A stretch of DNA of 64,000 bases from Candidatus Gastranaerophilales bacterium (GCA_028696075.1 JAQVHS010000003.1:121639-185638); one strand, 5' to 3'; shown: positions 1-64,000, numbered from the stretch's first letter. Program-made: numbers and translations. Notes: generated from the letters alone by a model not told the origin.

Positions 1-1236
1 ACAAAAGGCGGCAACACAGAAAGAATAAGCTCGTTTGTTGATAGTTTAAATCAGATTGAAGTTTTATCAGGCAAAAATAACTGGGTGCCGATTTCAGGAC
101 TTAAAGACAACAAAGCTTTGCTCCAGGGTATAAAAGATGCAATAGGAAAAAACGATAAAAAGCTGGTTGAACAAGCTACAGATAAACTTATAGAACAACT
201 GGGCGGTTCAAGAAACATAAAATTTGCCGATGGGGTTCTGCCTCACAGCGCCTTGAGCGGTATAAAAAAACTGGACATATCTTCATCAAATATCAAAAAT
301 CTTACAAGAGATATGAACGATATGGCAAATACGTTTATTAAAATGAATGACAACCAAATTGCTGCTTTCAGCAAGAAATTAACTAAACTTATCAATACCA
401 AGAGTTTCTTAGGTTTAGCCGCCATCGCTGCATTAGGAGCCTCATTCCAGGCGTTCAACAGATATATTACAAAAATGAGGACCGGCAGCAGCGGGTTTGT
501 CGGAGAAATAGATTACCCTAAAAAACCGAGTTTTGGTGAAACACACCAACATAAACTTACCCATGAAGAAAGGAAAAAACTAAACTTTCATAAAATGCTA
601 AGCGTTATGGGACTGGCTGCACTGGCTTTAGCATCATTCGGTAAACGTCCGAGCGTAGGAATGTTCCAATTTAACGGTATTTTGCCAACCCTTAACCAGT
701 GCCGCGCTATTACGCTGTTTACTTTTGGCGGCAGGCTTGTATCCAGCGAAAGTGAAAATGAATTAAAAGAAACAAGACTAAGAGATTTCTTAGGGTTTAT
801 CAATCTTTACTATCTGGGAGATTATGTAGCAAAAGCCGCTGCAACATGGAAGGAAAGAAACCCTGCTTTCAAAGGCAAGCTTCTTAATGAGACTAAAAAG
901 TTTGACCCGAATTCAAGCTTTATCGACAAATTCTGGCACTGGTTTAAACATACCGAATTAAAGGGCTTTGAAGAAGTAGCTAACAACCCTGCCTTGAAAA
1001 AGGCAAGAGCCTTCTCTCAAGCCTCCGGTCTTATATATTCATGTATAGTACTCGGTCTTTTAATTCCGATGTATAATAAATACAAAACATACAAAAACGG
1101 CAGAGAAAAACAAATGCTGAGAGCGCAAAAACTGCAGGAACAAGAAAATAATAATCAAAGCCCGGGGCTAAGTACACAAAAGAAAGAAATATATCAGGCT
1201 TTTTTCAGGGCAAACCAACATCAGAGGCAAAGCTAA
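1..1236 (+). CDS. Multi-pass membrane protein of unknown function, 5'-truncated by the window edge (paralog of 1238..2917)
   Basis: Frame 1 is open from base 1, with no stop before the GTG at 85, so the gene probably starts upstream of the window. Hydrophobic segments include FLGLAAIAALGASF, MLSVMGLAALALASF and GLIYSCIVLGLLIPM. It shares RTG.SGFVG, [LF]RDFLGF.N and GL[IL]YSCI.LG motifs with the next gene. Confidence 0.6.
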   Translation, partial: TKGGNTERISSFVDSLNQIEVLSGKNNWVPISGLKDNKALLQGIKDAIGKNDKKLVEQATDKLIEQLGGSRNIKFADGVLPHSALSGIKKLDISSSNIKNLTRDMNDMANTFIKMNDNQIAAFSKKLTKLINTKSFLGLAAIAALGASFQAFNRYITKMRTGSSGFVGEIDYPKKPSFGETHQHKLTHEERKKLNFHKMLSVMGLAALALASFGKRPSVGMFQFNGILPTLNQCRAITLFTFGGRLVSSESENELKETRLRDFLGFINLYYLGDYVAKAAATWKERNPAFKGKLLNETKKFDPNSSFIDKFWHWFKHTELKGFEEVANNPALKKARAFSQASGLIYSCIVLGLLIPMYNKYKTYKNGREKQMLRAQKLQEQENNNQSPGLSTQKKEIYQAFFRANQHQRQS

Positions 1237-1237
1237 A

Positions 1238-2917
1238 ATGAAAATATCACAACCCATAGACATACTAAAATATAATAAACAAGCAAAATCAGATAACAAC
1301 GAAACAACTTTTAAAAATGCTGCTTTACTCACAGCGCCGTTTATTGCTATAAACAGGCATGAACTGATTGGTCTTGCTGCTATTGATGTAACTTCAATGG
1401 GCTTGCCAAGAACTATCATTGACTTTACCAGAAATACGTACGCAGGTATGGAAACAGCTTTCAGGGAATTTTCTTCAACTCTTAATCTGAGCTGGATAGG
1501 GTTATCAGGGCTATTAACCGCAGGTTTATTGGCAATACCTATAAAAAAGAAGTATGATGTAGACTTCAAGGTAATTACAGCCGACAGCGACACTGTCGAT
1601 ACTTTTGCAAAAGCATTTCATAAAATAGTGAATAAAAATCCGGCTGCTTCTCAAAAAGAGCTTGCCGAAGAATTATTAAACACTGTTTTTGCCGATGTAA
1701 AGGGCTGGGCAGGTAACAGCAAAATGAGTACTTCTGTCTTACATTCACTGTCCTGCGAAAATAAAAATGCAATAGTTAAAACACTTTTGCAAGAAATAGA
1801 AAATAACAAAAAATTTGCATTAAAAGGAGATGTTGCTTATAAGCTGCTTGCACAAATGAACTTTGATATTCCTTCTACGGGCAATCTTATCGCTAAAATT
1901 GACGGCAAAGAGCTTATGGCAGAGGGTAAATATTTTATCAATGATGCTTATTCTCTTACTAAAGCATTTATACAGAAGAATGTTGTAGAACAATTCGCAG
2001 GAAGTGCGGATACAGCTTCCAATAAATTCCTCAAAAGTTTTTCAAAACTGGCTGTAGGTAAGACTATATTAGGTTTAACTTTAATCAGTGGCATAGGTTT
2101 TTCTATACAAAAATTCAATACCTATATGACTAAAAAGCGCACAGGTGTGAGCGGTTTTGTCGGTGATCCCAATTACAAAGCACAATCTGCCAATGTAAGT
2201 AATGATAATAAAACTCAGGAAAAACAAAAGAGTATCCTGCCTCATAAGCTGGTTACGGCTTCCGTAATAGGATTTTTCGTATTCAAAACAATCGGCCCGA
2301 AAAACCCAGGGGATTTTCTCAAGAAAATACAGTTTAAAAGTTATCTTCCTACATTAGACCAAATAAAAGTCGTCTACGGAACTACTATTATAGGGCGATT
2401 GTTAGCCGCAAGAAATAAAGATGAAGTTCGGGAAACTGCTTTCAGAGATTTCTTAGGCTTTACAAATTTCTTATTATTAGGCGCTTTAGTAACAAAACTG
2501 TACGTGAACTGGAAAGATAAATCCTTAATTAATTATGATGAAAAAGTACACGGAAAAGGCTTCTTAAATTGGATAAAAAATTCAAGCATTAAATCTCCCG
2601 AAGAAATAATCAATTCAGGATTAAAACATAATGTCATACAAGACAATAAACTTCTGCCTGTAAAACAGCTGTTCAAAAATAACTGGATAAAACCCGAAGG
2701 CGAAATTGCCAAAAGACTTTCTGTTACTAATACTTCTAAACTGATAGGATTGTTATATTCCTGCATTGCGCTGGGTATTGCGGTTCCTTTGATTAACAAA
2801 TGGATAACAAATAGGAAAACCGCTGCAAAATCCGCTGTAACAATTGCAGAAGTGCAACCGTCTCAGGAAACTAAAAATAAAGCGGTTTCAGAATTTTTAA
2901 AAGCTTCCTTCAAATAA
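1238..2917 (+). CDS. Multi-pass membrane protein of unknown function (paralog of the preceding gene)
   Basis: 559-aa ORF starting 1 nt after the previous stop. The C-terminal ~300 aa are colinear with the upstream protein (KKRTGVSGFVGDPNY, FRDFLGFTNFLLLG, GLLYSCIALGIAVPLINKW). I recognise no family. Confidence 0.6.
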   Translation: MKISQPIDILKYNKQAKSDNNETTFKNAALLTAPFIAINRHELIGLAAIDVTSMGLPRTIIDFTRNTYAGMETAFREFSSTLNLSWIGLSGLLTAGLLAIPIKKKYDVDFKVITADSDTVDTFAKAFHKIVNKNPAASQKELAEELLNTVFADVKGWAGNSKMSTSVLHSLSCENKNAIVKTLLQEIENNKKFALKGDVAYKLLAQMNFDIPSTGNLIAKIDGKELMAEGKYFINDAYSLTKAFIQKNVVEQFAGSADTASNKFLKSFSKLAVGKTILGLTLISGIGFSIQKFNTYMTKKRTGVSGFVGDPNYKAQSANVSNDNKTQEKQKSILPHKLVTASVIGFFVFKTIGPKNPGDFLKKIQFKSYLPTLDQIKVVYGTTIIGRLLAARNKDEVRETAFRDFLGFTNFLLLGALVTKLYVNWKDKSLINYDEKVHGKGFLNWIKNSSIKSPEEIINSGLKHNVIQDNKLLPVKQLFKNNWIKPEGEIAKRLSVTNTSKLIGLLYSCIALGIAVPLINKWITNRKTAAKSAVTIAEVQPSQETKNKAVSEFLKASFK

Positions 2918-2946
2918 AATACTTTTCATGATATCCTAATTACTAC

Positions 2947-3017
2947 GGCGGCATGGCCAAGTGGTAAGGCAGGAGCCTGCAAAGCTTTTACCCCCAGTTC
3001 GAATCTGGGTGCCGCCT
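2947..3017 (+). tRNA. tRNA-Cys (anticodon GCA)
   Basis: Hand-folded cloverleaf: acceptor ggcggca/tgccgcc, anticodon loop ctGCAaa, T-arm cccag-ttcgaat-ctggg, 4-nt variable loop. It has discriminator U73 and an A13-A22 mismatch, both typical of bacterial tRNA-Cys. No CCA is encoded. Confidence 0.9.
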
Positions 3018-3089
3018 TTTAAAGATTTTACACTTTTATTTCCAGGATTTTCTGTTTTCTAAATTTAATAAACAGAATAAAGAATATCA

Positions 3090-3410
3090 CTAATTATTAT
3101 GACTTGTGATATCTGTTTTGATATATTCACAAAGCTCTTCCAGCCTTTTGTCTTCCATAAACTTTATTATTTCAGCGGAATTTTTGACTTTACCTAACGC
3201 AAGAGCAATCTCCGCAAACAAAACACACTCATTACAAAAAACTTTATCTCCGTAAGGAATGGAACCTGCTCTTGCTGCAGTTTTCGCACAACAATCGCAT
3301 TGGAATTCTTCAAACTCGCTTGAAGGGTCGTCTTCTATATCATCCAAACGCATTTGCTGAACCACTTTTTGCATATTCGCTATAAACTCTTCCTTTTCTT
3401 TATCGTTCAT
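3090..3410 (-). CDS. Small acidic Cys-containing protein, possible zinc-ribbon, unknown function
   Basis: 106-aa ORF with FQCDCC...(18 aa)...CNEC, i.e. two Cys pairs. No family recognised. Confidence 0.45.
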   Translation of the reverse strand: MNDKEKEEFIANMQKVVQQMRLDDIEDDPSSEFEEFQCDCCAKTAARAGSIPYGDKVFCNECVLFAEIALALGKVKNSAEIIKFMEDKRLEELCEYIKTDITSHNN

Positions 3411-3518
3411 AAAAAACTCCTTCGGTTTGAAATAACTATAACATAAATTAGCATTGTAAGACTAATATTCTATTCGAAAATCTTGTCTTGTTAAAATATC
3501 ACCGAAGGTGGTAAAATA

Positions 3519-4619
3519 ATGGCAGGTATTTTAGTTTGGGTAAAAATGGCAAAAGTAGAATTTAAAAACGTTAACAAATCTTATGACAAAAAAACAAACA
3601 CTATAGAAAATCTGAATTTAGAAATTAAAGACAAAGAATTTTTAGTATTGGTAGGACCTTCAGGATGCGGCAAATCAACTATTTTAAGGATGATAGCAGG
3701 GCTTGAGGATATAACCAAAGGCGAACTTTTAATAGATGATACCGTTGTTAATTCAATGCACCCAAAAGACAGAGATATTGCAATGGTATTCCAAAACTAC
3801 GCCCTGTACCCTCATATGACGGTCAAAGAAAACATGGCTTTCGGGCTTAAGATGCGTAAATTCAAAAAAGATGAAATCGAAAAAAGAGTCATAAATGCCG
3901 CCAAAATTTTGGATTTAGAACAATATCTTGAGCGCAAACCAAAACAGCTTTCAGGCGGTCAACGACAAAGAGTTGCTCTTGGCAGAGCAATGGTCAGAAA
4001 CCCTAAGGTTTTTCTGATGGACGAACCGTTATCAAACCTCGATGCCAAGCTCAGAGTTCAAATGAGAAGCGAAATTAAAAAACTTCATCACGACATAGAC
4101 GCAACAATAGTTTACGTTACCCATGACCAGGTCGAAGCGCTTACTATGGGTGATAGGATTGTTATTTTAGACAAAGGAATAATCCAACAGATAGGAACGC
4201 CCGAAGAAGTTTATAACAACCCTGAAAATATCTTCACGGCAGGATTTGTAGGTTCTCCTGCGATGAATTTTTTTGAAGCCGTACTAACTAATGACAATAA
4301 AATAGAAATACTGGGTCAGACTATTGCACCCGGGGATGAATTGCTGCAAATTATAAAAAATCATAATAAAACAGAGTTTGTTTTTGCAATAAGACCTGAA
4401 TATTTTGTTGAAAATTCGCCCGTAACAATAGAAATTACACCGTATCTGACAGAGCTTCTCGGCAGTGAAAAGCTGATACATTTCAGCTTTAAAGAACAAA
4501 ACATCTGCGCCAAAGTCTCAATAAACTTTAACGTAAAAGAGAATGAAAAAACAGTATTAGGGCTTGATTTAAACAAGGTTCTTTTATTTGATAAAATAAC
4601 TAAATCAAGACTACGATAA
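3519..4619 (+). CDS. ABC transporter ATP-binding protein, MalK/UgpC/MsmK-type sugar-import ATPase
   Basis: Walker [11 protein letters not shown]-loop, signature LSGGQRQR, Walker [13 protein letters not shown]-loop VTHDQ, and a C-terminal regulatory domain. AGGTGG lies 7 nt before the ATG at 3519; the alternative start is 3546 (MAKVEFKNV). No permease or binding-protein gene is adjacent. Confidence 0.85.
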
Positions 4620-4704
4620 AGCAAACAGAAGATAAAACGGGTAAAAAATATTTTAAAAAGGTTGTAGTAAAATATATATAAAGACAGTTTTGAAAGGACA
4701 ATAA

Positions 4705-4968
4705 ATGGAAAAAATTCAAGTAAAAGTATGTTTAGGTACAACCTGCTTCGTTATGGGCTCATCAAATTTACAGGAATTAATGGAATTGGTGCCTGCTAAA
4801 TATGGCGATAAAGTAGAGGTTTCAGGCTCACCATGCCTTTCAAAATGTAATATCGACTGGGAATATTCAAGAGCGCCTTATGTTACGGTAAATAATGAAG
4901 TGGTTTTTGAAGCTACCGTAGAAAAAGTTATGAGAGAAATAGAAAAGCAACTTAGCTATGCAAAATAA
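4705..4968 (+). CDS. Thioredoxin-like [2Fe-2S] ferredoxin (NuoE/HydC-like small subunit)
   Basis: 87 aa with C-x4-C...C-x3-C (CLGTTC...CLSKC), typical of NuoE-type 2Fe-2S domains. It overlaps the hydrogenase gene by 11 nt. Confidence 0.7.
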   Translation: MEKIQVKVCLGTTCFVMGSSNLQELMELVPAKYGDKVEVSGSPCLSKCNIDWEYSRAPYVTVNNEVVFEATVEKVMREIEKQLSYAK

Positions 4969-6421
4969 AAATAATCAGGCAACACACCTGAAAAAAGAAA
5001 TATTAATACGAACAATAAAGGCATTTTTGACAGATGATTTTCCCGCTAAAGCAAGGTTAATCCCCTACGATATGCGCCCAAAAGGGTGTGCTGTTCCTTT
5101 CAGGTGCTGTGTATATAAAGAAAGAGCTATATTAAAAGAAAGAACTATAGCTGTCCTTGGCTTTTCCATTGAAGAATATGATGAAAGAATTTCATTATCA
5201 TCATATGCACAAAAAGCATTAAAAAGGTCAAAACCTGAAACACTTCCTTTAACAGTACTGGAAACAGCCTGCAAAGGCTGTGTTCCCAGCAGAATCCACG
5301 TAACGGATTTATGTCAGGGTTGCGTAGCCCGTCCTTGTACAACAAGCTGCAACTTCGGCGCTATAGATATAATTAACGGCAAAGCCTTAATTGATAGCGA
5401 AAAATGTAAAAATTGCCAAAAATGTATCAGTGCATGTCCCTACAGCGCCATAACAAAGGTTGTTGTACCTTGCGAAAATGCCTGCCCTGTAGGTGCTATT
5501 GCTAAAAATGAAAAAGGACATGCAAAAATTGATTTTGAAAAATGTATATCTTGCGGCAAATGTGTAAGCATCTGCCCGTTCGGAGCGGTCCACGTCAAGA
5601 GTCAGATTATAGACATTCTTAAGCACATAAAAGAAAATAAAAAAGTTATAGCACTGGTTGCCCCTGCCATTGTTGGACAACTACCCTATCCCATTGGCAA
5701 AATCAAATCAGCTATAATGAAATGCGGCTTTTGCGATGTAATGGAAGTAGCGCATGGCGCAGATATTACAACCAAACATGAGGCAGAAGATTTCAAACAA
5801 AGAATGCGGCGCGGAGACAAATTTATGACGACTTCATGCTGTGCAGCTTACAATGAGCTTGTGGATAAACACATAGAGGACATGAAGCCGTTCCGGTCAG
5901 ATTCTCATACACCGCTTTATTACACCGCTGAAATTGCAAAAAAGAAGTGTTCTGATTGCATAACAGTTTTCATAAGCCCTTGCGTGGCAAAGAAAACCGA
6001 AGGGATGAAAAACCCCAACGTTGATTATGTACTAAGCTTCGAAGAACTCGGTGCATTACTCGTTGCTAAAAAAATAGAAGTAAATAATTGCCCTGATGTT
6101 CCGTTTGAAGTCGAATCATCCAAACAAGGCAGAAATTTCCCTCTGACGGGCGGAGTTGCCAAAGCCGTTGAAGTTGCAACCAACAACGATATTGTATGCA
6201 GAAATGTATTAGTTGACGGGCTAAATATTCAATCCATACGTGAACTAAAAAAATATGCAAAGAATAAAAACTGCGAGCAGGGCAATTTGGTTGAAATAAT
6301 GTCCTGTGAAGGCGGATGTACAGGCGGCAATGCTTGTCTGAACAGCTACAAAACAGCAAGCAAACAGATAACAGAGTATGCCTCTAACGGAAAATGCGTT
6401 AATGATATAGAAATCGAATAA
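4958..6421 (+). CDS. [FeFe]-hydrogenase catalytic subunit with N-terminal 4Fe-4S ferredoxin domains
   Basis: Two CxxCxxCxxxCP ferredoxin motifs (CKNCQKCISACP, CISCGKCVSICP). H-cluster motifs are TTSCCAAY (L1 variant), SPCVAKKTE (L2) and EIMSCEGGCTGG (L3). Confidence 0.85.
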   Translation: MQNKNNQATHLKKEILIRTIKAFLTDDFPAKARLIPYDMRPKGCAVPFRCCVYKERAILKERTIAVLGFSIEEYDERISLSSYAQKALKRSKPETLPLTVLETACKGCVPSRIHVTDLCQGCVARPCTTSCNFGAIDIINGKALIDSEKCKNCQKCISACPYSAITKVVVPCENACPVGAIAKNEKGHAKIDFEKCISCGKCVSICPFGAVHVKSQIIDILKHIKENKKVIALVAPAIVGQLPYPIGKIKSAIMKCGFCDVMEVAHGADITTKHEAEDFKQRMRRGDKFMTTSCCAAYNELVDKHIEDMKPFRSDSHTPLYYTAEIAKKKCSDCITVFISPCVAKKTEGMKNPNVDYVLSFEELGALLVAKKIEVNNCPDVPFEVESSKQGRNFPLTGGVAKAVEVATNNDIVCRNVLVDGLNIQSIRELKKYAKNKNCEQGNLVEIMSCEGGCTGGNACLNSYKTASKQITEYASNGKCVNDIEIE

Positions 6422-6470
6422 TAAGCTGCCGATTACTTTATTTATGATAAAATTAGGGGTGTAAAAAGAT

Positions 6471-7946
6471 TTGGAATCGAAACTTATGAATATAACATTA
6501 GATAGCATTTTAGAAAAGTATGAAGTAGTAATAGGCTTGGAAGTACACGCCCAATTAAAAACAAAATCCAAAATATTTTGTGCGGACTCAACACAATTCG
6601 GTTGCGACCAAAATACAAACATAAGCCCTATCACGCTTGGCATGCCGGGAGTACTGCCTGTTTTAAACAAAGAAGCCGTTAATATGGCAATATTGACAGG
6701 CTTGGCTTTAAACTGCGAAATAGCAGAAACATCAAAGTTTGACAGAAAACAATACTTCTACCCTGACCTGCCCAAAGGTTATCAAATATCCCAGTTTGAG
6801 AAGCCTGTTTGCGGCAAAGGCTATCTTGAAATCAAAGGCAAAAAAATAGGCATAACAAGAGCCCATCTTGAAGAAGATGCCGGTAAACTTGTCCATGCCG
6901 GTGCAGCAGGACTTGCTGGCTCATCATATTCTTTGGTAGATTTAAACAGGGCGGGAACACCTCTTCTTGAAATCGTATCAGAGCCTGATATCCGCTCAGC
7001 CGAAGAGGCTAAAGAATATATGGAAGAACTTCGCAATATTGTGCGTTATGTAGGGGTTTGCGACGGTAATCTTGAAGAAGGCTCAATGAGATGCGATGTT
7101 AACATAAGCTTAAGACCCTTCGGGCAGAAAGAACTCGGTACAAGAGCAGAAATCAAGAATATCAACAGTTTTTCCGCTTTGAAAAAAGCTGTTGATTTTG
7201 AAATTTTCAGACAATTTGAAATTATTGAAGCTGGAGAAAAAGTTATTCAAGAAACCCGTCTTTGGAACGAAAACGAAGGCATAACAAAGTCAATGCGGAA
7301 CAAAGAAGATGCTCATGACTACAGGTACTTCCCTGAGCCTGACTTAATGCTCCTGGAAATATCTAAAGAATGGATAGCGGAAGTAAAAGAAAGAATGCCT
7401 GAACTTCCGTCGCAAAAACGTACAAGATATATGAACGAACTCGGACTAAGCGAATATGATACAAACGTAATAGTAGACCAAATGGAAACAGCTCTTTTCT
7501 TCGATAAAGCAGTTGAACTGGGTGTAAATCCTAAAATAGCTTTAAATTGGCTTATGGGCGATATTACAGGGTATTTAAAAGAGAACAGGCTTGATATAAC
7601 CCAAACAAAACTAACCCCTCAGACACTTGCGCAAATGGTTGAGATGATTGAAAATGGTACTATTTCAAATAATATAGCAAAGGATATAATAATTGAAATG
7701 ATTGAAAATGGCGTCGACCCCAAAACTATAGTAGAGAAAAAAGGCTTAAGTGTAATTTCCGATGAAGGGCAAATAGTTGAAATCGTCAAAAAAATTATTA
7801 ATAATAACCCAGGACAGCTTGAAGCTTACAAAAACGGGAAATCACAACTTTTTGGCTTCTTTGTAGGTCAGGTAATGAAAGAAACCAAAGGCAGAGCCAA
7901 CCCGCAAGTTGTAAATAAACTTTTAACAACAGAGTTATCAAAATAA
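6471..7946 (+). CDS. gatB: Asp-tRNA(Asn)/Glu-tRNA(Gln) amidotransferase subunit B
   Basis: YEVVIGLEVHAQL, RAHLEEDAGK, NRAGTPLLEIVSEPD and a C-terminal YqeY-like tail. The TTG at 6471 follows AGGGGTG by 8 nt; the alternative ATG is at 6486. Confidence 0.95.
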   Translation: MESKLMNITLDSILEKYEVVIGLEVHAQLKTKSKIFCADSTQFGCDQNTNISPITLGMPGVLPVLNKEAVNMAILTGLALNCEIAETSKFDRKQYFYPDLPKGYQISQFEKPVCGKGYLEIKGKKIGITRAHLEEDAGKLVHAGAAGLAGSSYSLVDLNRAGTPLLEIVSEPDIRSAEEAKEYMEELRNIVRYVGVCDGNLEEGSMRCDVNISLRPFGQKELGTRAEIKNINSFSALKKAVDFEIFRQFEIIEAGEKVIQETRLWNENEGITKSMRNKEDAHDYRYFPEPDLMLLEISKEWIAEVKERMPELPSQKRTRYMNELGLSEYDTNVIVDQMETALFFDKAVELGVNPKIALNWLMGDITGYLKENRLDITQTKLTPQTLAQMVEMIENGTISNNIAKDIIIEMIENGVDPKTIVEKKGLSVISDEGQIVEIVKKIINNNPGQLEAYKNGKSQLFGFFVGQVMKETKGRANPQVVNKLLTTELSK

Positions 7947-7955
7947 AGGATAATA

Positions 7956-8540
7956 ATGAATTTTTTAAAAGCAGTCGTTTTAACAGTTCTGTTAATTTTT
8001 GTCCAAACCTGCTATGCAAGTGTAGGAAATTTGAAAATTGATTACGGAAATAAACCGTTAAAAGGCTCTGCTGTAGAAAACACACAAACGTCCTCTACCC
8101 CTGTGCTTAGCGGAGGAGTCAGTAAATTACAGGAACTTCCCAAAGCCATGTATGGGATTTGGAAAGTTGAGGGGACTTTGCTTGAAACCAATACCCCTGA
8201 TGTTTACCTTCAAACCACATCTGACATATGGGTTTTAAGCCAAAGCGGACCTATCGTAACAATATCAAACCCAAAGAACGGGGCGACAGCTTCCATTACA
8301 ATTAATGAGGTTATAAATAATACCGCCACGTTTAGCAGACAAATTTCCGGGTATAATAGAAAAGAAACCGAACAGGTAACTATTACCGTTAATGGCGATA
8401 TCTTTACGGGGACAGATACTATAATCTCGGAAACGTCTTCCTGGGCGGGGTCGTCGCTGGTCATGACTTCTAAATACAGAATCAAAGGTACCAGACAATC
8501 AGGTAACAATTTTAATACTACTAGCAAATTCTGGTATTGA
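7956..8540 (+). CDS. Secreted protein of unknown function
   Basis: 194-aa ORF with a Sec-type signal peptide (MNFLKAVVLTVLLIFVQTCYA). The rest is Thr/Ser-rich and beta-strand-like. Confidence 0.55.
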   Translation: MNFLKAVVLTVLLIFVQTCYASVGNLKIDYGNKPLKGSAVENTQTSSTPVLSGGVSKLQELPKAMYGIWKVEGTLLETNTPDVYLQTTSDIWVLSQSGPIVTISNPKNGATASITINEVINNTATFSRQISGYNRKETEQVTITVNGDIFTGTDTIISETSSWAGSSLVMTSKYRIKGTRQSGNNFNTTSKFWY

Positions 8541-8597
8541 TTTATTTTATTATATAGTATAACCTTATATTACAAACACTAAAGGAGCGGTTTAGTT

Positions 8598-8756
8598 ATG
8601 GTTAAAGACTTTCAATTAAAAGAGGTAACTCGCAAAAGAATTACTCTGGACGACAAAGAAGTAAACAATTTTACCCTTAGCTTCAACAACAATGAAGCAA
8701 CTAAACAGATAGAACTTACCGGTGATAGCGATTTAAAAGTTGTTATTAACGTGTAA
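8598..8756 (+). CDS. Small protein (52 aa), unknown function; not in the supplied ORF track
   Basis: The ATG at 8598 is preceded by AAAGGAG with a 10-nt spacer. Translation is MVKDFQLKEVTRKRITLDDKEVNNFTLSFNNNEATKQIELTGDSDLKVVINV, with the stop at 8754-8756. It lies in an otherwise empty 260-nt gap. Confidence 0.45.
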   Translation: MVKDFQLKEVTRKRITLDDKEVNNFTLSFNNNEATKQIELTGDSDLKVVINV

Positions 8757-8800
8757 TAAGTGTTATAATTGCTTCATCATAGAGCAATTGAGAGGTTTTC

Positions 8801-9802
8801 TTGACAGGAAAAGTTATTAAAATATTCTCGGATTTTTATTATGTCAAATCCGGCGATTTTATTGTTGAGTGCAAACTAAGAGAATTTTTTAAAAAAGCAG
8901 GAATTAGCGTTTTAGTTGGTGATAACGTAGAGATAGAAGATTACAACCCTGTTTCTAACCAAGGCGCTATTTCGAAGATTTTGGACAGAAAGAATGAACT
9001 TGCCCGTCCTTCTGTTGCGAATATTGATATTGTAGTTCTTGTTATTTCATTAAAAAGTCCGATAATCGAATATAAACAAATTGACAGATACCTAGCGCAG
9101 GCAATACAATTCGGATTAAATTTAATTATTTGTGTGAATAAATCCGACCTGTTAATAAAAGAAGAAAAAGAAGATTTTAAAAAATTATACGAGAAACTTG
9201 GATACAAAGTAATCTTTACATCTGCAACAAAAAAAACAGGGCTTGATGAGCTAAAAAAAGAAATTGCAGGCAAAACCGCCATTTTATCGGGAGCTTCAGG
9301 GGTTGGGAAATCCAGTATTATTAACGCTTTTGACCCTGAATTATCACTCAAAACAAAAAAAATCAGCCGCAAAACTGCCCGCGGAACTCATACTACAAGG
9401 CATTGTGAACTGTTTAACATTGATAATACAACGAGCGTTTTAGATACGCCCGGGTTTAGTCTGCTTAAATTTGATAATATGCAGCCTAAAGAGGTAGAAA
9501 AATTCTTTGGCGAGATTGCAGAATATGCCTATTTTTGCAAATATTCAGACTGCTTGCATGTAAATGAAGAAGGCTGCAGTGTATTAGAGAACTTGGACAA
9601 AATATCCCAAAGCCGCTATCAGAGCTATTTGTCAATATTGGAAGAGGCAAGGCAGTACAAAGAAAAAATTAAACAACAGGGTGTTAAAACCGAATCAAAA
9701 GTAAAAACGGTTCATAATAAACAAATTTTAAAAGTTTCCACAAAAAAAAGAGATGACTCAAGAAAAAAATTAAAACAAAATCTTTCAAAGTATTTTGATT
9801 AA
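8801..9802 (+). CDS. rsgA: Ribosome small-subunit-dependent GTPase A
   Basis: Circularly permuted GTPase: NKSD comes before GASGVGKSS, and DTPGF is present. It has an N-terminal OB region and a Zn knuckle (CKYSDCLHVNEEGC). A Lys-rich C-terminal tail is present. The start is TTG. Confidence 0.9.
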   Translation: MTGKVIKIFSDFYYVKSGDFIVECKLREFFKKAGISVLVGDNVEIEDYNPVSNQGAISKILDRKNELARPSVANIDIVVLVISLKSPIIEYKQIDRYLAQAIQFGLNLIICVNKSDLLIKEEKEDFKKLYEKLGYKVIFTSATKKTGLDELKKEIAGKTAILSGASGVGKSSIINAFDPELSLKTKKISRKTARGTHTTRHCELFNIDNTTSVLDTPGFSLLKFDNMQPKEVEKFFGEIAEYAYFCKYSDCLHVNEEGCSVLENLDKISQSRYQSYLSILEEARQYKEKIKQQGVKTESKVKTVHNKQILKVSTKKRDDSRKKLKQNLSKYFD

Positions 9803-17930: not shown

Positions 17931-19267
17931 CCCCCCAAATTCTTGACAAAACCGGGTAAATCCGTAGCCTCATTAGGTCCGCAAATAATATTAAATTCAG
18001 GCAGCTCTTCTTTTATTTCCTCGAGTAAATCCGAAGCAAACCCGGGGATAATAAGATTATTATGCGAAACTTTTTTATTCAGTCCGGCTGCTCTGACACT
18101 TTTTGCTATAATTTCACCCGTAAATTTTGAAGCAGACCAGGCAGTAAGCACGCTCATTCCGTCAGAATCCGTTATCACAAGATAACTGCCGTCGGGTATA
18201 TTTTCAAGCTCATTTACTACGGAAAAATATGTAAGAGCAAAATTTGTTGTCACAAAAACCGGTGAATTAGGCTGCGGTTCATTGATTTCATATAATTTTG
18301 GCTCTACCTGCAAAGGTTTTTGGGGGTCGGTATAAATATTTTGCCTCAAAGTAATCAACGTTGTCATCAAAGCTCTGTCAAACTCGTCAAATATCAAAAG
18401 CCCGGTATATTTACAGACTAAAGCCGATGCTTTAACCGTATCAAGCGCAATATTCCCCGTAGTATTAAATTCTATCATCACGGGAAAGCCTAAAGGTTCA
18501 TATTTTTTTTCGATTGCACTGCGCCTAATCATTGTCAAAGGTTCAATAATACTGCTGTCAATCTCCTGATGAAGTGATAAAACTATCTCCTTAACGCCTT
18601 TTTCGAGCAGATTTGCAGAAGCTTCGGCAAGGTTCTCGAAGGTTGAAGCATTTACAACAACAGGGCAGGAATATTCTTTATGTAACTTCGTAAGCTGTTC
18701 TGTGGCTGCATCTTTCAAATATATAAGAGGATTTTTAACGGTAGTATCATCCAAGACCTCCACCATATTTTCATAATTATCTGTAATTAAAATCAGAGGG
18801 ATTTCTAAAGCTGCAACGGCAAGCGCTGTTTGTTTAAAATTTTTGCCGCCGTCAAACAGTGCAACGGCATCAACATTAAAAGTTTCTCCCACTCTGTCTA
18901 TTGAAAATTTTTGTATATCAGCTAATTTCTTATCAAATTCGATATCTGCGCTGTTAAGCTTCATTGCAAAAACAGTTTGATTAACAAAAGTTTTATCGTG
19001 GCGAAACATTACATTTTCATCGCCCATTATAAGCTCATTTGGAGAATGACCGAATGTTACGGCTTGCTGCGGTTTCCTGTTTTCAGAAGCAAATAAGGCT
19101 TTTAACTCTTCGTCTAAATGCGGGCAAAGGTTCATATTTATATCATTCTTTGCAAGCTTCATTGCAAATGCCATACAAGTTGAGCAGCCGCATTCTTTGC
19201 AGTTTGCTTCGGGTGTTTTTTTACCGCCGGGAAGAAATTTAAAAATTTGAATACCTGATAATGCCAT
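17927..19267 (-). CDS. acsC: Corrinoid iron-sulfur protein large subunit (AcsC/CdhE-like)
   Basis: The N-terminus MALSGIQIFKFLPG...NCKECGCSTCMAFAMKLA...CP matches the AcsC [4Fe-4S] motif and leader. Its length of 446 aa is typical. The start overlaps the acsD stop (TAATG). Confidence 0.8.
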   Translation of the reverse strand: MALSGIQIFKFLPGGKKTPEANCKECGCSTCMAFAMKLAKNDINMNLCPHLDEELKALFASENRKPQQAVTFGHSPNELIMGDENVMFRHDKTFVNQTVFAMKLNSADIEFDKKLADIQKFSIDRVGETFNVDAVALFDGGKNFKQTALAVAALEIPLILITDNYENMVEVLDDTTVKNPLIYLKDAATEQLTKLHKEYSCPVVVNASTFENLAEASANLLEKGVKEIVLSLHQEIDSSIIEPLTMIRRSAIEKKYEPLGFPVMIEFNTTGNIALDTVKASALVCKYTGLLIFDEFDRALMTTLITLRQNIYTDPQKPLQVEPKLYEINEPQPNSPVFVTTNFALTYFSVVNELENIPDGSYLVITDSDGMSVLTAWSASKFTGEIIAKSVRAAGLNKKVSHNNLIIPGFASDLLEEIKEELPEFNIICGPNEATDLPGFVKNLGG

Positions 19268-20166
19268 TAATTCTCTCCCGTAAATACTTTCAAAGCTTCT
19301 ATTACTTCAGGGTGCCATAATACGAGAATATCAGCACCTGCATTCATAACAGCGGAAGCCGTAGCAGCTTCCCAAGCTACGGCACGATCTTTTAAACCGC
19401 CATAGCTCGGTGAAAAATCGTCGCTGCGGGCTTCTTTAGACTTCCAGGACTCTTCGCCGGCAAATACTATCACAGGCATATTCAAAGTTTCATCACCGTC
19501 AAGCCCCGCTAATTTTGTCCGTTCTATGATACTGTAGCCGTAATCCAAACCATATCCCAAAGCCCCCATATTAGGGTCAATCAGTATTCTATCCCTGCTT
19601 ATACCTTCTTCGTTTATTAAGATATTCAGCTCTTTTGCAAGGTTTATATCTATCGGCGTTCTGCCGATTATATAGTGATTAGTGTTTTTTAAAGGCTTTG
19701 AAATCTCTCTGTAATTGTCTTGCTCCGCTATGCCAAAAATACAATCTCTGTCTGCTATAGCTATAAGTTCAGGTAGCAATATTGCATCAAGTTCTTTTTT
19801 GTTAGCGCCTGTAACTATGAGTTCTTTTTTTGTAAGCCTTAATATTTCTTCAAAAAGTTTTTTTGCTTTAGGGATTTGGGCTTCGTCTTCTATATTAAAT
19901 TTAAGCGCCAAAAAATCAGAGTTGACTTTTTCCGCTTTAACCGCCCATTTTACCATATCAGATAACAAATCACACCGGTAATCCCTTAATACAGGCGAAT
20001 AATTCTTGGGCAAATTCATCAAAACTTCAAGCGCAAAAAGAGGCTTCGTATTACCTTTCTCCGACGAGATAAAAGGTAACGAGCAAACCTCAGGGGTGCG
20101 AATTTTCCCCGTATTTACAGGTCTTATTGATGATTTAAAAGTCTTTAACGGCAAAGTATAACTCAT
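19267..20166 (-). CDS. acsD: Corrinoid iron-sulfur protein small subunit (AcsD/CdhD-like)
   Basis: 299-aa TIM-barrel-like protein, translationally coupled upstream of acsC. I recognise the size and position as AcsD. The call rests mainly on context plus general similarity. Confidence 0.65.
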   Translation of the reverse strand: MSYTLPLKTFKSSIRPVNTGKIRTPEVCSLPFISSEKGNTKPLFALEVLMNLPKNYSPVLRDYRCDLLSDMVKWAVKAEKVNSDFLALKFNIEDEAQIPKAKKLFEEILRLTKKELIVTGANKKELDAILLPELIAIADRDCIFGIAEQDNYREISKPLKNTNHYIIGRTPIDINLAKELNILINEEGISRDRILIDPNMGALGYGLDYGYSIIERTKLAGLDGDETLNMPVIVFAGEESWKSKEARSDDFSPSYGGLKDRAVAWEAATASAVMNAGADILVLWHPEVIEALKVFTGEN

Positions 20167-20167
20167 A

Positions 20168-20947
20168 TTATTTCGTTTTTAAACTCTCTTTTGCATTGTT
20201 CCATAAACTGTCAAATTCTTCAAAAGAATACTCTTGAAGCGGTTTATCGGCAAGGCTCTCCATCTGCCTGAATCTTTTTGCAAATTTTTTATTGGCTTTT
20301 GCAAGCGCCAATTCAGGATTAATCTTGTGCCATCTTGCAAGATTGACCATAGCAAACAAAATATCGCCGATTTCTTCTTCCTGATTTTCTTTATCATCTT
20401 TTACAACAGCAGATTTAAACTCTTCAAATTCACTCTCAATACATTGATACAGACTGTTCAAATTTGGCCACTCAAAACCTGCTTTAACAGCTTTTTTGCT
20501 TAGTTTGTAAGCACACATAAGCGCCGGCAGAGAAAAGGGGATTCCATCTAAAACAGACTTGCGCTCGGGTTTTTCTTCCTTTTTTATAACTTCCCAGTTG
20601 TCAATTATATCTTTGGTAGAAGTTACCTTTGTATCGCCGAAAACATGCGGATGCCTTCTGATAAGTTTTTCGCTTATTCCCTGTGCAACATCTTCAATGT
20701 TAAAATACCCGCCCTCTTTAGCAATTTGGGAATGCAAAACAACCTGCAACAAAACATCACCCAATTCTTCCTGCAATGCTTTCATATCATTTTCATCGAT
20801 TGCATCTAAAGCTTCATAAGTTTCTTCAATAAAATTCTGCTTGAGCGAAGTATGGGTTTGCTCTCTATCCCACCGGCAACCGCCCGGAGAACGCAAAGTA
20901 TTTATTATATTTATCAAATTTTGTAAATTATTGTTATTATTGTTCAT
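20168..20947 (-). CDS. mazG: Nucleoside triphosphate pyrophosphohydrolase MazG
   Basis: Tandem MazG domains: CRWDREQTHTSLKQNFIEETYEALDAI, EELGDVLLQV and a second EEIGDILFAMVNLARW. Confidence 0.9.
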   Translation of the reverse strand: MNNNNNNLQNLINIINTLRSPGGCRWDREQTHTSLKQNFIEETYEALDAIDENDMKALQEELGDVLLQVVLHSQIAKEGGYFNIEDVAQGISEKLIRRHPHVFGDTKVTSTKDIIDNWEVIKKEEKPERKSVLDGIPFSLPALMCAYKLSKKAVKAGFEWPNLNSLYQCIESEFEEFKSAVVKDDKENQEEEIGDILFAMVNLARWHKINPELALAKANKKFAKRFRQMESLADKPLQEYSFEEFDSLWNNAKESLKTK

Positions 20948-21018
20948 ATATTCGGCAAATTTTTACTTTCAGCTGTATTATAAGAATATACCAAAAAAGA
21001 CAGTAAGGAAACTTTGTA

Positions 21019-22908
21019 ATGGAAATAAGATGTAACAATTTTAACAAAATAGCTAAAACACCAAATTTTTCTGCTCAAAACGCACCCGAAAAGTCTAAAC
21101 AGCCTGATAAATTGCCATCTGATAAAACCCTTGATAATACCACCTGGAGTGCTTTTATGAAACATCAAATCCAAACCCAAACTCAAGTTGTACCTAACTT
21201 AACAGAAGAAAAGCTTGATAAAATTTTAAACGAAGAAGTAAGAACAATTATTCTAAACCCCCTGGAGCAATATAATAACCTGAAAGAAGGCGACCAACAA
21301 GCCCTCAAGCACCTTGTTAAGGCGGGGCATATCTTAAATAAAGTATTTATGAAACAAGAACACGAAAAGGGTACAAAATTCATTGAAGAGCTTACCAAGA
21401 AAGCTAACGAGGGTAATAAACCCGCTCAAAAAACTCTTGAAGTATATAAAATATTTAACGGAATTCAGGATGAAAGAAAAGAAACAAACTTCTTAATCAA
21501 AGGTGAAAAACTGGCTGACGGAAAGAATTTTTACCCTTCGAATGCAACTCCCGAAGAAGTTGCACAATATCTGAAAGACAATATTAATGAAGCATCTGAT
21601 ATTTTATCAAGTAACACCGTGGTAAAAAAAGAAGGCAATAAATTCGTAGCTATTCCCTACCAAACAACGTATAAAGAAGAATTTGAAGAAATTGCAAAAG
21701 AACTTTTAGAAGCAGCGAAAACATCTACCCACGAGGGATTCACAGCATATCTTAAATTGCAGGCAAAAGCCCTTACCTCGCTTGACCCTGAAGATGGCTA
21801 CAAAGCCGATGTTGCCTGGACAAAACTTTCTGACTCGCCGTTAGAGTTAACCATCACAAGGGAATCTTACGATGACCAATTTACAGGCAAAATATTAGAG
21901 GACAAAGCCCTTCAAAATATGCTTCTTAAGAATAATATAGAGGGGCATTCAAAAGACATGCTGGGTATAAGGATAGGTATTGTTGACCAAAAAGCCGGCG
22001 CAGAGCTTGCTGATTACAAAAATCATCTTAAAGATTTTTCTAAATTTATGCCGTTATCTGAAACCTACAAACAATCTACCGACGGCGAAAATGCACAAGA
22101 AGCAGTTAAACAAACGCTCGTGGATGTTGATTTGGTTATGCTGGCAGGTGATAGCAGAACTTCTCGCCCGGGGATGACAGTAGCGCAAAACCTTCCCAAC
22201 TCTGACAAATTATCCGTAAAACGCGGACATGGAAGCCGCAACGTATTCCACCGCGATATCAGAAAAAGCTACGACCCTGTTGTGAGGGAACAGTTTTTAA
22301 CCCAACTGGTAGAACAATCACAAAGAAACCTGTACTCAAACGAAGCAGACCATTTATTTACCATTGCTCATGAACTTACCCACTCCTTGGGACCTATGAA
22401 AACAAAAGACGGGCTGGATAAAAAATCATCTTTAGGCAGCTGGGGCGATGCGATAGAAGAAGCAAAAGCCGACTTGGGCGGCATATTAATGAGCAAGTAT
22501 TTCACAGAAATCGGCAAATATACACCTAAACAGCTTGATGAAATTTATTTCACATGGGCAGCAGACCTGATGCCGCAGGAAGAACCTTCAAAAGCACAAG
22601 CCCATAGACTTAGGGCGGTAGCTCAATTTAACTACCTAAAAGAATACGGGGCAATAAATTTTGAAGAAAACGGAAAACTATCAATAAATAAAGAAGTTTT
22701 TCCTGAAGCAGTAAAAAATATGCTTACAGAAATAATAACGCTTCAACTGGACGGAAATGCAAAAACAGCAGATAAATTTATGTCTAAATACTGCGTTTGG
22801 ACAAAAGAACTGCAATATGCTTCTGAAATTCTGAAATCCATGAAGCCTAAAATATACAGAAAACTCGATACAGCTTTGGCTGATAAATTGCTGTCCGATA
22901 AAAATTAG
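21019..22908 (+). CDS. M49 (dipeptidyl-peptidase III)-like zinc metallopeptidase, pentapeptide HExxH variant
   Basis: HELTHSLGP is followed 28 aa later by EEAKADLGG, which mirrors the M49 HExx(x)H...EExxA[ED] zinc site. The N-terminus carries the Asn-rich leader discussed in the findings. Confidence 0.5.
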   Translation: MEIRCNNFNKIAKTPNFSAQNAPEKSKQPDKLPSDKTLDNTTWSAFMKHQIQTQTQVVPNLTEEKLDKILNEEVRTIILNPLEQYNNLKEGDQQALKHLVKAGHILNKVFMKQEHEKGTKFIEELTKKANEGNKPAQKTLEVYKIFNGIQDERKETNFLIKGEKLADGKNFYPSNATPEEVAQYLKDNINEASDILSSNTVVKKEGNKFVAIPYQTTYKEEFEEIAKELLEAAKTSTHEGFTAYLKLQAKALTSLDPEDGYKADVAWTKLSDSPLELTITRESYDDQFTGKILEDKALQNMLLKNNIEGHSKDMLGIRIGIVDQKAGAELADYKNHLKDFSKFMPLSETYKQSTDGENAQEAVKQTLVDVDLVMLAGDSRTSRPGMTVAQNLPNSDKLSVKRGHGSRNVFHRDIRKSYDPVVREQFLTQLVEQSQRNLYSNEADHLFTIAHELTHSLGPMKTKDGLDKKSSLGSWGDAIEEAKADLGGILMSKYFTEIGKYTPKQLDEIYFTWAADLMPQEEPSKAQAHRLRAVAQFNYLKEYGAINFEENGKLSINKEVFPEAVKNMLTEIITLQLDGNAKTADKFMSKYCVWTKELQYASEILKSMKPKIYRKLDTALADKLLSDKN

Positions 22909-22945
22909 CATACAGAATTATATATAATAGAATGCAAAACCCGCT

Positions 22946-24268
22946 CTAAGGCATTATAAAGTCGCCTCCGGAAGAGCTGTCTTCTGTAAAAAACATAGAA
23001 TCAGGTTTGCTTTTATAATTCCTATCTGTTCTGTAATACTCAAGAAGAGGGGTATTTTCACCGATATATCTGGCATTATCATTAAGACCGCCCAATTTCC
23101 TTGCCAGTTCTTCGTCTTTTTTAAGATTTTCTTGTTCTTTGTCAGTTAATTTTAGCCCGGAGGATAAAATAGCGCTTGCAAAAACAAGGTTATTGAATCC
23201 CTCATAGTCTTTTGCTTTTGCTAATGCCTTATTCACAACAGCTTCAACCATCTCGGGTTTATATGCCAAGCCGCTGACCCTGACACCTTCTATAATTGCA
23301 TTATAGTCAATTTTTTTAGTTTTTGCTTCTGTTTTTACACCTGATTTTTTAATATAGTGGTTAATCATATCTGCCAAATCAAAAAGCTCGACAGCGCCCA
23401 CAGGAATTCTTAAATCAGTTCTTCCGTTTCTCAGCAAATCTTTTGAAGCTGAGGATAACTCATTTGCCGTGGATAAGAAAATTACACCCTTATCCTTACA
23501 ATTATTAACCATTCCCAGTAATCTTGCCGTTCTTATGAGGTGGGCATTAGCCGAGTCCGTGCTTGCAGCCGTCTTATCAATTTCATCCAAAAATACTATT
23601 GTGTATTTTTTATTGCCGGATTCTCTGTACCTTTGTTCCGCTTCTGCAAAAACTTGCTGCATATTTGTGATATCTTTTTCATCATTGCCTGTGAATTTAA
23701 GTTCTGCAAAATGTCCGCCTTTAGATTCATAATGTTCACCCAGCGCTTTAGCTAAAAATGTTTTGCCGGTACCTTTAGGTCCAAAGAAGCAAATTCCGTT
23801 AGGCAGACTGCAATGTGCGCTTAAATCTCCATCCATCGCCTGTAATAAAGGCAATAATACATTCCTGATCAGCCCCAGTTTTAAAAGATTATTACCTGCT
23901 ATTTTATTCAAACCTACTTCTTGATCGTTCATATTTGGTGTTCTGACCCTATCTAATTCATTTTCATAGAGCTGCTTTATCTCTTGTCTTGAAAGTTGAT
24001 AGCAATTGTCTTCAAATATCCTTTCCCGGTCGTATTCAATTTGGCTTTTTAACAGTTTTTTGGTTTTATCGCTGCAACTGTCAATCAAAACCCTGATATA
24101 TCTGACAGGCGCAAAAATCGGGTCAAAACTCCGGGAAGTAAAAGACAGCCGGTTAATTTCATTGTTGGGGCAAGATTGTGAGGCAATAGCAGTATTATTA
24201 TTGCCATTACCGCTAATGTTATTTTTATTAATATTAATAGAATTAATTCGTACCGGAGTAATATACAT
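22946..24268 (-). CDS. Classical AAA ATPase (intact motifs), last gene of the 4-gene AAA cassette
   Basis: Walker A FFGPKGTGKTFL, Walker B IVFLDEIDK, second region of homology LLRNGRTDLRIPVG. It is a paralog of 26358..27677 and shares the C-terminal ARKLGGLNDNARY. No obvious TM segment. Confidence 0.8.
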   Translation of the reverse strand: MYITPVRINSININKNNISGNGNNNTAIASQSCPNNEINRLSFTSRSFDPIFAPVRYIRVLIDSCSDKTKKLLKSQIEYDRERIFEDNCYQLSRQEIKQLYENELDRVRTPNMNDQEVGLNKIAGNNLLKLGLIRNVLLPLLQAMDGDLSAHCSLPNGICFFGPKGTGKTFLAKALGEHYESKGGHFAELKFTGNDEKDITNMQQVFAEAEQRYRESGNKKYTIVFLDEIDKTAASTDSANAHLIRTARLLGMVNNCKDKGVIFLSTANELSSASKDLLRNGRTDLRIPVGAVELFDLADMINHYIKKSGVKTEAKTKKIDYNAIIEGVRVSGLAYKPEMVEAVVNKALAKAKDYEGFNNLVFASAILSSGLKLTDKEQENLKKDEELARKLGGLNDNARYIGENTPLLEYYRTDRNYKSKPDSMFFTEDSSSGGDFIMP

Positions 24269-24279
24269 AACCTTCTCTT

Positions 24280-25281
24280 CTAACTATTTATAGGTTTTAC
24301 ATTTGTTAACCTGTCGGTTTCTGCCTGCTTGATTAAAGCTTCGTCTATATTGAACTTAAAATCAATTCTTCCTGTTCTGGTACAAGATTTATCAAGAGTA
24401 TTGATATCTTGAGCAGTTGTCAAAGTAAAAATACCACGATCATCACCGCAGTGATGTGTACGGGTATTCCATATTCCTCTTGTAGTTGGACCATTTTCTT
24501 TTAAAATGAAATCCACATCCTCCATTACTATAAGGGTCAATTTTTGCTGCTCCCGGTAGCGTTTTTCTCCATTTTCAAAAGCATCAGAGATGGTTTCTCC
24601 TATTTTTTTATCTTTAGTAGATATATGTTCAACCACTATATCTTGTTTTTTCGCTTCTGATATAAAATAGTCTAATAATTTTTTCTTTTCTTCTTGATTT
24701 CTACCATAAATCATTACACCGTTAGCTGGACAAAAATCTGACTTTTTGCAAATCTCAATAACATCAGTAAATTTTTCGGGATTTTTTAATGCTCTTACAT
24801 ATTTTAACTTTTCAGCAGGAATCATAATGTTTAATCTGTACACATCCCTGCAATAATCTAAATCAAAATGCCTGTTATTCTCAAACTTGGCATATATTCT
24901 ATCATCGAGAGCTCCTATCTCATCCCAAAGCTTTGACATCCCCGGGATTTCATTCATTTTTCTAAGAAACTCGGGTACAAAAGTTTCTTTAGGAACAAGT
25001 TTACCTGCTTCATCCTTTATTGTTTCTATTCCTTTAAACCTGTAATATACTTTTCTGGCTGCATTTGATATTTTTTGGCGGTTTTTAATAAGCAAAACTG
25101 CTCCCAATAGAGTACCTGCTGCTAATGCTATTTTGCCGCCTATTCCCATAGTTGCAGCAGGCCGGGCAGTTTCAGCAGGTGGCAGGGGCTTGTTTGCAAA
25201 AGTAACATTAGACCTGCTGTGATTTATATTATTAGCTCTGGTATTGCGATTATAGATATTTATATTAGTTTTTAATATCAT
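24280..25281 (-). CDS. Membrane-anchored, lid-less AAA-like protein with degenerate Walker A (tandem duplicate 1)
   Basis: One TM helix (IGGKIALAAGTLLGAVLLI). The Walker A position reads GVMIYGRNQEEKKKLL, the Walker B-like motif is LIVMEDVD, and the SRH-like motif is RTGRIDFKF. The protein ends ~25 aa later. Confidence 0.65.
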   Translation of the reverse strand: MILKTNINIYNRNTRANNINHSRSNVTFANKPLPPAETARPAATMGIGGKIALAAGTLLGAVLLIKNRQKISNAARKVYYRFKGIETIKDEAGKLVPKETFVPEFLRKMNEIPGMSKLWDEIGALDDRIYAKFENNRHFDLDYCRDVYRLNIMIPAEKLKYVRALKNPEKFTDVIEICKKSDFCPANGVMIYGRNQEEKKKLLDYFISEAKKQDIVVEHISTKDKKIGETISDAFENGEKRYREQQKLTLIVMEDVDFILKENGPTTRGIWNTRTHHCGDDRGIFTLTTAQDINTLDKSCTRTGRIDFKFNIDEALIKQAETDRLTNVKPINS

Positions 25282-25347
25282 GACTCTAAACCATATATTA
25301 CTGTCATATTAAAATGAAATATATACAAATTTGCTATTTCAAACATA

Positions 25348-26352
25348 TTATTTTACATTTTTTAACTTATCGGTTTCTGCCTGCTTGATTAAAGCTTCGT
25401 CTATATTGAACTTAAAATCAATTCTTCCGCCTCTGATAGCAGATTGATCAAGAGTATTGATATCCTGGGCGGTTGTCAGGGTAAAAATGCCTCTCTCTCC
25501 GCAGTGGTTTGTGCGCGTATTCCATACTCCGCCAATTACCGAGCCGTCTTTTTTAAAGACATCATCCACGTCCTCCATTACTATAAGGGTCAATTTTTGC
25601 TGCTCCTGATACCTTTGCTTTGCATTTGCAAAAGCATCAGATATAATCCCACCTATTTGTTGGTCTTGTTCTGTAACACCTTTGGTAGATATATGTTCTA
25701 CTACTACATCTTGTTTTTTTGCTTCTGATATGAAGTAATCTAATAATTTTTTCTTTTCTTCTTGATTTTTACCGTAAATCATTACACCATTAGACGGACG
25801 AAAATCTGACTTTTTACAAAGCTCTATAACATCTGCAAATTCTTGAGGATTTTTTAATGCTCGTACATACCTTAACTTTTCAGCAGGAATCATAATGTTT
25901 AATCTGTACACATCTCTGCAATAATCCATATCAAAATGCCTGTTATTCTCAAACTTGGCATATATTCTATCATCAAGAGTTCCTATCTCATCCCAAAGCT
26001 TTGACATTCCGGGGATTTTATTCATTTTTCTAAGAAACTCAGGTACAAAAGTTTCTTTAGGAACAAGTTTACCTGCCTCATCCTTTATTGTTTCTATTCC
26101 CTTAAACCTGTAATATACTTTTCTGGCTGCATTTGATATTTTTTGGCGGTTTTTAATAAGCAAAACTGCTCCCAATAGAGTACCTGCTGCTAATGCTATT
26201 TTGCCGCCTATTCCCATAGTTGCAGCAGGCCGGGCAGTTTCAGCAGGGGGCAGGGGCTTGTTTGCAAAAGTAACATTAGACCTGCTGGGATTTATACTAT
26301 CAATTTTTTTATCGCAGGTATTTGTATTAATCTGATTTAATTTAATTATCAT
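25348..26352 (-). CDS. Membrane-anchored, lid-less AAA-like protein with degenerate Walker A (tandem duplicate 2)
   Basis: It shares 89 consecutive identical residues with 24280..25281 (SRSNVTFANK...EFLRKMN). Motifs are GVMIYGKNQEEKKKLL, LIVMEDVD and RGGRIDFKF. Confidence 0.65.
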   Translation of the reverse strand: MIIKLNQINTNTCDKKIDSINPSRSNVTFANKPLPPAETARPAATMGIGGKIALAAGTLLGAVLLIKNRQKISNAARKVYYRFKGIETIKDEAGKLVPKETFVPEFLRKMNKIPGMSKLWDEIGTLDDRIYAKFENNRHFDMDYCRDVYRLNIMIPAEKLRYVRALKNPQEFADVIELCKKSDFRPSNGVMIYGKNQEEKKKLLDYFISEAKKQDVVVEHISTKGVTEQDQQIGGIISDAFANAKQRYQEQQKLTLIVMEDVDDVFKKDGSVIGGVWNTRTNHCGERGIFTLTTAQDINTLDQSAIRGGRIDFKFNIDEALIKQAETDKLKNVK

Positions 26353-26357
26353 ATCAT

Positions 26358-27677
26358 CTAGCCCTCTTGGTTAACAACGTCTTCATCTGAGTATCTTGCA
26401 TTTGTATTAAGACCGCCAAATTTTCTTGCCATTATTTTCTCGTCATCAAACTGTTTTTGCACCGCTTCATCAAATATAATATCCTGAGCCTGAATTGATT
26501 TTAGCAATTTTTCCGTACTTAAATATCCTTTTCTGATATTTCTAGTTGCCATTGTAACAGCTTGATTAATATCTTCCGGTTTATAGGCTAATTTTTTATT
26601 TTTAAATGCTTCTGTTATAACTGCATAATCTAGTTCATCAGTTGTTTTATTTGATTGTTTTATATAAAAATTAACCATATCGGCAAAATCGCAAATATCA
26701 ACCGAACCTATGGGGATACGCATATCAGCCCTGCCGTTGCGCAATAAATCAGGGGTAATATATGACAACTTGTTTGATGTAGAGATAAATATTACTCCCC
26801 TGTCTTTGCAATTATTCACAAGTTTCAATAATTTTGCGTTTCTCACGGGGTCATGAAATTCCATACCTTCTTTTCTGGCATTTTTATCTGCTTCATCTAA
26901 AAGGATTATAGTGTATTGTGTTTTACCTGATTTTTCAAACCTTTTTTGCGCATCGCCAAACATTTTTTCCATTGTTGCTATATCTTTTTCGGTATCTTTA
27001 ACAAACTCTAGTTCTTTAAAACAACCGCCTTTTTCTACATAATGTCCAGCCAGGGCTGTAGCAATAAAGCTTTTGCCTGTTCCTCTCGGACCAAAGAAAC
27101 ATATTCCGTTAGGCAGCATATCATGCGCGCTTGAATCACCGTCCATTACCTGCAACAGCGGTAACAACAGATTTCTTGCCAAGCCTAATTTTAAAAGCTC
27201 GTTGCCTATAACTTGGTTTAAACCTACTTCTTGACCTGTGCCGTTGGCAGGAATTGTAACTTTTTCCAGTTCGTTTATGTATTCTTTTTCCGCTTCTTTA
27301 GAAGAAATTTGACCGTTATTAGCATCAACTTTGGCTTTTTTATCATTCAGCATTTGTATTTTTAGCGCTTCTGCCTTGGCTTTTCTTTTATTATCAACCC
27401 AGTCACTGATTGCAAGCACAGCGTATACACCGCCGCCTACCAAAGCCACACCTGCTGCACAGATAGCAAGTGAAATCGCTGCAGCACAAATCAGCTCCCA
27501 TATCAGTATTCCCAGCCCTGTAGTAACGGGTTCAATCCCAAAAGAAATCTGTTTTGGCGTTGTTTTTGAATTAAAAGAATCGTATTGATTATTTAACTTA
27601 GTTAATAATCTGTTTTCGGAAGTTTTTGTTTGCAAACTTTGATTAGCATTAAAAAATGCGGTCTGGTTAACTCTCAT
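26358..27677 (-). CDS. Membrane-anchored classical AAA ATPase (intact motifs), first gene of the cassette
   Basis: Long hydrophobic N-terminal region (GLGILIWELICAAAISLAICAAGVALVGGGVYAVLAI). Walker A FFGPRGTGKSFI, Walker B IILLDEADK, SRH LLRNGRADMRIPIG, C-terminal ARKFGGLNTNARY. Confidence 0.8.
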   Translation of the reverse strand: MRVNQTAFFNANQSLQTKTSENRLLTKLNNQYDSFNSKTTPKQISFGIEPVTTGLGILIWELICAAAISLAICAAGVALVGGGVYAVLAISDWVDNKRKAKAEALKIQMLNDKKAKVDANNGQISSKEAEKEYINELEKVTIPANGTGQEVGLNQVIGNELLKLGLARNLLLPLLQVMDGDSSAHDMLPNGICFFGPRGTGKSFIATALAGHYVEKGGCFKELEFVKDTEKDIATMEKMFGDAQKRFEKSGKTQYTIILLDEADKNARKEGMEFHDPVRNAKLLKLVNNCKDRGVIFISTSNKLSYITPDLLRNGRADMRIPIGSVDICDFADMVNFYIKQSNKTTDELDYAVITEAFKNKKLAYKPEDINQAVTMATRNIRKGYLSTEKLLKSIQAQDIIFDEAVQKQFDDEKIMARKFGGLNTNARYSDEDVVNQEG

Positions 27678-27850
27678 TCTATTTTTCCTTTTATAGTAAC
27701 TGTCATATTAATTGGTATAAATAATGTAATATTATTTTTTACCTTAGCCATGTGGGCTATTTTTATTCTACAATAATATCTAATATTATATTCAATTACA
27801 AGATTAATAAGATGATATTTTAAGAAAAATTAATTTTGTATATATTATTT

Positions 27851-27990
27851 ACATATTGTCTGAAACAATCCAGACAAAAGCTTGCAAAACGACACTTGAA
27901 GCACTGGATTGTCACACTCCACTGCATTACGCTCGAAATGACAGCGATCAACTCTTACGCTCTTTACCTGTTTACCTCCGGCACCGCAAA
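27851..27990 (-). repeat. GC-rich palindromic intergenic repeat, copy B (inverted relative to copy A)
   Basis: The reverse complement reads GAGTTGATCGCTGTCATTTCGAGCGTAATGCAGTGGAGTGTGACAATCCAGTGCTTCAAGTGTCGTTTTGCAAGCTTTTGTCTGGATTG. It is colinear with 10452-10545 at roughly 80% identity by eye. Confidence 0.8.
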
Positions 27991-28002
27991 GACGGTTTGA
28001 TA

Positions 28003-28566
28003 TTAAAAGTCGTTTAACACCTTCAAAAGTGTATCTGTCGAAAGTCCTACCACATTCTTATGGCAGCCGTCGACATTTTTGACAAAAACCGAAGCTAACC
28101 CCTGAATAGCATAAGCCCCCGCCTTGTCATAAGGCTCATCCGTATTAACATATTCTTCAATCTTAGCAGGTGGGATTTTTTTAAATTCGACATTAGTGGT
28201 GGTTGATTCGACAACTGTTTTGCCGCTTAAAACATCTATAACCGCAACAGCTGTTACCACCTGATGAATATCTCCGCTCAAAGCAGCTATCATATTATAA
28301 GCATCAGACTTGTCTTGCGGTTTTGTCAGAATTTTGCCGTGCAAAACAACCACTGTATCAGCAGCTATCACCAAAGCATCTTTTTCCGTTTTGGCGGCAA
28401 CATCTTTTGCCTTGCCAAGGGCAAGCGCCTCTATCTTTTCATAATAAAAAACATCATCTTCAAGATTTTCCTCAAAATCAGACTTGATTATTTCAAATTC
28501 CAAACCGGCTTCTTTCATCAACTCTCTTCTTCGGGGTGAAGCAGACGCCAAAATCAACTTTTTCAT
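28003..28566 (-). CDS. maf: Maf-family nucleoside triphosphate pyrophosphatase
   Basis: LILASASPRRRELM, ADTVV and KAGAYAIQG motifs; 187 aa. Confidence 0.9.
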   Translation of the reverse strand: MKKLILASASPRRRELMKEAGLEFEIIKSDFEENLEDDVFYYEKIEALALGKAKDVAAKTEKDALVIAADTVVVLHGKILTKPQDKSDAYNMIAALSGDIHQVVTAVAVIDVLSGKTVVESTTTNVEFKKIPPAKIEEYVNTDEPYDKAGAYAIQGLASVFVKNVDGCHKNVVGLSTDTLLKVLNDF

Positions 28567-29582
28567 CGGGGCAGCAACCTTTGTACTTGCTCAAACACAT
28601 TGTCGACCTTTATATCCAGACAGTTTCTTTCATCGCAAGAAACTTGCCTTTTCGCCCACAAGCACGGGCGGCATTCGCATTCGTCATTCACCGCCACTAT
28701 AATATTATCTTTTTCAGGCAAAAGGATTTTGTCATCAGTGGGACCGAAAATTGCAACAACAGGGGTGTCTAAAGCCACCGCCATATGCAAAGGCGCGCTG
28801 TCCGCACACACCATTACAGCTGCATTTGATATCAGTGAAACCAAGTCTGAGATGTCTTTGGTCTTGCCGTAGCAGTTTTTAAAATCTTCTGTATCATTCG
28901 ACATAAAGGAAGTTATTTTCTCAACGGTTTCTTTATCGTCAGGTCCGCCCGCCAACACTACCGTATGATTGTTATCGTACAAAATCTTATCAATCAATTC
29001 AGCCCAGCGTTTTTCATCCCAAAATTTCATGATGTTTTTGCGAACGCTCATCAGACTTACACCGGGATGTATAAGCACAACAGGCTTATCCGACTTAACC
29101 TTAAAATCAGAGGAAAGCGTATTTATTTCAGGCAAGGTACACCGCGCCGCCGGGTTAACTATTTTAACCAAATCATGGTACATATTTGCGGCATACTGAT
29201 TCTTATTTATCTTTGCGGTTTTGGTAAGTAAAATATTACTCAAAAGTCCACTGTGAAAACCGTATCGCTCTTTAATCAAACTCAACGCCAAAAGCACACT
29301 TACTAAAATTGAAGAGCCGGAAGAAAATACTACATCAAACTTAGATTGCCAGACTTTCAGCAAAAACTTTATAATCTCGACGTATTTGTATTTTGACTTG
29401 ATGTCAACACAAATGACTTCGTCAATATAAGAGGTTAAATCTTTACAGGCTTTGCTTCTTGGCTCTATCGCCAAAGTTATTTTACAATCAGGATAGGTTT
29501 CTTTTATGGACTTTAGCGTAGGAAAAAACAGGATTTCATCACCAAGCCCGCCGAAATTTATAACAAGAATGTTCTTAGACAT
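28563..29582 (-). CDS. Glycosyltransferase family 9 (LPS heptosyltransferase-like)
   Basis: ILVINFGGLGDEILFFPTLKSIK at the N-terminus and CADSAPLHMAVALDTPVVAIFGPT near the C-terminus are typical GT9 motifs. Confidence 0.8.
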   Translation of the reverse strand: MSKNILVINFGGLGDEILFFPTLKSIKETYPDCKITLAIEPRSKACKDLTSYIDEVICVDIKSKYKYVEIIKFLLKVWQSKFDVVFSSGSSILVSVLLALSLIKERYGFHSGLLSNILLTKTAKINKNQYAANMYHDLVKIVNPAARCTLPEINTLSSDFKVKSDKPVVLIHPGVSLMSVRKNIMKFWDEKRWAELIDKILYDNNHTVVLAGGPDDKETVEKITSFMSNDTEDFKNCYGKTKDISDLVSLISNAAVMVCADSAPLHMAVALDTPVVAIFGPTDDKILLPEKDNIIVAVNDECECRPCLWAKRQVSCDERNCLDIKVDNVFEQVQRLLPR

Positions 29583-30999
29583 CGGTGTACACCTTCTTTG
29601 TAAAGACGCTTAAAATCGCAAGCGACAGCCAAAATAAAATTTGAACCTGAGGCCTGTACCAAATGGTATCAAAAAGCCCGTGTATAAGCATTGAAAATAT
29701 TGCCAGAGCAGCGGTAAAAACCATAATCTTAACACTCAAAGAAGTTGATAAAAACGCATTCTTCAAAGCCTTAGCAAATGCAAGCAATACAGCCCATAAG
29801 AAAAGAAACGGTGCAAAAATTCCTGACTCTGCCGCCATTTCAAGATAAATGTTGTAAGCGCCCAAAGCATCAAACCCCGTTACCATATACAGTCCGTACA
29901 TCAATCGAAACGTTGTATTCCCGGGTCCAACCCCTATCCAAAAGTTGTCCAAAAACATTTTAAAGGTGGAAGCATAAACATTCATTCTGTAAGAATTACT
30001 GCTGTCGCCCCTGAAGGTAAAGATTGAAGAAATTCTATGCATAAGCGAGGAGTTAGAAAGCACAACAAACAGCCCGATGAGGGCTAAAACTACCGCGCCG
30101 ATTATTATTCGCTTTTTTATTTCAGGGTTTTTCGCATAGGATTTGAATAATACAATAAATCCGAACACAAAAGATGCCAATATAGCCAGGTAGCCTGCCC
30201 TGCAGCCTGTTAATACGATAGCCCCAAGCCCTAACAGCGTAAACAATAAAAACATAAGCCCAGCTTTTAAATGCTTTTTAATAACCAACAAAAGCGAAGA
30301 AGCTGCAATAAAAGGAACCGATGCCAGCAGATAACCTGCAAGCAAATTGGGGTTATAGGGCTTTAGCGTACCGTAAACACGGTTCATTAAATTTTCGGGG
30401 TTTACGTTGGATGTATCCTGCCAGCTTGCTAAAGGTTCAACCCCTGCAATATATTGTTTCCATACGAGCAAAACCTCTGCCGAAGCAGAAATAGCGACCA
30501 GCATAATAACCGTGAAAATTCTTTTGGGATTTTCACGTAAGTAGTCAAAAACGGAAAAATATCCGCATATATACATAATCATTTTTGCCAGACCTTTGAA
30601 ACTCGGTATAAATAATGAAGAAAAAGCGCAGCTTACGGCAAGCAATGCCAAAAATAATATGACAGGCACATGCACCACGCTTATGTCGAATTTTTCAAAA
30701 TTTAAAAGCATCTTAAATACAGAAATTGCAATTAACAATACCAATAAAACACCAAAAAGAAACGTTGGGGCAAACGTCAACGAAAAAAGCAGCGCCGCCA
30801 ATACCACAAAATAAAAATTATCAATATTTTTAGCGATAAACGATGTTTTGTAATTTTCTTTTATAAAAGGGATTTTTCTTACCAAAACTGACAATGATGA
30901 CAAGATTCGGGCTAAAAAACTATTGTTAAAAAAAGAATTAACGGCCTTATCGTCAAGATTTAACTTCCTAAAAAGATTTACTATATATGATTGGCTCAT
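29575..30999 (-). CDS. O-antigen ligase (WaaL/Wzy_C)-family polytopic membrane protein
   Basis: 474 aa with about 10 or more hydrophobic helices. It has a periplasmic-loop region with R/H residues (TGCRAGYLA...HRISSIF). It sits inside the LPS-core operon. Confidence 0.65.
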   Translation of the reverse strand: MSQSYIVNLFRKLNLDDKAVNSFFNNSFLARILSSLSVLVRKIPFIKENYKTSFIAKNIDNFYFVVLAALLFSLTFAPTFLFGVLLVLLIAISVFKMLLNFEKFDISVVHVPVILFLALLAVSCAFSSLFIPSFKGLAKMIMYICGYFSVFDYLRENPKRIFTVIMLVAISASAEVLLVWKQYIAGVEPLASWQDTSNVNPENLMNRVYGTLKPYNPNLLAGYLLASVPFIAASSLLLVIKKHLKAGLMFLLFTLLGLGAIVLTGCRAGYLAILASFVFGFIVLFKSYAKNPEIKKRIIIGAVVLALIGLFVVLSNSSLMHRISSIFTFRGDSSNSYRMNVYASTFKMFLDNFWIGVGPGNTTFRLMYGLYMVTGFDALGAYNIYLEMAAESGIFAPFLFLWAVLLAFAKALKNAFLSTSLSVKIMVFTAALAIFSMLIHGLFDTIWYRPQVQILFWLSLAILSVFTKKVYTDV

Positions 31000-31001
31000 A
31001 A

Positions 31002-31526
31002 TTATTTTTCTTCTTCAATTACTTTCACATCTGATACATTGCCTGAAAAACGATAGTTAGATCCTTCTATATCAACAGGCAAACCGATTTTAATCTTATT
31101 TCCGCCGATAACAGCTCCGTCCTTTGTAATAGTTGCATTATCTTTTAACACAACAGTATAGTAGTACTTTGCAGGATAAGCTAAATTATCATAAAGATAG
31201 GGAACTTCCGGTCTGTCATAGTTAAAGAACATTTCTTTAATACTCTCACGCTTAACATCAACGACTTCAAGCTCTGTATAAGGTACGTTTCTTATTGTAA
31301 TAAAAGACTTATCACCCTTTGAAATAATAGGCTCTGTAGAAGTAACGTCATAAGTTCTTGTTACAACCGTAAACATAACTGGTTTTTCGCCCGTAATTAT
31401 ATTTGAAGAGGTTTTGAATACTCCAAGCTTTACGGAAACAACTCCGGCAACAAACAGTAAAACAATAACCGCTATAAGAATATCAAGTTTATTAAATTTT
31501 GGGGCTTTCTTTTTAAAATTAAACAT
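31002..31526 (-). CDS. N-terminally membrane-anchored protein, unknown function
   Basis: 174-aa ORF with one TM helix (LDILIAVIVLLFVAGVVSV). The rest is beta-rich. It lies in the operon between the ligase and the small membrane protein. Confidence 0.5.
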   Translation of the reverse strand: MFNFKKKAPKFNKLDILIAVIVLLFVAGVVSVKLGVFKTSSNIITGEKPVMFTVVTRTYDVTSTEPIISKGDKSFITIRNVPYTELEVVDVKRESIKEMFFNYDRPEVPYLYDNLAYPAKYYYTVVLKDNATITKDGAVIGGNKIKIGLPVDIEGSNYRFSGNVSDVKVIEEEK

Positions 31527-31818
31527 TTATGACCTCTCTTTTGTAAAAAAATCTATAGTAAATATACAAAATCATATCTATAACAACAAGTGTAGCATTA
31601 AAAAAATATATGAAAAGAACAGCATCAAAATTATACAAAAATTTGTGTACAATGCCAAAAACATACCCCGTAAGAACAAGCAGCAAAAATCTCATACTTT
31701 TGCCTTCTACTGATTTCGCCTTATAAGTCTTATAGACAGCCATAGGCCAGCTTGCCCCGAAACATATCAGCATACCTGCTTCATAAAAACTCATGTTATG
31801 AAATAAATTATCAATCAT
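31519..31818 (-). CDS. Small 3-TM membrane protein, PQ-loop/SemiSWEET-like
   Basis: 99 aa with three hydrophobic helices. SWPMAVYKTYKAKSVEGKS resembles the PQ-loop signature P-x3-K-x2-K-x-K-S-x2-G-x-S. Confidence 0.4.
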   Translation of the reverse strand: MIDNLFHNMSFYEAGMLICFGASWPMAVYKTYKAKSVEGKSMRFLLLVLTGYVFGIVHKFLYNFDAVLFIYFFNATLVVIDMILYIYYRFFYKREVINV

Positions 31819-31830
31819 ATTCCCGCCTCA

Positions 31831-32865
31831 TCAAACGCTTAATTGCTTTTCTATGGCATCTATCGCCATTTCGGGGGTTATTTCACTAAGACAGCCGTAA
31901 TTATTTTTGCATTCAAATCTCAAATTGCAAGGGTAACAATCAAGATTGGTGTAAAGCGGAAGGGTCTTATCCGACCAGACCTTCCATTTTTTATAGTCCA
32001 TAGGACCGTAAATACCAATGGTAGGAATTCCTAAAGCTCCTGCTACGTGGAGATTTCCCGAGTCGTTACCAAAAAGCAGGTCCATACTTGCTATAGCAAC
32101 GGCGCTTTCAGTCAAGGAAAGCTTACCGCAAAGGTTTATCGGCTTCACCTGTAAATCCGTTTCAATAAGGGAATGGATTTCATCATAAATTTTGTTATCG
32201 CTTTGGGCGCCTGCATAAAAGACTTGTGCCTCTTTTACGTTGGACAAATACTCTATAACTTGGGCAAAATACTGCTTGTCCCACTGTTTTTTTGTATTAC
32301 CGCTTGTCGCATGAACCATAACTTTTTTCTTATCGCCTAAATTAAACGATTGGAATAATTCATTCATCTGCGCAACGTCCATAGGGTTAAGCCATGCTTC
32401 AAGATAATCGTCTTTAACCTCAATACCGTCGGCTCTTAATACGTCAAGAAACGACTCCACTTCATGTTTATTTTTGTCGTAAGGCACCTTTTTAGTTAGT
32501 AAAAAACTTCTTTTTTCGGTATCAAACCCCACTCTTTCCTTAATTCCCGCCATAGAAACCAAAAGCGCGCTGGACAGAGAACGCTTCAAGACATAAGCCT
32601 TATCATAACGCTCTGTTTGAAGCAATTTTACATATCTGAAGAAGGATTTTTTTCTTGGTTTGGAATTTTCATACCGGTGCTTTTTTGTCGTGTCAAAGTA
32701 AATTAAATTATCCAGATAAGGACACCCCTCGAGCAGTTCACCCGATACCGGACCTACAAGCATATCAATCTTGGCATAAGGGTATGCCCTTCTTAAATTT
32801 CTCAGGAAAGGAACCGTTAAAATTGTATCGCCTATAAATCTGTATCTTACTACTAAAATCCGCAT
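31831..32865 (-). CDS. Glycosyltransferase family 9 (LPS heptosyltransferase-like)
   Basis: MRILVVRYRFIGDTILTVPFLRNLRRAYP and GNDSGNLHVAGALGIPTIGIYGP are GT9 hallmarks. Confidence 0.8.
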   Translation of the reverse strand: MRILVVRYRFIGDTILTVPFLRNLRRAYPYAKIDMLVGPVSGELLEGCPYLDNLIYFDTTKKHRYENSKPRKKSFFRYVKLLQTERYDKAYVLKRSLSSALLVSMAGIKERVGFDTEKRSFLLTKKVPYDKNKHEVESFLDVLRADGIEVKDDYLEAWLNPMDVAQMNELFQSFNLGDKKKVMVHATSGNTKKQWDKQYFAQVIEYLSNVKEAQVFYAGAQSDNKIYDEIHSLIETDLQVKPINLCGKLSLTESAVAIASMDLLFGNDSGNLHVAGALGIPTIGIYGPMDYKKWKVWSDKTLPLYTNLDCYPCNLRFECKNNYGCLSEITPEMAIDAIEKQLSV

Positions 32866-32927
32866 AATTTTCCCATCTCCAAGATTTATTATAATTCACA
32901 AAAAGAGTTTTGTGTTAATATTAACTT

Positions 32928-33647
32928 ATGTTTTCAAAAAATTATGAAATTAAATACCATGAAATAGACACGCAAATGGTACTAAAACCCTCGGTGTTAT
33001 TTGAATACCTGGAAGATATAGCGGCAAAGAATGCCGACACCATAGGCTTTGGGTATGATGACATCACAAGGCGCGGTTATGCATGGTTCCTTCTAAAATA
33101 CACAATGGAGTTCAGTAATTATCCTCAAAATATTTTAGGACTAAAAATAGAAACAGAACCAAGGGGTGCAAACAGATTATTTGCTTACAGGGATTTTGCA
33201 ATCAAAGATGGGGAAAATGATGTTATAGGCAGAGTAAACAGCACTTGGGGGCTTATCGACATAAATACCAAATCAATGGTAAATCCTCAAACGGCTTTCC
33301 CTCAAATGGCTCCTTTAGAAAAAAGAGAGGATGACCTTAAATACACTAAAATACCTGCCATAACAGAACTTTCTGCAGAAAAAACTTTTCATGTAAGATA
33401 CGATGATATTGACGTTAATCAGCACGTCAATAACTCCAATTATATTCTTTGGGCTTTTGAGGCTTTGCCGATAGAATTTCGCAGTTCAAAAAAATTAAAA
33501 AAACTGGATTTAACTTATAAAAAAGAAGTTAAGTACGGCAATAACATTGTTTCTAAAGTGCAAATAACAGATAACACCACAATCCACGTTATTAAAAACG
33601 CATCCACAGACGAAGAACTTTGTTCTATCTTAGCGCAGTGGGTTTAA
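32928..33647 (+). CDS. Acyl-ACP thioesterase
   Basis: Double hot-dog layout: [16 protein letters not shown] in the first half, [23 protein letters not shown] in the second. 239 aa. Confidence 0.8.
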
Positions 33648-34717
33648 AATTCTAAAATCTTTGCTATTTCATCAACGTCAGAAGAAGCTTTTTTAACCGG
33701 GGTATTAGAATATTTAATAGCAGAATCCGGGTCTTTTAACCCGTTACCTGTAAGTACACAAGCAATAATGGAGCCTTTTTCGATTTTGCCTTGTTTATGT
33801 GCCTTTAACAAACCTGCAACAGAGGCGGCACTGGCAGGCTCTGCCAATATACCTTCAGTACGTGCCATAGTTCTGTAGGCTTCTATAATTTCTTCATCGG
33901 TTACATAATCAATCTGTCCGTTAGAATTGACACTTGCGGCTACTGCCTGCTCCCAGCTTGCAGGATTACCTATTCTTATAGCGGTAGCAATTGTTTCAGG
34001 CTTCATAATTCTCTCGCCTTTGACTATTGCAGCAGCACCTTCCGCCTCAAAACCAAACATCCTGGGCTTATTTGCAACTATACCTTTATCAAAGTATTCG
34101 CAAAAACCTTTCCAATAAGCTGTTATATTACCTGCATTACCAACGGGAATACACAAATAATCAGGGGCTTTACCAAGTACATCACATATTTCAAAAGCGG
34201 CTGTCTTTTGACCCTCTATTCTGTAAGGGTTGACCGAATTGACAAGCTTTATAGGGTATTTTTCAGAAAGTTCTCTTACTATCTCCAAGGCTTCATCAAA
34301 ATTGCCTTTAATAGCAACAACTTCTGCCCCGTACATCATTGCTTGAGAAAGTTTGCCAAGTGCAATATATCCGTCAGGAATAATAACGAAGGTCTTAAGT
34401 CCTGCCTTTGCGCCGTAAGCAGCAGCTGCAGCGCTTGTGTTGCCTGTACTGGCACAAACAATGGCGGTTGCACCTTCTTCAACGGCTTTTGAAACTGCCA
34501 TAGTCATACCGCGGTCTTTGAAGCTGCCTGTAGGGTTAGCACCGTCGAATTTCAAATATATATCTGCGTCTACGCCAAGTGCTTTAGCCAAGTTTTTGGC
34601 ATGAATAAACGGAGTATTTCCTTCATTCAATGTAATTACAGGGGTTTTATCAGATACGGGCAAAAATTCCGCATATCTGTTTATCAATCCGGTATATTTT
34701 TCACACTTAGGCATCAT
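33644..34717 (-). CDS. thrC: Threonine synthase
   Basis: LNEGNTPF and the PLP-lysine motif [12 protein letters not shown]. 357 aa, immediately downstream of hom. Confidence 0.9.
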
Positions 34718-35991
34718 TACAGCTCCATAACTCTTATCACTTTATGCACTTGTGCTATTGATTGTGTTTTGGCAAGTTCTTCAAGTGCGGTATTCAAATC
34801 TTTTTCAACACATTCGCCCGTTAAAATCACAATATTGGCAAGCCCGTTTTCAAGTACGCCTTTTTGGACGATTTTCACAAGGTTTATGTCGTGTTTAGCA
34901 CAGATTGTGCCGATATTACCGATAACCCCCGGGGTATCTTTGGCATCAATTCTGATAAAATATTTATTAGAAGAATTTTCAATATCAATTATTTCGGCTT
35001 TTTGAGAGTGCGTGCATTTCATCAAAGGCAAAAGATTATTAGTTGTATGAATCTCTGAAACTATTGCCAAAACATCGGCACAAACAGAACTTGCCGTAGG
35101 CATTTCGCCCGCACCGGGTCCGGTAAACATCACCTGATTTACAGGCTGGGCGTTAATTACAAGCGAATTTGTTACTCCGTTGATATGGGCAAGCGGGTGG
35201 TTTTTAGACACTAACATCGGATGCACCCTTACGTCCAGTTTGCTGCCTGCTTCCTGAGCAAGCGCTATAAGCTTGATTTTGTAACCGAATTCATCAGCAT
35301 AAGCAAATTCAATCGGCGTAAGCTCATCAATACCTTCTCTGTAAATATCTTCCTGATTAATGCGTTTTTTAAACGCAATGGAAGCCAAAATAGCAATTTT
35401 GTAAGCGGTATCAAACCCCTGAACATCACCTGTAGGGTCAGCTTCCGCATAACCAAGTTCCTGTGCTTCTTTCAGAACACTTTCATAATCAGCGCCTTCC
35501 TGATCCATTTTTGTCAAAATATAGTTAGTTGTTCCGTTTAAAATTCCTGCAAGTTTTTCATATTTGTTCGCAGACAAGCTCATTTTCATCGGCATAATCA
35601 GAGGGATTCCGCCGCCGACCGCAGCTTCAAACAATAAAAGGGCATTGTTAGATTTTGCAATTTCAAAAAGTTCTTCGCCTTTTTTAGCAATAAGTTCTTT
35701 ATTTGCAGTAACCACATGTTTCCCGGATTCCAAGGCTATTTTTACAAATTCAAATGCAGGTGAAACCCCGCCTATTACTTCTACAATAATATCTATTTCA
35801 GGGTCTATCACTATAACTTTTGCATCTTCTGTCAGTAAATCAGGGTTCAACCCGGAGATTTGCTGAACTTGCGTTTTATCTTTAACAGCTATTTTTTTAA
35901 TATTAATGGCTTTATTATCTTTTAAAACTTTGAATACACCGCCGCCTACTGTTCCAAGACCTAACAATCCTATATTTACCTGTTTTTGCAT
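34717..35991 (-). CDS. hom: Homoserine dehydrogenase with C-terminal ACT domain
   Basis: N-terminal Rossmann motif [12 protein letters not shown], then the catalytic region [14 protein letters not shown] and [13 protein letters not shown], and a C-terminal ACT-like ~80 aa. Confidence 0.9.
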
Positions 35992-36073
35992 ATTTTACTT
36001 CCTTATTAGTATCTTCAATACAAAGATTTAAACATAAAAAAACTCTTATTTAAAGTGAAAAATCTAATTTAAA

Positions 36074-36724
36074 TTAATTTTGTTCCGTTAATTTTGATAA
36101 TGCTTCTCTCAAATCCTGTATCTCATATTTCATACGGTTCAAAGAACATTGTACAGGGTCAGGAATCCTGTTGTGCATAAGCTGACCTTCATGCTCAACC
36201 TGCTGAACAACAATACGGGCGGGAATACCGACGACCGTAGAATCAGGCGGCACATCATCTATAACCACAGAGCCAGCGCCTACTCTGACGTTTTCGCCGA
36301 TAGTAATATTACCCAAAACTTTTGCTCCTGCGCCTAGTACAACACAATTGCCGACAGTCGGGTGGCGTTTGCCTGTCTCTTTGCCTGTACCGCCAAGTGT
36401 AACTTCCTGATACATCAAGACGTCATCGCCTATAACTGTTGTTTCACCTATTACCACTCCCATTCCGTGGTCTATAAAAAATCTTCTTCCTATAGCTGCA
36501 CCGGGATGAATTTCTATTCCCGTCAAAAATCTTGTAAAATGAGAAAGCAGTCTTGGAATAACAGGGATTTTCCAATAATACAGTTTGTGGGCTATCCTGT
36601 GCAAAATAAGAGCATGCAAACCGGGATAACACAAAACCACCTCAATCAGGTTGGTGGCTGCAGGGTCTTTTTCATAAATAGCGTGTATATCTTCTGCTAG
36701 TTTTTTAAATGCTCTTATTATCAT
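36074..36724 (-). CDS. cysE: Serine O-acetyltransferase
   Basis: DPAA...[17 protein letters not shown], then hexapeptide repeats [31 protein letters not shown]. Confidence 0.9.
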
Positions 36725-36824
36725 AATGAAAATTATACATCAACCATGATAAGTTTGTATCCCATAGTAGAAATATCCGCAATAAACTTGTATTTACAGG
36801 TGAAAAACTGTTAGAATTAACTAC

Positions 36825-37541
36825 ATGGAAAATACAAATCAAATCACAGCATTTACATTAGCGGAAGTATTGATAACACTAATGGTTATCGGAATTCTTG
36901 CAATGGTAACTATTCCAGGCATTATGCAAGCTTGGGAAGAAAGAGTTACTGTTTCCAAATTAAAAGAAACGTACTCTACATTGCAACAAGCATTCAAATT
37001 GGCTGAGATAGAGAACGGACAACCTGAAACGTGGGGATTCTCTTATAGTAATTATAGTGTAACTTGGGACAAAATGCTTCCATACCTTAAAACATCACAA
37101 AATTGTAAATTGACTGCCGGAGGATGTGCAGCCGATGGAATAAAACTATTAAACGAGAAACCTTACATAAATATTAATTCTGATAACACATGGTATAAAT
37201 TTACACTCGTTTCAGGTGTAAATATAATGTCAGACAGACCATCAGGACAGTGTACAGGCTCCTTTTATTCAGATGGACAACCTTCTTGTTTTAGGCTTTT
37301 TGTAGATATAAACGGACTGAAAGGACCAAATCAATTCGGAAAAGATGTATTTGCTTTTTCTATGACTAAACGTGGTTTTATACCTTGGGGAGGTTATCAT
37401 ACTCCCGGGGATTATATGTATCACCAAAATTCCTGCACAGGTCCTGATAACATTGGAAGCAGCATAGAAGGATTAGGTTGTGCACGTTGGGTCATTGAGC
37501 GCGGCAATATGGACTATCTGCATGAGGTTACAACTTGGTAG
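36825..37541 (+). CDS. Type IV pilin/pseudopilin-like protein (prepilin N-terminal cleavage/methylation domain)
   Basis: MENTNQITA|FTLAEVLITLMVIGILAMVTIPG with Glu at +5. 238 aa, with C-terminal Cys pairs. Confidence 0.75.
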   Translation: MENTNQITAFTLAEVLITLMVIGILAMVTIPGIMQAWEERVTVSKLKETYSTLQQAFKLAEIENGQPETWGFSYSNYSVTWDKMLPYLKTSQNCKLTAGGCAADGIKLLNEKPYININSDNTWYKFTLVSGVNIMSDRPSGQCTGSFYSDGQPSCFRLFVDINGLKGPNQFGKDVFAFSMTKRGFIPWGGYHTPGDYMYHQNSCTGPDNIGSSIEGLGCARWVIERGNMDYLHEVTTW

Positions 37542-37554
37542 GGTAATAAGGCTG

Positions 37555-37690
37555 GTTTGAAGCTCGGAAGCTTAGAGGTTGAGAGGCTTTAAATAGCTGT
37601 CTTTGCGAGCGTCAGCGAAGCAATCCAGTGTTGGTGGATTGCCGCGTCCTCACTACGTTCGTCCTCGCAAAGACGTTTTATTGTCTAAAA
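37555..37690 (+). repeat. GC-rich palindromic intergenic repeat, copy C (nested hairpins)
   Basis: The outer inverted repeat is GTCTTTGCGAG (37599-37609) with CTCGCAAAGAC (37664-37674). The inner one is GCAATCCA (37620-37627) with TGGATTGC (37634-37641). The 5' part matches copy A (AGCTGTCTTTGCGAGCG...GCAATCCAGTG). Confidence 0.85.
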
Positions 37691-37711
37691 CCCCTCTCAG
37701 CCGCTTAGCTG

Positions 37712-39340
37712 CTAAACTTCCCCGTGTATAGCATTTGCAATTCTAGCTACGACTTCTTTATCAAGAGCGTTAGGAAGGATATTCAACTCACTTATTCCAA
37801 GCTCTTTTGTATAATCATAAATAGCTTTTGCGCAAGCCACTTTCAAATCCTCTGTTATTACTTTGACATGTTTTTCCAGAACACCTTTGATTACGCCGGG
37901 GAATGCCAAAGAGTTATTAATTTGGTTAGGGAAATCACTCCTGCCCGTTGCAACTATAGCAGCGCCTGCTTCAAGAGCTATATCGGGCATTATTTCAGGA
38001 ACAGGGTTTGCCAAAGCAAACACAACAGGATTTTCATTCATAGACTTGACCATATCTTCATCAACAATGTTGCCCGCAGAAAGCCCTATTAAAAAATCCG
38101 CTCCCTTAATCACATCTTTTAAAGTACCCTCTTCATTTTGAAGATTAGTAACTTGTGCCATTTTGACAAGGTATTTATTCATATTTTCTGTTCTGTTCTT
38201 ATGAATAACACCGTATTTATCCGATAAAACAAGATTTTTCACCCCTGCTTTGAGCAGCAGTTTAGCAACAGCAACAGCAGCTGCTCCGGCGCCTGACATG
38301 ACTACTTTAACCTGTTTATAATCTTTTCCCAAAGCATCACAGGCAGCTAAAAATGCCGCTAAAACCACAATAGCGGTTCCATGCTGGTCGTCATGAAACA
38401 CGGGGATATTACATTTTTCGATAAGTTTTTCTTCAATCTCAAAACATCTGGGGGCATTAATATCTTCTAAATTAATACTGCCGAAGGAATACGAAATTGC
38501 GGTAGAAATTTTAACTATTTCATCAACATCCTGGGTTTTCAAACAAAGAGAAAAAGCATCAATATCACCTAATGTTTTAAACAAAGCAGCTTTGCCTTCC
38601 ATAACGGGTAAAGCGCAGGCAGCACCTGTATTACCAAAGCCCAAAGTAGCGCTCCCGTCCGTAATAATACCTACGGTATGTTTTTTTGAGGTAAGCTCCC
38701 AAACGGCTTGCGGGGTTTTTCTGATTTGCTCAGCTATTTTATCTAAATTTTCTTTAGAAAATTTTTCACTCATTTCTTTTATACTAAGAAGTTTAAAATT
38801 ATTTTTAACCTGAATTACTCCGTTCAAAGAAGCCCTTAAATTAAGCGCATGTGAAGCTAAAGTATCCGAAGAGCAGGCGCTAAAAGACTCAACTTTAAAA
38901 GATTCAAGCTCCTGTTTCATGGTACGGGCATTTTCAACAACAGCTTCAAATTCATATCCGTCAAGATTTTCCTGAACTATAACTTTGGAAAAATCAACGA
39001 CTTTTGTGTTTGAAAATACATAAAACCCGCCAAAAGACGGCTCTAAATTCCTTACAAGCGCATTAATATCATACCCTGTTGACAAAAGGGGATATGCATC
39101 AATATCAGCAACTTTTTTTAAGATTGCGCATACGGCTTCTGCGTGAGGAATAAAACTATAAGGACATTTAAGCGCATCAAATATAACGGCAACAGAGTTT
39201 TTACGGTTAGTCAAAGTATTCACAAACGCAGAATCAGCCTCTATCTGTTTACAGCTGGCACCTACTCCGGGAGTATAAATCAAACTTAAATCTTCCAGGT
39301 TATCAACTTTATGTTTTAATTCTGTCTCAAAATTTCTCAT
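37712..39340 (-). CDS. NAD(P)-dependent malic enzyme with a duplicated N-terminal region
   Basis: Intact core: ITDGSATLGFGNTGAACALPVMEGKAALFK, SINLEDINAPRCFEIE, VFHDDQHGTAIV, GAGAAAVA. It is preceded by ~150 aa that repeat the same layout in degenerate form (DLSLIYTPGV...NSVAVIFDALK...DIDAYPLL...PSFGGFYVFSN). Confidence 0.8.
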   Translation of the reverse strand: MRNFETELKHKVDNLEDLSLIYTPGVGASCKQIEADSAFVNTLTNRKNSVAVIFDALKCPYSFIPHAEAVCAILKKVADIDAYPLLSTGYDINALVRNLEPSFGGFYVFSNTKVVDFSKVIVQENLDGYEFEAVVENARTMKQELESFKVESFSACSSDTLASHALNLRASLNGVIQVKNNFKLLSIKEMSEKFSKENLDKIAEQIRKTPQAVWELTSKKHTVGIITDGSATLGFGNTGAACALPVMEGKAALFKTLGDIDAFSLCLKTQDVDEIVKISTAISYSFGSINLEDINAPRCFEIEEKLIEKCNIPVFHDDQHGTAIVVLAAFLAACDALGKDYKQVKVVMSGAGAAAVAVAKLLLKAGVKNLVLSDKYGVIHKNRTENMNKYLVKMAQVTNLQNEEGTLKDVIKGADFLIGLSAGNIVDEDMVKSMNENPVVFALANPVPEIMPDIALEAGAAIVATGRSDFPNQINNSLAFPGVIKGVLEKHVKVITEDLKVACAKAIYDYTKELGISELNILPNALDKEVVARIANAIHGEV

Positions 39341-39842
39341 ATTTCTTTTTCAGAGCATTCATATCTATATGCTGTATTCTCTGCCTTATTTTGCTACCCA
39401 AAACAGTACTTTCGTTGGACATACCTTCTAAAATCAATAACATCTCAAAAGCCGTATCAAATTCAGCAAGCCTGCCTCTATCATTTAAAACCAAAAGCGT
39501 ATCAATAACAAGCAATAAAGATTCGGAGTGTTCACAATTCACATCAAGATTGCCGCAGTTGGATAACATAAACTCACCATATTCAAGTATCGGCTGGAAA
39601 AATTCCTGCTGCAAAAATATGCCGACAATAATTGTCTTTTTTAAATCTTTTGCTTTTTTATCAAAAAGGGTTTTCTCCATTTTATAAAGCAGAATGGGGT
39701 TTTTAGTTTTAGATAAGCCTGAAAAAACAATACTCCTGAAATTAGGGTCGCCGCCTGCAACACCGTTTGTAAGAATATCTTCAACCAATTCATCAAGTTT
39801 TTCGAGAGATACTTTCGCTTCTAATTCGTCTTTTCTTGTCAT
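39327..39842 (-). CDS. Hypothetical protein
   Basis: 171-aa ORF, predicted helical, no recognisable motif. It overlaps the malic-enzyme start by 14 nt. Confidence 0.45.
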   Translation of the reverse strand: MTRKDELEAKVSLEKLDELVEDILTNGVAGGDPNFRSIVFSGLSKTKNPILLYKMEKTLFDKKAKDLKKTIIVGIFLQQEFFQPILEYGEFMLSNCGNLDVNCEHSESLLLVIDTLLVLNDRGRLAEFDTAFEMLLILEGMSNESTVLGSKIRQRIQHIDMNALKKKYEKF

Positions 39843-39852
39843 ATCAGACTCC

Positions 39853-40263
39853 TTATTTTATTTGGAAAGAACATTTGGAACAATGCGCTTTGGGATGTTT
39901 TACGAGCCTATCTTCTAAATCATAAAGTTCAGCTACCCTGCATATTAACTCCGAACCGCATTCAGGACAAATATTACCTTCAAGTTCACCTTGCAATATA
40001 TTGTCTTTTATCATCTTTAAATAATTATCGCTTACTTTTTTATCTTCAAAATTTCTCTCATATTTTTTTATATTCCTCGGTTCAACTTTAAGAGCCTTAG
40101 CGAGTTTTTGTCTTACTACTGTCGGTAAAAAAAGCAACTGCCCTGATTCAACCTCTTCAAGAGCAGATAAATCAATATTTGCAGCATTAGCCAATCCCAA
40201 TTGGGAATAGCCTTTTTGTTCTCTTAAAGTAGAGATATATTCTGCCAACGATTGATTTTTCAT
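39853..40263 (-). CDS. XRE-family HTH protein fused to a C-terminal zinc ribbon
   Basis: N-terminal HTH (REQKGYSQLGLANAANIDLSALEEVESG). The C-terminus has CPECG...(22 aa)...CSKC. Confidence 0.6.
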   Translation of the reverse strand: MKNQSLAEYISTLREQKGYSQLGLANAANIDLSALEEVESGQLLFLPTVVRQKLAKALKVEPRNIKKYERNFEDKKVSDNYLKMIKDNILQGELEGNICPECGSELICRVAELYDLEDRLVKHPKAHCSKCSFQIK

Positions 40264-40336
40264 GTTAATAAAATTCCTTTGCCAATATTTTAATGATAAG
40301 ATTAATCATGAACATTCTACTATGAGGTAATTTTTA

Positions 40337-41416
40337 TTGAAAGAGAATATTAGTTTTTTAGCCACTGCTATAGGAAGCTTTCCTCATAAAAATATCGAAG
40401 AGGCTATTGAGTGCGTTTTTGCAAATATCCCTCAAATGCCTGTCTGCCCCCAATTATCTAACTATTGTGCAAATGAAGATATGCTTGTTCAATACACAGA
40501 AAATTTCCCCGGTGTAATAAAGGAAAATTTGAAAAATATTGCTGCAACACAATCGGATGAATTTTTCGAAAAATTGGAAGAATTCTATGCGGATTATGAA
40601 ACCATTGTAAATGAAAAAGAGCTTGATTTACTCGAAAAATATGCTATCAGCAGAGATTATTATTCTTCAATGGAGTTATTCCTGCAAAAAGTAAAAGAAA
40701 CCAAACCGCCCTTTGTAAAAGGACAAATTATAGGACCGTTTACTCTTGGCACAAGTCTTCTTGATGAGGAAAAAAGATGCTGTTTTTACGATGAAACTTT
40801 CAGGGATATTCTGGTGAAAACTCTTACGTTAAAAGCTTTATGGCAGGTTAATGAATTCAGAAAAGCTAACCCTGACACGCAGCCTGTAATTTTTATAGAC
40901 GAGCCTACAATGTCACAATTCGCTACCAGCGCTTATATTACGGTTTCAAAAGAAGATATCATAAGCGTAATATCAGAAATAGTAAATGTATTAAAGGAGT
41001 TTGATGTTATTGCGGGTATACATTGCTGCGGAAAAACAGACTGGGCTATGGTTTTGAATTGCGGAGTAGATATCATTAATTTTGATGCTTATTTTTATTC
41101 GCAAAATTTTTCGCTCTTTTCAAAAGATTTGGAAAAATTCCTTCATAAAGGCGGAATTATAGCTTGGGGCGTAGTTCCCTCATTGGATGTTGAAGCGCTG
41201 AAAAATGCAAAATCGGAAGATTTAATCGCAATTTATGAGAATGCCAAGGATTTGCTTGTTAATAAAGGCATATCGGAAGAAAAAATATTAAAAGCAAGTA
41301 TCTTCACTCCGTCTTGCGGAACAGGCAGTTTAAGTGTCGAAAATGCCCAAAAAGTAATGGAATACTTAAGGCATTTGTCTGAACATTTTAGAAATAAATA
41401 TGAGGAAAAATTTTAA
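40337..41416 (+). CDS. MetE-like / URO-D-fold zinc methyltransferase (core methionine-synthase-like)
   Basis: 359 aa. The N-terminal AIGSFPH, and the candidate Zn ligands GIHCCG and TPSCGTG, sit in the spacing expected for the MetE catalytic-domain family. It is the first gene of a 4-gene overlapping operon. Confidence 0.5.
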   Translation: MKENISFLATAIGSFPHKNIEEAIECVFANIPQMPVCPQLSNYCANEDMLVQYTENFPGVIKENLKNIAATQSDEFFEKLEEFYADYETIVNEKELDLLEKYAISRDYYSSMELFLQKVKETKPPFVKGQIIGPFTLGTSLLDEEKRCCFYDETFRDILVKTLTLKALWQVNEFRKANPDTQPVIFIDEPTMSQFATSAYITVSKEDIISVISEIVNVLKEFDVIAGIHCCGKTDWAMVLNCGVDIINFDAYFYSQNFSLFSKDLEKFLHKGGIIAWGVVPSLDVEALKNAKSEDLIAIYENAKDLLVNKGISEEKILKASIFTPSCGTGSLSVENAQKVMEYLRHLSEHFRNKYEEKF

Positions 41417-42174
41417 TGACGGTATCTATAGCTCTTACAGGCAAAAGCGGAAGCGGCAAAACAACTTTGACAAAAGCCTTATTGTTTAACCTAAGGCTCA
41501 AATACCCTAACAGCTTGTTTCTTGTTGTAGATAATGATTTAACGACAGAATTCGGACATACTTACAACAAAGATATAAGACAGACCGTTTACGGTATAAG
41601 AAGCGGCAAACATGAATACAAGACGGGTATCCCGAGTCAAATGACAAAACAGGAATATATTGAATGGGCTTTGGAAGATATTATATTCCCGCTCGAAGAG
41701 AATACCGATTTGCTCGTAACCTGGCTTTCGCCTTCAAAAGATTGCCGCTGCCCGGTTACAGCACAAATGAACAATGCTCTTCTAAAGTTATTCGACAGAT
41801 ATGATTTTGTACTTTTTGACTGTGAGTACGATTTAAAATACCTGCAGCAGCTTGTAGATTACCAGATTGACTCTACTTTAATAGTAACAAGACCTACGGA
41901 AGAATCCGTAAACCTTGCTTACAGAATTCAGGAATCTTCCGAAAAATATGCGGAAGGTCAGCTTGGTGTTGTTTTAAACATGGTAAAAGGCAATATAACG
42001 GAAAATATTTCCGCAAAACTAAATCACTACGGGCTTAAAGTCTTGGGTAACCTCAATTACGACGAAGCCTTGGAACTTAACGGAACAAGAAAGTATTCTA
42101 ATAAATTTAACAAGGAAGTAAACGACATAATTCTACGTCTGAACCTTCCTATAATGGGGTATGAAAATGGCTAA
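41416..42174 (+). CDS. CooC/AcsF-like SIMIBI P-loop ATPase (metallocentre-insertion accessory protein family)
   Basis: N-terminal P-loop IALTGKSGSGKTTL. A CxC motif (KDCRCPV) is followed by NNALLKL, as in CooC. The start overlaps the upstream stop (TAATG). Confidence 0.5.
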   Translation: MTVSIALTGKSGSGKTTLTKALLFNLRLKYPNSLFLVVDNDLTTEFGHTYNKDIRQTVYGIRSGKHEYKTGIPSQMTKQEYIEWALEDIIFPLEENTDLLVTWLSPSKDCRCPVTAQMNNALLKLFDRYDFVLFDCEYDLKYLQQLVDYQIDSTLIVTRPTEESVNLAYRIQESSEKYAEGQLGVVLNMVKGNITENISAKLNHYGLKVLGNLNYDEALELNGTRKYSNKFNKEVNDIILRLNLPIMGYENG

Positions 42175-43018
42175 AATTTTGAGTGGTAAAGCACTGTCAG
42201 AAAAAATTATGCTTGATTTGAAAAACGAAATCAGCATCAAAAACTATGCTCCGTCGCTTGCGGTCGTCATAGTGGGGGACAACAGCGCAAGCAGAATTTA
42301 TGTAAACAGAAAGAATATCAAAGCACGGGAAATCGGTATAAAATCAGAAATAATCGCTCTTGACGCGGACATATCGCAAGAAAAGCTGGAAGCCGAAATA
42401 AACAAACTATGCCAAAATCCCGATATCAACGCTGTTTTAGTGCAGCTGCCCTTGAGCGCGCATTTGAACACACAAAGTATACTTAATCTTATTCCGCCTG
42501 AAAAGGATGTGGATGGTTTCAGCCCGATAAATGCAGGATGGTTATCTGCCGGCGCTAAACCTTATGCCATCCCCTGCACTCCGCTGGGTATTATCAAGCT
42601 TTTAAAATCCTATGATATCGAAATTGAAGGCAAATCTGCCGTTGTAATAGGACGCTCTAACATCGTAGGCAGACCTATGGCATCACTTTTGGAGAAAGAA
42701 AATGCCACAGTTACAATTTGTCACTCAAGAACCAGAGATATTACGGCTTTTACAAGACATGCGGATATTTTGATAAGCGCCGTCGGCAAAGCTAATTTTA
42801 TAGACGACGGCTGGATAAAAGAGGGCGTAATAATCGTAGATGTGGGAATGAACCGAAATGAAGACGGCAAACTTACCGGGGATGTGGATTTTGAAAAAGT
42901 TCAACAAAAAGCATCTGCAATCACTCCTGTACCAGGCGGCGTCGGACCTATGACCATCGCTACACTAATGTCAAATACACTTAGATTATACAAATTACAA
43001 AAGGGAATCAGAGAATGA
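42161..43018 (+). CDS. folD: Bifunctional methylenetetrahydrofolate dehydrogenase/methenyl-THF cyclohydrolase
   Basis: ILSGKALS, LAVVIVGDNSASRIYVNRK, VQLPL, DVDGF, GRSNIVGRPMASLL and PVPGGVGPMT motifs. Confidence 0.92.
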   Translation: MKMAKILSGKALSEKIMLDLKNEISIKNYAPSLAVVIVGDNSASRIYVNRKNIKAREIGIKSEIIALDADISQEKLEAEINKLCQNPDINAVLVQLPLSAHLNTQSILNLIPPEKDVDGFSPINAGWLSAGAKPYAIPCTPLGIIKLLKSYDIEIEGKSAVVIGRSNIVGRPMASLLEKENATVTICHSRTRDITAFTRHADILISAVGKANFIDDGWIKEGVIIVDVGMNRNEDGKLTGDVDFEKVQQKASAITPVPGGVGPMTIATLMSNTLRLYKLQKGIRE

Positions 43019-43938
43019 AATTAATCGGAGAAAACATACACATAATTTCAAAAAGAACAAAGGAAGCAATTGAAGCTAAAGACAGCAATTATATTAAAGG
43101 TTATATCCAAAAAATGCTTGATAATAACATAGATTGGATTGACCTTAATATAGGTCCTGCAAGAAAAACTCAAGGTATGATGTTATGGCTTACAAATACA
43201 GTAAGAGAAATGACGGATTTACCTATATCTTTTGACACAACTAATCCCGAAGAAATGAAAGCAGGGCTTAAATCGGTTAAAAATGCTTCCGATTGTATCA
43301 TAAACAGCATAAGCGCAGACAAAACAAGACAAGATGCTCTTTTGCCGCTTGCTCGGGAATTCGGCTCTAATTTAATTGCACTGACTTTGAGCGATGCAAC
43401 AGGTATTCCGAAAGAAGCCGATGCAAGACTTGAAATAGCTTTTGAAATTATCGAAAAAACCGCAGAATCAGGTATTGAGAACGAAAAAATCTTTTTAGAC
43501 CCGTTGGTGCTGCCTGTAGCAGTTGATCAATCACAAGCTTTAGAAGCGCTTAATGCAATCAGAATGTTTAAAGAATCGTTTGACCCTCAGGTTCAAACTA
43601 CCATAGGATTGTCAAATGTTTCGAACGGTTGCCCAAAAGAAAACAGACCTCTTATAAATCTTGTATTCGGAGTTTTGGCTATGGGCTGCGGCTTAGACAG
43701 CGCCATAGTCGACGGATTTGACTCTAAATTAACCAGAATTAACAGAATGATAGAGGATAAAAAAGCCGTTACAAGCGTAGATGAGCTTTACTTGAATTTG
43801 TACAATATTATGAGTGAGTTTGGTGAGCTTGAAGATATTTCTTACAACAAAGATAATGCTGAAGAAGTGGAAATCTACAAAACAGCGGAAATACTTTTAA
43901 ATAAAAATATCTATTCTCACAACTATTTATCAATATAA
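43015..43938 (+). CDS. acsE: Methyltetrahydrofolate:corrinoid methyltransferase (AcsE/MeTr-like pterin-binding protein)
   Basis: Colinear with the MeTr pattern as I recall it: LIGENIH, DLNIGP, FDTTN, INSIS, LDPLVLP, GLSNVS, RPLIN, GLDSAI. It overlaps the folD stop (ATGA). Confidence 0.7.
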   Translation: MKLIGENIHIISKRTKEAIEAKDSNYIKGYIQKMLDNNIDWIDLNIGPARKTQGMMLWLTNTVREMTDLPISFDTTNPEEMKAGLKSVKNASDCIINSISADKTRQDALLPLAREFGSNLIALTLSDATGIPKEADARLEIAFEIIEKTAESGIENEKIFLDPLVLPVAVDQSQALEALNAIRMFKESFDPQVQTTIGLSNVSNGCPKENRPLINLVFGVLAMGCGLDSAIVDGFDSKLTRINRMIEDKKAVTSVDELYLNLYNIMSEFGELEDISYNKDNAEEVEIYKTAEILLNKNIYSHNYLSI

Positions 43939-43950
43939 AACTTTTTTAAT

Positions 43951-43983
43951 AAAAAAAGCCGACTTTAATAAAGTCGGCTTTGT
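43951..43983. terminator. Bidirectional rho-independent terminator between acsE-like (+) and rpoC2 (-)
   Basis: AAAAAAAGCCGAC-tttaataaa-GTCGGCTTT. The minus-strand reading gives a hairpin plus a T7 run; the plus-strand reading gives a hairpin plus TTT. Confidence 0.8.
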
Positions 43984-44010
43984 GCTGATGCACATCACAT
44001 TGTTAAACGA

Positions 44011-47000
44011 TTAAATTTCGTCTTCGTCGTCCAAAACTTGAAGTTCCGGGGCTCCGAACATTCCTTCGATTTCTTCAAGAATGGCAGAAGGCTTTCTTAT
44101 GTTAGCTCTTGCTGCTTTTCTCATAGCTTCTTCTTTTTCTTCAGAAGCATTTTGTAAGTGGTAGTAACCCGTACCTGCAGGAATCAAACGACCGATAATA
44201 ACGTTTTCTTTCAAACCTCTTAGCTGGTCTTTTTTACCTTCTACAGCTACTTCTGTTAATATTCTTGTTGTTTCCTGGAATGAAGCTGCCGAAATGAAGC
44301 TTTCCGTATTCAAGCTGGCTTTTGTAATACCAAGCAATACAGGGCTAAATTGAGCTAGAGCTTTACCTTCGGCTGTAACTTGTTCGTTTTGAACCTGAAC
44401 GTTATAAGATTCAGCCAATTCACCGGGCATTAATTGGGTATCACCTGCATCATCAATCTTAACTTTTCTGGTCATCTGACGAACAATAACTTCAATATGT
44501 TTATCGGCAATATCAACACCTTGTGAACGATATACCCTTTGTACCTCATCAACCAGATATTGTTGTACTGCTTCAGTTCCGTTTAATCTTACAATATCAT
44601 GGGGATTTAAAGGACCGCTTGTTAAAGCCTTACCTTTAGCAACTTTTTGCTTATCCGAAACAATAATGCTTGAATCAATCGTATACTTAATTTCACTTCT
44701 TCCGTTTTCTGTTACGAAGAATAAACGCGGAGCGCCTTCTTCGTATTCAATTTCAACAGTTCCGTCATCTTCCGCCAAAATAGCGCTTTCTTTAGGTTTT
44801 CTGGCTTCAAGAAGCTCTTCTACCCTAGGAAGACCCTGTACGATATCGCCTGTTTTTTGTCTTTCAAACACCAACGTTGCAAGTAAATCACCGCGCAGTA
44901 CCAAACCATGCTGTTCTACCAAAAGCTGAGTTGCCGGGCTTATCAAACAAGGACGTCCGTTTCTTATTACAACTTCACTTTTAGTTGATTTCAATATTTG
45001 ACCTGATACAGGAGCTTTTTCCCCGCTTTCGGTAATAATTTGGTCAGCCTTCACAAGGGTGCCTTCTTTTACCGAAAGTTTTGATTTAACAGGAACTGTT
45101 GTTTTATTCTTGTTTGATATAACAAGAAGTCTTCTTGCATCTTCTTTCTTTTTAACTTTTACAACACCTTCATTAATAGCTAATACCTGAGTTTTTGATA
45201 CAGGTGTCTTAGGTTTAATGTGTTGTCCGTCTTCCACAAGAAGTTCTGTTTGCATTGCACCCGCATTACCTGAAGTAGAATCAATTTCTCTTCTGATAAT
45301 AAGGTTTTCCAAGACCACAACCTTCAAATTGTCTGTGTCTTTATCCAGTTCTACCAATCCTTTTAGGTGATTTAAGTAGCCTTGCATAGTAAGAACTAAA
45401 CTTGTTCTTGTAAGACATGCGCCTTCTACATTTCTGATACGGCTGCCATCTCTGTATTGAAGCTGCGTAACAGGTACAATATCAATTTGACTGTCAGTAG
45501 AATTAAATTTAATTGAAACTTCTCTTGGTCCGATTTCAAATTCCTGAATAGGACGAAGAATTATATCAATATTTCTATCGGGAATTTCTGTTTCTTCTTC
45601 GATTTCCAAGTCTTCGTCTTCTATATCAAGAGTATTGTCATCAGCTTCATTAGATAAAATACATACTATGCTTTTTACCTTTGCCTTGACACCTTTAGCA
45701 ACTTCCTGACCGGCTTCAACAACTTCACCATCGTCAACTTTTAAATTATTTAAAGTATCAATGGTATGCATATCACCGGGACGAATAACAATTTCATGGA
45801 TAACTTCGTTGTATTCCTTGAACTCAACAATACCGTCGATATGAGCATAAATATCTTTAACAATCTCAGTACCTGATTTCACGTACGTACCTGATTGAAC
45901 CATTTTTAAATTCACATCTTTGTTTATTTGCTGAACTTCCTCAGGAACAAATACAACTCTTCCCGGATTAGTTATAATCTGATTTTCGTCAACCTCAATA
46001 CCGTCATAGCGAATTTCACCGCTCGTAGTTACAATATTTCTATCGTCAATAAGTTCTGCGATAATCATACCGTTCTCAACGATAATATCTTCAGGTGATT
46101 TGATAATATATTTTTCACCTGTTTTTGTAACATGCCACAAGGTTTCTTTCTTGGTTGTTTCTAAAACGGCGTTCTTTGGGGTAATTGAAGCAATTACAAT
46201 GGTTAATTCTTTGCCGCTTACAATCTTTTTAATTGTATTGCCTTTGGCAGATATTTGTTCAATTTCAATGTTATTACCTATACGAACCTCGCCGCCATGT
46301 TCTGAGATTGTAGTAGTTTCAGCCAAAACATCGCCCTTTTTAACTTCTTTGGCATCGTCGACAAGGATTTTAGAGCCGCCGGGTAAATTATAAACATCAC
46401 CCGAAAGTACCCAAATCGTACCGCTTTTGTTGGCAGTTCTTGAGATATTGCCTTGTCTGTCACGTTTTTCATCAACGCTGAAACCGTCAAAGACAATTTC
46501 TCCGCTTAAATCGGAAGTAATATCTTTTGTTGCTTTTTCCGTAAGACGAGCGCCATCACCTTGGCTCATTGTAGGCTCAAATTCAGCAATAATAGTACCC
46601 TTTTTAATTTTATCGCCTTCATTTACGAAAAGAGTAGCTCCGTAAGGAAGTTTGATTGCATGAACTTTGCCTGATTTATCTTCAATTTTTAAATCCACAG
46701 CTTTGGTTGTAACTTGTACTACATCACCGTGGCGGGTTCTCATATCACGTGTAGCCACTTTGGAAGTTACTTTGCCTTCAAATTCGGAATTTATTTGACG
46801 CATAGCAGCAGCACCTTTAAATACACCGCCTGTGTGGAAGGTTCTCATGGTAAGTTGTGTACCGGGCTCACCAATACTTTGGGCTGCAATAATACCTATT
46901 GCTTCTCCGATATCTACGGGTTTATTGGTAGTTAAAGACCAGCCATAGCATAACTGGCAAGCGCCAAATTCCAATTCACAAGTCAATGGAGAACGCACTA

Positions 47001-47865
47001 ACGCTTTTTCAATTTTATATTCGCTTACCTTTTTTACATCTTCTCTGTTTAAAGGCTGGTTAGCGGAAAGAATAACATTGCCGTCAGCATCAACTATATC
47101 TTTTGCCAAAGTACGACCTAAAAGTCTTTCTTCCAAAGTTACAACAATACTCTCACCATCAGAGATTGAAGCCATTTCAATACCGTTTGAAGTACCGCAA
47201 TCTTTTTCTCTGATAATTACGTCTTGAGCAACGTCAACAAGTCTTCTTGTCAAGTAACCCGAGTCAGCAGTTTTAAGGGCGGTATCAACCAGACCTTTCC
47301 TTGCTCCGTAGCTTGAAATAATATATTCGGTTACGCTTAACCCTTCTTTAAAGTTAGATTTGATAGGTAAGTCGATAATTTTACCTTGTGCATCTGCCAT
47401 CAAACCACGCATACCAACCAGCTGAGAAACCTGAGATACGTTACCTCTCGCGCCGGAGAATGCCATCATATAAACAGGGTTTGTACGGGAAAAGTTCTTT
47501 ACAACTTCATCCGTTAATTTGGCGGTTGTTTCACTCCAGGTATCAATAACTTTTGTATACCTTTCTACTTCGGTTATTTCTCCTTTTAAGAAACGGATTG
47601 TTGCTTTTTCAATCTCTTCTTCCGCTGATTTTAACATTTGTTTTTTTACTTCGGGTACGTCTAAATCCTGAATGGAAATAGTGGTACCGCCTTTAGTTGC
47701 ATACCTAAACCCTAGGTTTTTTAAAGAGTTAGCCAAATAAGCAGTTTTAGCGCCGCCAAGTTCAAGATATACCTGTGCAAGGAGGTTATTTAACGCTTTT
47801 TTATTAACTATTTTGTTAATAAAAGGCATTGTCTTTTTTTGTTTTCCTTTTATTGTAGTTGTCAT
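44011..47865 (-). CDS. rpoC2: DNA-directed RNA polymerase subunit beta' (C-terminal part, cyanobacterial-type RpoC2) with a large trigger-loop insertion
   Basis: AFSGARGN, the bridge-helix region GLVDTALKTADSGYLTRRL, the first trigger-loop half LTMRTFHTGGV (aa ~339-349), and the second half GDIVQGLPRVEELLEARKP (aa ~1006). That leaves about 650 aa between the halves. Confidence 0.95.
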   Translation of the reverse strand: MTTTIKGKQKKTMPFINKIVNKKALNNLLAQVYLELGGAKTAYLANSLKNLGFRYATKGGTTISIQDLDVPEVKKQMLKSAEEEIEKATIRFLKGEITEVERYTKVIDTWSETTAKLTDEVVKNFSRTNPVYMMAFSGARGNVSQVSQLVGMRGLMADAQGKIIDLPIKSNFKEGLSVTEYIISSYGARKGLVDTALKTADSGYLTRRLVDVAQDVIIREKDCGTSNGIEMASISDGESIVVTLEERLLGRTLAKDIVDADGNVILSANQPLNREDVKKVSEYKIEKALVRSPLTCELEFGACQLCYGWSLTTNKPVDIGEAIGIIAAQSIGEPGTQLTMRTFHTGGVFKGAAAMRQINSEFEGKVTSKVATRDMRTRHGDVVQVTTKAVDLKIEDKSGKVHAIKLPYGATLFVNEGDKIKKGTIIAEFEPTMSQGDGARLTEKATKDITSDLSGEIVFDGFSVDEKRDRQGNISRTANKSGTIWVLSGDVYNLPGGSKILVDDAKEVKKGDVLAETTTISEHGGEVRIGNNIEIEQISAKGNTIKKIVSGKELTIVIASITPKNAVLETTKKETLWHVTKTGEKYIIKSPEDIIVENGMIIAELIDDRNIVTTSGEIRYDGIEVDENQIITNPGRVVFVPEEVQQINKDVNLKMVQSGTYVKSGTEIVKDIYAHIDGIVEFKEYNEVIHEIVIRPGDMHTIDTLNNLKVDDGEVVEAGQEVAKGVKAKVKSIVCILSNEADDNTLDIEDEDLEIEEETEIPDRNIDIILRPIQEFEIGPREVSIKFNSTDSQIDIVPVTQLQYRDGSRIRNVEGACLTRTSLVLTMQGYLNHLKGLVELDKDTDNLKVVVLENLIIRREIDSTSGNAGAMQTELLVEDGQHIKPKTPVSKTQVLAINEGVVKVKKKEDARRLLVISNKNKTTVPVKSKLSVKEGTLVKADQIITESGEKAPVSGQILKSTKSEVVIRNGRPCLISPATQLLVEQHGLVLRGDLLATLVFERQKTGDIVQGLPRVEELLEARKPKESAILAEDDGTVEIEYEEGAPRLFFVTENGRSEIKYTIDSSIIVSDKQKVAKGKALTSGPLNPHDIVRLNGTEAVQQYLVDEVQRVYRSQGVDIADKHIEVIVRQMTRKVKIDDAGDTQLMPGELAESYNVQVQNEQVTAEGKALAQFSPVLLGITKASLNTESFISAASFQETTRILTEVAVEGKKDQLRGLKENVIIGRLIPAGTGYYHLQNASEEKEEAMRKAARANIRKPSAILEEIEGMFGAPELQVLDDEDEI

Positions 47866-47884
47866 TTATTATTACCTCTATCTT

Positions 47885-49600
47885 CTATGAATTTAATACT
47901 GCGTCGCGAACAACTTCGTTGAATAAAATCCTGCCGACAGTTGTTTCAATTTTTTTATTATTTTCATCTCTCACTAAAATCTTAGTATGTAAACCAACCA
48001 CACCTGCATCATGCGCAGTTAAGGCATCTTTAAAGTTACTAAAATTATATTTTGGTTTTTCTTTTTCATCTTCAATCAAAGTAAGGTAATACATACCCAA
48101 TACCATATCCTGAGATGGTGTAATAATAGGTCTGCCGGTAGCAGGAGCCAATATATTATTTGTAGCAAGCATTAACATTCTTGCTTCGGTTTGGGCTTCT
48201 ATTGACAGAGGAACGTGAACAGCCATCTGGTCTCCGTCAAAGTCAGCGTTAAACGCAGAACATACAAGCGGATGAAGTTGAATAGCCCGTCCTTCTACCA
48301 AAACAGGTTCAAAAGCTTGAATACCTAGTCTGTGAAGCGTTGGAGCACGGTTTAATAATACAGGGTGTCCGTCAATTACTTCTTCCAGGATATCCCAAAC
48401 TACGTTTTCAGATCTTTCTATTTTCTTTTTAGCCGATTTGATATTTTGAACCAAACCTCTTTCTATCAACTTATTAATAACAAAAGGTTTAAACAGTTCA
48501 ATTGCCATTTCTTTAGGCAAACCGCATTGATGAAGCTGAAGCTGCGGGCCTACTACAATAACGGAACGGCCTGAATAGTCAACCCTTTTACCTAAAAGGT
48601 TTTGTCTGAAACGGCCTTGTTTACCTTCAATAATATTACTTAATGATTTCAAAGGTCTGTTATTAGGTCCTACAACGGTTCTGCCTCTTCTGCCGTTATC
48701 AATCAAAGCATCAACAGCTTCCTGAAGCATTCTCTTTTCGTTTCTCACGATAATTTCAGGAGCGCCCATTTCCAATAATCTCAGTAAACGGTTATTCCTG
48801 TTGATAACTCTTCTGTATAAGTCATTAAGGTCAGAGGTGGCAAATCTTCCGCCGTCAAGTTGAACCATAGGTCTTAAATCGGGAGGAATAACGGGAAGCA
48901 CATCCATAATCATCCACGACGGGTCTGTTTCGCTTGCCATTAATGATTCGCATAATCTTAATCTTTTAATAATTTTTGCTCTTTTTTGTACGGAACTGCC
49001 TGAGTTAGCCAGCTGCTCTCTCAAGTCTTCAACTAATTCAGATATGCTTATTTCCGATAAAAGTTCTTTGACCGCTTCTGCACCAATTCCAACTTTAAGT
49101 TCGGATTCTTCATTTTCAAGTATGAAATCCTCGTACTCTTCTTCAGAAATCAATTGGAATTTTTTGAATTCACTGTCTGCAGGGTCTAAAACAATGTAGG
49201 CGTTAAAATAAATTACCTGTTCCAAATCACGCAAAGTCATATCAAGAACTAAGCCCAAGTAGCTTGGAATACCTTTTAAAAACCAAATATGGCTTACAGG
49301 CGCTGCAAGAGCAATATGTCCGAGTCTGTGGCGGCGGACTTTACTGTCTGTAACTTCAACACCGCAGCGTTCGCAGATAATACCTTTATGGCGAACTCTT
49401 TTATACTTACCGCAATAGCATTCCCAGTCTTTTGACGGTCCGAAAATTCTTTCGCAGAATAAACCGTCACGTTCAGGTTTTAATGTACGATAGTTAATGG
49501 TTTCAGGTTTTGTAACTTCACCGTAAGACCATTTTAAAATCCTTTCCGGGGATGCTATCGCTATTTTTATATAATCGAAATAATCAATACTAGTAGACAA
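47885..49600 (-). CDS. rpoC1: DNA-directed RNA polymerase subunit gamma (N-terminal part of beta', RpoC1)
   Basis: Zn finger [36 protein letters not shown], and catalytic NADFDGDQM. It ends 19 nt before the rpoC2 start. Confidence 0.95.
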
Positions 49601-49637
49601 TTTTTTTCTCCTTTAAATTGGTATTAAGTCTATCAAA

Positions 49638-52600
49638 CTAATCGTTAAGTGTGCCGGGGGTTTCAAAGAAGTTGATATTCAACAACTCTGAATCGATGTC
49701 GCTAAGCGTTCTTTTCGGGGTCGACCTTTTAGAGTTCTCTGTATCGCTCATCAGGTCAACTTCCTGACCGCCTTTTTTAGCCACCGTAATATCCAAGCCT
49801 ATTGACTGTAACTCTCTAACGAGTACTTTAAATGACTCCGGAATACCGGGACGAGGGATATTATCGCCTTTAACGATTGCTTCATAGGCTCTGCTTCTAC
49901 CGTTAACATCGTCTGACTTAATTGTTAGCATTTCCTGAAGAGTGTAAGCGGCACCGTAAGCTTCAAGCGCCCAAACCTCCATCTCTCCGAATCTTTGTCC
50001 GCCAAACTGAGCTTTGCCGCCCAACGGCTGCTGTGTTACCAAACTGTACGGTCCGGTACTTCTTGCGTGAATTTTATCATCAACCAAGTGAACAAGCTTT
50101 AATATGTAAGTTAAACCTACAGACACAGGCTGGTCAAACGATTCACCGGTTCTTCCGTCATAAAGAATTACTTTTCCGTCTTCTCTAACCCAGTCAACTC
50201 CGGATTCTTTAATACCCTTTATAAGTTCTTCTGTAGTTGCATGACGAGACTGCTCCTCTCCGTACATTTCATCAAACGGAGGTGCAACATAGAATTCATC
50301 CCTTAAGTACGCTGCCAAACCGAGCAATGCTTCATAAGTTTGTCCAACGTTCATACGGGAAGGTACGCCAAGCGGGTTCAGAACTATATCAACAGGAGTT
50401 CCGTCAGGCAAGAACGGCATATCTTCTTTTGGAAGAATTCTGGAAACAATACCCTTGTTACCGTGGCGTCCTGCAAGCTTGTCGCCTACACTTATACGTC
50501 TTTTTTGCGCAACGTAAACTTTAACTACAGTATTAGCACCCGGTGGCAGTTCATCGCCTTTTTCCCTGTCGAATACTTTTACGTCTACAACCCTGCCGCC
50601 TTCACCATGAGGAACTTTAAGCGAGTTATCTCTCACATCTCTAGCTTTTTCGGCGAAGATTGCTCTTAAAAGTTTTTCTTCGGGCGGATGTTCGGATTCT
50701 CCTTTTGGAGTAATCTTACCAACCAAAATATCATCAGCGCTGACTTTAGCACCAACACGAACAATACCTCTTTCATCCAAGTGTCTTAAGCTTTCTTCCG
50801 ATACATTAGGAACTTCTCTTGTTATTTCTTCAGGTCCTAACTTGGTTTGTCTTGCGTCTATTTCAAGTTTTTCAATGTGAACACTTGTAAATATATCATC
50901 ATGTACCAAGCGTTCACTTAGAAGAATAGCATCCTCAAAGTTATATCCTTCCCAAGGCATGTAAGCTATCATTACGTTTTTACCTAACGATAGTTCGCCC
51001 AAATGGGTAGAAGCGCCATCCGCAAGTGCATCGCCTGTTGAAATTTTTTGACCTGTTTTTACAATAGGCTTTTGGTTCAAGCAGGTATCCTGATTGCTTC
51101 TCACGTATTTCATTAATTGATAAGTATGTATTTTATTATATTGGTCAACAATTTCTATTTCTTCGCCGTTTACACTGTGAACGATACCATCATGTTTAGA
51201 AACTACAACCATCCCTGAGTCCATAGCGGCACGTTTTTCCAAGCCCGTACCAACTCTGGGTCTTTCTGTAATTAAAAGCGGAACGGCTTGACGCTGCATG
51301 TTAGAACCCATCAAAGCTCTGTTTGCATCGTCATGTTCGATAAACGGAATTAACGATGTAGCTACCGAAATAACCTGTATAGGAGAAACACCTACATAGT
51401 CCACTTGTTTTGCGACACTCATTGTAAACTCCGATTTATAACGGACAGGTACAAACTCTGTCTTAATAGACTTATCGGGGTTTAATTCAATGTCATTAGG
51501 CGCTACACGGAAAGATTCCTCTTCATCGGCGCTTAAATAACGTACTTCATCCGTAACCACTCCGTTTTCACAGAGAAAATAAGGCGTTTCGATAAAACCA
51601 TAATCATTAACACGGGCATGTGTTGCCAAACTGCCTATCAAACCCGCGTTAGGTCCTTCAGGTGTTTCAACCGGACAAACTCTGCCGTATTGTGAAGGGT
51701 GAATATCACGAACTGCAAATCCGGCTCTTTCTCTTGATAATCCGCCGGGTCCCAAAGCTGAAATTCTTCTTTTGTGAGTTAGTTCCGCCAAAGGATTTGT
51801 CTGGTCCATAAATTGTGATAATTGAGAAGAACCGAAAAACTCTCTCAAAGCCGCAACCAAAGGTTTCGTATTCAAAAGGTTGTACGGAGTAAGAGTTTCT
51901 GCATCCTGCAGTGTCATTCTTTCTTTTACAATTCTTTCCAATCTTGATAAACCTATTCTGAATTGGTTTTGAAGAAGTTCTCCGACGGAGCGGATTCTCC
52001 TGTTTCCCAAGTGGTCAATATCATCAAGATTTCCTTCATCATAAGTAAGGTTAATTAAGTATTCAATAGCGGCAACAATATCTTGAATAGTAAGAGTTCT
52101 TGTATGTTCCGCTACGTTCAAACCTAATTTTTTATTCATTTTATAACGGCCTACTTTGCCGATATCATATTTTTTCTCGTCAAAGAAACGGCTTTCGATG
52201 ATTGATTTACCGCCTGCAGCGCTGGCAGGGTCGCCGGGTCTTAATTTCTTATAGACTTCAATCAACGCATCTTCAGTCGTTTCGGTTGTGTCTTTATCTA
52301 AAGTCTTTCTTAAATATTCACTGTGGCTGAATAAAGATTCCATTTCCTGCGTGCTTATGCCAAGCGCTTTTAAGAGTGTTGAAGCTAAGATTTTTCTGTT
52401 TTTATCAATCTTAACGTGAATCACATCATTGCTGTCGGTTTCTATTTTAAGCCATGCTCCTCTGTTAGGAATTAATGTGGCATTATAAAGCCTTTTACCT
52501 GTAGGTGAAACTTCAACTTTGTAGTAGATACCCGGAGAACGAACGATTTGGTTAACTATAACCCTTTCTGCGCCGTTAACGATAAACGTACCTTTGTCGG

Positions 52601-52952
52601 TCATGGTCGGTATATCACCAATGTAAACTTCTTGTTCTTTAATTTCACCGGTATCCCGGTTTACCAAACGCATCATAATTCTTAATTGTTTTGCGTAAGT
52701 TGCATCGTGTATTCTTGCCTCTTCAATTGTATATTTTGCATTGTCAAACGTGTAGTTTGGCAAAAAGTGAAGCTCCAATTTACCTGTATAGTCTTTAATA
52801 GGGGAGAAAGAAAGCAATTCTTCCTTCAAACCCTCTGTTAAAAACCATTCAAAAGATTTCTTCTGAACTTCAATCAAGTCCGGAAGGTCATCCAGTCTGG
52901 TTGTAGGCATCCCCATCGGAGTAATTCTCTGTTTATGTTCTGTTATTGTCAT
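49638..52952 (-). CDS. rpoB: DNA-directed RNA polymerase subunit beta
   Basis: [15 protein letters not shown] (the Rif region), the PEGPN[AI]GLI-type motif ([14 protein letters not shown]), [12 protein letters not shown] and [12 protein letters not shown]. Confidence 0.97.
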
Positions 52953-53168
52953 TGCAAACCTCTTCTAATAATGTTGCACATAGTATTATTTTTTAACTGT
53001 AAAAGTCGTACATGATACCATAATAAATGGTACTTCAAAAAACATGATAGTCAAGTACTCGGGCATTAGCCTGAGTACTTTAACCATCAAAATATTAAAT
53101 TGTATTTTTTATCCGTAAATTTCATAACACCATTAATTAACTACCGTAAAAGTAAATTAATTTGGTGT

Positions 53169-53543
53169 TTATTTGAATTCAACCGTAGCACCAAGTTCTT
53201 CTAATTTAGCTTTGATAGCGTCAGCTTCTTCTTTTTTAACAGATTCTTTAACTGGTTTAGGAGCGCCGTCAACTAAATCTTTAGCTTCTTTTAATCCTAA
53301 TCCCGTGATAGTTCTAACTTCTTTAAGAACGTTGATTTTATTAGCACCTGCGCTGACTAAAACAACCGTAACTTCTGAAGCTTCTTCAGCAGCAGCTTCT
53401 GTAGCGGCAGCCGGAGCAGCAGCAACTGCAACAGGAGCAGCGGCGCTAACACCAAATTTTTCTTCCATAGCTTTTACTAATTCAGCAGCTTCAATAAGAG
53501 TTAATTTTTCGATTTTTTCTAAAATTTCAACAACTGTAGACAT
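53169..53543 (-). CDS. rplL: 50S ribosomal protein L7/L12
   Basis: An Ala-rich hinge and the C-terminal domain [35 protein letters not shown]. Confidence 0.95.
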
Positions 53544-53573
53544 TTTTTAATTCTCCTTTATATCTTTCTTAAC

Positions 53574-54095
53574 TTACGCACTTTTTTGTTGTCTAACTTG
53601 ATCTATAGCACGAACCAATGCACTTATTACACCGTTTGTACAACCAACAATACCTGATGCGGGTGAGTTGATACTTCCGAGTAATTTTGCAATAAGTTCT
53701 TCTTTGCTTGGCAATGATGACAAGGATTTAACCTCTGCTTCGTTTAACAATTTGCCATCTAATGCGCCGCCTTTTGCAGCAGCTTTTTCAAATTCTTTTG
53801 TGAATTTTGCAAGGACTTTTGCAGGCGCTACCTGGTCTTCAAAACCAAATGCAATTGCGCTGGGTCCTTTAAGAACATCTTTTAAGCACTCAAATTCCGT
53901 GCCTTCAATAGCTTTGATTGCAAGTGTGTTCTTTAACACCGTATAATCAGAACCTTCTTTTTGAAGCGCTCTTCTTAATTCGGTAATTTCAGCAACACTC
54001 AATCCTGTAGGATTGCTTACAATTGCAACTTTTGCTTTTGAAAAAGATTCTTTAATTTGTTCGATTTTTTCATTTTTTTGAGCTTTTGTTGCCAT
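53574..54095 (-). CDS. rplJ: 50S ribosomal protein L10
   Basis: MATKAQKNEKIEQIKESF... is a typical L10 N-terminus. AGGGAG lies ~10 nt upstream of this ATG. The ORF track extends 13 codons further, to 54134. Confidence 0.9.
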   Translation of the reverse strand: MATKAQKNEKIEQIKESFSKAKVAIVSNPTGLSVAEITELRRALQKEGSDYTVLKNTLAIKAIEGTEFECLKDVLKGPSAIAFGFEDQVAPAKVLAKFTKEFEKAAAKGGALDGKLLNEAEVKSLSSLPSKEELIAKLLGSINSPASGIVGCTNGVISALVRAIDQVRQQKSA

Positions 54096-54330
54096 TTGCG
54101 TCTTTATCTCCCTTCTTTGGGGTGGCATAGCCACATAGTAATTGTGTTCGGTTTAACTTGAGGCAGAAATCCGGTGATATTAAAACCGCCGGTTCCGAGG
54201 CATTAAAAAACCTGCTTTGAGGCAGGTGAGATTGAATTAAAAGTTAGTGTAATTAATTTATTAATTTAACTTTTGAAACCTCGATTGGCGATTTCTCTTT
54301 AAAGAACCGTTCAAGAATACAAGCTCAAAA
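54096..54330 (-). promoter_or_regulatory. rplJ 5' leader with an intrinsic-terminator-like hairpin (candidate L10-type autoregulatory attenuator)
   Basis: On the minus strand, ACCTGC-ctcaaa-GCAGGT followed by TTTTTT (54204-54228) lies ~110 nt upstream of the rplJ start. No minus-strand gene lies upstream, because uvrB diverges. GC-rich pairing segments lie between the hairpin and the start. Confidence 0.45.
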
Positions 54331-54467
54331 CTTACTACCTCTTGCCGGTTCGACCAATTGTCTGCGACCTCAAGTAATAATCTAAAATAAACATAGTTGA
54401 AATGCAAGCGGTTTTTTAAAAACTTCCGTTAATGCAATGAGTAAATATAGGTGATAAGATATTAATC

Positions 54468-64000: not shown

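What the first reader, a model, noticed from the sequence alone, without database searches (positions are those of the whole stretch)
21019..27677. Recurrent Asn-rich N-terminal leader with a hydrophobic-[STA]-F-[AGT]...P motif on functionally unrelated proteins
At least five proteins in this window start M-x-[IV]-x(2-6)-N and run through an Asn/Thr/Ser-rich stretch. They then reach a short conserved element 20-50 residues in:
- 24280 gene: MILKTNINIYNRN...SNVTFANKP
- 25348 gene: MIIKLNQINTNT...SNVTFANKP
- 26358 gene: MRVNQTAFFNAN...KQISFGIEP
- 22946 gene: MYITPVRINSININ...NRLSFTSRSFDP
- 61382 gene: MRIQRVNNTYTN...SDMAFAGKIKP

Weaker versions occur on the M49-like peptidase (MEIRCNNFNKIAKTPNFSAQNAP) and on the membrane protein at 1238 (MKISQPIDILKYNK...ETTFKNA).

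These proteins otherwise belong to different families: AAA, AAA-like, papain-like, peptidase and polytopic membrane protein. In several of them the leader is followed by a TM helix.

The leader is not a Sec, Tat, lipoprotein or class III (pilin) signal. It could be a lineage-specific sorting, processing or tethering signal.
Basis: seen in the sequence. Interest (0 to 1): 0.6.

Follow-up and report, generated by a model that had tools for sequence, protein, structure and literature searches.

The report
Shared N-terminal tail of AAA paralogs
Four neighbouring genes of a gut Melainabacterium (Gastranaerophilales) encode related membrane-anchored AAA ATPases and inactive copies that share a conserved, disordered, asparagine-rich N-terminal tail with two short motifs; the tail is real and conserved, but in this window it is shared mainly through common descent, not by unrelated proteins.

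Summary
However, four of the five "unrelated" proteins (22946, 24280, 25348, 26358) are tandem paralogs of one lineage-restricted AAA / pseudo-AAA family.

Their leader is a disordered tail with three parts:
- Box 1 at the extreme N-terminus, M-x-[IV]-[STN]-x-x-x-[IV]-x-[SN]-x-N.
- A variable Asn/Ser/Thr/Gln/Lys-rich spacer.
- Box 2, [VIP]-[ST]-F-G-x-[DE]-P, usually just before a hydrophobic anchor.

Both boxes are conserved in orthologs at 43-57% identity. Scoring matrices trained only on this family do not lift the other window proteins clearly above background. 61382 is borderline, and its Phe is not positionally conserved in orthologs. 1238 and the M49 peptidase 21019 are at background.

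In related contigs the same boxes do recur on non-homologous proteins encoded beside the AAA cluster. These are an HExxH membrane protein and a 201-aa protein, and more weakly a lipoprotein precursor and a small 89-119 aa protein. The tail therefore behaves as a portable module tied to that cluster.

It is not a Sec, Tat, lipoprotein or prepilin signal. A profile search of 1.84 billion proteins found it nowhere else. My best guess is a docking or assembly tail for the AAA complex; this is unproven.

The parts
26358..27677 (-). AAA ATPase (439 aa) with an N-terminal tail and a hydrophobic anchor.
   Evidence: PF00004 E=2e-16. Closest solved structures are VAT/Cdc48/p97. Orthologs P0007-P0012 are 47-57% identical.
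27525..27677 (-). Leader of the 26358 gene, aa 1-51. Box 1 is MRVNQTAFFNAN (27639-27677). Box 2 is KQISFGIEPV (27525-27554).
   Evidence: Box 2 is SFG[IM][DE]P in all TM-bearing orthologs P0007-P0012 (degraded in TM-less 22946). AF2 pLDDT is about 25-30 over residues 1-54, indicating disorder. Coordinates were checked.
27402..27524 (-). Hydrophobic anchor of the 26358 protein, aa 52-92.
   Evidence: KD19 peak of 2.62. AF2 places helices at 55-76 and 83-119 with low confidence.
25348..26352 (-). Pseudo-AAA paralog (334 aa). Leader is aa 1-34 (26251-26352), Box 2 is SNVTFANKPL (26251-26280), and the TM segment is aa 46-66 (26155-26217).
   Evidence: No Pfam hit. hhalign to the AAA family gives 91% probability, with GKNExEKKK at the Walker A position. 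TM. Coordinates.
24280..25281 (-). Pseudo-AAA paralog (333 aa). Leader is aa 1-33 (25183-25281), Box 2 is SNVTFANKPL (25183-25212), and the TM segment is aa 45-65 (25087-25149).
   Evidence: About 82-84% identical to 25348. Nucleotides 61-480 of the two genes are 97-100% identical, but the first 60 nt are only 65% identical.
22946..24268 (-). AAA ATPase paralog (440 aa) that kept the tail but lost the hydrophobic anchor. Leader is aa 1-51 (24116-24268). Box 1 is MYITPVRINSININ. Box 2 is degraded to SRSFDPI.
   Evidence: PF00004 E=1e-15. No TM-like segment. The alignment shows a deletion of about 23 aa where orthologs have the anchor.
21019..22908 (+). M49 / DPP III-like peptidase with an N-terminal extension of about 84 aa. 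It is not a credible leader carrier.
   Evidence: PDB 6eom E=1e-43 over residues 85-599. Box 1 p=0.26 and Box 2 p=0.63.
61382..62233 (+). 283-aa protein of unknown fold with a conserved Cys...His C-terminal domain and a weak TM segment. It is a borderline leader carrier (aa 1-29, 61382-61468).
   Evidence: Box 1 p=0.037 and Box 2 p=0.147. The Phe is not positionally conserved in orthologs. No Pfam, PDB or fold match.
1238..2917 (+). 559-aa polytopic membrane protein of unknown family. Its resemblance to the leader is at background level.
   Evidence: Box 1 p=0.16 and Box 2 p=0.22. Its paralog, L033:1934-3574, whose 3' part is window 85-1236, shares M-x-[IV]-S...[ET]TFK[NG].

Best explanation
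Window 22946-27677 is a tandem array of four paralogs of a Gastranaerophilales-restricted family. Two are classic-clade AAA ATPases and two are Walker-A-dead pseudo-AAA copies.

Their common 'leader' is an inherited, intrinsically disordered N-terminal tail of 30-60 aa, rich in Asn/Ser/Thr/Gln/Lys and net positively charged. It carries two short linear motifs under purifying selection:
- Box 1 at the extreme N-terminus, M-x-[IV]-[STN]-x-x-x-[IV]-x-[SN]-x-N.
- Box 2, [VIP]-[ST]-F-G-x-[DE]-P or [VI]-[ST]-F-x-G-x-P. It usually abuts the hydrophobic membrane anchor.

Within the window the recurrence is therefore homology by descent. The matches in 1238 and 21019 are compositional or chance resemblance, and the match in 61382 is borderline.

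In related genomes the same tail has been transferred to a few non-homologous proteins encoded beside the AAA cluster. It therefore acts as a portable module linked to that cluster.

Inferred mechanism (not shown): the tail is a flexible docking or assembly element. The two boxes would bind a common partner or each other, for example by beta-strand addition. This would gather the AAA and pseudo-AAA subunits and their accessory proteins (peptidase-like and others) into one membrane-associated complex. Box 2 would also cap the start of the anchor helix at the membrane interface.
For: Shown:
- AAA identity and paralogy.
- Conservation of both boxes with a variable, indel-rich spacer across orthologs and paralogs in six other contigs.
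- Synonymous variation in Box 1.
- Well-supported start codons.
- Predicted disorder of the tail.
- The cluster is conserved as 3-5 tandem paralogs.
- Family-trained matrices pick out two non-homologous neighbours. L044:3867-4874 (HELEH motif) scores 13.1 bits on Box 1, against a null maximum of 8.2 in 9,106 windows. L042:3-605 has Box 1 p=0.004 and scores 13.5 bits on Box 2, against a null maximum of 11.3. Neither has other homology to the AAA families.
- Sec-signal proteins and mobile-element proteins in the same contigs lack the tail.

Inferred: the docking and assembly role.
Against: - No direct evidence exists for any binding partner.
- Topology is unresolved. The positive-inside rule suggests N-out for the pseudo-AAA proteins but N-in for the 61382 family. 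In L042:885-1694 the tail precedes a lipoprotein signal and would be removed with it. One binding compartment does not fit all carriers.
- The sample is small and was collected through the AAA and 61382 families, so it is biased.
- The weaker carriers (lipoprotein precursor, small proteins, the 546-aa paralog) have p of only 0.001-0.07.
- An HMM of the whole leader gave only p of about 0.004-0.02 even for three of the five pseudo-AAA members; the other two were at background.
Confidence: 0.42

Rival explanations
1. The tail is a lineage-specific sorting, insertion or processing signal. Box 1 and Box 2 would be recognised by a dedicated targeting factor, insertase or peptidase. That factor would direct diverse envelope proteins to a site or route, possibly with cleavage near F-x-G.
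For: - The tail occurs on non-homologous proteins (AAA, HExxH, lipoprotein precursor, 201-aa protein) and mostly precedes a hydrophobic segment.
- In L042:885-1694 it sits upstream of a complete lipoprotein signal, in the way ESPR-type extensions precede Sec signals.
- A Peptidase_S26 gene lies in the same neighbourhood in L042.
- The architecture of N-terminal hydrophobic residues, a polar spacer of 19 aa or more, and a Phe motif parallels known bipartite export signals (PMC8983047).
Against: - AAA ATPases need cytoplasmic ATP, so the bulk of the main carriers is not exported.
- 22946, L042:3-605 and the small proteins have no hydrophobic segment.
- Ordinary secreted proteins of the same contigs use plain Sec signals without the tail.
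- In the window the non-AAA candidates do not clearly score above background; 61382 is borderline.
- Box 2 does not fit the -3/-1 rule in the F-x-G variants.
Confidence: 0.2
2. There is no shared function beyond the AAA family. Box 2 is simply the interfacial cap of the family's anchor helix (aromatic residue, Gly, acidic N-cap, Pro). Box 1 and the Asn-rich spacer reflect AT-rich, low-complexity N-termini. The few outside matches are chance, or remnants of local recombination between neighbouring genes.
For: - Box 2 directly abuts the anchor in nearly all AAA members and several pseudo-AAA members, and it is degraded in 22946, which lost the anchor.
- The genome is 37% GC, and even MazG starts MNNNNNN.
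- 61382 is only borderline, and 1238 and 21019 are at background.
- L042:3-605 and the HExxH protein show faint similarity to pseudo-AAA N-terminal regions extending beyond the boxes, with E of about 0.1. That is consistent with 5'-end recombination.
Against: - Box 1 is conserved at the amino-acid level with synonymous changes over 43-57% identity divergence.
- Box 1 is retained in the anchor-less 22946.
- The Box 1 match in the HExxH protein (MQINLSTIANNS against MQINQITLANNN) is far outside the null, and the two sequences differ at synonymous sites, so it is not a recent copy.
Confidence: 0.3
3. The tail is a flagellar type-III-like dual export signal, made of an N-terminal hydrophobic element plus a Phe-centred gate-recognition-like motif separated by a polar linker.
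For: The architecture resembles FlgD, which has 2-SIAV-5, then at least 19 residues, then 36-FLTLL-40 (PMC8983047). Some Box 1 sequences (MQINQITLAN, MRVNQTAFFNAN) look like flagellin N-termini; this comparison is from memory and is a lead only.
Against: - The carriers are membrane-anchored ATPases and membrane proteins, which are not plausible substrates of a narrow export channel.
- Box 2 does not keep the F-x-x-x-hydrophobic spacing.
- No flagellar gene is present in the window or in any fetched locus.
Confidence: 0.03
4. The leaders are artefacts of wrongly called start codons.
For: Internal Met residues exist just before the anchor in 24280 and 25348 (M45/M46), at SFG-M-DP in some orthologs, and at M22 of 61382.
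Against: - Every upstream ATG has an SD-like sequence at the proper spacing.
- Frames stay open for 30-60 codons in all paralogs and orthologs of a 37% GC genome.
- Conservation is at the protein level, with synonymous differences and in-frame indels.
Confidence: 0.03

Closest known systems
Classic-clade AAA ATPases (Cdc48/p97/VAT, FtsH, PAN, Vps4/CdvC)
   Same: - 22946 and 26358 have a PF00004 domain.
- Their best solved relatives are VAT/Cdc48/p97.
- NCBIfam hits to the FtsH, PAN and CdvC models are all far below their cut-offs.
- Like FtsH, they are anchored by an N-terminal hydrophobic segment.
- In one related genome an HExxH membrane protein with the same tail is encoded nearby.
   Different: - There is a single AAA module with no p97 N-domain, no M41 protease domain and no periplasmic domain.
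- The family-specific C-terminal tail is GGLNxNARY.
- The genes occur as 3-5 tandem paralogs that include Walker-A-dead copies.
- The N-terminal tail has no counterpart in these families.
Extended signal peptide region (ESPR) of type V secreted proteins, and YSIRK-G/S signal peptides
   Same: Each is a conserved sequence element placed N-terminal to a hydrophobic targeting segment and shared by several protein families of a lineage (ESPR: PMC2805444; YSIRK from general knowledge). In L042:885-1694 the tail precedes a full lipoprotein signal in just this way.
   Different: - There is no sequence similarity, and no Pfam hit to ESPR or YSIRK models.
- The main carriers are cytoplasmic ATPases with an uncleaved anchor, and some carriers have no hydrophobic segment.
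- The tail is much more polar and longer, and has two separated boxes.
Bipartite export signal of early flagellar subunits (N-terminal hydrophobic signal plus gate recognition motif)
   Same: Both have an extreme N-terminal small-hydrophobic element, a disordered polar linker of about 20-40 residues, and a Phe-centred short motif (PMC8983047).
   Different: The carriers here are membrane proteins. The F-x-x-x-hydrophobic spacing is not kept. No flagellar genes were seen nearby.
SHP box (F-x-x-F-S-G-x-G-x-x-L), the p97 N-domain-binding beta-strand motif
   Same: Both are short Phe/Gly motifs in a disordered region that could dock onto an AAA protein by beta-strand addition (PMC5042407). L033's ETFKGIGNLI fits F-x-G-x-G-x-x-h.
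   Different: The two strictly conserved glycines are absent from the main Box 2 form, SFG[IM][DE]P. The AAA proteins here also lack the p97 N-domain that binds SHP.

Membership tests
AAA ATPase (PF00004, classic clade) | Match to the AAA domain model above the gathering score, with Walker A GPxGxGK[ST]. | tested here: met
   22946 scores 58.8 bits and 26358 scores 61.0 bits against a cut-off of 21.2. Walker A reads GPKGTGKT and GPRGTGKS.
AAA ATPase (PF00004, classic clade) | The same test applied to 24280 and 25348. | tested here: not met
   No Pfam or NCBIfam hit. Walker A is replaced by GRNQEEKK. Homology shows only at profile level, with hhalign 91% and E=1e-6. They are degenerate paralogs, not active members.
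FtsH (TIGR01241 / M41) | Two TM segments, an AAA domain and a C-terminal HExxH M41 protease domain, scoring above the equivalog cut-off. | tested here: not met
   Scores are 34-40 bits against a cut-off of 600. These proteins have no protease domain.
Sec (type I) signal peptide | A short positive n-region, then a 10-15 residue hydrophobic core within about 30 aa of the N-terminus, then an A-x-A site. | tested here: not met
   The first 44-50 residues are polar, and the hydrophobic segment starts at aa 45-52. True Sec signals in the window look different, for example 16720 and 56539.
Tat signal peptide | Twin-arginine motif [ST]-R-R-x-F-L-K before the hydrophobic core. | tested here: not met
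   No RR is present in any leader sequence.
Lipoprotein (type II) signal | Lipobox [LVI][ASTVI][GAS]C at the end of the hydrophobic core. | tested here: not met
   None of the window carriers has one. Only L042:885-1694 has LAG|C, and there it lies downstream of the tail.
Class III (prepilin) signal | A short leader, then [GA]|F-T-L-x-E, followed by a hydrophobic helix. | tested here: not met
   Genuine examples in the window read A|FTLAEVLI (36825) and A|FTLSEVLI (12013). The leaders have no such motif.
ESPR (PF13018) / YSIRK (PF04650) | Match to the Pfam model in the N-terminal region. | tested here: not met
   No such hit at E<=0.01 for any of the eight proteins scanned.
Peptidase M49 (DPP III), for the 21019 gene | Sequence similarity to solved DPP III structures, plus an HExxxH-type zinc motif. 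| tested here: met
   6eom E=1e-43 and 5zum E=4.5e-27 over residues 85-615. AHELTHSLGP is present. Pfam itself gave no hit.
Papain-like / NlpC-P60-type peptidase, for the 61382 gene | A recognisable fold or profile match with a Cys-His catalytic pair. | tested here: inconclusive
   No Pfam, NCBIfam or PDB sequence hit. The AF2 model has mean pLDDT 55 and no significant Foldseek match. Only invariant Cys155, His161 and His229 were seen.

The most novel reading that the evidence does not exclude
The two-box Asn-rich tail is a new kind of N-terminal address tag, specific to a Gastranaerophilales lineage. It would mark the subunits and clients of a membrane-anchored, multi-paralog AAA machine. Carriers include peptidase-like proteins, a lipoprotein precursor and small soluble proteins. 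The tag would recruit them to, or feed them into, that machine.
Probability: 0.2. Interest if true: 0.7.

Novelty: new variant of a known kind. Interest (0 to 1): 0.4.

Why it matters
If the tail is a portable docking or address module, it would define a previously undescribed membrane AAA system in non-photosynthetic cyanobacterial relatives of the gut. It would also give a simple sequence handle, Box 1 plus [VI][ST]FxG, for listing that system's components.

As it stands, the main value is corrective. The apparent 'signal on unrelated proteins' in this window is largely one paralog family. The AAA / pseudo-AAA cluster itself is the real object.

Tried and rejected
- **Genome-contig scan with the full AAA alignment.** The tool chose generic Walker-A patterns, so it returned only unrelated AAA loci (L003-L032). 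The scan was wasted.
- **JGI metagenome scans.** Scans with the 546/559-aa membrane family and with an AAA-family-specific segment both found nothing.
- **IMG/VR scan with the pseudo-AAA family.** Nothing was found.
- **Leader profile against 1.84 billion representatives.** It returned only two family members and P0018, a junk translated repeat (TTFGMDPP)n. Only hits at E<=0.001 are listed, so weak carriers could not be seen.
- **Whole-leader HMM, tested by leaving families out.** It had too little power because of the variable spacer. I replaced it with separate box matrices.
- **PADLOC and PHROGs.** There were no defence-system or phage-family assignments for the cluster. Only the separate 450-aa AAA of related contigs matches phrog_15585.
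- **AF2 of 26358 and 61382.** The tails and anchors are low-confidence, so topology and the 61382 fold remain unresolved. Foldseek against the PDB gave no significant hit.
- **SHP-box idea.** Rejected as membership. Box 2 lacks the two invariant glycines, and the ATPases lack a p97 N-domain.
- **Prepilin, double-glycine and signal-peptidase-I cleavage readings of Box 2.** Rejected, because the residues around F-x-G do not fit those sites consistently.
- **Literature search on Gastranaerophilales and N-terminal signals.** Nothing relevant was found.
Full report
**Source and setting**

The window comes from a Candidatus Gastranaerophilales MAG (Melainabacteria / Vampirovibrionia). Proteins 24280, 26358 and 61382 are identical to NCBI entries with PHX18_* locus tags on a 220-kb contig. 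GC content is about 37%. A split rpoC and A|FTLAE-type prepilins fit that lineage.

**Check of the observation**

- The leaders contain 14-28% Asn, against 6% for the window's proteins, and they carry net positive charge.
- Each leader ATG has an SD-like sequence upstream, as do the leader ATGs of relatives in other contigs. The frames stay open for 30-60 codons in a 37% GC genome. Orthologs differ by synonymous changes in Box 1 and by in-frame indels in the spacer. The leaders are therefore translated, and the 'wrong start' refutation fails.
- Hydrophobic segments follow the leader in 24280 (aa 45-65), 25348 (aa 46-66) and 26358 (aa 50-92). They do not follow it in 22946 or 21019.

**What the carriers are**

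- 22946 and 26358 are classic-clade AAA ATPases (PF00004). Their nearest solved structures are VAT/Cdc48/p97.
- 24280 and 25348 are about 82-84% identical tandem copies with no Pfam hit. They are nonetheless degenerate AAA homologs. BLASTP to 26358 gives E=2e-4 over the Walker B to Arg-finger region. hhalign of the two family alignments gives 91% probability and E=1e-6 over 149 columns, with GKNExEKKK sitting where Walker A should be.
- 21019 is an M49 / DPP III homolog from residue 85 onward.
- 61382 has a conserved Cys...His C-terminal domain, but no sequence or fold match. 'Papain-like' remains unverified.
- 1238 and its upstream paralog are polytopic membrane proteins of an undescribed family. 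The 3' part of the paralog is window 85-1236, and its full length is L033:1934-3574.

**Anatomy of the leader**

Orthologs of 26358 and 22946 at 43-57% identity, plus further paralogs in six other contigs, all show the same three parts:
- Box 1 at the extreme N-terminus. Examples are MLISPVQISSINS, MQINQITLANNN, MYITPVRINSIN and MITKVSQININK.
- A variable, indel-rich polar spacer of 10-40 aa.
- Box 2. It reads [VPT]SFG[IM][DE]P in the AAA proteins, and VTFQGIP, VSFGALP, TSFMGVP or VTFANKP in the pseudo-AAA proteins.

Box 2 usually abuts the hydrophobic anchor. It is degraded (SRSFDP) in 22946, which has lost about 23 residues of anchor. AF2 gives pLDDT of about 25-30 for residues 1-54 of 26358, which indicates disorder.

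**Is the recurrence on other proteins more than chance?**

But four of its six N-terminal hits are the AAA clade and one is a false hit in an Fe-S protein.

An HMM built from AAA leaders alone scored the other families against 500 shuffles each:
- Three of the five pseudo-AAA members, p of about 0.004-0.02 (the other two, P0004 and P0005, were at background).
- 1238, p=0.024.
- 61382, p=0.43.
- 21019, p=0.8.

Separate matrices for Box 1 and Box 2, trained only on the AAA and pseudo-AAA families, gave these results for the window proteins:

| Protein | Box 1 p | Box 2 p |
|---|---|---|
| 61382 | 0.037 | 0.147 |
| 1238 | 0.16 | 0.22 |
| 21019 | 0.26 | 0.63 |

In the 61382 family the MAFAG of the window protein aligns with AVIR, AIWK and AIIQ in orthologs, so the Phe is not positionally conserved. 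Two orthologs instead begin MNIAFRGK and MKISFNGK. For the window, the claim therefore shrinks to the AAA clade.

**Portability in related genomes**

The same matrices pick out non-homologous proteins encoded next to AAA clusters elsewhere:

| Protein | Description | N-terminal sequence | Box 1 | Box 2 |
|---|---|---|---|---|
| L044:3867-4874 | 335 aa, HELEH motif, one TM | MQINLSTIANNS | 13.1 bits (null max 8.2 of 9,106) | not clearly matched (p=0.045; best window lies in the TM segment) |
| L042:3-605 | at least 201 aa, no TM | MNITSNSHISNS...SNVSFNGIP | p=0.004 | 13.5 bits (null max 11.3 of 618) |
| L042:885-1694 | leader, then complete lipoprotein signal ...LLALAG\|C; start backed by AGGAG | ...DTVSFGGG... 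| p=0.07 | p=0.018 |
| Small protein beside the cluster | 89-119 aa | MQVTFNP, MLVSFNP, MRVSFNP | p=0.001-0.009 | at background |

These proteins have no Pfam family and no significant similarity to the AAA families outside the N-terminus.

Integrase, DUF3854, HTH and Sec-signal proteins in the same contigs lack the tail. The tail is thus a portable module associated with the AAA cluster. The sample is only about 150 kb and was collected through these very families, so it is biased.

**Distribution**

The families are rare. The word-index searches of 5.8 billion clusters found five to seven homologs each. The JGI metagenome scans found none and IMG/VR found none. The leader profile found only family members in 1.84 billion representatives.

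In several relatives the cluster lies beside resolvase, N6-methyltransferase, integrase or DUF3854 genes. In the window it lies between a DPP III-like gene and maf.

**Topology**

By the positive-inside rule, the pseudo-AAA proteins have a strongly positive C-flank (KNRQK...RK...RFK), which suggests N-out/C-in. The 61382 family has the more positive N-flank, which suggests N-in. 22946 has no anchor. In the lipoprotein precursor the tail would stay cytoplasmic and be removed with the signal peptide.

Alternatively, the Gly/Ala-rich anchors could be re-entrant hairpins, which would place all tails in the cytoplasm. AF2 is not informative here. This is unresolved, and it weakens any single-compartment model.

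**Mechanism**

The steps shown are these:
- A conserved, translated, disordered bipartite tail.
- Its inheritance within a multi-paralog AAA / pseudo-AAA family.
- Its occasional presence on neighbouring non-homologous proteins.

The inferred step is its function. I favour a docking or assembly tail that gathers the AAA and pseudo-AAA subunits and accessory proteins at the membrane, with Box 2 doubling as an interfacial cap of the anchor helix (confidence about 0.4).

The rivals are:
- A lineage-specific sorting or processing signal (0.2).
- Paralogy plus composition plus chance, with no wider role (0.3).
- A flagellar-type dual signal (0.03), which matches in architecture only (PMC8983047).
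- Start-codon artefact (0.03).

**Comparison with known systems**

The tail is not a Sec, Tat, lipobox or prepilin signal, and it is not ESPR or YSIRK. Its closest analogues in logic are three:
- ESPR- and YSIRK-type conserved extensions upstream of hydrophobic targeting segments (PMC2805444).
- The bipartite signal of early flagellar subunits (PMC8983047).
- SHP-type short beta-strand motifs that dock cofactors on p97 (PMC5042407).

None of these matches in sequence or in defining features.

**Verdict**

In this window it is chiefly a family-specific tail of four AAA paralogs. Evidence that it is portable comes from related contigs and is suggestive rather than decisive. It is moderately interesting, and its function is untested.

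Noticed in passing
window 24280-25281 and 25348-26352 (- strand): The two tandem pseudo-AAA genes are 97-100% identical at nucleotides 61-480, but only 65% identical in the first 60 nt, which encode Box 1 and the start of the spacer. This looks like gene conversion that stops short of the 5' end, or divergence focused on the tail.
   Followed up: partly
L036:5788-9405; L039:2232-11054; L040:2607-5897; L046:268-8525; L001:5671-7542: In related genomes the AAA cluster lies beside a 450-aa Lon-like AAA (phrog_15585) and mobile-element genes: resolvase, N6-methyltransferase, integrase, DUF3854, phage Mu F and tail S. It may be cargo of, or a hotspot next to, an integrative element. None of these genes is in the window.
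   Followed up: partly
window 85-1236 and 1238-2917 (+); L033:1934-3574: This is a tandem pair of 546- and 559-aa polytopic membrane proteins, 29% identical, with conserved TIID[FA]TRN, RTGxSGFVG and RDFLGFxN motifs. They have no Pfam or NCBIfam family and no relatives in JGI metagenomes.
   Followed up: partly
L044:3867-4874: A 335-aa protein with an HELEH zinc-peptidase-like motif, one TM segment and a Box 1 nearly identical to that of the MQINQ-type AAA proteins. Together with the AAA genes it is reminiscent of an FtsH split into separate ATPase and protease polypeptides. No Pfam hit.
   Followed up: partly
L042:1764-3289: A TadE-like pseudopilin (RGAEVTVEIALSLGL...) and a Peptidase_S26 signal-peptidase homolog lie between the tail-bearing genes and the AAA cluster.
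   Followed up: no
window 21019-21270 (+): The DPP III / M49 homolog carries a polar N-terminal extension of about 84 aa that is absent from the solved homologs 6eom and 5zum. The purpose of the extension is unknown.
   Followed up: no
window 20168-20947 (-): The MazG-like protein begins MNNNNNNLQNLINIIN. Asn-rich N-termini also occur on housekeeping proteins of this genome, which is relevant to the compositional background.
   Followed up: no
window 44011-49600 (-); 12013-16491 (-); 36825-37541 (+): The window has a split rpoC (571 + 1284 aa), as in cyanobacteria. It also has a 1492-aa protein and a 238-aa protein with prepilin-type A|FTL[AS]EVLI N-termini.
   Followed up: no
window 17927-20166 (-): These are corrinoid iron-sulfur protein-like genes of the acetyl-CoA pathway type, with N-terminus ...CKECGCSTCMAFAMKLA. 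This assignment is by eye and was not tested against any family model.
   Followed up: no
P0018: A 314-aa 'protein' made of (HENTTFGMDPP)n repeats was the top hit of the leader profile. It is almost certainly a translated DNA repeat and not a relative.
   Followed up: yes
L048:120-3215; L050:274-3044: Orthologs of 61382 lie between a PfkB-family kinase and AnmK (anhydro-N-acetylmuramic acid kinase). This hints at a peptidoglycan-related role for the Cys/His domain.
   Followed up: no
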